Assembly: GCA_946188105.1 (NCBI GenBank)
Contig: CAMHTQ010000002.1
Coordinates: 111,973 to 175,972 of the forward strand
Source: an uncultured Alphaproteobacteria bacterium
GTDB taxonomy: Bacteria; Pseudomonadota; Alphaproteobacteria; Rs-D84
Direction of reading: 5' to 3'
Length of the DNA stretch: 64,000 nucleotides
Of this stretch, positions 1 through 64,000 are shown piece after piece; position 1 is the stretch's first letter; each line of letters opens with the position of its first letter. The notes beneath the pieces are model-generated. The model was not told the origin of the DNA. It did no database searches and was given only the letters and a program-made list of their open reading frames with translations. Both the position numbers and the translations under genes were made by a program.

Positions 1-30
1 GTAATAAAACATTTAATAAAATGTTTGCAT

Positions 31-52
31 AAAAAAACCGGCAAATGCCGGT
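31..52 (-). terminator. Rho-independent terminator hairpin CCGGCAAATGCCGG, a member of the recurring hairpin family
   Basis: Perfect palindrome ccggcaaatgccgg at 38-51, preceded on the + strand by an A-run (a T-run on the - strand). It lies downstream of the minus-strand tRNA-Gln. Confidence 0.5.
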
Positions 53-60
53 TGAATTTT

Positions 61-134
61 TGGTTGGAGCGCACGGATTCGAACCATGATAAAGAGAACC
101 AAAATCTCTTGTCCTACCATTAGACGACGCTCCA
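61..134 (-). tRNA. tRNA-Gln (anticodon TTG)
   Basis: The reverse complement folds as a cloverleaf. Acceptor TGGAGCG/CGCTCCA, discriminator A plus CCA, D arm GTC-TAATGGTAG-GAC, anticodon stem AGAGA/TCTCT with loop TTTTGGT (U33, anticodon TTG), T arm CATGG-TTCGAAT-CCGTG. Confidence 0.8.
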
Positions 135-293
135 ATGACGCGTAAATTATAACTATTAAAAATCTTTTTGCAATAAAAAAATCAGTGGTCTGACCTTACC
201 CCTTAAATACATTGTTGTTTTTATAACTTTGTGATACAACGGACACTATGTTATCAACTCTCGAGGCAATGGTTCGTTAAATGTTGATTCAGA

Positions 294-327
294 TAAAAAA
301 ACGCCCAATCTGGCGTTTTTTATTTTA
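294..327. terminator. Bidirectional rho-independent terminator
   Basis: The sequence aaaaaaacgcccaatctggcgttttttatttt forms a GC stem (cgccca/ggcg) flanked by an A-run and a T-run. It lies just downstream of the stop of minus-strand CDS 339..1496. Confidence 0.6.
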
Positions 328-338
328 ACTGGTTGTCA

Positions 339-1496
339 TTATGGACACATTTCCAACTGATCCAAAACATTTTGAACATCCATATTCACAGATTCTGTGA
401 CCGAACGTCCCAAACCATCATGATGTTTGTATTCAAATGGTGCATTCGCAAATGCAGGATATTCTGTGTACAGTTGTTCAAATGGTGCCAACAATGCACG
501 TATTGTTGATTTTGATTTACAAATACAACTGTTTCTGACATCGGCAACTGTTGCAGATGTGGCCTCGTATTTCTGGGTACCTGCGATTTCTTCATCGCTC
601 ATAACGACACAACGTGCGCCAAATCCAGAAAAGTTGGCATCATCTGCCAAGAATTTATAAATTAAATCTTGGGATGCACCCGCCTTTTTCAATTTGTATG
701 TAATACCACCAGTACAGCAAGATTGCGAAGCGCGCATCAATGTACGATATCTGCTCAACAATGGTGACATAGATTTGTCATTTGCAGAAATATTTGGGTT
801 GCTTTGAATCTTGGCTGATATCTCGCTCATAACACTGGCACGCAATTTCTTGCTGCGCGGTGCAACTGTTTCAGAAACAACAGGTTTTTTTAACCAAACA
901 GCACATTCTTTTGGTGTATCAAAAGGACATTCTGCCTCGGGCGAATGTGCCAATGATTTTTTATACATAAATTCACTGTATTGTGCAGATTTGGATAATG
1001 CAGCACTTTCAGATTCAGAAAATTCAGCATCTGTTTCAGATACATTATCTGCATCACCATACAAAAAGTTGTTTATGATATAAACTGTTTCACCATAATA
1101 ACTCTGTTCACCCAATTCAAATCCAGCCTGATTAAATTTATGGGCTTTTTTATTGGCTTTCATATTCTTGGATTCGACATCTGGGAACTTTAATGGTGCC
1201 AAAATAACAGATTGTTCATCGCTGCTATTGGAAATAATAGCATCATCTGTCCATAAATTTTGAACTGACTTGCAAGGGATAAGTAATTCGTCTACACGCA
1301 AACGCATGGCGGCGAGTTCATCCATGGTTTCTGTCATGTATTCTTGTTCGCTGATTTTGACATTGTCCACGACGGGCTGTTCCTCGGCAACAATTGGTGT
1401 GACCAATTCTTCTTCTTCCAAAGTGTCAGACGCCCATGCATGTTGTGCGATGCATATACATAACAGGGATGATAAAATAAATATTGGTTGTTTCAT
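339..1496 (-). CDS. Secreted hypothetical protein (385 aa) with signal peptide
   Basis: N-terminus MKQPIFILSSLLCICIAQHAWA is a typical Sec signal peptide. Acidic N-half, several Cys in the C-half (CCTGG, CICKS). No recognisable catalytic motif. Confidence 0.6.
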   Translation of the reverse strand: MKQPIFILSSLLCICIAQHAWASDTLEEEELVTPIVAEEQPVVDNVKISEQEYMTETMDELAAMRLRVDELLIPCKSVQNLWTDDAIISNSSDEQSVILAPLKFPDVESKNMKANKKAHKFNQAGFELGEQSYYGETVYIINNFLYGDADNVSETDAEFSESESAALSKSAQYSEFMYKKSLAHSPEAECPFDTPKECAVWLKKPVVSETVAPRSKKLRASVMSEISAKIQSNPNISANDKSMSPLLSRYRTLMRASQSCCTGGITYKLKKAGASQDLIYKFLADDANFSGFGARCVVMSDEEIAGTQKYEATSATVADVRNSCICKSKSTIRALLAPFEQLYTEYPAFANAPFEYKHHDGLGRSVTESVNMDVQNVLDQLEMCP

Positions 1497-1606
1497 ACTC
1501 GTAATTATACCACAAAATAGGGCTTTTTAAAATAAAAATTTATTGTTGCGATATTTTGCAAATTTTTTTACCATCTAGGATATAATTCATAACCAAGAGG
1601 AAAAAA

Positions 1607-2554
1607 ATGAAAAAAACTTGTGTGTTCACATTGGCTGCTGTTTTAACAATGCCTGCTTTTGCAGAAACAAACACTGCTGATACTACTGGATTGTCAAATG
1701 AATATGGAATGCAAAATGTCGAAAATGAAATGATTGCACCAATTCCCGAAACAACAAAATATGAATCCAGCAACCCCGAAATCAAATTTCCTCGTGGTAT
1801 GCAATTTGGTGTCGGTGTTTCTGCAACCAGTGGTCTGAACGGGTTTGTCGGATACAATAATAAAAAATTTGATTCTTTTTGGTGGAAAAGATTAGGATTC
1901 CGTTTTGATTTCGCATCAACAAAACCTGTAAAATCTTTTATAGATAACCTTGTTGATAAATATATGGGTGATGGAATCGAGATTGGTGACAATTTGACAA
2001 TTACAGATGGCAAGATTAAATCTCATCATATGGCGGCTTTGATCGATATTTATCCATTTGGTGATACTTGGTTCTTGGGTGGTTGGCGTCTGACTGGTGG
2101 TTACATGTTTGGTAAAATGGATGTCAAGGCCATGCTGACCGGCAGTGATGACAGATTGGCGGAATTTGCAGGAAAACAATTCGAAATCTGGGGAACTAAA
2201 TACCAATATACAGGTGGCGATGTTCATGGCACTGCTAATGCCAATTGGGATATCAAAGGGCCATATGCAGGAACCGGTTTTGATATAGGTTTATTCAGCG
2301 GGTTCAAAATGTTTATGGATATGGGTGTTGTGTTCACAAACAAGGCCGCAGAATTATCTATGTATGTTCCTGTTGCGGGTACTGGTTTGGAATACTGGGA
2401 TACTTCAACAAATTCATGGAAACCAGTCAATACACCTGCCTTAGAGAACACCTTGCACGAGAATATAGATAAAACATTACAAGATGCACGGGATGAATTA
2501 AACAAATACAAATTCTTCCCAATCGTCAAGATGGGCTTTATGTACAGATTCTAG
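1607..2554 (+). CDS. Outer-membrane beta-barrel protein (315 aa)
   Basis: Signal peptide MKKTCVFTLAAVLTMPAFA. Alternating amphipathic Gly/aromatic-rich segments. C-terminal ...MGFMYRF ends in Phe, the OMP beta-barrel signature. Good RBS aagaggaaaaaaATG. Confidence 0.7.
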   Translation: MKKTCVFTLAAVLTMPAFAETNTADTTGLSNEYGMQNVENEMIAPIPETTKYESSNPEIKFPRGMQFGVGVSATSGLNGFVGYNNKKFDSFWWKRLGFRFDFASTKPVKSFIDNLVDKYMGDGIEIGDNLTITDGKIKSHHMAALIDIYPFGDTWFLGGWRLTGGYMFGKMDVKAMLTGSDDRLAEFAGKQFEIWGTKYQYTGGDVHGTANANWDIKGPYAGTGFDIGLFSGFKMFMDMGVVFTNKAAELSMYVPVAGTGLEYWDTSTNSWKPVNTPALENTLHENIDKTLQDARDELNKYKFFPIVKMGFMYRF

Positions 2555-2571
2555 TGGTTAACGAATCGGGG

Positions 2572-2594
2572 TGCATGTGTGCCCCGATTTTTTA
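2572..2594 (+). terminator. Rho-independent terminator of the OMP gene
   Basis: Hairpin aatcggggtgcatgtgtgccccgatt followed by tttttt. Confidence 0.7.
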
Positions 2595-2749
2595 TAACGA
2601 ATCGAAAAATGCATAAATTACGAATCGTTGAACAAGAAACTAGTTCTGGAATAGAAAATAAAATTAAATTTTTTGAAAAAATTTTTTGGCAGATTTCTGC
2701 GGTTTTTTAAAATGTTTGAATAAAAGTAAAAGTTTTTTCTAAAAAACAC

Positions 2750-2785
2750 TTGACTTTTTTATTATTTCAATTCATACTATGCGGG
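2750..2785 (+). promoter_or_regulatory. Candidate rRNA operon promoter (sigma70-like) with GC-rich discriminator
   Basis: TTGACT at 2750-2755, a 17-nt spacer, then catact/atacta, followed by the GC-rich tgcgggc discriminator typical of stringently controlled rRNA promoters. It sits about 340 nt upstream of the 16S 5' end. Additional TTGACA-like boxes occur at ~2962 and ~3030. Confidence 0.35.
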
Positions 2786-3120
2786 CTTTCAAGTTGAGAC
2801 AAAAATTTCCCAACCTATGAAATTTCGCGATAATATATTGAAATCGCAACATTGTTAATAAAAGCAGCTCATCAAATGTGATTTTTGATGCGTATTTTTA
2901 TGCAATCAAAAATTGTTCAAGAAGAGATATGCAGACAGTTGAATTTGGAATTATCCAAACTTTGACAAAGTCAATGTGCATATCTTAAGACAGGTAGTAG
3001 GTTTTTAATTTAAACCTCGTTAAAATAACTTGTCTTGCGAATATATATATGTAAAGACGAACTGAATTTATGTCAGCTTTGTTTTATTATGCACAGGACT
3101 TATGACTACAAGTTTTTTAG

Positions 3121-4621
<1,501 letters not shown>

Positions 4622-4737
4622 ATAGAGAAAACCGTTTTCACGAAAACGGTCAACCCAAATGCGACTGTCTGAATATCTCTTTTTGATGATTCTGGTATCA
4701 GCAGAACTTATGGCTTGAAATCAGAATGTTGGTTTAT

Positions 4738-4814
4738 GGGTCAGTAGTTCAGTTGGTTAGAATGTCGCTCTGATACAGCGAAGGTCGAAGATTCGAGTTC
4801 TTCCTGACCCACCA
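4738..4814 (+). tRNA. tRNA-Ile (anticodon GAT) in the 16S-23S spacer
   Basis: GGGTCAGTAGTTCAGTTGGTTAGAATGTCGCTCTGATACAGCGAAGGTCGAAGATTCGAGTTCTTCCTGACCCACCA. Acceptor GGGTCAG/CTGACCC, anticodon stem TCGCT/AGCGA, loop CTGATAC. No tRNA-Ala is present in the spacer. Confidence 0.9.
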
Positions 4815-5119
4815 CTTTTTAGATGAGGTTGAAATCAAAAATGAGAAATCATTTTTGATTCCAAATATTCCAATGAATATCCAATGGAATCTGCTTTTAT
4901 AGCAATACATTGTTAATCGGTTTTTATGTCACAAGTTAAACGAAAGTTTAATTTGTTGTACATCGTAATCTCAAAAATATCTTTCTAACAACAAAGGATA
5001 ACCACGTATGTGGTAATTCAATTTGCAAGAAAGCAAGAATCAACTAAGCTTAAAGAAAACTCATTCAAGTTATTTTTAAGTGTTTGAAGACATTCTCTTC
5101 AAGCATAAGATAAAAAGTA

Positions 5120-7860
<2,741 letters not shown>

Positions 7861-7940
7861 ATCTTATCGTTTGTTTAATTACAAACGATAATGCTTGAAG
7901 AGAATGTTGATTCAAAAGTTTACGATGTGCTGGATTTAAT

Positions 7941-8056
7941 TCTGGTGATTATAGAGCGGAAGTCACCCTCTGTTCCATCCCGAACCAGACAGGGAAACTC
8001 CGTATCGCCGATGGTACTTTGGCTTAAGCCACGGAAGAGTAGGTCGTCGCCAGAAT
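7941..8056 (+). rRNA. rrf: 5S ribosomal RNA
   Basis: About 116 nt. The 5' tctggtga pairs with the 3' tcgccaga (helix I). Internal ccgaaccagacagggaaactccgtatcgccgatggtac matches the conserved 5S loop B/C region. It lies immediately 3' of the 23S. Confidence 0.8.
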
Positions 8057-8088
8057 TAAGTCCAGATGGACATAAAAACCGAAATTTA

Positions 8089-8113
8089 AACCGCCCTTTT
8101 GGGCGGTTTTTTG
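8089..8113 (+). terminator. rRNA operon terminator
   Basis: aaaccgcccttttgggcggttttttg has a perfect GC stem plus a U-tract. Confidence 0.8.
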
Positions 8114-8149
8114 TTGGAAAAACAGGGTTTTTTTGATATAATTAAAAGC

Positions 8150-8782
8150 ATGAATACAGAAAAAATTATTCAAGATATTCTAGACGAAATGAGCAAAATG
8201 TTCCACGATGCTGTTGGACCACGTTCACGTCGTGAATATATGAAAAAAAATGATATTCGTGATAGTGATTGGCATTTTCAGTTAAATGTTGAACAAATTA
8301 TAAAGAATAAAATTCCCGCCAATGTTATGGGATGTACTGGTCGTGCAAAATTATTTTGTGAACTTGCAAAACGCAAGGGAATAAACGCATCGGTCGTATG
8401 TACGGCTAAATACAAAGATTGGAAAGACGTAAAAAACGGAAAAAGTGATCGTATCAGAAACGGTCATCAAATAAACGCTGTTAAAATTGATGGTGTTTGG
8501 CGTGTTTTTGATGCAGGATACGAAAAGTTAAAATTTATCAAAACAGATTTAACCCCAGGCAGTTTTCTTACCGACGAAGATATTGTTACTGCGGTTGTGC
8601 CTGGTGACAAGTTTCAAAAGGTTGATAGATACAGAAAATTACATAACTTGTATGTCAGCGGCGATATGAATAATTCAGAATTCACAATAAAACCAAAATT
8701 GTTTCAAAGAGGAACAAAACTTGTTCGTAATAAAATAATGCGACCATTAAGATTGCTGGCAAAAAAAGGTGAAAGACAATAG
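8150..8782 (+). CDS. Transglutaminase-like cysteine peptidase superfamily protein (about 210 aa)
   Basis: MGCTGRAKLFCELAKRKGINASVVC resembles the transglutaminase-core Cys motif (G-C-x-x-x-A-x-L-F...GIPAR-V). A downstream His (NGHQINAVKIDGVWRVFD) and Asp complete a possible Cys-His-Asp triad. The start is placed at the ATG at 8150, after the rrn terminator. The ORF-track start at 8099 overlaps that terminator. Confidence 0.45.
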   Translation: MNTEKIIQDILDEMSKMFHDAVGPRSRREYMKKNDIRDSDWHFQLNVEQIIKNKIPANVMGCTGRAKLFCELAKRKGINASVVCTAKYKDWKDVKNGKSDRIRNGHQINAVKIDGVWRVFDAGYEKLKFIKTDLTPGSFLTDEDIVTAVVPGDKFQKVDRYRKLHNLYVSGDMNNSEFTIKPKLFQRGTKLVRNKIMRPLRLLAKKGERQ

Positions 8783-8807
8783 AAACCGCCAAATTGTGCG
8801 GTTTTTT
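8783..8807 (+). terminator. Rho-independent terminator
   Basis: aaaccgccaaattgtgcggtttttt. Confidence 0.7.
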
Positions 8808-8864
8808 GTTGCAATTTTTTTGGTGCATATTACAATAAACTCGAAATATTTATGGAGATTTTAA

Positions 8865-9137
8865 ATGTCTTATAATGTATACAGCACCAATAACAGAATT
8901 ATGAAAATGAAAGATGTTGACCGCGAGTTAAAGAAAATCGGCACATGGCGTGAAAATGAAAAAGAAATAATCATAGGTATATTGGTCGTTTTATTAAGTT
9001 GTGGAATGTTGTATGCTGGTATAAAAAAATTTCAAAAAAATAATATGTACTTAACAATTGAAGTAAAGAAAACCCCAAAAGCAGCGAATAATAGTAATAC
9101 GTATTTTTATCTGGAAAAGCAAGGAATTCAAAGATAA
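8865..9137 (+). CDS. Small single-pass membrane protein (90 aa), hypothetical
   Basis: Central hydrophobic helix IIIGILVVLLSCGMLYAGI. It has its own RBS (ggagattttaaATG), and a terminator follows. Confidence 0.45.
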   Translation: MSYNVYSTNNRIMKMKDVDRELKKIGTWRENEKEIIIGILVVLLSCGMLYAGIKKFQKNNMYLTIEVKKTPKAANNSNTYFYLEKQGIQR

Positions 9138-9160
9138 AACTGGACCGCCAAAGTGGTGGT

Positions 9161-9186
9161 TTTTTTATTGAAAATATATTGACATA
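9161..9186 (+). repeat. Repeated terminator-tail/promoter cassette, copy 1 (TTTTTTTATTGAAAATATATTGACA)
   Basis: 26-nt near-identical copy at 9882-9907 with one mismatch. It contains a consensus -35 TTGACA, with tatatt/tatact 17 nt downstream as the -10. Confidence 0.6.
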
Positions 9187-9234
9187 TATAAATTTTGTGC
9201 TATATTTACTTGTGTAAACAATAAAAGGAAAAAA

Positions 9235-9852
9235 ATGTTTAAAAGAACCACAAAAAAAACAGTAAGAATGGAAGTTTTTACAAATATTCACCTTTATATA
9301 GATGCCCAAGGAAAATATTGTGTGGCATATAAAAAACAAGATTTGTCTGTTCAGGCACTTGCACATCCTGTTGAAACAAATATGAATCCGGGTCATGCCA
9401 ATTGTTTTAAATTTGATACAATTACTGATGCAAACAAATGTTTGCAAGCAATCTATCTGTATTTGCATCCAAAGGCCAGGGTAACAAATGCTACGAAATT
9501 GTATAAAAGTCAAAACGCCAAGACCAAAATATCAAATATAGAATACAGATATTTTTTCAGACCTGAATTTAATCATGTTTGGAATCCAGCCAATGGCTAT
9601 ACCGAATGGCTTGTTAATATTCCAGATTTAAAAACAGAATATAAAGAAATGATGGGTTTAGATTTACATTGTTATTATGAACAATACACAAAACAAATCG
9701 AAAAAGAACAAAAAGTTATCGCCAAAGAAGAAGCAAAAGCGAAAAAACTTAGCGATAAAAGAGTAAAGCAAATGATAAAAGATCGTGACAGAAAAGATAA
9801 AATTTTATGCCATATGTTGTACCGAGGTGCAAAGAAATGGGGTTATGTATAA
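9235..9852 (+). CDS. Hypothetical protein (205 aa), no signal peptide
   Basis: ORF with RBS aaaaggaaaaaaATG. Lys-rich coiled-coil C-terminus. No recognised motif. Confidence 0.45.
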   Translation: MFKRTTKKTVRMEVFTNIHLYIDAQGKYCVAYKKQDLSVQALAHPVETNMNPGHANCFKFDTITDANKCLQAIYLYLHPKARVTNATKLYKSQNAKTKISNIEYRYFFRPEFNHVWNPANGYTEWLVNIPDLKTEYKEMMGLDLHCYYEQYTKQIEKEQKVIAKEEAKAKKLSDKRVKQMIKDRDRKDKILCHMLYRGAKKWGYV

Positions 9853-9881
9853 AAATAAGATTGAAACCGTCAGCATGGCGG

Positions 9882-9907
9882 TTTTTTTATTGGAAATATA
9901 TTGACAG
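9882..9907 (+). repeat. Repeated terminator-tail/promoter cassette, copy 2
   Basis: tttttttattggaaatatattgaca. See copy 1. Confidence 0.6.
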
Positions 9908-9949
9908 TCGGTATATCCTATACTATTCTCTGGCAAAAGCTTAGATAAA

Positions 9950-10987
9950 ATGATTGTTTACAAAAGTAAAAGATTTTTACTACTGGTTGCTATGGGAACA
10001 TTGTTAATTGCTGCCCAGGATACTGATGAAAAACAAAAATTTGAAAATGGTAAAGATCATTTGCGTCAAGAAATAGAATCTGCAAAAAAAGAATTATATT
10101 TGGTTCGTCCGCATATTGAAAAACAGGTCCAAGACAGCATTGCTAACTATGATAAAACATCAACAAATGCACTGTTGTTGCAAGAAAAACGGCAAGAAAA
10201 ACAAGATTTACAAATCAAAATTACCCAAATTACAGAACAATGTTGGAAAGAATATTGGTTGAAAAACTTTCCAAAATATACGGCATACATAGATTCTTTG
10301 TTTTCTGAAAAAGATATCCAAGAATTATCAGATTACGTTGATTTGGCACATTTTACACTCAGTTGCGACATAGATACAAATTACTATAATTCATTGGATG
10401 AAATATTATACGGCCCATATTGGCGAGAATTTGCGTTTTTTATATCATCTGAATCACCAAAGTTGGCGAAAAAATATACAAATGTTCGTAAATCTGCGGA
10501 ACAGCAATACCCATTTATATTTCCAAAAACGGTCTTTTACGATGGACCACAAATAACAACAACGGATTCAACCAAGGCAAATGCCACATTTACCGAGGCG
10601 ATTAAATTGGGGCGGGAATTATTGCGTCAAAAATCTGTCGCTCCAAACAATTATATGTATAAATACAATAAATACCGTAATGTTTCTAAAATATTTACAG
10701 CCGATATACACTTTTTTGTTGAAAGTATTTTTGTTGGATACCAAGAATATATGGATTTGCAATCTCCATTATTTGCATTGCATATAGATGAATTACAAAC
10801 ATTAACAAATGATGTTATATCGCTGAATTCCCAGATAATCCGGTTAAATATACGACATGACAAAGAGATCAAAAATATAAAAAATCATTTTGATACCATA
10901 GTCAGACAGCAAGAATCAGATAAATCCGCCCATATTAAATTATTACAAAATGCGCTAGAAATGTTTTCAGCCCAAAAAACAAAATAA
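9950..10987 (+). CDS. Secreted coiled-coil hypothetical protein (345 aa)
   Basis: Signal-peptide-like N-terminus MIVYKSKRFLLLVAMGTLLIAAQ. The sequence is Glu/Lys/Gln-rich throughout. Confidence 0.45.
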   Translation: MIVYKSKRFLLLVAMGTLLIAAQDTDEKQKFENGKDHLRQEIESAKKELYLVRPHIEKQVQDSIANYDKTSTNALLLQEKRQEKQDLQIKITQITEQCWKEYWLKNFPKYTAYIDSLFSEKDIQELSDYVDLAHFTLSCDIDTNYYNSLDEILYGPYWREFAFFISSESPKLAKKYTNVRKSAEQQYPFIFPKTVFYDGPQITTTDSTKANATFTEAIKLGRELLRQKSVAPNNYMYKYNKYRNVSKIFTADIHFFVESIFVGYQEYMDLQSPLFALHIDELQTLTNDVISLNSQIIRLNIRHDKEIKNIKNHFDTIVRQQESDKSAHIKLLQNALEMFSAQKTK

Positions 10988-11280
10988 AAACCGCCCGACA
11001 AACCTCATTTTCGGATGTTTATGAAAACAAGGTGTCGTTGAATGGCGGTTTTTACAACGCCCCAATATTTTATGGTTAGCGGGGCATTGCTGGTCTTTAT
11101 GACCCCAAACCCTTGATAAAATCATTGGGTTTGCTGCGGTATCATAAAAGACATAGATATTATGTGCCATTTTACCTTGTGTTTCCACAGGGACGTTTTC
11201 TTATGATTTTTGTTGCACTTTTAAAATTTTAGTCTAGAATCTTTAATATACGAGAGAGAATAAATATAAAAGGTCAAAAA

Positions 11281-11628
11281 ATGAAGAAAATTATTTTATT
11301 GTCTCTTGTGTTTGGTTTGATTACCAGTTCTGCTTTTGCAACATATTACCAAACAACAACTTCTGATTGCAGTGATGCCGCTATGATGGCTGAATTAGAC
11401 AGAGCAACTGCCACACATCGTGCAGTGGTTACTGATGTTACATGCACATACAGTGTGCCAAAACCAGCACCTCAGGTTGCAAAGCCAGCATACAAACCTG
11501 TATATAAACCAACAACATATTTCTATTACGAAGAATATGAAACTGTGGTTGTTGAACCAGCACCAACAGTTGAGGTAATCAGTGTTGTCGAAGAAGAAAG
11601 TTGTTCTTGTGTTAAATGTGGTTGCTAA
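11281..11628 (+). CDS. Small secreted protein (115 aa) with Pro/Lys repeats and a C-terminal Cys cluster
   Basis: Signal peptide MKKIILLSLVFGLITSSAFA. Repeats KPAPQVAKPAYKPVYKP. C-terminal SCSCVKCGC. Confidence 0.5.
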   Translation: MKKIILLSLVFGLITSSAFATYYQTTTSDCSDAAMMAELDRATATHRAVVTDVTCTYSVPKPAPQVAKPAYKPVYKPTTYFYYEEYETVVVEPAPTVEVISVVEEESCSCVKCGC

Positions 11629-11660
11629 AGTATAATAAAAACCCATTTCGAGTTTGAAAT

Positions 11661-11879
11661 ATGCAGAAAACACAAAAACAACAATCCAGACATAAAAATG
11701 CCAAAACCATCTTTTGGTGTGTCGTGTTTGTTTTGATTTGGACAGCATTGGTTGTGGCAAATGCATATGATACAGCAAAACGTGCCAAAGGAATGTTCAG
11801 TTCTGAAACACAAAACAACAATGTTCAAAATGCACAACAACAAATGGGTGTTTATACTAATGTCGGCAAAGTAAGATAA
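11661..11879 (+). CDS. Small single-pass membrane protein (72 aa), hypothetical
   Basis: Hydrophobic helix IFWCVVFVLIWTALVVANA after a basic N-terminus. Confidence 0.35.
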   Translation: MQKTQKQQSRHKNAKTIFWCVVFVLIWTALVVANAYDTAKRAKGMFSSETQNNNVQNAQQQMGVYTNVGKVR

Positions 11880-11915
11880 AATGCCGGCAAATATCGGGAA
11901 AAAATAGGACAGAAA

Positions 11916-12569
11916 ATGATAAAAACAAACGCACAGCTAAACAAAATGTCGACAAAACAATTAGTGGGTTATTTATCTAAACATTATTTGTTATACGAAA
12001 CAACCGTGTTGCCAGAATCAATAAAAATTGGTGATATTGAAATAAAGCAAATCAAAACACCAAAAAATACAAATGCAACAACATGTTGTGGTGATATTTA
12101 CGGATTTTATGTAAATGGCAAAGCAGTATATTTGCACGATGAAATCTTGGAAAATGGCAGTAATGAATTGTTTTTTCAAATTGTAAAATTATACAATAAA
12201 ATTCTGTACAGAAAAAACACAACAAAAGCAAGATTTATTAATTTCAAGACAAACATTACGAATTTTGCATGGGTGGGTGTTTATACATTATTGGTTGGAA
12301 CGGCTGGATATATGATTGGTCAACAAGAGCAACAGAAAAAAGATATGCCTGAATTCGAACCTAAAAAAGAATGCCCAAAACAAACACCGGTCAAATCAGA
12401 AAATCAAACTGTGTTGTATGGCGATGTTCGTGATTTCCAAATACCACAAGAACAAACTTTTGATACAGTAAAATCAAATGTAGCAAATGATACAAAATAT
12501 CAAGATACTCTCAGAATTTATGGTGATATTCGTGATTTTGTATTAAAAGGTAATCAAAATACAAAATAA
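11916..12569 (+). CDS. Hypothetical single-pass membrane protein (217 aa), paralog A
   Basis: N-terminal soluble domain of about 110 aa, a mid-protein TM helix (FAWVGVYTLLVGTAGYMIG), and a C-terminal tail. It shares this architecture with the adjacent gene 12585..13127. Confidence 0.5.
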   Translation: MIKTNAQLNKMSTKQLVGYLSKHYLLYETTVLPESIKIGDIEIKQIKTPKNTNATTCCGDIYGFYVNGKAVYLHDEILENGSNELFFQIVKLYNKILYRKNTTKARFINFKTNITNFAWVGVYTLLVGTAGYMIGQQEQQKKDMPEFEPKKECPKQTPVKSENQTVLYGDVRDFQIPQEQTFDTVKSNVANDTKYQDTLRIYGDIRDFVLKGNQNTK

Positions 12570-12584
12570 GGGGGTAAAACAGGA

Positions 12585-13127
12585 ATGCACGTTATGGATC
12601 AGTCCTTACCAGATTTAGTAAAATATTTAAATAAATGTTATAAAGAATATAATGTCAGTCGTGTTGATGGGTTTTGGAAAATTGGCGATGTATGTATTGC
12701 AAAATTCCCAGATGCATATAGTTCAGATAGATTTTATATTCAAACACCTGAACACAAATATATTGTAACAAAAGACAGAATATACACAAAACAACCAATA
12801 AAAACAGAGTTGTATATCGAAGAGACAAATGTTTGGGTTGCGGATTCCGTATATGATAATTTAACCAAGTTATACAATGCGATAGAAAATCAATATAAAA
12901 AGAATAAAAAATCCCAACATACAAAGTTAGGATTGGTTGGTGTTTCTGTGTTGGTTATTGGTGGCGGAATATTATTATGGTTGGGTAGCAAGATTGATAA
13001 TAAAACTCAAACCCAAGAACGTAATCAAATAAAGAAAGAATATCTGGATGCAATGTATAAAAATGGCGATATAAATGATTCTGTGTATCAAGTTTATCAA
13101 AAAGAACTTGGTCAAAAAACAAAATAA
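12585..13127 (+). CDS. Hypothetical single-pass membrane protein (180 aa), paralog B
   Basis: Same architecture as 11916..12569 (LYNAIENQYKKNKKSQHTK followed by TM LGLVGVSVLVIGGGILLWLG). Strong RBS gggggtaaaacaggaATG. Confidence 0.5.
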   Translation: MHVMDQSLPDLVKYLNKCYKEYNVSRVDGFWKIGDVCIAKFPDAYSSDRFYIQTPEHKYIVTKDRIYTKQPIKTELYIEETNVWVADSVYDNLTKLYNAIENQYKKNKKSQHTKLGLVGVSVLVIGGGILLWLGSKIDNKTQTQERNQIKKEYLDAMYKNGDINDSVYQVYQKELGQKTK

Positions 13128-13130
13128 CAA

Positions 13131-13161
13131 AAAACACCGGTATTTGCCGGTGTTTTTTTTT
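13131..13161 (+). terminator. Rho-independent terminator (variant of the CCGG-hairpin family)
   Basis: caccggtatttgccggtg followed by ttttttttt. Confidence 0.75.
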
Positions 13162-13322
13162 AATACAAGAGGTGCGAATTACACAACTACAAAATCAGGG
13201 CAAAATATCGGTAAATACCGGCAAAAATAAAACAGAGATTTTGCAAAAAAATTGCTTGCAAAATGCCAGCTTTGCTTGCATAATCTTTTGGCAAAAATAA
13301 TCAACATATTAAAGGAGTAACC

Positions 13323-15983
13323 ATGAGTCAAAAATGGGTTTATACTTTCGGAAATGGTAATGCCGAAGGTCGTGCCGATATGCGCAATTTGCTGGGCGGC
13401 AAAGGTGCAAATTTGGCTGAAATGAACTTGGTTGGTTTGCCTGTGCCTGCGGGATTCACAGTAACAACCGAGGTTTGCACATATTATTATGAAAACGGTC
13501 AAACATATCCATCTGATTTGATGGATCAGGTTCGTGCTGGTATTGCACACATTGAAAATATTATGGGCAAAAAATTTGCAGATATGGAAAATCCATTGTT
13601 GGTATCTGTGCGTTCTGGTGCTCGTGTTTCTATGCCTGGTATGATGGATACAGTTTTGAATTTGGGTTTGAATGATGAAACTGTCAAGGCATTAGCAAAA
13701 CATTCTGGTAATGAAAGATTTGCATATGATTCTTACCGTCGTTTTATCATGATGTTCTCTGACGTGGTTTTGGGTGCGGACATTAATTTGTTCGAACACA
13801 AATTAGAAGAAATGAAAGAATCACGTGGATACAAGGTTGATACAGAATTGACAGCCGATGATTTGAAAGAATTGGTTGAACAATTCAAAGAAATTGGAAA
13901 TCAAATCGGTAAAGTATTCCCACAAGATCCATGGGAACAATTGAAATTAGGTATCGGTGCTGTGTTTGGTTCTTGGATGTCCAAAAAGGCAATCACATAT
14001 CGTAAATTGAATAACATCCCAGGCGATTGGGGAACCGCTGTGAATGTTCAAGCAATGGTGTTTGGAAATTCTGGTGATGATTCTGCAACTGGTGTATGTT
14101 TCTCTCGTGACCCTGCAACTGGCGAAAATAAATATTATGGTGAATATTTGATTAATGCCCAAGGTGAAGACGTTGTGGCGGGTATTCGTACTCCACAACC
14201 AATGAGCAAAGATGATTCTGGTCGGGTATCTTTAGAAGAAGCAATGCCAAATGTCTATAAAGAATTATGCGATGTTCGTGAAAAATTGGAAAAGCACTAC
14301 AAAGATATGCAAGATATGGAATTCACAATTGAACATGGCAAATTATGGATGTTGCAATGCCGTAACGGTAAACGTACCGCCGCTGCTGCTGTCCGTATGG
14401 CTGTAGAAATGGTGAACGAAGGATTGCTGACAAAAGAAGAAGCAATCTTGCGTGTTGGTGCCGATCAATTGAATCATTTGTTGCATCCAATGTTGGATCC
14501 AAAAGCAGAAAAGAAAGTTATCGCAATGGGTTTGCCTGCATCCCCAGGTGCTGCTGTTGGTCAGGCTGTGTTTAATGCCGAAGATGCTGAAAAATGGGCA
14601 TCCGAGGGTAAAAAGGTTATGTTAATCCGTTTGGAAACATCACCCGAAGATATCGCTGGTATGAATGCTGCCCAAGGTGTGATTACTGCACGTGGTGGTA
14701 TGACATCACACGCAGCCGTGGTTGCACGTGGTATGGGAACACCATGCGTATCTGGTTCCACAGATATTAAAATTGATTATGCATCCAAAACAATGACATG
14801 TGCATGTGGTGTTGTTATCTCTGAGGGCGATTGGGTATCTATCGATGGCGCACGTGGTGAAATTATCCAGGGTGCAATCCCAACAGTATCTGCACAATTG
14901 ACAGGTAATTTTGGAACATTGATGCAATGGGTTGATGAAATCAAAGATTTGACAGTCAAAGCAAATGCTGAAACACCAAAAGATGCAAAACAAGCACGCG
15001 ACTTTGGTGCCCAAGGTATCGGTTTGGCACGTACAGAACACATGTTCTTTGATCCATCCAGAATTCAAGATATGCGCGAAATGATTTTGGCTGATGACGA
15101 GGCCGGTCGTCGTGCTGCTTTGGATAAATTATTGCCATATCAAAAGGCTGACTTTGTTGAATTGTTCAAAATCATGGATGGTCTGCCAGTTACCGTTCGT
15201 TTGATTGACCCACCTCTACACGAATTCTTGCCACACACAGAACCAGAAATGCAAGAATTGGCAAATCACATTGGCAAATCTTTGGAATTTGTAAAGATGC
15301 GTTCCGAAGCATTGCGTGAATCAAATCCAATGTTGGGTCATCGTGGTTGCCGCTTGGCAATTACATATCCTGAAATCTGTGAAATGCAAACACGTGCAAT
15401 TTTGTCTGCTGCAATCGAATGCAAAAAAGCAGGTGTCAAAGTATTCCCAGAAATCGAAGTCCCATTGGTTGGTTCTAAAAAAGAAGTTGATATCGTTAAA
15501 ACCGTTATCGATGCAACCGCCGCTGCATTGTTTGCAGAAACAGGCGACAGTGTCGAATACACAGTTGGTTCAATGATTGAATTACCACGTGCCGCAGTTT
15601 TGGCTGACGAAATTGCAGAAACATGTGAATTCTTTGAATTTGGAACAAACGATTTGACACAGACAACATTGGGAATGTCTCGCGACGATACAGGTAAAAT
15701 CTTGGATGAATATCGTGCACGCGGTGTTTATGTTGCTGATCCATTTGCATCTGTCGACCAACTGGGTGTTGGTTTGTTAATCAAAGATGCTGTGGCCAAG
15801 GCACGCAAGACCAAGGGCGACAAAATCCACTTGGGTGTTTGCGGTGAACATGGTGGCGATCCTGCATCTATTGAATTCTTCCACAACTGTGGATTCAATT
15901 CAGTATCATGCAGTCCATTCCGTGTGCCAATCGCACGTTTGGCAGCGGCTCAGGCAGCTGTTAAATTCCCACGCAAAAAATAA
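13323..15983 (+). CDS. ppdK: Pyruvate, phosphate dikinase
   Basis: 886 aa. N-terminus MSQKWVYTFGNGNAEGRADMRNLLGGKGANLAEM. The catalytic His region GGMTSHAAVVARGMGTPCV and the C-terminal PEP-utilising TIM-barrel motif (FFSIGTNDLTQ-like: FFEFGTNDLTQTTLGMSRDD). RBS aaaggagtaaccATG. Confidence 0.95.
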   Translation: MSQKWVYTFGNGNAEGRADMRNLLGGKGANLAEMNLVGLPVPAGFTVTTEVCTYYYENGQTYPSDLMDQVRAGIAHIENIMGKKFADMENPLLVSVRSGARVSMPGMMDTVLNLGLNDETVKALAKHSGNERFAYDSYRRFIMMFSDVVLGADINLFEHKLEEMKESRGYKVDTELTADDLKELVEQFKEIGNQIGKVFPQDPWEQLKLGIGAVFGSWMSKKAITYRKLNNIPGDWGTAVNVQAMVFGNSGDDSATGVCFSRDPATGENKYYGEYLINAQGEDVVAGIRTPQPMSKDDSGRVSLEEAMPNVYKELCDVREKLEKHYKDMQDMEFTIEHGKLWMLQCRNGKRTAAAAVRMAVEMVNEGLLTKEEAILRVGADQLNHLLHPMLDPKAEKKVIAMGLPASPGAAVGQAVFNAEDAEKWASEGKKVMLIRLETSPEDIAGMNAAQGVITARGGMTSHAAVVARGMGTPCVSGSTDIKIDYASKTMTCACGVVISEGDWVSIDGARGEIIQGAIPTVSAQLTGNFGTLMQWVDEIKDLTVKANAETPKDAKQARDFGAQGIGLARTEHMFFDPSRIQDMREMILADDEAGRRAALDKLLPYQKADFVELFKIMDGLPVTVRLIDPPLHEFLPHTEPEMQELANHIGKSLEFVKMRSEALRESNPMLGHRGCRLAITYPEICEMQTRAILSAAIECKKAGVKVFPEIEVPLVGSKKEVDIVKTVIDATAAALFAETGDSVEYTVGSMIELPRAAVLADEIAETCEFFEFGTNDLTQTTLGMSRDDTGKILDEYRARGVYVADPFASVDQLGVGLLIKDAVAKARKTKGDKIHLGVCGEHGGDPASIEFFHNCGFNSVSCSPFRVPIARLAAAQAAVKFPRKK

Positions 15984-16003
15984 TTTTTGCAATAAAACTC
16001 AAA

Positions 16004-16032
16004 AAAACTCTCACATAGTTGAGAGTTTTTTG
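16004..16032 (+). terminator. ppdK terminator
   Basis: aaaaaactctcacatagttgagagtttttt. Confidence 0.8.
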
Positions 16033-16065
16033 TTATAATATGTAACACGCGAAAGGAATCCCAAT

Positions 16066-17844
16066 ATGCCAAAATTACAAATCTTACCAACATCACTTTG
16101 GAAATTTTATTTAAAATATGGTATCAAAGATTACAAATTTTTACTAATTTGTTGGATGATTACACTGTTACTGGTATTTTCTGGTGGTGTGATTTGGCCA
16201 AATTTTCAACGTTGGGTTGTCGCATTGTTTGAAAATCCAATTCCCGATGGTATGACTTTTATTCAATACGCAATGCCGACAATTATTTTAATAACCGTGT
16301 TGAATATGTTGATGACATTGAGTGATATAATTAGCTCAACTATCGACTCTCATTTATGGCCAAAAATTTCCAATCAAATATCAGAAACATTAACAACGTA
16401 CACGCATCAACAATCGATGAATTTTTGGACTGAAAAAATGTCTGGTTCAATAAATTCACAAATAAATTATATCACCGAAGGAATAACGCTTGGTGTTACT
16501 GAATTATGGCGCTGTGTTGGACGTTTAGGTATAATTTTGGTGAACGGTGCATTATTGTTAGCCATTAACAAATACGTTGCGTATTTATTTGTGTTTGCAC
16601 TTGGGTTTCGAATAATATACGCATGGCGTATGCGTGGTCGTGTAAAAAAAGCCAGTGAAGAGGCATCTGGTGCCAGAAGTGCGTTGACAGGAAAATTGGT
16701 TGACAGTTTTTCTAATTATTCAATTGTGAAATCGTTTGCGGGTGCCGAAAAAGAACGCAAAATCTTGGATAAACCGCGTCAAAAGCGTGTACAAACACAA
16801 ATGTATTCGCGTTATACAATGCGTTTGTTTTGGGCTTTTCCTGGGTTGTTGTGGGATTTGTTGTTTGGTTTAACGATTTTATTTTGTTGCATTTTGTATC
16901 AACGTGGTGAAATAGCAGTTTCAGAAATAATATTTACAATATCTGTATACATACAGGTGATGGGTGCTGTTGGAATGTTAATAAACAGATTCCCAGAAAT
17001 TATTGACAAATTAGCGGCGGCCAAAAAAGCATATCGCGATTTAGTGGTGCCTTTGGATATTGTGGATAAAAATAATGCTAAACCATTGCGTATTAAGCAC
17101 GGAAAAATTGAATTCCAAAATGTATCTTTCAAATACAAAAACAGAAATAACAATGTGTTGAAAGATGTTTCTTTGACGATAAACCCAGGGGAACGGGTTG
17201 GGATTGTTGGACTGTCTGGTGCTGGAAAAACGACACTGGTAAATTTATTAATGCGTTTTTACGAACCCACACACGGAGCTATTTTAATAGATGGTCAAAA
17301 CATTCAAGATGTAAAACAGGATTCTTTGCGTGAAAGTATATCGTATATTCCCCAAGACCCAACAATGTTTAACAGAACAATTAGTGATAATATAGGATAT
17401 GGCAAAACAAATTCATCCAAAGCAGATATAAAACGTGCTGCCAAATTTGCATCTGCAGATAAATTTATTATGGATACGGAAAAAGGTTATGATTCATTGG
17501 TTGGTGATCGTGGTATTCAATTGTCTGGTGGTCAGCGTCAAAGAATTGCTATTGCGCGTGCATTCTTGAAAAATGCCCCAATTTTGGTTTTGGACGAGGC
17601 AACATCTGCGCTGGATTCTGAAACAGAAATTTCAATTCAAAAATCATTTGATAAATTGTCTGCGGGTCATACAACAATGGTTATTGCACATCGTTTATCA
17701 ACACTGCGTAATATGGACCGAATTATTGTGTTGGATAAAGGGCGCGTTATTGAATCAGGAACACATAATTCATTGTTGCGTAAAAAAGGCCTGTATTCAA
17801 AATTGTGGAAAATGCAAAGTGGTGGCTTTTTACAAGATAAATAA
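16066..17844 (+). CDS. ABC exporter, fused permease/ATPase (MsbA-like)
   Basis: 592 aa. N-terminal six-helix TMD. Walker A GLSGAGKTT, ABC signature LSGGQRQRIAIARA, Walker B ILVLDEATSALD, and an H-loop. Confidence 0.9.
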   Translation: MPKLQILPTSLWKFYLKYGIKDYKFLLICWMITLLLVFSGGVIWPNFQRWVVALFENPIPDGMTFIQYAMPTIILITVLNMLMTLSDIISSTIDSHLWPKISNQISETLTTYTHQQSMNFWTEKMSGSINSQINYITEGITLGVTELWRCVGRLGIILVNGALLLAINKYVAYLFVFALGFRIIYAWRMRGRVKKASEEASGARSALTGKLVDSFSNYSIVKSFAGAEKERKILDKPRQKRVQTQMYSRYTMRLFWAFPGLLWDLLFGLTILFCCILYQRGEIAVSEIIFTISVYIQVMGAVGMLINRFPEIIDKLAAAKKAYRDLVVPLDIVDKNNAKPLRIKHGKIEFQNVSFKYKNRNNNVLKDVSLTINPGERVGIVGLSGAGKTTLVNLLMRFYEPTHGAILIDGQNIQDVKQDSLRESISYIPQDPTMFNRTISDNIGYGKTNSSKADIKRAAKFASADKFIMDTEKGYDSLVGDRGIQLSGGQRQRIAIARAFLKNAPILVLDEATSALDSETEISIQKSFDKLSAGHTTMVIAHRLSTLRNMDRIIVLDKGRVIESGTHNSLLRKKGLYSKLWKMQSGGFLQDK

Positions 17845-17920
17845 AACAGTTGACCCCGTTTGTATGAAAGTTTTAATATAGTGTGTGTAGAAAGAAAATC
17901 TAACAACAAAGGGGTAAAAA

Positions 17921-18424
17921 ATGAAAAAAATTGCTTTATTTGGTTTGATTTGTGTGATGGGAATTGCTTCATCTGCTAATGCTGGATGGTTCAGCAACCT
18001 GTTTAACAAAGAACCAGAACCACAAACATTATCCGAGGCATGCAGCACAGATGATATCACTGCAATTTGCCCAGAAATCGTTTTGGGTGAAAAAACATTG
18101 GCTGGATGTTTGTCAGACAATGTAAAATCTTTATCAAAAAAATGTGCTAAATTTGTGAAAAAATCAATCAAAGAAAACAAAGATTTGGTTTTGGAAAACA
18201 AAGATGCCGCAACAAATGCTGTAACTGAACAAGTTCAAGAAGTCAAAGCTGCAGTTGCTGAAAAGAAAGCACAAAAAGAAGAAGTAAAAAAATCTTTCAA
18301 AGATAAAAAAGCTGCAATCAAAGCAAATGCCAAGGCGGCAGGCAAAGAATTAAAAGATACTGCCCAGGCGGTAAAGCAAGATGCGATTGAAACAGGAAAA
18401 TCTGTAAAAGAAATTGCAAAATAA
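17921..18424 (+). CDS. Secreted Lys/Ala-rich hypothetical protein (167 aa)
   Basis: Signal peptide MKKIALFGLICVMGIASSANA. A four-Cys N-module, then a low-complexity K/A/E helical region. Good RBS aaaggggtaaaaaATG and its own terminator at 18427-18453. Confidence 0.55.
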   Translation: MKKIALFGLICVMGIASSANAGWFSNLFNKEPEPQTLSEACSTDDITAICPEIVLGEKTLAGCLSDNVKSLSKKCAKFVKKSIKENKDLVLENKDAATNAVTEQVQEVKAAVAEKKAQKEEVKKSFKDKKAAIKANAKAAGKELKDTAQAVKQDAIETGKSVKEIAK

Positions 18425-18569
18425 AAAATTTCGCCCGTTTGGGCGATTTTTTTTATGGTGTCATACGCGTTTTTCTATTTACACGGTTTAACTAAAAATG
18501 GTATAATACATATAAAGTGAAGGTTTAAAATAAAAAAATGGCTGAAATATGCCGTTTCAGGAGAGCTCT

Positions 18570-20768
18570 ATGAAAAACCAAAAAATGACAGATGCATACA
18601 AAAATGCGATGGGGACAGTTTTCTTACTCGCTGGTGCATTTTTTATTTGTTCAACATTGTTATCAATGCGGACGGTTCTTGCTGATCCAATTGCGCCGGT
18701 AACCGCAACAAGATCCCAGGTCAGTCCTGCTCGTGCGGCGGCTCGTAATACTACGAAAACACGTTCTTCGGTTGCTCGTTCTACAACGACACGTGCGGTT
18801 GCAACACCACGTGACAGTGCGGCTGGTGCTCGTAATATTCGTACTCGCAGTGTACGTGTTCGTACCACCGATGGTGCCAGTCAAGAAGTCCAACAGGCTG
18901 TACGTAATGATATAAAAACACGTTCAGTATCCCAACGTCGTGGCGGAACTGGTGCTACCCGTAATACACAACGTGTGGTCGCCAGAACTGCAACAACACC
19001 TTCACGTGTAAGTTTGGTCGGTACGGGAATGCGTGCAACAACTGGAACTTCTACCAGTAATGCAACCGTTTCTTATCTGTCAACCAAGGTATATTCAAAC
19101 AATTATTCAAACATCATTGATTCTTCAACTGGTTTGATTTCTGCCGATGCATACAGCGACTGCTTAGAGGGTTACTATACATGTATGGATGAAATCTGCA
19201 CAGCCCGCAGTGATACCAAGGGTCGTTGCTCTTGTGCTGGACGTGCAACAAACTTCTTGGCGGCTGAAACAGCATTGGAAAAGGCAAATGAAGAGTTAAT
19301 CAATTTGTCTGGTCAATTGGCATTGTTGGTCGCAACCAAGGGTAAAGACGTCAGCGAGGCATTTAAATTAACCGATGCTGAAAAGGTTATGAACTGTGTT
19401 TCATATAAAGAAAATGTTTTAACGGGAAATCAAACTGCTGCCGATTGGTACCAAGAACACCCAACATGGAACAGTTCTAATGCAAAACAAACATCTGGTA
19501 TCCCAGAATATTGCCAAGAAAGCGGAAACAGTTTCGGATTCGACATCAGTTCAATCAACGGTTCTGGCTCGGATATTTTGGCATCATTAAAGGCATGGGC
19601 TGATGCAAAAGATTTGGCCAAAGAATATACAGTGAACGACAGTGATAATTTGTTATCACAATATGGTGCGGTTGCTGGTGTTGTGAACGGTTTGTCCGGT
19701 GTTACAACAACCGATATAGACGAGGCAAAATTAGACGGTTTGGCAAACAAATGGGGGTATGAATTATTTGAATATGCTCACAACAATGTTTGCGGTCGTG
19801 TATTAGATGCGTGCTTTAACGGAATTTACGAGGCATGTGGTACACCACCATCTGGTGTTGACTCTGCTGGACATAAAATTGGTAAATGCGCAAACAGTGC
19901 ATCAACATCTTGTCCATATAACTACAATAGTGCAATCGCGGTCAAGGTCAGTGGCGATGGCTCGGGTGAGGTTACATTGAACGAACGTGGCTCCACAGGC
20001 AGTTCAACAACCACATCTGCAACATGCTTTGGTTATACATCTGCATCTGGTGATCCTTATGCAACTTTGCGTGGCCCTGTTGCTGATGCTCGTCGCAGTA
20101 TTATGCAGAAATATTTGTTGGATGCCAATGCGGCATGCGATACATATGGAACTGCATTGAAAAATACTGCACAAAACATCAATTATCAAAAAATTGCAGC
20201 AGAACAGGCATTACGTCAAAAACGTATGGAATTCTATAATGCTGAACAGGAAAAATTGCAAAAAGATACTGTCGCTGCTATCGAGAACTTTAACGAATGT
20301 ATCAGTGAAATCTGGGATTGCTATAACGAAAATTCAGATCAAGATACATGGAGTGGTGCTCGTATCAAAACATATTGTGCCCAGGTTTCAAATGTCCCAC
20401 ATTGTTATGAAACTATGATTTGTACACCAACACAAATAACCAGAACAATTGTTGATGTACCAGATAGCACAATGTGCAAGTTTGATGCTTCCGAAGAGGT
20501 AAATACTTGCCGTAACATCGTTACATTGAATGAAATCTTGTATGGTGCGGCTCCTCAGGTAAGTACAGATTCCATAGCCAGTATGATAGATATTTTGAGC
20601 GGCAAGGTTTCAAACAGCAGTTCAGAAATCAATTCTACATACTTGCGTGAGGCATGTTTAAGAATGGCTTTGAACTGTGTCCCTGGCATAGATGATGAAC
20701 AGGGCAACACAGACGATGAATGTCTGCGTAAATGGAAAAAACCAGTAAAAGAAAGCTCTGGAAATTAA
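18570..20768 (+). CDS. Large secreted Cys-rich protein, paralog 1 (about 732 aa). Signal peptide, Arg/Thr-rich disordered region, Cys-rich domain.
   Basis: RBS caggagagctctATG at 18570; the ORF-track ATG at 18549 is possible but lacks an RBS. Signal-anchor LLAGAFFICSTLLSMRTVLA. Residues ~45-170 are R/T/S/A low complexity with repeated ATR tripeptides. Then a Cys-rich region (YTCMDEICTA...GRCSCAG, CGRVLDAC). It is clearly paralogous to 21659..23932. Confidence 0.7.
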   Translation: MKNQKMTDAYKNAMGTVFLLAGAFFICSTLLSMRTVLADPIAPVTATRSQVSPARAAARNTTKTRSSVARSTTTRAVATPRDSAAGARNIRTRSVRVRTTDGASQEVQQAVRNDIKTRSVSQRRGGTGATRNTQRVVARTATTPSRVSLVGTGMRATTGTSTSNATVSYLSTKVYSNNYSNIIDSSTGLISADAYSDCLEGYYTCMDEICTARSDTKGRCSCAGRATNFLAAETALEKANEELINLSGQLALLVATKGKDVSEAFKLTDAEKVMNCVSYKENVLTGNQTAADWYQEHPTWNSSNAKQTSGIPEYCQESGNSFGFDISSINGSGSDILASLKAWADAKDLAKEYTVNDSDNLLSQYGAVAGVVNGLSGVTTTDIDEAKLDGLANKWGYELFEYAHNNVCGRVLDACFNGIYEACGTPPSGVDSAGHKIGKCANSASTSCPYNYNSAIAVKVSGDGSGEVTLNERGSTGSSTTTSATCFGYTSASGDPYATLRGPVADARRSIMQKYLLDANAACDTYGTALKNTAQNINYQKIAAEQALRQKRMEFYNAEQEKLQKDTVAAIENFNECISEIWDCYNENSDQDTWSGARIKTYCAQVSNVPHCYETMICTPTQITRTIVDVPDSTMCKFDASEEVNTCRNIVTLNEILYGAAPQVSTDSIASMIDILSGKVSNSSSEINSTYLREACLRMALNCVPGIDDEQGNTDDECLRKWKKPVKESSGN

Positions 20769-20789
20769 ACAAAAAAAACATATAAATAA

Positions 20790-20822
20790 AAATGCCCGAT
20801 GAAAATCGGGTGTTTTTATTTG
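20790..20822 (+). terminator. Rho-independent terminator
   Basis: aaaaatgcccgatgaaaatcgggtgtttttatt. Confidence 0.75.
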
Positions 20823-20963
20823 GAAAAATGGCACTAAAAACATAAATTGCATAAATTTTTATACAAAAACCTTGACTTAATGTAAAAAAATGTTATTCTT
20901 GGCATAAAGTTTTAGACATTTTGTCGAAACAAAACAAGAACAATTAACAAAGGTGAAAGAAAA

Positions 20964-21263
20964 ATGGGCAATTTTGCAATCTTTCAAACCGGTGGAAAAC
21001 AATACCGCGTCCAAGCTGGCGACACAATCAAGGTCGAAAAAATCAACGCCGAGGGTGATGTTGAATTTGACAAGATTTTGATGATTGGCGACAAGGTCGG
21101 CAATCCATATGTCGAAGGTGCACGTGTTATTGCAACGGTTGTTGAACAAAAACGCGATGACAAAGTTTTGGTGTTCAAGAAAAAACGCCGTCAAAACTAT
21201 CGTCGTACCAAGGGTCATCGTCAATACCTTACCGTATTGAAGATTAAGGAAATCAAGGGCTAA
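20964..21263 (+). CDS. rplU: 50S ribosomal protein L21
   Basis: [27 protein letters not shown]... is a canonical L21 N-terminus. 99 aa. Confidence 0.95.
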
Positions 21264-21283
21264 TTGGCCAAAGGAGTGAAATT

Positions 21284-21550
21284 ATGGCACACAAGAAAGC
21301 TGGTACCTCTACTTCGAACGGACGCGACTCTGCGGGACGCAGATTAGGTGTCAAGAAATCCGGTGGTGCACGTGTTATTCCTGGCAATATCATTATTCGC
21401 CAACGTGGCACAGCCTTCCATCCTGGATTGAATGTCGGTATGGGTAAAGACCACACAATATTTGCCAAGGTTTCAGGCACTGTGAAATTCAAACGTGGTT
21501 TGAATGATCGCAAGACAGTTTCTGTCGTTCCTGATGAAGAAGCAAAATAA
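21284..21550 (+). CDS. rpmA: 50S ribosomal protein L27
   Basis: [28 protein letters not shown]...[17 protein letters not shown] is a canonical L27. 88 aa. Confidence 0.95.
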
Positions 21551-21572
21551 TAAAATAAACATATATTGTTTG

Positions 21573-21612
21573 AACCCACAAAAAGCATCGTGTTTTTTGT
21601 GGGTGTTTTTTT
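21573..21612 (+). terminator. rplU-rpmA terminator
   Basis: aacccacaaaaagcatcgtgttttttgtgggtgtttttttt. Confidence 0.75.
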
Positions 21613-21658
21613 TTACTCTTTTATCTTAGGTAAAAATGTGGTATAATTATCATACAAA

Positions 21659-23932
21659 ATGAGAAACATTTTTTTATGTTTTTTGATGGTATTTTTATCT
21701 GCCACTGGTGCCGAGCATGCAATGGCCGCTGGTCGTTCTACACAAAAAAGGGATATAAACACTGATAATGTGCGGGTTGCAGCCCCGGTTCGTAATGGTG
21801 CAACACGTGCTGCGACGGTTGATACAACAACGCGTTCGGCAACATCTGCGACCAGAAATGCTAATACAACAAATCGTGGTAATGGTGGCAATGTGTCTGG
21901 AACGGTTGTATCACGCGGTGGAAATACATCATCTGTGGTGTCCAGGGGCAAAGAAAAAACACGTGGTAATGTCGTGATAAAACCCAGAACCAGAACAATA
22001 GATTTCGGCGAAAACATAGAAGACAACTATCATGCAGATGTCGTGGGACATAATATTACAACACGTGCTGCTATAAAAAGTGATAACAAGAAAATCACTG
22101 CCCAAGATGTCGCGGATGCCAAAGAATTATTGGAACAAACGGCCAGTTTAAATAAATCTTGTCAGGATCAATATAACGAATGTATGGATCAATTTTGTGC
22201 TGTGGTTGATTCAAACCAAAAACGGTGCAGTTGTTCCGCGAATTTATCAAAATATTCTGGTGTCCAAGAGGCTGTGACCAAGGCAAATGACGAATTGAAC
22301 GAGGTTGCACAACGTATCCGTTATGTCGGGTTGTCTGCTGATGAAATTCGTGCCATTATGACAGAAACAGAGGCCGAGGCAGAATTAAGTGGTAAAAAAG
22401 ATAATTCTGAAACTCGTAATATGTTGAATAGAATCGAGGCATTAATCAAAGATCCAACAACCAGCACAACAACAACCAGTTTGAACGATTTCAGTTTAGA
22501 TTCTGATTTGAATCTGGATTTGGATTTTTCAGAAAACAGTGCTGATATATTCAGTTTGAGTTTTATGGATACTGAAAGTGAAAGTATTTCTAATAAACGC
22601 GGAACGGCATTATACAATGCGGCAAGAAAACGTTGCAAAACAATTTTAACTAACTGTAAAGAAGTTGGTGCTACATCTACACAAATAACCGGCAATTATG
22701 ATTTGGCGATTGATAAAGATTGTATTGCATACGAACAAGGTTTGAAAAAAATGAATCAAACATTGCAATCCAATGTTCGTAGTGCTGGGTTAATGTTGCA
22801 AAAGGCACGTTTGGCGGTTTTACAAAACAAAAACCAATATGATATCAAGGGTTGTATGGGTGCATTGGAATCATGCATGACAGACGATATGGTATGTGGT
22901 GCTGATTATGAAAAATGTTTGGATCCAACCAAAAAATATATCGATGAAAATGGCAAGGTTGTATTGGGTCAAGACATCACATCAATCACCAGATTTATGC
23001 AGAATTTTAATGCTGCGGTTACATCCGATAAATTAGCCGAGGCATCAGCAACAACAATAAATGATGCGACTTGTTCGGATGATGGTTCTTGTGTTATGAA
23101 ATATTTATTAACCAAGATAGGAACCGGTAACAGTGTCAAAGACGGTGGATTATGTCGTGCGGTATTGGATAAATGCCAACAATATACATACAAGGGCGAT
23201 AACAGTGCCTATATTCCTTTTAATGATGTTGTTGTGAATTATATTCAACGTGCAATGGTTAATATCAAATCATCCCAGCATAAAATTATATCTGACTATG
23301 CTTCAACCTGTATGACCGAGGTTGCATCATGTTATAATCAACAGGTATCTCAGGTTAATTCTTGGTCTTCATCTGCCAGTGTTTCCAGTATTAAAAGTGT
23401 AATGACTGGTGCATGTCGTAATGTTGCTTTGACTTGTTCATATTCTGTATTTGCAAATCTGTGTGCCGAGGATGCATCAAACCTTACCAGTTGGGTCTTA
23501 AAAGAAGATTCACAACAAACATCTGGTGGCGAGGGTGAGCAAAACCCAAGTTCAAGTTGCACACCATGTGATAAGGATCATCAAACAGCATGTCTCGAAG
23601 GAATATCTGGTATATTCTATCAGTCGTTATTATGCCCAGAAAATTCTACCTATGCATTTACATCTGATTCATCAGAATCTTGTTCATCAACCAACACATA
23701 CTCTTCAAATCGTATGAAACAGGGATGCGTGAATACTCAATGCAAATGTAATGCTGGATATACTTCATGGAATGGTTCTTGCTTGGCCAGTTGTGCAGAC
23801 ACAGAATATCGTGATGATTATGGTGTGTGTCAAAAATGTACTGGCACAGATCGTCAGTTGGGCGGTGGCACAGTCAATGATGGTGTTGTAACAGGGGAAT
23901 ACAACAAGTGTGAAACAGTTACTTCCGAGTAG
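21659..23932 (+). CDS. Large secreted Cys-rich protein, paralog 2 (757 aa), with a C-terminal EGF-like cysteine signature
   Basis: Signal peptide MRNIFLCFLMVFLSATGAEHAMA. An R/T/N-rich disordered region containing ATR repeats. Cys-rich domain ECMDQFCAV...KRCSCSAN and CRAVLDKC, aligning with paralog 1. Near the C-terminus CKCNAGYTSWNGSCLASC fits the EGF pattern C-x-C-x2-G-Y-x5-C. Confidence 0.7.
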   Translation: MRNIFLCFLMVFLSATGAEHAMAAGRSTQKRDINTDNVRVAAPVRNGATRAATVDTTTRSATSATRNANTTNRGNGGNVSGTVVSRGGNTSSVVSRGKEKTRGNVVIKPRTRTIDFGENIEDNYHADVVGHNITTRAAIKSDNKKITAQDVADAKELLEQTASLNKSCQDQYNECMDQFCAVVDSNQKRCSCSANLSKYSGVQEAVTKANDELNEVAQRIRYVGLSADEIRAIMTETEAEAELSGKKDNSETRNMLNRIEALIKDPTTSTTTTSLNDFSLDSDLNLDLDFSENSADIFSLSFMDTESESISNKRGTALYNAARKRCKTILTNCKEVGATSTQITGNYDLAIDKDCIAYEQGLKKMNQTLQSNVRSAGLMLQKARLAVLQNKNQYDIKGCMGALESCMTDDMVCGADYEKCLDPTKKYIDENGKVVLGQDITSITRFMQNFNAAVTSDKLAEASATTINDATCSDDGSCVMKYLLTKIGTGNSVKDGGLCRAVLDKCQQYTYKGDNSAYIPFNDVVVNYIQRAMVNIKSSQHKIISDYASTCMTEVASCYNQQVSQVNSWSSSASVSSIKSVMTGACRNVALTCSYSVFANLCAEDASNLTSWVLKEDSQQTSGGEGEQNPSSSCTPCDKDHQTACLEGISGIFYQSLLCPENSTYAFTSDSSESCSSTNTYSSNRMKQGCVNTQCKCNAGYTSWNGSCLASCADTEYRDDYGVCQKCTGTDRQLGGGTVNDGVVTGEYNKCETVTSE

Positions 23933-24602
23933 TTATTTTTTCCATAAATTTATTATGATTATCTAACTCTTCCTGATGCGCTGGGAAACTGCGCTTTGGA
24001 AAGTTTGCACCAATTTTTGGGTGTTTTAAAAATGCCTCGTGCTGTTCAGCAATAATATCTTGAACATTTGGTGCTGGTGCAGTATTTTCCAGTTCCAAAA
24101 ATACCTTGGCTAAAATTTCTGCGTCAATTAACGCACCGTGTGCATCGGCACGTGCAGTCAACGGCACACCAAACCATTTTGCCAATGCATCCAATGTATA
24201 TGCCTTGGGTCCGAATACACGATTACGGGCAATAACAATTGAATCCATCTGTTGTTCACGTGAAATTTGTGGTAATCCTAATTTGGCCAATTCAAAGTTC
24301 AAGAAAGGAAAGTCAAAATCAAAACCATTGTGTGCAACAACAGGACTATCTTTGATAAACTCCAAGAATTTAGGGGCGATTTCAGACATTTTTGGTTTGT
24401 CTTCCAAAAAAGCATTAGAAATTTTATGCACCATATATGTTTCTGGCGGAATAATTTTTCCCTCTGGATTTATATATTCATGAAAGGTATTTTCTGTTAA
24501 AACACCATCCAACAATTCAACCGCGCCAATTTCGATACATCTGTCACCACGCGTCCATTCAAATCCAGTCGTTTCAATATCAAAACAAATAATTCTTGCC
24601 AT
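23919..24602 (-). CDS. dnaQ: DNA polymerase III epsilon subunit-like 3'-5' exonuclease (DEDDh)
   Basis: 227 aa. Exo I motif ICFDIETTG, Exo II HNGFDFDFPFL, and Exo III ...HGALIDAEIL. Confidence 0.85.
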   Translation of the reverse strand: MARIICFDIETTGFEWTRGDRCIEIGAVELLDGVLTENTFHEYINPEGKIIPPETYMVHKISNAFLEDKPKMSEIAPKFLEFIKDSPVVAHNGFDFDFPFLNFELAKLGLPQISREQQMDSIVIARNRVFGPKAYTLDALAKWFGVPLTARADAHGALIDAEILAKVFLELENTAPAPNVQDIIAEQHEAFLKHPKIGANFPKRSFPAHQEELDNHNKFMEKITTRK

Positions 24603-24660
24603 AATTTCCCCTTAAAAAATCTGATTGAGATACCATTATTTTTTGTATTATAATAAAGCC

Positions 24661-26724
24661 ATGCAATTAAATCTAGAAAATCTTAACGCAGAACAAATTC
24701 GTGCTGTAAAACATACCCAGGGGCCATTATTGGTGTTGGCGGGGGCTGGAACTGGGAAAACCCGGGTTTTAACCACCAGAATTGGATATATTTTGTCCCA
24801 AGATTTTGCAAAACCATGGGAAATTTTGGCACTGACATTTACAAACAAGGCCGCAAACGAGATGAAATCCAGAATTGATGCAATGGGCCAGGGGGCTTTT
24901 TATGCACACGATATCTGGTGTGGTACATTTCATTCAATGTGTCTGCGGATTTTAAAGGCAAATCATGCCACGGCCAACCTGCGACCTGACTTTTTAATTT
25001 ATGGCGAAGACGACCAAAAATCAGTTATAAAAAGTGTTTTAACAGATTTAAATTTAACAACAACGAAAAAACCAGCAGAATATGTCGAGGATTTTTCCAG
25101 AATCAAAGATCGTGGATTACCCAGTCAAGAAAGCAAAGATAAGGTTTTTCTGGCATATAACGACAGATTGAAACAATTATCTGCCCTGGATTTTGGCGAT
25201 ATAATTTTACGCACATTGCAGCTGTTCCAAGAAAATCAAGCGATTTTGGAACATTATCAACAAAAGTTTAAATACATATTGGTTGATGAATTCCAAGATA
25301 CAAATGCCGCACAAATGCAATTACTGAATTTTTTAACCCGGGGCAAAGAATCACCAAACATTTGTTGTGTTGGCGATGATGATCAATCTATCTATTCTTG
25401 GCGCGGTGCCGAAATAAAAAATATTTTAGATTTTGAAAAAACATTTCCGGGTGCTGAAATTATCCGGCTGGAAACAAATTACCGCAGCACAGGAAATATT
25501 TTAGGTGCTGCAAATTCATTGATTCAGCATAATACAGGTCGTTTGGGTAAAGATTTAAAAACCGCTGTATCAGATTATTCTGGTGAAAAGGTTTATGCAT
25601 TGACTTTGCCATCTGATTTAGACGAGGTAAAATTCATTGCTGATGCGATTATTCGTGATGGTGCGATATACAATAATAAAACAATTTTAATTCGTTCTGG
25701 GGGGCTTTCTCGTTTGTTTGAAGAAGAGTTTATCCGCAGACAAATTCCATATCGTTTAATTGGTGCGACCAAGTTCTATGAAAGAACCGAGGTTCGTGAT
25801 GCCGTATGTTATATCAGGTTGTTGGTTCATCCATTTGATGATATGTCTTTCTTGCGTATAATCGGAAGACCCAGCCGTCACATTGGACCAGCTGCGATTG
25901 AAAAAATACGTGCCTGTGGGTCAAATTTAATGGCTGGATTACGTGCATGTGAATTAAAAGGTAAACAGAAAGAATCTGCGCACGAGTTTTTATCTGCATT
26001 TGATTTTGATTGGGAAAATATGACACCACGTGATGCTGCACAAAAATTATTGGATGATTCTGGTTATATTAAAATGTGGCAAGAATCCAAAGACCCAGAT
26101 GCACACGAAAGAATAAATCATATTCGCGAATTGATAAATGATGTTGTTGCAAAATACGATTCTTTGAATGAGTTTTTGGAACAAGCAGCATTGATGATGA
26201 CCGATGATAATGATGAACCAGATATTCAAAATAATAATGCTATAAATATAATGACAATACATGCCGCCAAAGGATTGGAATACGATACTGTATTTTTGCC
26301 AGCATGGGAAGAGGGTGTTTTTCCAAATGAAAAATCCACCCAGGATGGCTCGGTCGAAGAAGAAAGACGTTTGGCATATGTTGCTTTAACACGCGCAAAA
26401 AAATTAGCGATTATAACAAATGCAGTGTCCAGGTTATTATATGGCGAACGCAAATATAATGCCCCCAGTCGTTTTATCAGCGAAATGGATTCTGCGTATC
26501 TAAGTTTTGGTAACGACAGACCAACACCAAAACCATATCAACCACAAAATCATTATGTGAAAAAGACATTTGTAAAACCACGTGAAACACTTGTCGGTCG
26601 TCAGGCAAAACATGTCGAATATGGCACTGGTGTTATTATCGAAGAAGGTACAGGAATTTTAACGATTGCATTTGGTTCACGTGGAATAAAAAAGATTGCA
26701 AAAGATTTTGTAGAAATTTTGTAA
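24661..26724 (+). CDS. uvrD: ATP-dependent DNA helicase UvrD/PcrA family
   Basis: Motif I GAGTGKT, motif Ia, motif II DEFQDTN, and later helicase motifs (TIHAAKGLE, VALTRAK). The start is placed at ATG 24661. The ORF-track 24625 start would abut the divergent dnaQ start. Confidence 0.9.
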   Translation: MQLNLENLNAEQIRAVKHTQGPLLVLAGAGTGKTRVLTTRIGYILSQDFAKPWEILALTFTNKAANEMKSRIDAMGQGAFYAHDIWCGTFHSMCLRILKANHATANLRPDFLIYGEDDQKSVIKSVLTDLNLTTTKKPAEYVEDFSRIKDRGLPSQESKDKVFLAYNDRLKQLSALDFGDIILRTLQLFQENQAILEHYQQKFKYILVDEFQDTNAAQMQLLNFLTRGKESPNICCVGDDDQSIYSWRGAEIKNILDFEKTFPGAEIIRLETNYRSTGNILGAANSLIQHNTGRLGKDLKTAVSDYSGEKVYALTLPSDLDEVKFIADAIIRDGAIYNNKTILIRSGGLSRLFEEEFIRRQIPYRLIGATKFYERTEVRDAVCYIRLLVHPFDDMSFLRIIGRPSRHIGPAAIEKIRACGSNLMAGLRACELKGKQKESAHEFLSAFDFDWENMTPRDAAQKLLDDSGYIKMWQESKDPDAHERINHIRELINDVVAKYDSLNEFLEQAALMMTDDNDEPDIQNNNAINIMTIHAAKGLEYDTVFLPAWEEGVFPNEKSTQDGSVEEERRLAYVALTRAKKLAIITNAVSRLLYGERKYNAPSRFISEMDSAYLSFGNDRPTPKPYQPQNHYVKKTFVKPRETLVGRQAKHVEYGTGVIIEEGTGILTIAFGSRGIKKIAKDFVEIL

Positions 26725-27999
26725 TTATTTTTTCAACTTGCGGATGCTTTCAAAATTCTTTTTGGTTTTTTTCCATAAACCTGTAATATCTTTTTGAACT
26801 TGTTGACCTAAACCGTCGTCAATCTTGCCACCCCATTCCTCAGCCAAATTTTGTGCTTTTTCTGCCATATAACAAACCAATAACAATGTCAAAATTAAAA
26901 TGATTGCACCACCAATACCATCCATATTTGCACTGGCTGAAATTTGACCTGATGATGCATCTATGACAAAAGATAGCAAGGATATTGCAACCCCAATCGC
27001 AACAGACAAACATACGAAATACAATGCAGCTTTGATAAAACGATTTATCTGTTTTTCTAAACTTTCGCCTTTGAATATTGACAGAAAAGTATTAAATATA
27101 TCGCCGGCAACACCTTTGTAGTTTGTTTTAGCGGTTGTTTCTGCAATAGCGGTAAATGGCAATAACATCATCGCCAAGAATAAATCAGCAATAACCCCCA
27201 GTGCGACAAACAAAAATTTCCAAATACATTTCAAAGCCAAATATGTTACATATAAACCGATAATCACAGAAAATAAACTGACCCCGACGCCACCAACAAC
27301 CCATTTCCAACCAATGCCCATTATTGTTACAAAAAATCCTGACATTTGTGACGGAATACATAATAATCCAGCCGCAGATTCAGCACTGATTGATAATCCA
27401 GCGGGGGTATTTGCCTTGGCATATTGTTCAATCGCCGCACAATTATCAGGAATACTGAATCCAGCCAAACTGGTTACCGATTCCCAAATCACGTGTGATA
27501 TGTATGTTCCTGCGGCCACAATAGGCACCATAATCATCGCAAATGTTTCTGCGATTCCATATTTTAATACAATCAACCATACAGAAATCCAAATACCTTT
27601 GATTAAAATAGTTTTGACGGCTTCTTTGGCATCAGACCCATTTTCAATCAAATTGTATGCTTCGAAAGCAACCCAGAAAGCATAAGCCAACAGCATAAAC
27701 ATCAAAGCAAAACGAACCAACGAAGAATCTAATGCTTTGCCAATACTGGACAATCCGCCCATAAATGCCAAACCAATTTTTGCCTCGATTGGAACAAATG
27801 TTCCCTGTACATTTGATGCTGTTGGACCAAAATTATTTAACTCGTTGGTTATTGTTCCATTAACCAATTCACGATTTTGTGGTGTTGCCCACAAACCATA
27901 ATCACCGATGTCTGTTTCTGCGGCAAAGCCAGGCAATGCGATGAATACAGCAACCACAGCAATCATAATTTTCTTAAAAAGATTAGCCAACATCATCAT
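26725..27999 (-). CDS. virB6: VirB6/TrbL-like polytopic membrane protein, paralog 5 of array (424 aa)
   Basis: Signal peptide, six or more hydrophobic helices, a periplasmic loop with a Cys pair, and a Lys-rich cytoplasmic tail (WKKTKKNFESIRKLKK). This topology is shared with the four neighbouring paralogs, and tandem multiplication is typical of Rickettsiales rvhB6. Confidence 0.55.
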   Translation of the reverse strand: MMMLANLFKKIMIAVVAVFIALPGFAAETDIGDYGLWATPQNRELVNGTITNELNNFGPTASNVQGTFVPIEAKIGLAFMGGLSSIGKALDSSLVRFALMFMLLAYAFWVAFEAYNLIENGSDAKEAVKTILIKGIWISVWLIVLKYGIAETFAMIMVPIVAAGTYISHVIWESVTSLAGFSIPDNCAAIEQYAKANTPAGLSISAESAAGLLCIPSQMSGFFVTIMGIGWKWVVGGVGVSLFSVIIGLYVTYLALKCIWKFLFVALGVIADLFLAMMLLPFTAIAETTAKTNYKGVAGDIFNTFLSIFKGESLEKQINRFIKAALYFVCLSVAIGVAISLLSFVIDASSGQISASANMDGIGGAIILILTLLLVCYMAEKAQNLAEEWGGKIDDGLGQQVQKDITGLWKKTKKNFESIRKLKK

Positions 28000-29495
28000 T
28001 TAATAAACCCATTGTCCTTCAGCCGTTTAACAGCACCGTTCCACCATTTTCCAGGGGCGCGCCAAACCTTTTGTCCCAATTCGTATGTCCATTTACCAAT
28101 ATCAAATTGTTCGCCTGTGGACATATCTGTATTTTCATCCTGTGCCAAAGGTAATTTAACCTTGCTCGCAGGTAACAGTGCATCAATTTTTGGACTTACC
28201 ACATAATAATACAGCAAGAACATACCAAACATAGTTATCAAGAAATCCCATGTGCTGCTCAAATAATCAAATGCCCCCGGGTGCACAGCCTCGATTTGTT
28301 GTTTTTGTTCCAGAAAACATGGTTTGAATTTGTCAGCATCAACCAAACCATCAGCATCTTTGGATTCTGCTTCGCACTTTTTAAATGCATAGATAACAGA
28401 TTCAGATTCCGGTGTTGCATTTGGTGTAACATTTGTTTCCAACAATGGTGGCAATATAGATGTATATCCATCAACTGGACCAGGAAACATCGCATCTGCG
28501 GAATAATAAACAATAGAGAACAGCAAAACAATTTTCAAAGTAATAGATATAACAGAAATCGCCGCCTCGATAACTTTTCCTAATGCTTTACGGAACAGTC
28601 CCGATGCCGCTTTCCAAACTTTTTCGTATGCCGCTGCCGCAATCAATAATGGCAAGAATATAATTACAAAAACAACTTTGAATAAAATAGAAAAAATCTG
28701 AAAGAACAAATCAAAACCAATCACCATAAATGCCAACACCATTAAAAATCCAGAAATCCATGTCAGCATTCCACCGCCCAGCCCCAGCCATGCATAATTC
28801 ATCAAAGAAAATCCACCGGCCGCCCCAGCCAACATTACAGAATATAAATTTCCAAGAACACACATAAATGCCCCAGATACCGCAGCCATAGATCCAGATA
28901 ATTCTGTTGCACCCAAAATAACATTACAATCCGCAGCAGAATTAACCCCCGTTGCAGCCATAGATAAAGCAGCACCAATATATAAAATAGGTGAAATTAA
29001 AATTTCAGAAACAATTTTTAATGCATCTGTGCCACCCATACTTAATGCACCAATCGCGGCACCCGCAATCAAGATTCTTAAACCTAATTTCCATACTGGA
29101 TCAAACCAAGTTTTAAAATCCATATCATTTGCGCTATCCGTATATTCAGCATTTTTCTTTGCTTTTTCCCAGATATATTTAACCGCAGAAATAAACATAT
29201 AAATTGCAAATCCGGCAATCATCAAAATCCACAGGTTATCAACAATCCCAGCCCAAAACATTTCTGATGCCTGGCCCAGCATATTTAACAATTCAACAAC
29301 ATAAGATCCTAAAAACAGGGTGCCAGCATTGCTAACATCATCTTGGGCACCAATGGCGGTCATAAAACTGTCAACCGATGTATATGTTATTGCCGAGCCA
29401 CCAATAGACGAAGACAAATACCAAATCCCCAGCCCAATTGCAATCAGGACACCAACGATTTTAAGTATAATAGCAATCCATTGGAATTTGTTCAT
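27996..29495 (-). CDS. virB6: VirB6/TrbL-like polytopic membrane protein, paralog 4 (499 aa)
   Basis: Multiple TM helices and a K-rich C-tail (GKWWNGAVKRLKDNGFIK). Its stop overlaps the next gene's start by 4 nt, indicating a translationally coupled operon. Confidence 0.55.
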   Translation of the reverse strand: MNKFQWIAIILKIVGVLIAIGLGIWYLSSSIGGSAITYTSVDSFMTAIGAQDDVSNAGTLFLGSYVVELLNMLGQASEMFWAGIVDNLWILMIAGFAIYMFISAVKYIWEKAKKNAEYTDSANDMDFKTWFDPVWKLGLRILIAGAAIGALSMGGTDALKIVSEILISPILYIGAALSMAATGVNSAADCNVILGATELSGSMAAVSGAFMCVLGNLYSVMLAGAAGGFSLMNYAWLGLGGGMLTWISGFLMVLAFMVIGFDLFFQIFSILFKVVFVIIFLPLLIAAAAYEKVWKAASGLFRKALGKVIEAAISVISITLKIVLLFSIVYYSADAMFPGPVDGYTSILPPLLETNVTPNATPESESVIYAFKKCEAESKDADGLVDADKFKPCFLEQKQQIEAVHPGAFDYLSSTWDFLITMFGMFLLYYYVVSPKIDALLPASKVKLPLAQDENTDMSTGEQFDIGKWTYELGQKVWRAPGKWWNGAVKRLKDNGFIK

Positions 29496-29500
29496 TTACT

Positions 29501-30703
29501 CTATTCCTTTTGTCCCCGTTTAATAACAGTTTTAGCAACAGTTTTTGTTTTATCCCAAAAACTTTTTGTTGCATTCATAATACTGTCGCCCCATTCTTTG
29601 CCGACCTTGTTGTCGCCAGCAGAAACTTCAAACATACCCAAAATCATCTTTGTGATATTTGGTATGTTATCATAAATAAATGTCAAAACATAAACTAAAA
29701 CAACAACACTGGTTATACTTAAATCACTGAGCCCACTTGTATCCAAATCTGTTTCAAATACAGTTCCAGACATAATAGAATTCAATAAAGATTCATAATT
29801 ATCCATACCATCTGAGCCAGTAAAGAATCTTGCCATAATAACCAAAATAACGGTGTAAGTAATTACAGCAACACCCAAAGAAATAATAGCACTAATCAAA
29901 TTTTTGATTTGTTCTATACCGACACCTTTACCCAATGTTTTTACCCAAGACAGCCAACCAGGAGTGTCTGCAACATCTTTGAATGCGGTTGTAACCAATG
30001 ATAAAGGAAAGAAAAATGCAAACATGGCCATAGCAATAATCACATCCGCAAAATAGCACAAAAATTTAAAAAACATTTTCAAAAAAGCCCAGAACAAATA
30101 CACACCAATAAGTGCCAACAGCAAATGTTTTATAAATGCACCAATACCAAAAAACATTTCCCAAGAAAATCCGGCATCTAACATTGCCACACCCAAAGAC
30201 ATAAAGTTTTGAAATTGTGTAATAGTAATCTTGGCAACATTTATGACGGCATCACGCAGTTCAGGCCGGAATAAACCCTCGTCCTCTTCCATCGGTATCG
30301 GGGTATAAGTAACACGGGTATCTATATTTTCAGGGGTTGTTTTTAACATTGCTGTTGCATATGTTTGTGTAACATAAGCCACAGGTTCAAAAGTTACCGT
30401 TGTAACAAAACGTGGTAACATAACACCCATACCCAAAAAAGCCAAAGCAAATAAAGAGTTCACAAATACAGGACGCAAAGATTTATCAAACCAACCATCT
30501 TGAAATCCTGTGGTTATATTTTTCCATACAGCACCAAAAATATAGAAAGAAAATATTGCACAAAATAAAATGGTGCATATAACAACGAATCTGGGATACA
30601 CAACAGCCGCAGCATCAGATATAATCTGGAACATTCGGTCAAACACAGGGCAAGACCAACATTGCACAGTACTGTTTATAAAATCCTGACCCATTTCCGT
30701 CAT
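29501..30703 (-). CDS. virB6: VirB6/TrbL-like polytopic membrane protein, paralog 3 (400 aa)
   Basis: N-terminal CWSC motif (VQCWSCPVFDRMF) shared with the divergent paralog at 32044. Multi-TM. K-rich tail. Confidence 0.55.
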   Translation of the reverse strand: MTEMGQDFINSTVQCWSCPVFDRMFQIISDAAAVVYPRFVVICTILFCAIFSFYIFGAVWKNITTGFQDGWFDKSLRPVFVNSLFALAFLGMGVMLPRFVTTVTFEPVAYVTQTYATAMLKTTPENIDTRVTYTPIPMEEDEGLFRPELRDAVINVAKITITQFQNFMSLGVAMLDAGFSWEMFFGIGAFIKHLLLALIGVYLFWAFLKMFFKFLCYFADVIIAMAMFAFFFPLSLVTTAFKDVADTPGWLSWVKTLGKGVGIEQIKNLISAIISLGVAVITYTVILVIMARFFTGSDGMDNYESLLNSIMSGTVFETDLDTSGLSDLSITSVVVLVYVLTFIYDNIPNITKMILGMFEVSAGDNKVGKEWGDSIMNATKSFWDKTKTVAKTVIKRGQKE

Positions 30704-31983
30704 TATTTTCCTTTAACCGTTTTCCATACGTTTTTGACACTGCCTGGGAAAGATTTAATTTTACCCCATCCCAATTTTGCATCGCCTTTGACTTGTTCAT
30801 ACAATCTGGTTGCATCTGAACCAACATAACCAGTCAATTTCTTCTTTGTAATTTCAAATAATCTGTTCATTAAAAAGAACGTCAATATACATGACAACCA
30901 CAACATAGAATGTCCTGCAAAACCGCTGGCATTTGCGGTCATATTTGGCAGATTAGAATATGCCGTTCCACCCGCCGCGGCAACAAACATACGATTGTTC
31001 CATTGGAATAATGCACTGACCAATGCCAGATTGACACACAAAATAAATGCACATGCAATCATAGTGATAACGATTTTCTTTAATGCCTCGATAATGCCAG
31101 AAAAGGCCGGCCAAATATCAAACCAACTATCACTTTTTTTTGCAACCCATGCGGCAACATTAAACGGATATAAAATCAAAGCCATACCAAAATCAAATAT
31201 CGCCTGAATAATCAACAGCGCCATAAATAAATTACACCCAGTAAATGTAATAATCAGCAATATTCCAGTTACGATATTCATGAAACCTTGACCGCTGTTA
31301 TGCACCACCAATGTAGCCAAAGATTGTAATCCACTGGCCAAATATCTGAATCCGCGTTTTATAACATTATTGTTTGCACGCGACAATTCATGTACAGGTG
31401 CAATTAAATATTCGCAAGATTCTTTATCCAACCATCCTTGTTCCAACAAATTGTCAGGGCATTTAATCGGATTGACAGCCCCAGTTTGTATTTTTGCAGA
31501 TTGATTCATAACCTCGGTAGTGTACAAAGAACCAAAACTTAAAAATGGGTTTATAACATTTTTTGCGATTGTTTGTGGGTTTAATGGCAATAACAAAATA
31601 ACAGCAACCAATACACGAATCCCAGGTTTTACAATATTATCTGCAATTTTCATACCTGTTGTATTATCAATAGAATCACCAGATTTAAACCCAAATGTAG
31701 AAAGCCAAAATTTAGGTATGTATAATTTTATTAAATACGAAATTATGTAAAAAATAAAAAATCCCCAAACCAGTAAATAAACAATACCGTCATGATGAGG
31801 CCCAACGAAATAAGTGTATGTTCCATTTGCAACAAACATAAAAGCATCTAATACAATTGGAACCAATCCAGAAATATCCAATGAATCTACATCAATCAAA
31901 CCCCATCCAGCAAAAGCACTGTGTGGCACAATCGTACCAAACAGCAAGCATATTCCATATAAAAATTTTTTTATTAAATTCAT
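30703..31983 (-). CDS. virB6: VirB6/TrbL-like polytopic membrane protein, paralog 2 (426 aa)
   Basis: Signal peptide MNLIKKFLYGICLLFGTIVPHSAFA. A large first periplasmic loop with a Cys pair (IKCPDN...ESCEY), then five or more TM helices and a K-rich tail (VKNVWKTVKGK). Confidence 0.55.
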   Translation of the reverse strand: MNLIKKFLYGICLLFGTIVPHSAFAGWGLIDVDSLDISGLVPIVLDAFMFVANGTYTYFVGPHHDGIVYLLVWGFFIFYIISYLIKLYIPKFWLSTFGFKSGDSIDNTTGMKIADNIVKPGIRVLVAVILLLPLNPQTIAKNVINPFLSFGSLYTTEVMNQSAKIQTGAVNPIKCPDNLLEQGWLDKESCEYLIAPVHELSRANNNVIKRGFRYLASGLQSLATLVVHNSGQGFMNIVTGILLIITFTGCNLFMALLIIQAIFDFGMALILYPFNVAAWVAKKSDSWFDIWPAFSGIIEALKKIVITMIACAFILCVNLALVSALFQWNNRMFVAAAGGTAYSNLPNMTANASGFAGHSMLWLSCILTFFLMNRLFEITKKKLTGYVGSDATRLYEQVKGDAKLGWGKIKSFPGSVKNVWKTVKGK

Positions 31984-32043
31984 CTTAAATAATTATTATT
32001 GTAATTATATCATAAATTGGTAAAAATATGTTATAATTAAAAT

Positions 32044-51214: not shown

Positions 51215-51246
51215 AAAAATTGCCGGCAAATGCCGGTAATTTTTTA
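51214..51246 (+). terminator. Terminator (CCGGCAAATGCCGG family)
   Basis: aaaaaaattgccggcaaatgccggtaatttttt. Confidence 0.75.
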
Positions 51247-51316
51247 CAGGTTTTTTATTTGCTTTTAATGTATCTTGTTGGTATATTTGCTATATGGTTT
51301 TAAAAGGTTTGTTTGT

Positions 51317-51823
51317 ATGAAAACATTTATAAAATATGCACTTATTGTTCTGGGGGTAATTTTATTAGACCAGGTTTCAAAATCAATGTTACTGTATTTA
51401 ATTACTGGTACGGTGCCATTATATGGTAATGCGTGGGATGTGGTTGGCTATCCATATTTGATGGCACATGTGTTCAGTTGGTTTAATATAGTATTTACAT
51501 GGAATCCAGGAACGTCATTTTCTTTGTTTCGTGCATTGGGTGAAATGGCCCCTTGGATTATTGCTGGCATTACAGGTTTTATAATTGGTGCTTTGTCTTA
51601 TTATATTGTAACTCGTGCAAAAAATTCAGAACGGTTACCATTGTGTTTTATCATTGGTGGTGCATTGGGTAATTTAAGCGACCGTATCCGCTTTGGTGCG
51701 GTGATTGATTTCATAGATTGGCATGTTGGAGGTTGGCATTGGCCTGCATTTAATGTTGCAGATATATTTATTGTAATTGGTGTTTGCTTATATATAATAA
51801 ATTTAGTGTTTCGTAAAAAATAA
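51317..51823 (+). CDS. lspA: Lipoprotein signal peptidase (signal peptidase II)
   Basis: Four TM helices. Conserved GNLSDR and FNVADIFI motifs (catalytic Asp residues). Confidence 0.85.
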   Translation: MKTFIKYALIVLGVILLDQVSKSMLLYLITGTVPLYGNAWDVVGYPYLMAHVFSWFNIVFTWNPGTSFSLFRALGEMAPWIIAGITGFIIGALSYYIVTRAKNSERLPLCFIIGGALGNLSDRIRFGAVIDFIDWHVGGWHWPAFNVADIFIVIGVCLYIINLVFRKK

Positions 51824-51834
51824 AGGTCAACAAT

Positions 51835-52050
51835 ATGAAACAATACAGAAACGACAATGGATGGTGGTTGTCTGATTGGGTTGTGAAAAATAAAAATAAA
51901 CCATTGAAAATATTATTGTGTTTTATTTGTATAATTGCATTTGCGTGGTTTTTTTTAGATTTTCCTAATTTCCGAATTTCACATTTAATAATTGCTATTA
52001 CCGTTGTTGGTGGTATATTTTGGGTTTATCTGGTACGTGCAAAAAAATAA
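51835..52050 (+). CDS. Small two-helix membrane protein (71 aa), hypothetical
   Basis: Lies between lspA and yidC. It lacks the YidD Cys motif. Confidence 0.35.
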   Translation: MKQYRNDNGWWLSDWVVKNKNKPLKILLCFICIIAFAWFFLDFPNFRISHLIIAITVVGGIFWVYLVRAKK

Positions 52051-52061
52051 AAGGGTAAGAA

Positions 52062-53636
52062 ATGGTTCAATATTTAGATAATAATGCAAATTCTGGATTC
52101 GCAGCATGGATGGCTGCCCAGAAAGATAATGCTCCAAAACAATCCAAGTTTGGAAAGTTTTTATGGTGGACATTTTTATTCTTGGTTTCATGGTGGTTGG
52201 TTGGATTGTTTATTGATCCACAACCTGCAACAAAAACGGTTGTTACCCCAGAACCAACGGTAACTGTGGATGTATCAAATGTTCCTGTGGAAAATATTTC
52301 ATCCAATGTAATTTCTGCAAATGTCCAAGGTCTGCGTATATCAAACATAGATTTGAAAAATTTTGCACGCAGTCCACAAGACGACAAACCAATTACATTG
52401 ATTGATGGGAATGGCTTTATCGAAATTGGTATGAATCCAAATGGCACAACCGCACCGACCGCAACAACTGTTTGGAAAAAGTCGGGCGACAATATGACTT
52501 GGCGTAATGCGGATAACCTGGAATTTTCGCGCAGTATAACTGTGGATGGTTATTTGGTTCGTGTTACAGATACAATTAAAAATAATTCAAAAAAGAATTT
52601 CAGTTTTGCACCATATGTTCGCATTGTGCGTTCTGGTGATGATTCCAGTTCTGCCGGTGTTTATACTGGATCGGTTGCGTATGTAAATAATGATATAGAA
52701 CATAATGATTGGCGTAAAATGGATAAAAAATCATTTGCATACACAACAACAAATGGTTTTATCGGTTTTGTCGATCAGTATTGGGAAACTGTTGCAAATA
52801 TAGATAACCCAGATCAAACAATGCGTATAAAAAAGCAGGGCGATTTATATGATGCCGGTACCGTTGCGGCACCTGTGAATGTTGCATCTGGTGAAACAAA
52901 AACAATAACAACAAATGTGTTTGCGGGTCCTCGTGATAGAGAAATATTAAAAGGTGCCGAAGGCACAATCAATGGAATCATCGAATCCGTAGATTATGGT
53001 TGGTTCTGGTTCTTGGCACAACCAATGTTGTGGTCAATAAATGCGATACATTCATTTGTAATGAATTATGGATTGGCAATAATTATCTTTACGATTTTAA
53101 TCCGTATTTTAATGTGGCCATTAACTCGTAAATCATATACATCTATGTTGGCAATGCAGAAAATGCAACCAGAATTGCAACGTATTCAAAAACTGTATGC
53201 AAATGATAAACAACGTTTACAAATGGAAATGTTGCGTGTGTATCAAACTCACAAAACATCACCTATGTCTGGTTGTTTGCCAATGTTGATTCAAATCCCA
53301 ATTTTCTTTGCGTTGTACAAGGCATTATTGATATCGGTTCAAATGCGTAATGCACACTTTTTATGGATATCTGATTTGGCAACAATGGATCCATATTTCA
53401 TATTGCCGATTTTGATGGGTGCAACAATGTGGTTGCAACAATATTTGCAAACTAATAAATCTGATAATTCAGATAAAAATGATATTGCTGCACAAACTGC
53501 CAAGACAATGAAATGGATGCCAATATTATTTACAATAATGTTTGCTTGGATGCCATCAGGATTGGTGTTGTATTGGACTGTATCTAATATATTTGGTATT
53601 GGTCAAATGTTGTGGTTAAAGCATAAATCAAAATAA
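52062..53636 (+). CDS. yidC: Membrane protein insertase YidC
   Basis: 524 aa. N-terminal TM, a large periplasmic domain, and a conserved C-terminal five-TM core (ILIRILMWPLT...MQKMQPELQRIQ...CLPMLIQIPIFFALY). Confidence 0.92.
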   Translation: MVQYLDNNANSGFAAWMAAQKDNAPKQSKFGKFLWWTFLFLVSWWLVGLFIDPQPATKTVVTPEPTVTVDVSNVPVENISSNVISANVQGLRISNIDLKNFARSPQDDKPITLIDGNGFIEIGMNPNGTTAPTATTVWKKSGDNMTWRNADNLEFSRSITVDGYLVRVTDTIKNNSKKNFSFAPYVRIVRSGDDSSSAGVYTGSVAYVNNDIEHNDWRKMDKKSFAYTTTNGFIGFVDQYWETVANIDNPDQTMRIKKQGDLYDAGTVAAPVNVASGETKTITTNVFAGPRDREILKGAEGTINGIIESVDYGWFWFLAQPMLWSINAIHSFVMNYGLAIIIFTILIRILMWPLTRKSYTSMLAMQKMQPELQRIQKLYANDKQRLQMEMLRVYQTHKTSPMSGCLPMLIQIPIFFALYKALLISVQMRNAHFLWISDLATMDPYFILPILMGATMWLQQYLQTNKSDNSDKNDIAAQTAKTMKWMPILFTIMFAWMPSGLVLYWTVSNIFGIGQMLWLKHKSK

Positions 53637-53647
53637 AGGTCGTATAA

Positions 53648-54694
53648 ATGTTAAGAATCATAGAAACTTTATTTGGCCCAAAAGGAATAAAAATTACGGC
53701 TGGTGAATTGGCTGAAAAATTTGGGCTGGAATTACGTGGTAACAAAGATACTGTTGTTTCTGGGGTTGCACCAATTGCGGATGCTCGTCCTGGACAATTG
53801 GCATTTTATTCCACAGAACAAAACAGCAGTGCATTTAAAATTTTACCTATTGATGTGTTGCGTAATACACGTGCCAGTGTGATATTGTTGCAACCTGCAC
53901 AAATAGATGATGCACCAAAAGGGGCAACATTATTGGTAACCGACACACCGCGTGGAAATATTGTTAAAATATTGGGCGAAATTTATCGTGAAAAACCACG
54001 TTTCGGTATCAGTCCCGATGCACATGTTGAACGCGGGGTATATTTCCGTTCTAAAAAAACAAATTACATAGGTCAATTTGCAACTGTGGAACGTGGCGCG
54101 GTAATTGAACCTGGGGTAAAAATTTATCCAGGCGCATATATCGGCCGCAATGTTACATTGGGTGCTGGAACTATTGTTTACAGCGGTGCACATATTGAAA
54201 ACGCAACAATCGGTGCAGATTGTGTTATAAACGCAAATGCCGTAATTGGAAAAAATGGTTTCGGATATACTCGTCAACAAGGTCACAATGTATTTATACC
54301 ACACGTTGGACGTGTTGTGCTGGGCGACCGTGTATCTGTTGGTTCAAACAGTTGTATCGATCGTGGCGCGATGACTGACACGATTGTAGGCGAAGGAACC
54401 AAAATTGATAATTTATGCCAAATTGCCCATGGTGTGATTGTTGGTAAAGAATGCTTTTTGGCATCTGGTGTCGGCTTGGCTGGTGGTTCTGTCATCGGTG
54501 ACAGGGTGCTGTTGGGTGGCCAGGTTGGTGTTTCCAATGGTATGCATATTGGCGATGATACCGAGGTTGGTGCAAAAAGTGGCGTTTTGCGTAATATCCC
54601 AGCCGGTGTCAAGGCAATGGGATATCCTGCGGGTGTCGGAATGGAATTCTTCCGCCACTATGCATGGTTAAGAAAACACGTAAATAACGATTAA
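53648..54694 (+). CDS. lpxD: UDP-3-O-acylglucosamine N-acyltransferase
   Basis: 348 aa. An N-terminal domain followed by left-handed beta-helix hexapeptide repeats (IG.N..IG.G. pattern). Catalytic His region NLCQIAHGVIVG. Confidence 0.85.
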   Translation: MLRIIETLFGPKGIKITAGELAEKFGLELRGNKDTVVSGVAPIADARPGQLAFYSTEQNSSAFKILPIDVLRNTRASVILLQPAQIDDAPKGATLLVTDTPRGNIVKILGEIYREKPRFGISPDAHVERGVYFRSKKTNYIGQFATVERGAVIEPGVKIYPGAYIGRNVTLGAGTIVYSGAHIENATIGADCVINANAVIGKNGFGYTRQQGHNVFIPHVGRVVLGDRVSVGSNSCIDRGAMTDTIVGEGTKIDNLCQIAHGVIVGKECFLASGVGLAGGSVIGDRVLLGGQVGVSNGMHIGDDTEVGAKSGVLRNIPAGVKAMGYPAGVGMEFFRHYAWLRKHVNND

Positions 54695-54782
54695 AAAAAA
54701 GCCGGCAAATGCCAGTTTTTTCGGGCCCCGCAAAATTGCAAAATTTTGTGGGTATAATCTGCCGGCAAATGCCGGTTTTTTA
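54693..54782. terminator. Cluster of three hairpins, two of them CCGGCAAATGCC[GA]G family, between lpxD and the convergent lipoprotein gene
   Basis: gccggcaaatgccagttttt (54701-54720), ccccgcaaaattgcaaaattttgtggg (54725-54752), and ccggcaaatgccggtttttt (54762-54780). Confidence 0.6.
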
Positions 54783-54944
54783 AATGAATAAATCCCATGG
54801 AACCAAAACTTTCATTTCTGTTTGGCTATCATATACTGGGTCATGGGTTTGTTCTGTGTCGGGCTGTTTGGCCGAAGTCCAATTGGCAATTTTGCCACAT
54901 CCAGAAAACAGAAATAAACAACTTAACAGCATTACGATTTTCAT
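54780..54944 (-). CDS. Small lipoprotein (about 54 aa)
   Basis: The internal start gives MKIVMLLSCLFLFSGC, a lipobox LFSGC with +1 Cys. The upstream portion of the track ORF lacks an RBS. Confidence 0.4.
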   Translation of the reverse strand: MKIVMLLSCLFLFSGCGKIANWTSAKQPDTEQTHDPVYDSQTEMKVLVPWDLFI

Positions 54945-55010
54945 ACTTAAATTATACACTTTTTTAAGCATAATTTCAACATGTGTGAAATTATCCCAAA
55001 AATAAAAAAA

Positions 55011-55030
55011 TACCGGCATTTGCCGGTATT
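55011..55030 (-). terminator. Terminator of the porin gene (CCGGCATTTGCCGG, inverted family member)
   Basis: aaaaataccggcatttgccggtattttt, a palindromic stem with A/T runs on both sides. Confidence 0.75.
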
Positions 55031-55034
55031 TTTA

Positions 55035-56054
55035 CTAGAAAATAACCTTTAATGCTGTGGATAAAAATGGTGTTTTTGATGTTAAACCAATAGATGTCCA
55101 CATTTGTAAATATTCACTATATTTATAACGGAAAGAACCAATAACACTATTGTCATTATAATTCTTGATATCGCTATGCCATATACCTGTTTGTGAATAC
55201 ATATAGGTTAAAGATACAGAATAATTTAATATATCATAACTGACACCGGTTCCAGTTGAAATTCCATCCCCAGTATTTCCAACAGGGTTTTTATCATATA
55301 TCGCCAATACGGATGTTCCCCATATCCAACTGTTGTATTGTAAATTAAAACCGACAGATGCTTGGGAACGCCAATCTGCTGTAACTTTTGGTGTATATGT
55401 TGTGTGTTCAAATTTATGTGGTTTATCTATAAATGATGCACCCAACGATAATGCAGATTTTAATTTACCATCAGGGAATCTGAATTTTACACCGCCATCC
55501 ACTGCATAATTAAAATCTTTGCCAAAACCAGCAACTGACAAACCATACTGACCAACATTTGTTGGAACACTAACCAAATTTATACGTGGCGAATCATGTC
55601 CTGACGTAACACTGGTATGTGGAATAACGTGACCTTCGGGTTTTATCTTTTTATAAAACAAAGGTTTATGATTTACACGCAATCCGCCAACATCAGGCAA
55701 CCCAACACCTAATTTATGTGCCGCAGATTCAGTAAAACCGACCTCAATACGACCGAAATCGCGCGATTCCCACAAACCAAATGCATCGTGTAAATAATTA
55801 TGTTCATCCACCGCGTCAGCATCCAGTTCATAGATAAATCCCAATGTCTGTCCCGCAGCCACAGCATAATTATATTGGGCCCTTACATCAAAATCGCCAA
55901 GGAAAAGGGTATTATTAAAATCTGGTTCAATGATACCGGCCGTCCCAGATGCATTTATTTTGAACGCATTACGACCATCAGAAAACTGCAAAGCATTTGC
56001 AGAACCCAATGTTGCAAAAGTCAATAAAGTCCCAACAAATGCAATTTTTTTCAT
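55035..56054 (-). CDS. Outer-membrane beta-barrel porin-like protein (339 aa)
   Basis: Signal peptide MKKIAFVGTLLTFATLGSANA. Alternating beta-strand pattern, Gly/Tyr-rich. C-terminal ...ALKVIF ends in Phe. Confidence 0.7.
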   Translation of the reverse strand: MKKIAFVGTLLTFATLGSANALQFSDGRNAFKINASGTAGIIEPDFNNTLFLGDFDVRAQYNYAVAAGQTLGFIYELDADAVDEHNYLHDAFGLWESRDFGRIEVGFTESAAHKLGVGLPDVGGLRVNHKPLFYKKIKPEGHVIPHTSVTSGHDSPRINLVSVPTNVGQYGLSVAGFGKDFNYAVDGGVKFRFPDGKLKSALSLGASFIDKPHKFEHTTYTPKVTADWRSQASVGFNLQYNSWIWGTSVLAIYDKNPVGNTGDGISTGTGVSYDILNYSVSLTYMYSQTGIWHSDIKNYNDNSVIGSFRYKYSEYLQMWTSIGLTSKTPFLSTALKVIF

Positions 56055-56968
56055 CAGTTCTCTCCATTTGTTTCTTTTAATATTGCATCACGCAATTTGG
56101 AATAGGCACGTTCTTCGATTTGACGTACCCTTTCGCGTGAAATACCATATTTTTGTGATAAAGATTCCAATGTCGCAACAGGTTCACTTAATCTGCGTGC
56201 TTTTAAAATTTCTCTGTCGCGTTCAGGCAATTCCGCTAAATGTTTGCGTAATAATTCGAATCCCTTTTTTTTGAATTCTAATTGTTCGATATTATCTTCG
56301 ATACTGACACTATCATCAGATAAATTTGACAATATATCATGTGCATCAGAATCGTTATGCGCTGGTGCATTCAAAGAAACATCCCTGGCACCCATACGCG
56401 TTGACATACGCGAAACATCCGACTCAGAAACATTCAAAAAGTCCGCAATTTGCTTGGTTTGTTCGTTGTTTAACGTGTTATCCATAATGCCCAACGCACG
56501 TTTAGCACGGGATAAATTAAAGAAAACACGTTTTTGATTTGCCGAAGTCCCAATTTTTACAATGGACCAATTATTTAAGATAGTTTCATAAATCTCGGCC
56601 TTTATCCAAAACATAGCATATGTAGAGAATCTGAACCCACGTTCCGGATCAAACTTTTGTAGTGCCTGCATCAAGCCCATATTCCCAGAAGCAATCAAAT
56701 CGCCAACCGGAATACCATAATTTTTAAAATCGTATGCCACCGACACAACCAAACGCAAATGGCTGGCAACCAGCTTTTCTGCGGCCACCGAATCCTTGTT
56801 TTTAACCCATTGGCTGGCATATTCATATTCTTGTTCTGCGGTCAAAACAGGGTATTTTTGAATGCTTTGAATATATTGAGCCAACCCCGATTCGTCACTG
56901 ACACCACGTGCGGCGACAATGCTGGGATTTGCGGTTGCTGGTAAAGTATTCTTGATTTGCTTTTTCAT
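56054..56968 (-). CDS. rpoH: RNA polymerase sigma-32 (heat-shock sigma factor)
   Basis: Sigma70 region 2 (LRLVVSVAYDFKNYG), the RpoH box NQKRVFFNLSRAKRAL (Q[RK]K-LFFNLR), and a region 4 HTH (ESLSQKYGISRERVRQIE). Confidence 0.9.
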   Translation of the reverse strand: MKKQIKNTLPATANPSIVAARGVSDESGLAQYIQSIQKYPVLTAEQEYEYASQWVKNKDSVAAEKLVASHLRLVVSVAYDFKNYGIPVGDLIASGNMGLMQALQKFDPERGFRFSTYAMFWIKAEIYETILNNWSIVKIGTSANQKRVFFNLSRAKRALGIMDNTLNNEQTKQIADFLNVSESDVSRMSTRMGARDVSLNAPAHNDSDAHDILSNLSDDSVSIEDNIEQLEFKKKGFELLRKHLAELPERDREILKARRLSEPVATLESLSQKYGISRERVRQIEERAYSKLRDAILKETNGEN

Positions 56969-57020
56969 AACTTTTATAGTATATCATAAATTATGAATTA
57001 TCAAGAACAGGAGATAAAAA

Positions 57021-57686
57021 ATGGCAAGTATCCTTGAAAGGAAAAAAAACATGAAACCGGCAACACCAACCAAAAAAACACGCGAAGATTATGCCGAAGA
57101 CGCACTGTATCGCGAGGTTTGGGAGGATGTTAACAACGAAAAAACAATCGCATTTTTCAAAAAATATTCCAAACAAATGATTGGTGGGGTGTTGGCAATA
57201 TTGATAATTGTTGCTGGTTATCAGATTGCTGTTCGTGCACATCGTGCGAATCAGATGGCAATGGCTGTAAATTATGAAACTGCATTGGAAAAAACAGATG
57301 TCAAAGCATTGGCATCTATCGGCCAAGAGGGCAGTGGTGCAACCGCTGACTTGGCTTTGTTCCAGGCATACAATATGTCTGCAAACAAAGATGTTAAAAA
57401 ATTAGAAGAATTGGCAGAACATGGAAATACTCGTGATTTTCGTGATCTTGCTCGTTTATATGTCATAAATTTGCGCGGTGATGAAATGACAGGTCAACAG
57501 GTTGAAAAATATCTGTCCAGTTTGAATACTAAATCTTCACCATTTTACTATACCGGTATGTTGACAATTGCTCAAAAATATTTGGCCGAAGGCAATTCAG
57601 ATGCTGCAAACAAATGGTTGGATAAAATTTTATCTGACTCAGATTGCCCAGCAGAAATTACTGGTGTCGCACAAACATTAAAGTAA
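57021..57686 (+). CDS. Membrane-anchored TPR-like protein (YfgM-like), 221 aa
   Basis: Basic N-terminus, a TM helix (MIGGVLAILIIVAGYQIAV), then helical repeats. Its position immediately upstream of a BamB-like lipoprotein mirrors the conserved yfgM-bamB pairing. Confidence 0.5.
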   Translation: MASILERKKNMKPATPTKKTREDYAEDALYREVWEDVNNEKTIAFFKKYSKQMIGGVLAILIIVAGYQIAVRAHRANQMAMAVNYETALEKTDVKALASIGQEGSGATADLALFQAYNMSANKDVKKLEELAEHGNTRDFRDLARLYVINLRGDEMTGQQVEKYLSSLNTKSSPFYYTGMLTIAQKYLAEGNSDAANKWLDKILSDSDCPAEITGVAQTLK

Positions 57687-57693
57687 GGCAGAA

Positions 57694-58431
57694 TTGATGC
57701 GTAAATATGCATTACTGTTTTGTTGTATTTTGGCTTTATCGGGTTGTGATAAACATGACCCGATTTTGCCAGGTGTTCGTACCGCAATATTTGATTCTGG
57801 GTCAAAACAAAATGTTTTGAATACAAACGTTCCAGATTTACCTGATTCGGTGCCAACACGCAAAAAAACAGAATGCAATTATACGATTGATAGCACAAAT
57901 ACGATTCGCGATGGTGATAGAAAAATATTTGTTGGTTTTCCTGCACCAAATTCAATGGATGTAAAAACATATCCTGTATGTGATGGTGGATATTTATATG
58001 CCGGATTAAATACAGGTAATGTTGTAAAAATTGCACCGAAAACTCGTCAAATTGTATGGATGGCTGATGTGTACAGCGAATCGAATATGATGGGTGGTGC
58101 TGCCACTGTTGATATTGTTGCACCAATTGTGTTGGATGGTAACTTTGTTTATGTTGGCGGAATGGGCGATGCTTTTTGTAAATTAAATGCAAATTCAGGC
58201 ACAAAAAAATGGTGCGTTGATATTGGAACCAGATATGAATTTGTTGTATTGCAAAATGTTGTATACATCGTTGGTTTGGACGATATGCTGTATGCTGTGC
58301 GTGGTTCAGACGGTGCAATATATTGGAAAACAAATCTGGAAAAGACCGGCACACCAAAATATGAAAATAAAATCATAACTGTGCACAAACAAAAATTCAA
58401 TGCATCAACTGGTGAAAAGATAAAGAAATAA
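57694..58431 (+). CDS. bamB: BamB-like PQQ-repeat outer-membrane lipoprotein (short, 245 aa)
   Basis: Lipoprotein signal MMRKYALLFCCILALSGC. Repeated beta-propeller blade motifs (GNVVKI...TRQIVW, NFVYVGG...SGTKKW, VVYIVGLDDMLYAVRGSDGAIYW). It is about 40% shorter than typical BamB. Confidence 0.5.
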   Translation: MMRKYALLFCCILALSGCDKHDPILPGVRTAIFDSGSKQNVLNTNVPDLPDSVPTRKKTECNYTIDSTNTIRDGDRKIFVGFPAPNSMDVKTYPVCDGGYLYAGLNTGNVVKIAPKTRQIVWMADVYSESNMMGGAATVDIVAPIVLDGNFVYVGGMGDAFCKLNANSGTKKWCVDIGTRYEFVVLQNVVYIVGLDDMLYAVRGSDGAIYWKTNLEKTGTPKYENKIITVHKQKFNASTGEKIKK

Positions 58432-58433
58432 TT

Positions 58434-58468
58434 AAAAAATCTGACAGGTTATGTCAGATTTTTTTTAA
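58434..58468. terminator. Bidirectional terminator
   Basis: aaaaaatctgacaggttatgtcagatttttttt. It contains the TGA stop of the minus-strand gene. Confidence 0.75.
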
Positions 58469-58789
58469 ATATTTATATAAAGCATTTGGTGTTTGTATCC
58501 AAAAATTTTTTAATCCAATTGCAGTTTTTACAAAGTTGACACATGTTCCAGCCCGCATATTAAAACCCATCGGATTTTGTTTCAGATAAATAAAAACCCA
58601 ACCATCAGATTCCAGTTGGGCAATACCACGTTTGGTAATTGGAATTTGTTTAATACAATTTCGTTTTACAAATTGAAATAAAACCAATTTCCCAGCATTC
58701 TGTGTAATAACCACACAATGTTTAAAATGCCCACAAAATAACCGCACCCAAATACGATATGTTTTGTCAGAAAAACCAATAATTATCAT
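58454..58789 (-). CDS. Hypothetical protein (111 aa), possible NlpC/P60-LRAT-like fold
   Basis: His motif GHFKHCVVIT and C-terminal GTCVNFVKTAIG resemble the LRAT/H-rev107 His...NCEHFV arrangement. This is a weak recognition by eye. It is last in the minus-strand transcription unit headed by the T4SS genes. Confidence 0.35.
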   Translation of the reverse strand: MIIIGFSDKTYRIWVRLFCGHFKHCVVITQNAGKLVLFQFVKRNCIKQIPITKRGIAQLESDGWVFIYLKQNPMGFNMRAGTCVNFVKTAIGLKNFWIQTPNALYKYLKKI

Positions 58790-58807
58790 TTGAAATACCT
58801 CGCTATT

Positions 58808-59155
58808 TTAATCAATCCAACCCTTTTTTCTGGATGCATTTTCTATAATTTCCATTGCACATTTCCAAACATATGCATCGTGATTTTCTGCCCAAATATA
58901 TTGATGTGGCGCACGTCTTTTATCGCCATATTTTTTCATAACAGCCAGATGTTCTTCGGTCAAAGCCCCTGATAAATATAATTTTGTTATCATGGTTTCT
59001 ACATCCAATAATTCGCAAATTTTCGTGGCAGAACAACGATGATTTTGTATAAATCCAGATTGAACAGATTTAGAATAAATAAACCAAAACCACATTTGTT
59101 CAGCGGTATGGAATTTTTCTGTGTTGTTATAAGTTTGTTGTTTTACATTGTTCAT
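58808..59155 (-). CDS. Hypothetical protein (115 aa)
   Basis: ORF with a Trp-rich N-terminus (MWFWFIYSK). No known motif. It has its own promoter region with dyad symmetries upstream (59156-59330). Confidence 0.4.
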   Translation of the reverse strand: MNNVKQQTYNNTEKFHTAEQMWFWFIYSKSVQSGFIQNHRCSATKICELLDVETMITKLYLSGALTEEHLAVMKKYGDKRRAPHQYIWAENHDAYVWKCAMEIIENASRKKGWID

Positions 59156-59329
59156 TTTTTTCTCCTTTATACATTGTTATTTATAAAAAAATAAAAGATA
59201 TTTGCCAAATACTACAACCTGAGGTTGTATATCGAATCGAAAAACAGGAAAGATAGCAATATTTTCCTATTTTGATTCGAATCGAAAAACATCTTTGTTT
59301 TTTCTTTAACCTGTTTTTATATGGTTGTT

Positions 59330-59369
59330 AAATAAAAAAACACACATCATTTTGATGTGTGTTTTTATT
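59330..59369. terminator. Terminator of the virB8-9-10 operon
   Basis: aaataaaaaaacacacatcattttgatgtgtgtttttatt. Confidence 0.75.
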
Positions 59370-59385
59370 CTAACCACCAGATTAA

Positions 59386-64000: not shown

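Follow-up and report, generated by a model that had tools for sequence, protein, structure and literature searches.

Downstream of a ribosomal RNA operon in Candidatus Enterousia, a gut alphaproteobacterial lineage with reported genomes of less than 1 Mb, lies a run of small genes that had been predicted to be an accessory island grown by cassette duplication. This raises the question of whether the region is accessory at all, and of how it came to be assembled. The DNA analysed, a 64 kb stretch referred to here as the window, belongs to this lineage.

Layout of the interval between 5S rRNA and ppdK

The interval lies between two conserved anchors, the 5S rRNA gene on the left (7941–8055, + strand; Rfam RF00001, 78.9 bits) and ppdK on the right (13323–15983, + strand). 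The 5S rRNA is 95–100% identical in relatives, where it is also found upstream of ppdK, and ppdK amino acid identity across the genus is 89–98%. All credible ORFs between the anchors are on the + strand. The island is thus real, with eight genes (p1 to p8) and not the nine originally counted, a list that itself named eight, arranged in five transcription units. Four of these are single-gene cassettes (p1, p2, p3 and p4), each with its own sigma-70-type promoter-like site starting right after a T-run and with an rrn-type ACCGCC...GGCGG hairpin at its end. The fifth unit, p5-p6-p7-p8, is probably one operon, since no hairpin was found between its genes. A minus-strand ORF at 10967–11188 was rejected as a ninth gene; the block that contains it differs by 1–2-nt indels among relatives.

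The first gene, p1 (8150–8782, +), encodes a cytoplasmic protein of 210 aa. Its match to Transglut_core is weak (E 0.0023; 18.6 bits, under the gathering threshold of 23 bits), but the structure model bears out the proposed transglutaminase/papain-like fold, with a triad of Cys62, His106 (both invariant) and Asp121 (in at least 90% of members). The p1 family is lineage-restricted (190–236 aa) and has an N-terminal helical bundle additional to the transglutaminase-like/papain-like cysteine peptidase superfamily; protease, transglutaminase, deamidase and acyltransferase are candidate reactions for this putative enzyme. The two predicted single-pass membrane miniproteins are p2 (8865–9137, +; 90 aa, hydrophobic segment at residues 35–53) and p6 (11661–11879, +; 72 aa), with one strong hydrophobic segment each; p6 is known only from contigs of the same species. 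Between them, p3 (9235–9852, +) encodes a basic cytoplasmic orphan of 205 aa, whose structure model was unusable (pLDDT 58), and p4 (9950–10987, +) a protein of 345 aa whose N-terminus includes a hydrophobic, signal-like stretch and whose helical ends are charged. The secreted Pro/Lys-repeat protein is p5 (11281–11628, +; 115 aa), with a signal peptide seen as an N-terminal hydrophobic segment, conserved Cys30 and Cys55, a Pro-rich linker and a C-terminal CxCxxCGC motif within the terminal SCSCVKCGC. The last two genes, p7 (11916–12569, +; 217 aa, with an N-terminal cytoplasmic domain, a weak transmembrane segment and a C-terminal tail) and p8 (12585–13127, +; 180 aa, transmembrane segment at residues 115–133), are weakly similar (25% identity, E 6e-5). 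On sequence grounds p8 appears to be a distant paralogue of p7, in agreement with the pair first proposed.

These genes are real, as their ORFs are intact in independent samples and have dN/dS values of 0.22–0.65, and the proteins other than p1 are lineage-specific orphans under purifying selection. Lack of a family match is not peculiar to the island, since Pfam hits are likewise missing for 15 of 30 large ORFs elsewhere in the window. The products are mostly predicted to be membrane-anchored or secreted, as are many non-island proteins of the lineage. Both GC content and GC3 of the island genes (0.325 and 0.250) are below those of the other window ORFs (0.378 and 0.296; P 4e-4 and 2e-3).

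Terminator hairpins, promoter-like sites and repeated joints

The rrn terminator T1 (AAACCGCCC-TTTT-GGGCGGTTT with a T-run; 8088–8112, +; -17.3 kcal/mol, z -3.3) is the founding copy of the ACCGCC hairpin family, and a stem of this type is present in the 5S terminator of 9 of the 10 relatives with a readable terminator. Its T-run is abutted by the p1 promoter-like site TTGGAA-N17-TATAAT (8114–8142, +; 10/12 matches, TG extension), the -10 box of which ends 7 nt before the ATG, so that the p1 mRNA may be leaderless. Terminator T2 (AAACCGCC-AAATTGT-GCGGTTTTTT; 8783–8807, +; -13.6 kcal/mol) follows p1, and is itself followed by the p2 promoter-like site TTGCAA-N16-TACAAT (8809–8836, +), which the p2 homologue in another genome, L093, shares behind a different upstream gene. 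The left joint of the p3 unit (9142–9184, +) consists of hairpin T3 (9142–9162), a T-run and copy 1 of a repeated module (9160–9184), which ends in the TTGACA -35 box of the p3 promoter-like site TTGACA-N16-TATATT (9179–9206, +; 11/12 matches). The right joint (9863–9906, +) repeats this arrangement with hairpin T4 (9863–9885), a T-run and module copy 2 (9882–9906), leading into the p4 promoter-like site TTGACA-N17-TATTCT (9901–9929, +).

Beyond p4 the pattern changes. In T5 (10985–11054, +; -26.6 kcal/mol, z -4.3) the ACCGCC/GGCGG stem, which precedes a T-run, is interrupted by a further, inner hairpin (about 47 nt) that is maintained in relatives with compensatory changes. A conserved non-coding element of about 125 nt (11074–11199, +) then precedes the promoter-like site of the p5 operon, TTGCAC-N16-TAGAAT (11213–11240, +), read from the sequence directly after a T-run and conserved in relatives as TTGCAA-N17-TATAAT. 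The element occurs once per locus at 18 loci including the window (nhmmer, E 1e-29 to 5e-35) and has no Rfam family and no consistent fold. A p5-family gene is likewise present at all 18 loci, and where relative positions were checked it lies downstream of the element. The p5-p8 unit is closed by a bidirectional terminator (13129–13158; -17.8 kcal/mol, z -6.1) of the form CCGG-loop-CCGG, a hairpin family distinct from the ACCGCC type and spread across the genome. The rule of one ACCGCC terminator per gene therefore holds for p1 to p4, with the p4 stem split, and fails for p5 to p8.

The module, TTTTTTTATTG[A/G]AAATATATTGACA, was indeed found exactly repeated in two intergenic regions, at 9160–9184 and 9882–9906 only in the 64 kb (0.01 expected), with its TTGACA box; its length is 25 nt instead of the 26 nt first given, and it forms the core of a longer repeat (41 nt, 85% identity). 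A 37-nt unit made up of hairpin, T-run and TTGNAA has four copies, at 8083, 8778, 9137 and 9859, with hairpins folding at -11 to -17 kcal/mol. Terminator-like sites are enriched in the island (6 in 5.3 kb versus 8 in 58.7 kb, + strand; Poisson P ~1e-4); promoter-like sites as a class are not (32 found versus 26.4 +/- 5.2 expected). Hairpins of the ACCGCC family gave 25 hits in 81.6 kb of junctions versus 8 in 371 kb outside, an excess that is still 7-fold without the rrn terminators (P 5e-8), and the stems of other terminators in the window are unrelated to this type. A second recurrent hairpin family (CCGGCAAATGCCGG) has 8 copies in the 64 kb, so that re-use of hairpins is not confined to the zone, and the likeness between hairpins could in part stem from convergence, with selection favouring strong terminators behind rrn.

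Gain, loss and replacement of cassettes

The order 5S rRNA to ppdK is conserved across the genus, in at least 11 relatives. The spacer between them varies from 2.2 to 9.7 kb with almost wholly different gene content, and the same gene set in the same order was clearly not found in relatives. Clustering of ORFs from 18 junctions placed p5, the most widespread cassette, in 8 of them, p1 in 4, p3 and p4 in 3 each, and p2, p7 and p8 in 2 each. Gene order is p3-64aa-p2-p5-p7like in L093, where p2 and p3 are reversed relative to the window, p3-p4-g118-g161-p5-g224-p8like in L087, and p3-F22-F25-p4-p5-F24 in L218, the p7-like and p8-like genes being homologues of p7 and p8. A gene with a Zeta-toxin domain occupies the same junction in L081-L083 and has a homologue in L004.

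Variation extends to the species level. Two independent contigs of the same species from other samples, L219 and L220, reproduce the arrangement of the window at 98–99% identity and differ from it by whole cassettes. In L219, p1 is replaced by a gene of 74 aa (g74), flanked by two identical copies of that contig's own rrn hairpin. In L220, p1 is absent and the rrn hairpin continues straight into the p2 promoter, T2 being the right-hand breakpoint of this difference. On its right side, the p1/g74 swap ends off the hairpin, just upstream of the p2 ribosome-binding site. In other genomes p1 is followed by a GNAT acetyltransferase gene, an F3-family gene or nothing, and L084 carries a p1 homologue at an unrelated locus.

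The p3 unit provides the clearest boundaries. Its ORF is 98.4% identical at the nucleotide level to that of L087, which is another species, compared with only 91.7% for ppdK; this near-identity starts inside the left joint (~9170–9179), and identity drops sharply to ~60–66% on either side of p3. The corresponding dS is 0.045, whereas ppdK has 0.41 and the other neighbours exceed 1.1, which indicates a recent move of the unit between species. In two protein-database searches, homologues of p3 formed only about four distinct sequence clusters. Direct repeats flank the unit in four genomes with a spacing of 722–731 bp (window, 41 nt, 85% identity; L218, 39 nt, 100%; L087, 27 nt, 89%; L093, 57 nt, 79%). 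In L219, which has no p3, positions 488–829 match 8843–9184 of the window and positions 775–4262 match 9851–13340. Since these two matches overlap, a single 55-nt joint in L219, a left/right hybrid, corresponds to both joints of the window; this is compatible with an ancestral empty site and with later deletion alike.

Cassettes are thus present, absent, replaced or re-ordered between genomes, and insertions, deletions and homology breakpoints fall in or beside the terminator-promoter joints. The accessory character of the region is thereby confirmed, and the module is no chance AT-rich similarity but part of real modular boundaries. Growth by cassette duplication, on the other hand, finds no support: the genes are not recent copies of each other, p7/p8 being the only detectably related pair. 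What recurs is the joint, and it acts like a recombination site or scar at which unrelated genes are gained, lost, swapped and transferred across species.

Known counterparts, possible function and proposed mode of exchange

We consider it likely that the 5S-ppdK interval is a genus-wide variable zone resembling a minimal mobile element, with conserved anchors, exchangeable whole-gene cassettes and no mobility gene. In Neisseria, such elements consist of strain-specific whole-gene cassettes between a conserved flanking gene pair, without integrase, transposase or insertion sequence, and their exchange is attributed to transformation and homologous recombination (Saunders & Snyder 2002; Snyder et al. 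2007; definition in PMC3082526). The Enterousia zone shares the conserved anchors, varied cassettes and lack of a mobility gene, and a scan of 30 further large window ORFs revealed a ComEC gene (E 6e-53) and RmuC but no integrase or transposase. It differs in that one anchor is an rRNA operon, in its array of up to five units as opposed to one alternative cassette, and in having internal breakpoints that fall on repeats of the anchor's own terminator hairpin, which would allow cassettes to be added, removed and re-ordered singly. Hypervariable regions beside rRNA genes are also reported for Chlamydia (rrn-nqrF plasticity zone; PMC10715202) and SAR11 (Grote et al. 2012, cited in bioRxiv 10.64898/2026.04.03.716430). 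In the portions of these accounts considered here, the likeness extends to a neighbouring housekeeping gene, small genomes, diversity within and between species, and non-essential genes suspected in interactions; the Enterousia zone is much smaller (2–10 kb), with tiny orphan genes, a regular promoter-gene-hairpin architecture and repeated joints that those portions do not describe.

A reading that concerns function, and could hold alongside a variable zone of this kind, is that of a toxin/immunity or defence array comparable to the acquired interbacterial defence clusters known from gut Bacteroidales, in which p1 would serve as an orphan effector of papain-like type and immunity would come from the small membrane or periplasmic proteins. 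The Cys-His-Asp triad of p1 is intact and its fold is common to several bacterial effectors (SseI, Ceg10 and LapG), the remaining island products are for the most part small and membrane-bound or exported, strains differ in gene content, and the Zeta-toxin-domain gene of L081-L083 and its L004 homologue would also fit. Against this, PADLOC gave hits for 0/8 proteins, toxin, immunity and secretion-marker domains could not be recognised in the island proteins, the genes next to p1 are not conserved across genomes, and the window showed no type VI secretion genes. Such an array therefore seems unlikely.

It is also rather improbable that the ACCGCC hairpins act as attC-like folded sites for a recombinase encoded elsewhere, with cassettes excised as circles and inserted beside the rrn terminator. 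As in integron arrays, including those without a nearby integrase, co-oriented single-gene cassettes, mostly orphans, are individually present or absent, and behind each lies an imperfect palindrome from a single family; moreover, the repeats around p3 are perfect over 39 nt in L218, a precise hybrid joint is left where p3 is absent, and the new cassettes p1 and g74 lie at the rrn-proximal end. Yet neither the array with its immediate surroundings nor the 30 large ORFs scanned in the 64 kb yielded IntI or another recombinase. The hairpins, at 21–26 nt as opposed to 57–141 nt, are intrinsic terminators that lack attC architecture, the bases after the T-run, [A/G]TTG[A/C/G]AA, are -35 boxes and not GTTRRRY, and every cassette has its own promoter. 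The hairpin after p3 also varies among genomes with 97–98% identical p3, and one breakpoint lies outside the hairpin, which general recombination fits better than a fixed crossover point.

Vertical inheritance of a fast-evolving core region with differential gene loss and no lateral exchange is very unlikely. Divergence of p4 and p5 (41–64%) does not exceed the level seen for other envelope proteins in the same species comparison (56–77%), and these two cassettes may just have been passed on vertically (p4 homologues in L001 and L087 are 41–52% identical, with dN/dS 0.26–0.34). Homologues were found all at the same locus except that of p1 in L084, an exception which, with the low dS of p3, the reversed p2/p3 order and the p1/g74 swap on a 98–99% identical background, contradicts this view. 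A prophage or mobile-element remnant, or a chimeric contig, is hardly credible: the cassettes resemble phage 'morons' in combining an autonomous promoter, one ORF and an intrinsic terminator between other genes at lower GC than their surroundings, and rRNA genes are frequent break points of short-read contigs, many of the related contigs starting at or within ~150 nt of 5S, but prophage context and phage-protein similarity are lacking (no PHROGs hit better than E 0.03; no mobility, phage or defence signal from PHROGs, PADLOC or NCBIfam; no tblastn or blastn match of the island in 50,697 phage and 72,556 plasmid records; no integrase), and L219 and L220 reproduce the arrangement.

For a variable zone of the minimal-mobile-element type, the ComEC gene leads us to infer that DNA would enter by natural transformation and be incorporated by homologous recombination, relying on the long stretches of rrn and ppdK homology that border the zone and, within it, on the 25–40-nt joints. 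Two directly oriented joints recombining with each other would delete a cassette, or release it as a circle able to re-insert. The strong hairpins might also shield individual genes from rrn read-through. This kind of hotspot is already known; in this lineage its cassette boundaries are unusually clean. Judging from predicted topology, the products might be dispensable, strain-specific envelope or secreted factors, used in conflict or cooperation with partner cells, phages or the host.

Organisation of the interval between the rRNA operon and ppdK

The single rRNA operon of the window (16S rRNA, 3120-4621; 23S rRNA, 5111-7863; a tRNA between the two) ends with the 5S rRNA gene at 7941-8055, which is the left flank of a zone whose right flank is ppdK (13323-15983). 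Eight credible ORFs, all on the + strand, lie between them: p1 (8150-8782, 210 aa), p2 (8865-9137, 90 aa), p3 (9235-9852, 205 aa), p4 (9950-10987, 345 aa), p5 (11281-11628, 115 aa), p6 (11661-11879, 72 aa), p7 (11916-12569, 217 aa) and p8 (12585-13127, 180 aa). The original prediction counted nine genes here, but its own list held eight; a minus-strand ORF (10967-11188), considered as a ninth, lies in a block with indels of 1-2 nt among relatives and is therefore regarded as non-coding. Since hairpins follow each of p1 to p4 and none was found between p5, p6, p7 and p8, the zone comprises five units, i.e. four single-gene cassettes and one probable four-gene operon.

A repeat search of the window identified a 37-nt family in four copies (8083, 8778, 9137 and 9859), each running from an ACCGCC...GGCGG hairpin, of the type that terminates the rRNA operon, through a T-run to [A/G]TTGNAA, a -35 box. 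Such terminator-promoter units are referred to here as joints. The same search returned a 41-nt repeat of 85% identity (9144-9184 and 9866-9906). The module that had been predicted to recur in this zone does so, with exactly two copies within 64 kb against 0.01 expected, although its written form spans 25 nt rather than the 26 claimed. By folding, the four joint hairpins reach -11 to -17 kcal/mol; the p4 terminator (-26.6 kcal/mol) has the same stem with an inner hairpin of about 47 nt splitting it, and the p8 terminator is a different, bidirectional hairpin (13129-13158). Judged from sequence, p1 to p4 each have their own promoter-like -35/-10 pair (9-11 of 12 matches), with the -35 box of p1 and p2 directly abutting the T-run. 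The p1 -10 box ends 7 nt before the ATG (8137-8152) with no Shine-Dalgarno sequence, so that the p1 mRNA may be leaderless. A protein-database entry containing p1 is 223 aa long, with 13 additional N-terminal residues; its start would fall within the terminator T-run and looks wrong.

Terminator-like sites are about 8-fold denser on the + strand of the zone than in the rest of the window, where terminators have stems unrelated to the ACCGCC family. An ACCGCC-type stem terminates the rRNA operon in most relatives with a readable terminator. Many of these relatives repeat such a stem 3' of genes in the junction, for instance L010, L012 and L015 with three copies apiece. The motif is 14-fold denser within rrn-ppdK junctions than outside, and the excess is still 7-fold when rrn terminators are left out (P 5e-8). 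A function of these hairpins as DNA-uptake sequences was ruled out because the family is confined to the junction. Part of the likeness between hairpins could be convergent.

A second palindrome family, CCGGCAAATGCCGG, has eight copies in the 64-kb window against 0.04 expected (38-51, 11884-11897, 13137-13150, 13208-13221, 51223-51236, 54702-54715, 54762-54775 and 55013-55026). Several of its sites act as terminators, and one copy lies 5' of the ppdK promoter; the matching ppdK-upstream region of L087 and L218, contigs of two relatives, holds a pair of similar repeats. A REP-like element, a binding site for a regulator and convergence are possible accounts of this family, and its recurrence shows that this genome re-uses terminators more widely.

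The DNA that separates the p4 terminator from the p5 promoter includes a conserved, non-coding element of some 125 nt (11074-11199), present in one copy per locus at 18 loci including the window, all with a p5-family gene. That gene is 3' of the element wherever positions were compared, with an extra gene in between in L087 and L128. A coding function was rejected on account of indels of 1-2 nt among relatives, and a structured RNA on account of weak covariation and inconsistent z-scores (-2.0 to +1.0); neither an Rfam family nor a consistent fold was found. Only 3 of 120 loci returned by a metagenome scan with a 17-mer from the element were real. The element may regulate by binding a protein, or it may give rise to an unstructured small RNA.

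Cassette gain, loss, replacement and re-ordering

Cassettes of the zone differ between genomes of the same species. Two independent contigs, L219 and L220, come from other samples and share 98-99% identity with the window over the sequence in common. L219 has, in order, the 5S rRNA gene, a terminator, a 74-aa gene (g74) that carries a TTGACA promoter of its own, the identical terminator once more, and p2; g74 replaces p1, and the right edge of this swap falls slightly outside the repeats, just 5' of the p2 ribosome-binding site. After p2, L219 has a single joint followed by p4-p5-p6-p7-p8, without p3. This 55-nt joint aligns with the left as well as the right joint of p3 in the window and combines the two as a hybrid, matching the left copy in the 5' arm and loop and the right copy from the 3' arm onwards. 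In L220, the rrn hairpin leads straight into the p2 promoter, p1 being absent and p3 retained. The differences are those of presence, absence and replacement of whole cassettes, with breakpoints in or beside the terminator repeats. In L220, p2 (383-514) is called at 43 aa only and differs in length by 1 nt from the window, which suggests a frameshift that could reflect either strain-level decay of p2 or an assembly error.

Across the genus, the 5S rRNA gene (95-100% identical nucleotides) and ppdK (89-98% identical amino acids) flank the zone in at least 11 relatives, 5S lying 5' of ppdK on the same strand at a distance of 2.2-9.7 kb. Clustering of the ORFs of 18 junctions placed p5 in 8, p1 in 4, p3 and p4 in 3, and p2, p7 and p8 in 2 of them, along with further orphan families that the window lacks. 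Read from rrn to ppdK, the order p1-p2-p3-p4-p5-p6-p7-p8 of the window becomes p3-p4-g118-g161-p5-g224, then a p8-like gene, in L087 and L215; another gene followed by p3-F22-F25-p4-p5-F24 in L218; and p3, a 64-aa gene, p2, p5 and a p7-like gene in L093 (g and F labels denoting genes or families of relatives). Synteny is kept on the 3' side, through ppdK, an ABC transporter, a 167-aa gene and a large membrane protein. An apparent hyper-divergence of p4 and p5 was dropped after the background had been measured, since neither is more divergent than other envelope proteins between the same species.

Some junctions of more distant species contain housekeeping genes. Genes such as leuS and that of an acyl-ACP thioesterase lie between 5S and ppdK in L004 and L081-L083, so that the boundaries of the variable zone differ between species. 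The junctions of L081-L083 also carry a gene with a Zeta-toxin/AAA_33 domain (2920-3588 in L081), with a homologue in that of L004 (2759-3451). The ABC exporter just 3' of ppdK (16066-17844) is 56-59% identical in L018, L087, L093 and L128, where ppdK is 96-98% identical, and 91% identical in L001; its locus may be a second fast-evolving or replaced site beside the island.

At least one cassette has recently crossed species boundaries. From the -35 box (~9179) to the last codons of p3 (~9840), the window is ~98-99% identical to L087, with an abrupt fall to ~60-66% on both sides. Synonymous divergence (dS) from L087 is 0.045 for p3, compared with 0.41 for ppdK and more than 1.1 for the ABC transporter and 167-aa genes. 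Of the few differences in p3, about half are non-synonymous, a proportion that favours recent common ancestry over extreme constraint. Direct repeats flank the p3 unit in all four genomes that could be examined, with a spacing of 722-731 bp, and are perfect over 39 nt in L218. In the window, the left joint is closer to the right joint than to its own orthologues in L087 and L218, which points to recombination or gene conversion between joints.

Mode of exchange and likeness to known systems

The prediction of an accessory, modular locus is borne out: the zone is made of self-contained cassettes that are present, absent, replaced or re-ordered between genomes, even of the same species, with breakpoints at the repeated terminator-promoter joints. 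Growth by cassette duplication, the mechanism originally proposed, should give way to exchange at these joints. We infer, from breakpoints in shared repeats and the presence of ComEC and RmuC genes, that DNA would be taken up and then built in by homologous recombination, the rRNA operon and ppdK providing long anchors and the joints short internal homology; recombination of one joint with another would delete a cassette or free it as a circle. Possible routes of DNA uptake in this reduced genome include ComEC (38792-40753, - strand; Pfam Competence, E 6e-53), RmuC (34772-35998, + strand) and type IV secretion components resembling VirB10/TrbI and VirB9/CagX (59389-63434, - strand).

Exchange at repeated joints is a sharpened reading of an already known kind of locus. 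The zone agrees with the definition of minimal mobile elements of Neisseria in its flanks, its cassettes and its content. In such elements, flanking genes are conserved in all strains, here 5S and ppdK, and enclose different whole-gene cassettes, as seen at the genus level and within the species, where p1 may be there, missing or exchanged for g74 and p3 there or missing. They have neither mobility genes nor insertion-sequence ends, and none was found within the 64 kb; searches of Pfam, PHROGs and NCBIfam gave no recombinase for any of p1 to p8 or for the 30 large ORFs scanned elsewhere in the window. The definition further includes incorporation by homologous recombination after DNA uptake, to which the ComEC and RmuC genes and the breakpoints in shared repeats may point indirectly. 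The zone also agrees with the definition of an rrn-adjacent plasticity zone, given for the rrn-nqrF zone of Chlamydia (PMC10715202), and parallels the rRNA-flanked hypervariable regions reported for SAR11.

It is tempting to speculate that the rrn-terminator hairpin is more than shared homology and is what a new and very compact system of cassette capture recognises, a functional analogue of the integron built on terminators, improbable as we consider this. The system would load promoter-bearing genes beside the rRNA operon, in genomes smaller than 1 Mb, by means of a recombinase encoded elsewhere or of a housekeeping enzyme, an equally doubtful supposition. In a related variant, which shares these slim chances, p3 would encode the mobiliser of its own 720-bp hairpin-flanked unit. 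The p3 gene has one copy in the window and lies 5' of ppdK, at the same junction, in every sufficiently long p3 contig examined; it has no Pfam match, and its His19 is not conserved. An IS200/IS605-like unit was rejected for p3, as it requires an HUH/Y1 transposase and multiple copies, neither of which was found.

Like phage morons, the cassettes appear from their sequence to be autonomous promoter-ORF-terminator units; unlike morons, they do not lie within a prophage. A true integron shares with the zone its co-oriented, individually present or absent cassettes, and fails on three other counts. It has an adjacent IntI tyrosine recombinase, whereas the zone adjoins the rrn operon and ppdK and no such enzyme was seen in the ORFs scanned. 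Its attC sites are 57-141 nt long with R''-L''/L'-R' boxes and a GTTRRRY core, whereas the hairpins here are of 21-26 nt with perfect G+C stems, followed after the T-run by [A/G]TTG[A/C/G]AA and without RYYYAAC before the 5' arm. Its cassettes are promoterless and share a common Pc, whereas p1 to p4 probably have promoters of their own. A prophage reading fails on content, and an artefact is ruled out by independent contigs that reproduce the arrangement.

Predicted products and significance of the zone

GC and GC3 are modestly but significantly lower in the island than in other ORFs of the window. With dN/dS of 0.22-0.65, compared with 0.04-0.07 for ppdK, the island genes seem to be real genes under relaxed purifying selection. 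One strong transmembrane segment is predicted in each of p2 and p6, and p5 starts with a signal peptide, has a pair of conserved cysteines as well as a Pro-rich linker, and carries CxCxxCGC at its C-terminus. Proteins p7 and p8 are distant paralogues (25% identity, E 6e-5). The p3 sequence falls into only about four distinct clusters in two protein-database searches, and its AF2 model (pLDDT 58, from a 7-sequence alignment) was too poor for a fold search. The modelled core of p1 has a transglutaminase/papain-like fold, with C62 and H106 invariant among 28 family members and D121 shared by at least 90% of them.

The sole match of the eight proteins in Pfam, PHROGs, PADLOC and NCBIfam was that of p1 to Transglut_core, at 18.6 bits below the gathering threshold of 23 bits. 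Sequence searches of the PDB with p1, p3, p4, p7 and p8 returned no match, nor did the p3 protein against a phage collection or the island DNA against a plasmid collection, and an Rfam E-value scan of the island gave terminator-like noise only. Orphan status is not specific to the island, as Pfam likewise gave nothing for 15 of the 30 large ORFs scanned outside it. Among these are runs of ORFs whose products are predicted to be exported or in the membrane (18549-23932 and 26725-33357), and the lineage is, on such predictions, rich in unclassified envelope proteins. Predicted topology and the catalytic triad of p1 suggest that cassette products may be strain-specific envelope or secreted factors, possibly involved in antagonism or immunity.

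The window lies on a 209-kb contig of a metagenome-assembled genome. The closest named relatives, as judged from relatives of ppdK, belong to Candidatus Enterousia, a gut alphaproteobacterial genus of the order Rs-D84 with genomes reported to be mostly below 1 Mb (PMC12306168). A gut symbiont lineage with genomes of this reported size thus keeps a dedicated site of gene exchange, which single genes enter and leave without a mobility gene and with the rRNA terminator as the only repeat involved. It represents an unusually clean natural case of exchange that depends on short repeats rather than on mobility genes. Its position also carries a warning: short-read contigs break at the rRNA operon, so that strain-specific genes of this kind will be systematically truncated in or lost from metagenome-assembled genomes. 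The cassettes are short, specific to the lineage and individually promoted, and most of their products are predicted to be secreted or to lie in the envelope; they would be reasonable first candidates for what sets strains of Enterousia apart in interactions with partners, phages or the host.

Follow-up and report, generated by a model that had tools for sequence, protein, structure and literature searches.

Two cysteine-rich genes around rplU-rpmA

The 64-kb stretch of DNA analyzed here (the window) carries two large plus-strand genes, termed A (18570..20768) and B (21659..23932), that bracket rplU (20964..21263) and rpmA (21284..21550), as the initial annotation had reported. The latter two are plus-strand ORFs, and their identity was supported by Pfam Ribosomal_L21p and L27 matches to the syntenic genes of a related locus (L001). 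Gene A encodes a Cys-rich, predicted exported protein of 732 residues. Its full ORF extends over 18549..20768 on the plus strand (739 residues); the start at 18570 was backed by a GGAG six bases 5' of the start codon and by orthologs beginning MKNQKM, and the resulting protein was a 100% match to database entry P0121 (732 residues). Gene B, likewise predicted to encode an exported Cys-rich protein (757 residues), is an ORF with more than 1100 homologs; its start at 21659 was backed by orthologs beginning MRNIFLCFL, and its database model (P0001, 748 residues) begins 9 codons downstream. A and B are intact genes.

Directly upstream of A, the third gene of the initial annotation (17921..18424, plus strand) was confirmed to encode a small protein (167 residues) with a predicted signal peptide, an N-terminal part bearing 4 mature Cys, and a Lys/Ala/Glu-rich tail. 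Synteny of this gene is kept in many relatives. Its product gave a weak Cys_rich_FGFR match by Pfam search (E 0.039, under the cut-off), and the Cys-rich module of A and B was not found in it. At the other end of the locus, dnaQ (23919..24602) is convergent with B and overlaps its 3' end.

Each gene had been proposed to have its own promoter and terminator, which was borne out for promoter-like sites of both genes and for the terminator of A. The site upstream of A (18478..18507, plus strand) consists of TTTACA-18-TATAAT with a TG extension. An identical extended -10 element, TGGTATAAT, was found at A (18499-18507) and B (21638-21646, plus strand); the B copy was recognized by sequence and is absent from the calls of the two-hexamer promoter scan. 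This element lies 13 nt 5' of the start codon, and thus the leader of B would be very short. Terminator-like hairpins with a T-run were detected at 18431-18446 and after A (20795..20820, plus strand; the scan called this hairpin on the minus strand), and a strong terminator with a 14-bp stem and T9 (21574..21604, plus strand) separates rpmA from B. The region 3' of B was also searched, and no terminator was found there.

Protein architecture and partial paralogy of A and B

A and B were found to have the common architecture first ascribed to them, that is, a signal-like segment, a disordered stretch and a Cys-rich body (all protein features below are encoded on the plus strand). Each has one N-terminal hydrophobic segment with AxA-like sites, in agreement with the signal peptides initially annotated, and no further transmembrane segments were found by hydrophobicity analysis. 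Likely cleavage sites were assigned by inspection. In A, the segment of residues 1-38 (18570..18683; hydrophobic at 13-31) may serve as a signal peptide (VLA|DP) or, alternatively, be kept as a membrane anchor. Residues 1-40 are unusually conserved, with about 25 positions invariant or almost so in the ortholog alignment (A2). In B, residues 1-23 (21659..21727; hydrophobic at 4-22) form a predicted Sec-type signal peptide (AMA|AG), and the orthologs have an MRNIFLCFL...A.A N-terminus in common.

The disordered regions were delimited by composition and low pLDDT. Residues 39-165 of A (18684..19064; pLDDT about 30) are basic and rich in Arg, Thr, Ser, Ala and Val (T27 R22 A20 S16 V15 within residues 41-180), with a recurring [ST]R.V..R-like spacing and Arg positions that are conserved in alignment A2. 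Residues 24-144 of B (21728..22090; pLDDT 27-42) are rich in Arg, Thr, Asn, Gly and Val (T16 R13 V13 A12 G12 N12 within residues 21-130) and differ in length and sequence among orthologs (alignment A1). The low-complexity region of about 120 residues originally described was therefore recovered as basic and Arg/Thr/Ser-rich in both proteins; the recurring ATR tripeptide said to mark it proved weak, with two occurrences per protein.

A shared Cys-rich, helical module, CxxxYxxCMDxxC...RCSC...ANxEL, was located by hhalign at residues 192-288 of A (19143..19433) and 162-255 of B (22142..22423). Five of its Cys are invariant among orthologs (C198, C205, C210, C220 and C222 of A in alignment A2; C168, C175, C180, C190 and C192 of B). 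The remainder of A (residues 289-732, 19434..20765) is a Cys-rich body predicted as mostly helical, including a helix of ~90 residues, in an AF2 model of poor confidence (m620c111aac33, mean pLDDT 56). For B, the AF2 model (mb2d8774929eb) is of moderate confidence (mean pLDDT 64). Its residues 256-660 (22424..23638) comprise an acidic segment, whose conserved LDxDLDFS...FSLDF was modelled at low confidence, and then a predicted helical bundle in which Cys are paired at i,i+7 spacing; pLDDT is 70-90 across most of residues 320-600, and long helices are predicted at 340-389 and 523-569. Residues 684-757 (23708..23929) were assigned by pattern and AF2 as a disulfide-type beta-hairpin module, CxCxxGYxxWxGxCxxxCx11CxxC (short strands, pLDDT 74-91), plus a partial second unit, such that B of the window has about 1.5 C-terminal modules.

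A and B contain 25 and 35 Cys, respectively, of which 24 and 34 lie outside the signal segment, both even numbers. Nearly all are invariant within families that are only ~50-65% identical (22 invariant Cys for A in alignment A2), and many form i,i+7 pairs within predicted helices. Since CxxC motifs and His are few, helix-stapling disulfides fit better than metal sites, and from the sequences and models we infer that the Cys are disulfide-bonded. Oxidative folding is assumed; no Dsb or VKOR oxidase gene was found within the window.

The two proteins had been considered a paralogous pair. By BLASTP, A and B gave one significant HSP (A205-278 / B168-240, 30% identity, E 2e-7). Profile-profile comparison of the two families by hhalign gave E 2.9e-11 across 93 columns and, over a larger span (B1-213 / A14-243), E 7.7e-10. 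The common module, of ~95 residues, falls inside this related N-terminal part, and its HMM matched only A and B among the window and 83 loci searched. Other motifs proposed to be co-linear are so but were individually unconvincing (CxxExxxCYN, P 0.011; C(G)R(A)VLDxC, P 0.5). Over the remaining ~500 residues, homology between A and B was not detectable, and only co-linear motif islands were seen. By these comparisons, A and B appear to be only partial paralogs, significantly related through their N-terminal ~210-240 residues.

Lineage-restricted families with conserved cores and variable ends

The A and B families each comprise more than 1100 clusters at 90% identity, and B relatives were detected in 295 species genomes. 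All named sources of homologs are Enterousia/Rs-D84 gut MAGs, in which every annotation reads 'hypothetical'. No match to A or B was found among Pfam or NCBIfam families, PDB sequences or PDB folds, in accord with the earlier suggestion of a novel family; the possibility raised with it, an ordinary periplasmic enzyme family, likewise found no counterpart in the database searches. A known periplasmic enzyme or binding-protein family could in principle include A and B as divergent members, masked by low-complexity and Cys-rich sequence; this reading is very unlikely, even if remote homology can in general escape HMM searches and the AF2 models of A and B are imperfect. Judging from database sequences, A and B are found only in Candidatus Enterousia / order Rs-D84 and represent two related, never-described families.

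Rs-D84 are gut Alphaproteobacteria with genomes of less than 1 Mb, for which dependence on partner cells is suspected. The lineage is a strict fermenter with no respiratory chains, its genomes are without most biosynthesis, and it has been proposed to take metabolites from other cells via uncharacterised membrane proteins (PMC12306168).

The A-rplU-rpmA-B order was the commonest among fetched relatives but not universal. A directly adjoins B in one locus (L048), a run of four membrane-protein genes precedes B in three others (L036, L054 and L061; order m4-m3-m2-m1-B), and B is in other contexts in about 16 fetched genomes. Thus, duplication around a fixed rplU-rpmA locus, as first envisaged, does not hold in general. 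In the window, four tandem polytopic membrane-protein paralogs are encoded on the minus strand (26725..27999, 27996..29495, 29501..30703 and 30703..31983), as judged by TM counts and weak mutual similarity. A fifth, divergently transcribed gene (32044..33357) encodes a polytopic protein of similar style by sequence that was not compared with the four, and it still flanks the four-gene cluster where B lies directly downstream. No Pfam or NCBIfam family was assigned to these lineage-specific proteins (26725..33357), and their homologs are all 'hypothetical'. A link of the four-gene cluster to B is possible.

A has a median identity of 52% and B one of 57%; the corresponding values are 61% in UvrD and 44-49% in the membrane proteins nearby. 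The cores of A and B are thus conserved about like UvrD, and their tips and loops vary within one species. Among 41 variants from one human-gut species (~98% identical), the N-terminal tether, the C-terminal module and two loops showed 10-20 times more variation than the core. The higher variability of the tips could reflect relaxed constraint instead of selection. UvrD-like conservation of the core combined with variable tips is more in keeping with a core structure of the envelope or surface than with a rapidly evolving effector.

The C-terminal end is also where B-family proteins differ in length. To a conserved part of ~720 residues are added Cys-rich arrays and Pro/Glu/Gln-rich linkers, with the longest ortholog figures reaching 2338 residues and 121 Cys. 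The EGF-type pattern noted at the end of B was confirmed as an EGF_2 match at residues 695-708 (CKCNAGYTSWNGSC, 23741..23782), present in 116 of 120 B relatives and in 0.15% of shuffles of B. It sits in a module of ~45 residues, of which longer orthologs (P0014, P0006, P0030, P0042 and P0369) carry expanded tandem arrays. No Pfam EGF-type model matched at E <= 1, including in orthologs with many tandem modules. The only PDB match to the module profile was a weak one to a reelin EGF-like module (E 0.18), and Foldseek returned weak local matches to HER2/EGFR Cys-rich regions (E 2-4). Since no EGF HMM matches the module, EGF homology and a eukaryotic origin are not supported beyond the PROSITE-style motif from which the EGF link was drawn. 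Several B orthologs carry C-terminal Flg_new repeats, a type characteristic of surface proteins in bacteria; one A ortholog had a match near or just under threshold, and Pfam search found none in A or B of the window.

The type IV secretion system (T4SS) attributed to this organism was evident in the window from VirB10/TrbI (59386..61902) and VirB9/CagX (61926..63434). Together with the conserved EGF_2 motif and the weak HER2/EGFR and reelin matches, these homologs would suit a reading in which A and B act on a eukaryotic host via an EGF-like domain, either as substrates or as extracellular accessories of a Rickettsiales-type T4SS. We regard this as unlikely. About 35 kb separates the T4SS genes from A and B, no synteny of these genes with A or B was seen among the fetched loci, and the adjacent polytopic proteins showed little resemblance to VirB6/TrbL (best E 0.71, one of six members). 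Recognition of VirB/D4 substrates generally takes place in the cytoplasm, whereas A and B have Sec-type signal peptides; their conservation near that of UvrD is unlike typical fast-evolving effectors, and the many tandem modules still lack a Pfam EGF-family match. No link to a T4SS-dependent host interaction was found.

Proposed role and comparison with known systems

Our tentative reading, to which we assign a probability of roughly 0.45, is that A and B are Sec-exported core envelope or cell-surface rods with a variable distal end that contacts the outside. They would be founding members of two related envelope-protein families specific to Candidatus Enterousia / Rs-D84. Each may be built from a segment for export or anchoring at the N-terminus, a flexible basic Arg/Thr-rich tether and an elongated, Cys-stapled helical body, which in the B family would end in small CxCxxGY-type hairpin modules, extended elsewhere to long variable arrays, sometimes with Flg_new repeats. 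The conserved base would be a structural element, and the variable distal end may contact the surface of a partner or host cell or the mucosal matrix. The secreted or surface-exposed role first proposed is plausible; export, exposure at the surface and a function in adhesion or contact are what we infer.

With no autotransporter barrel, lipobox or T1SS signal evident in A or B, both could remain periplasmic. That they are structural scaffolds that never reach the surface, with the tether bound to peptidoglycan or to the envelope's inner leaflet and the rods cross-linking or spacing the envelope, in a conceptual parallel to the disulfide-cross-linked, Cys-rich proteins of the chlamydial envelope, is possible if rather doubtful. 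Such scaffolds would accord with Sec-type N-termini lacking a recognisable outer-membrane export or anchoring device, with housekeeping-level conservation, with an A N-terminal segment conserved as a retained inner-membrane anchor might be, with predicted helices of 50-90 residues that could span a periplasm, and with the proximity of B to the cell-wall genes PBP1a, MraY, FtsW and MurG in L054. By contrast, the Cys-rich arrays, mucin-like linkers and Flg_new repeats of orthologs are typically extracellular, C-terminal parts of different species can be over 1500 residues apart in length, which is hard to fit to a periplasm of fixed width, and variation inside a species falls mostly at the tip.

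Envelope or surface rods of this type may be compared with several known systems. CagY, the VirB10 homolog of the Helicobacter pylori Cag T4SS, offers an analogy in its large helical segment with regularly spaced Cys in a T4SS-bearing bacterium, and the repeat number of its Cys-containing helical region varies between strains. However, A and B have no VirB10/TrbI domain, no detected similarity to CagY and no adjacent T4SS genes, and the VirB10 of this genome is a separate gene (59386..61902). The OmcB and OmcA proteins of the chlamydial outer membrane complex are similar in concept, as Sec-exported envelope proteins with many invariant Cys in a host-dependent bacterium of reduced genome; these are disulfide-cross-linked and rich in beta structure. 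The predictions for A and B, by contrast, are mainly helical, and no sequence or fold similarity to the chlamydial proteins was seen.

The C-terminal module of B is reminiscent of the EGF, laminin-type EGF and furin-like repeats of eukaryotic surface proteins (PROSITE EGF_2, PS01186) in its C-x-C-x2-G-Y-x6-C motif, its ~45 residues with 6 conserved Cys and short beta-hairpins predicted at high local confidence, and its tandem arrangement in orthologs. It differs in Cys spacing (CxC-x10-C-x3-C-x11-C-x2-C, not the canonical six-Cys spacing of EGF), accounts for under 10% of B and does not occur in A. With respect to the Listeria-Bacteroides repeat surface proteins (PF09479 Flg_new; internalin B-repeat), the conserved ~700-residue part of the A and B families is unrelated to internalins and has no LRR, LPXTG or GW anchoring modules, but the plan of a conserved base followed by variable C-terminal repeats is similar, and in several B-family orthologs these C-terminal repeats include Flg_new itself.

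Gene models, export signals and cysteine content

The ORF calls for the two large Cys-rich proteins were confirmed on the plus strand, gene A at 18549..20768 and gene B at 21659..23932, with rplU (20964..21263, plus) and rpmA (21284..21550, plus) located between them. For gene A the start at 18570 (732 aa) is preferred, as GGAG is present six bases upstream and MKNQKM... opens all orthologs. The start of gene B at 21659 (757 aa) is supported by the N-terminus MRNIFLCFL common to orthologs, and the public B gene model P0001 (748 aa), whose start lies 9 codons downstream of this conserved position, seems to begin too late by that distance. The initial annotation had assigned a promoter and a terminator to each gene. 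An extended -10 element was located for A at 18499-18507 (TGGTATAAT) and an identical one for B at 21638-21646 (TGGTATAAT), and a hairpin followed by a T-run was detected 3' of A (20795-20820), as also 3' of the small upstream gene (18431-18446) and of rpmA (21574-21604). By contrast, no terminator was found 3' of B in the window sequence, so this part of the assignment stands for A only. The last codons of B overlap the convergent dnaQ (23919..24602). The B mRNA may be nearly leaderless in translation, since the B start codon is just 13 nt downstream of the extended -10 and is not preceded by a visible Shine-Dalgarno sequence (21638..21661).

Both proteins were found by hydropathy scan to have a single N-terminal hydrophobic segment and no other transmembrane segment, and each has the n-h-c signal peptide and AxA-type site (cleavage sites judged by inspection) taken here as the mark of Sec export. 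Residues 1-40 of A (18570..18689; KNAMGTVFLLAxAFFxCSTxxSMRxVxADPIAP) are better conserved family-wide than the next ~130 residues. A signal peptide that is removed by cleavage would not usually be so well conserved, which points to a specific recognition signal or to a membrane anchor; the segment in A may thus be retained. The N-terminal segments are followed by strongly basic low-complexity stretches at residues 41-180 of A (T27 R22 A20 S16 V15) and 21-130 of B (T16 R13 V13 A12 G12 N12), both modelled by AF2 as disordered (pLDDT about 30). The ATR tripeptide, described initially as recurring in these stretches, occurs just twice per protein and was rejected as a meaningful repeat. In most B orthologs the basic N-terminal region includes a conserved VGRNxRV...NxxPxxRRAGxxLRPxxAEVGGRAxIxGTxxQTGSN motif (columns about 200-290 of the B-family ortholog alignment), which is missing from the window B and its closest relatives, where low-complexity sequence is present instead.

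Outside the signal segment A has 24 and B has 34 cysteines, both even numbers, and nearly all are invariant across alignments of 35-39 orthologs whose identity is only 50-70%. Many are spaced as i,i+7 pairs. CxxC motifs are few, and metal binding by these residues therefore seems unlikely. No DsbA, DsbB or VKOR gene was detected in the 64-kb window or the syntenic loci. The AF2 model of B (mean pLDDT 64; 70-90 across most of residues 320-600 and 74-91 for 690-757) consists, from N- to C-terminus, of helical hairpins at the first Cys cluster, a low-confidence stretch that includes the conserved acidic segment LDxDLDFS...FSLDF, a bundle containing helices of 50 residues, and short C-terminal beta-hairpins. 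The model of A is poor (pLDDT 56) and mainly helical, including a helix of ~90 residues.

The shared module and the C-terminal end of B

A and B had been described as paralogs, linked by several co-linear motifs. BLASTP comparison of the two returned a single significant HSP (30% identity across 74 residues, E 2e-7), and profile-profile comparison of the families by hhalign gave E 2.9e-11 over 93 columns. When alternative alignments were allowed, the similarity extended over B1-213 / A14-243 (E 7.7e-10), a range that spans the signal segment, the basic tether and a shared Cys-rich module with the invariant pattern C-x3-Y-x2-C-M-D-x2-C-x9-R-C-x-C ... A-N-x-E-L. Paralogy is thus borne out for the N-terminal third. 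The remaining motifs are indeed co-linear but individually unconvincing by hhalign: CxxExxxCYN at B540-572 / A560-597 (P 0.011) and C(G)R(A)VLDxC at B498-512 / A407-421 (P 0.5). The safest statement from these alignments is that A and B have a common architecture and a homologous N-terminal third, with full-length paralogy possible. An HMM of the module matched A and B only, with no third paralog in the window or in 83 fetched loci of relatives. Searched against 1.84 billion representatives, the module profile retrieved 468 clusters at E <= 1e-3 (283 at E <= 1e-10); the best 150 of the 468 included 116 B-like and 20 A-like clusters and 14 fragments. On present evidence the module delimits just the A and B families.

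Neither A nor B, nor the C-terminal 103 residues of B, reached a Pfam cut-off, and NCBIfam had no match for A or B. For these two proteins, the small protein encoded upstream of A and the adjacent membrane proteins, the two databases yielded sub-threshold noise and nothing else (CTD6, DUF4378, RloB, Cys_rich_FGFR at E 0.039). No PDB sequence scored below E 0.15 against the family profiles. Foldseek searches with the B model (that of A, at pLDDT 56, being too poor for this purpose) gave a best E of 0.68 against PDB, where the sole thematically relevant matches were local alignments to HER2/EGFR ectodomains (74-80 columns, E 2-4), and no significant match against BFVD. Pfam and NCBIfam have no entry for either family, for the shared module or for the repeat at the C-terminus of B, and no structure is solved for any of these or recognisably similar to them. 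That A and B are hidden members of a known enzyme family is extremely improbable.

The EGF-type signature reported at the C-terminus of B was recovered: residues 695-708 (CKCNAGYTSWNGSC) fit the PROSITE EGF_2 pattern C-x-C-x2-[GP]-[FYW]-x4,8-C. The pattern was detected in 116 of 120 B relatives, in 0.15% of B shuffles and in 0 of 120 A relatives; its frequency in shuffles and in B relatives demonstrates that its presence in B is not due to chance. It is located within a ~45-residue module with six conserved cysteines (CxC-x10-C-x3-C-x11-C-x2-C), for which short strands are predicted at residues 695-734 (pLDDT 74-91, AF2). The further step to an EGF-like domain fared less well. EGF-type Pfam models, the check proposed at the outset, gave no match at E <= 1 to B, its C-terminal 103 residues or multi-module orthologs, and none at E <= 0.1 to further multi-module orthologs; against PDB the module profile found only an EGF-like module of reelin (E 0.18). 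Thus, the module is EGF-like in motif and probably also in its modelled hairpin topology, while membership of the EGF superfamily is unproven on these matches, as is a eukaryotic origin.

The C-terminal end of the B family differs by more than 1500 residues between species. Tandem copies of the ~45-residue module are present in the longer orthologs P0014, P0006, P0030 and P0042, and P0369 (2338 aa, 121 Cys) has related 4-Cys modules in tandem with Pro/Glu/Gln-rich linkers between them. Flg_new repeats (PF09479) were detected at the C-terminal end of B orthologs P0089, P0115, P0119, P0253 and P0254, and a match in the A ortholog P0224 narrowly missed the threshold; none scored above the Pfam threshold in the A and B of the window. 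Relative to the window proteins, and in the loci holding all compared genes, median identity was 52% for A and 57% for B versus 61% for UvrD; the values were 61% for the ABC transporter, 80% for DnaQ, 81% for L21, and 44% and 49% for membrane proteins m1 and m2 (of the four tandem genes downstream). By these values purifying selection on A and B is strong, even though parts of both are of low complexity. Among 41 variants of one human-gut species (median 98.3% identity), 4-5% of positions were variable in the N-terminal tether, the loop 481-540 (P0092 numbering), residues 631-660 and the C-terminal module, compared to about 0.2% in the core. A base that is conserved and a distal end that is plastic are what would be expected of a surface-exposed structure. 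Set against this is the main rival, in which A and B form a purely periplasmic scaffold. The anchor-like N-terminal segment conserved in A is in keeping with a periplasmic location, as is the finding that no outer-membrane export device is visible, but on balance we consider this alternative unlikely.

Gene order, lineage and the VirB-type genes

The commonest order in the fetched relatives was PPDK - (ABC transporter / small Cys-Lys protein or PagL) - A - rplU - rpmA - B - dnaQ(-) - uvrD - four membrane-protein genes(-). Duplication around a fixed rplU-rpmA locus had been proposed from the single arrangement in the window. The order proved frequent but not universal: A abuts B without ribosomal genes between them in L048, a sigma-factor gene precedes B in L066 and L079, and in about 16 fetched genomes none of the window's neighbours is beside B. 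In three further loci (L036, L054 and L061) B is directly 3' of the four membrane-protein genes, co-oriented with them and followed by cell-wall genes. Because the order varies in this way, a duplication around a fixed locus need not be invoked. The co-directional m4-m3-m2-m1-B clusters occupy about 500..8200 in each of these three loci, and that of L054 is followed by PBP1a, MliC, MraY, FtsW and MurG. That B recurs close to the membrane-protein genes is suggestive and hints at a functional link of B to these proteins or to the envelope; it may also be mere ancestral gene order.

In the window, the four tandem polytopic membrane-protein genes (26725..31983, minus strand) encode mutually weakly similar products of 424, 499, 400 and 426 aa with 6-8 hydrophobic segments each, and a divergently transcribed fifth gene for a polytopic protein of similar style (32044..33357) encodes 437 aa. 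None of the five matched a Pfam or NCBIfam family. The proteins are themselves lineage-specific, and all 229 homologs are unannotated ('hypothetical'). An N-terminal CWSC(P/Q)xF motif is present in the proteins encoded at 29501..30703 and 32044..33357. Upstream of A, the small secreted protein (17921..18424, 167 aa) has a signal peptide, a 4-Cys N-terminal part in which the Pfam Cys_rich_FGFR 'cysteine rich repeat' scored below threshold (E 0.039), and a Lys/Ala/Glu-rich helical tail. Many relatives have this gene in the syntenic position before A, where others (such as L001) have a PagL gene instead.

More than 1100 homologs each of A and B were retrieved at E <= 1e-3 (90%-identity clusters), and every source name given for them was 'hypothetical protein' of an Alphaproteobacteria MAG. 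Relatives of B were present in 295 genomes in a scan of one genome per species. The 80 fetched loci were titled, for example, Candidatus Enterousia, uncultured Alphaproteobacteria or 'Rickettsiales', and came from human, ruminant, horse, chicken and other guts. To our knowledge, no member of Rs-D84/Enterousia has ever been cultured. Genomes of the GTDB order Rs-D84 are under 1 Mb, without respiration and with almost no biosynthesis, and dependence on partner cells has been proposed (PMC12306168). One locus, L016 (CAVGNU010000001.1), was deposited as 'Bacteroides fragilis isolate ... cleanbin' and has the full Enterousia-type PPDK-A-rplU-rpmA-B-dnaQ-uvrD-membrane-protein synteny; this contig is evidently mis-binned or mislabelled. 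The window also includes many ORFs of 170-385 aa without Pfam match at E <= 0.01 (339..2554, 9235..13127, 33424..33936, 42461..43552, 55035..56054), a high fraction of lineage-specific genes for a genome under 1 Mb. The rRNA operon (3120..8055) is complete, with 16S, tRNA-Ile(GAT), 23S and 5S; tRNA-Ile is the single spacer tRNA, and no tRNA-Ala was found between 16S and 23S.

A T4SS segment at 59386..63982 (minus strand) encodes homologs of VirB10/TrbI and VirB9/CagX and a 175-aa ORF. At 838 aa the VirB10 homolog is of unusual length, and its TrbI domain is confined to residues 416-619; the VirB9 homolog next to it is of 502 aa, and the 175-aa ORF, in the position of VirB8, had no family match. 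That the organism carries a T4SS had led the initial annotation to connect A and B to such a system, possibly as its effectors. This connection was not upheld: the VirB8-10 genes are about 35 kb from A and B and outside the conserved neighbourhood, no linkage to virB/virD4 was apparent, and no VirB-type domain was detected in A or B by Pfam. Sec-type N-termini and conservation at a housekeeping level also argue against T4SS effectors, which we regard as highly unlikely. No paper linking Enterousia to such proteins or to a T4SS was found in the literature searched.

Proposed role and comparison with known systems

Taken together, the sequences and models are most consistent with A and B being elongated proteins of the envelope or surface, exported by Sec, stapled by disulfides and specific to Rs-D84, a reading to which we give a probability of roughly 45%. 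The conserved helical bodies would serve as core structural elements, and the variable ends, especially those of the B family, would make contact with the exterior, most plausibly with a partner or host surface. Proteins of this general kind, exported, modular and Cys-rich in the envelope or at the surface of a host-dependent bacterium, are familiar. If the cysteines are disulfide-bonded, the question is raised of how a non-respiring strict anaerobe oxidises its exported proteins. A more specific form, which we hold to be decidedly unlikely, would make A and B two subunits of a hitherto unknown disulfide-stapled surface appendage with which the obligately partner-dependent bacterium docks to a host or partner cell. 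The envelope would hold the A anchor and the basic tether, the tip arrays of B (EGF-like hairpins, Flg_new) would set partner specificity, and the membrane proteins of 26725..33357 would export or anchor the structure. Were this true, the cluster would be a new envelope-spanning attachment or exchange system rather than a T4SS accessory.

Rs-D84/Enterousia are widespread in the guts of humans, ruminants, horses and chickens and are not known to have a route to most metabolites. How they contact other cells is the central question for this group. As candidates for the machinery of contact or of the envelope, A and B are concrete and testable, being large, conserved lineage-wide, predicted to be exported, variable at their tips and without a homolog of known function. 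At least one domain (the CxxxYxxCMDxxC...RCSC module) and one Cys-rich repeat in these proteins are new, and their addition to family databases could improve the annotation of thousands of 'hypothetical' metagenomic proteins.

Compared to known systems, the tandem membrane-protein genes at 26725..33357 recall in their arrangement the tandem VirB6 (rvhB6) arrays of Rickettsiales. VirB6/TrbL paralogy was not supported by sequence for these proteins, as TrbL matched 1 of 6 members at E 0.71, no PDB match was obtained and the 229 homologs are unannotated. The repeat-bearing surface proteins of the Listeria-Bacteroides type have the Flg_new repeat in common with several B orthologs, although not with A and B of the window. 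With the EGF domains described by PROSITE EGF_2, the B module shares the pattern and the predicted short beta-hairpins, whereas it matches no curated EGF profile.
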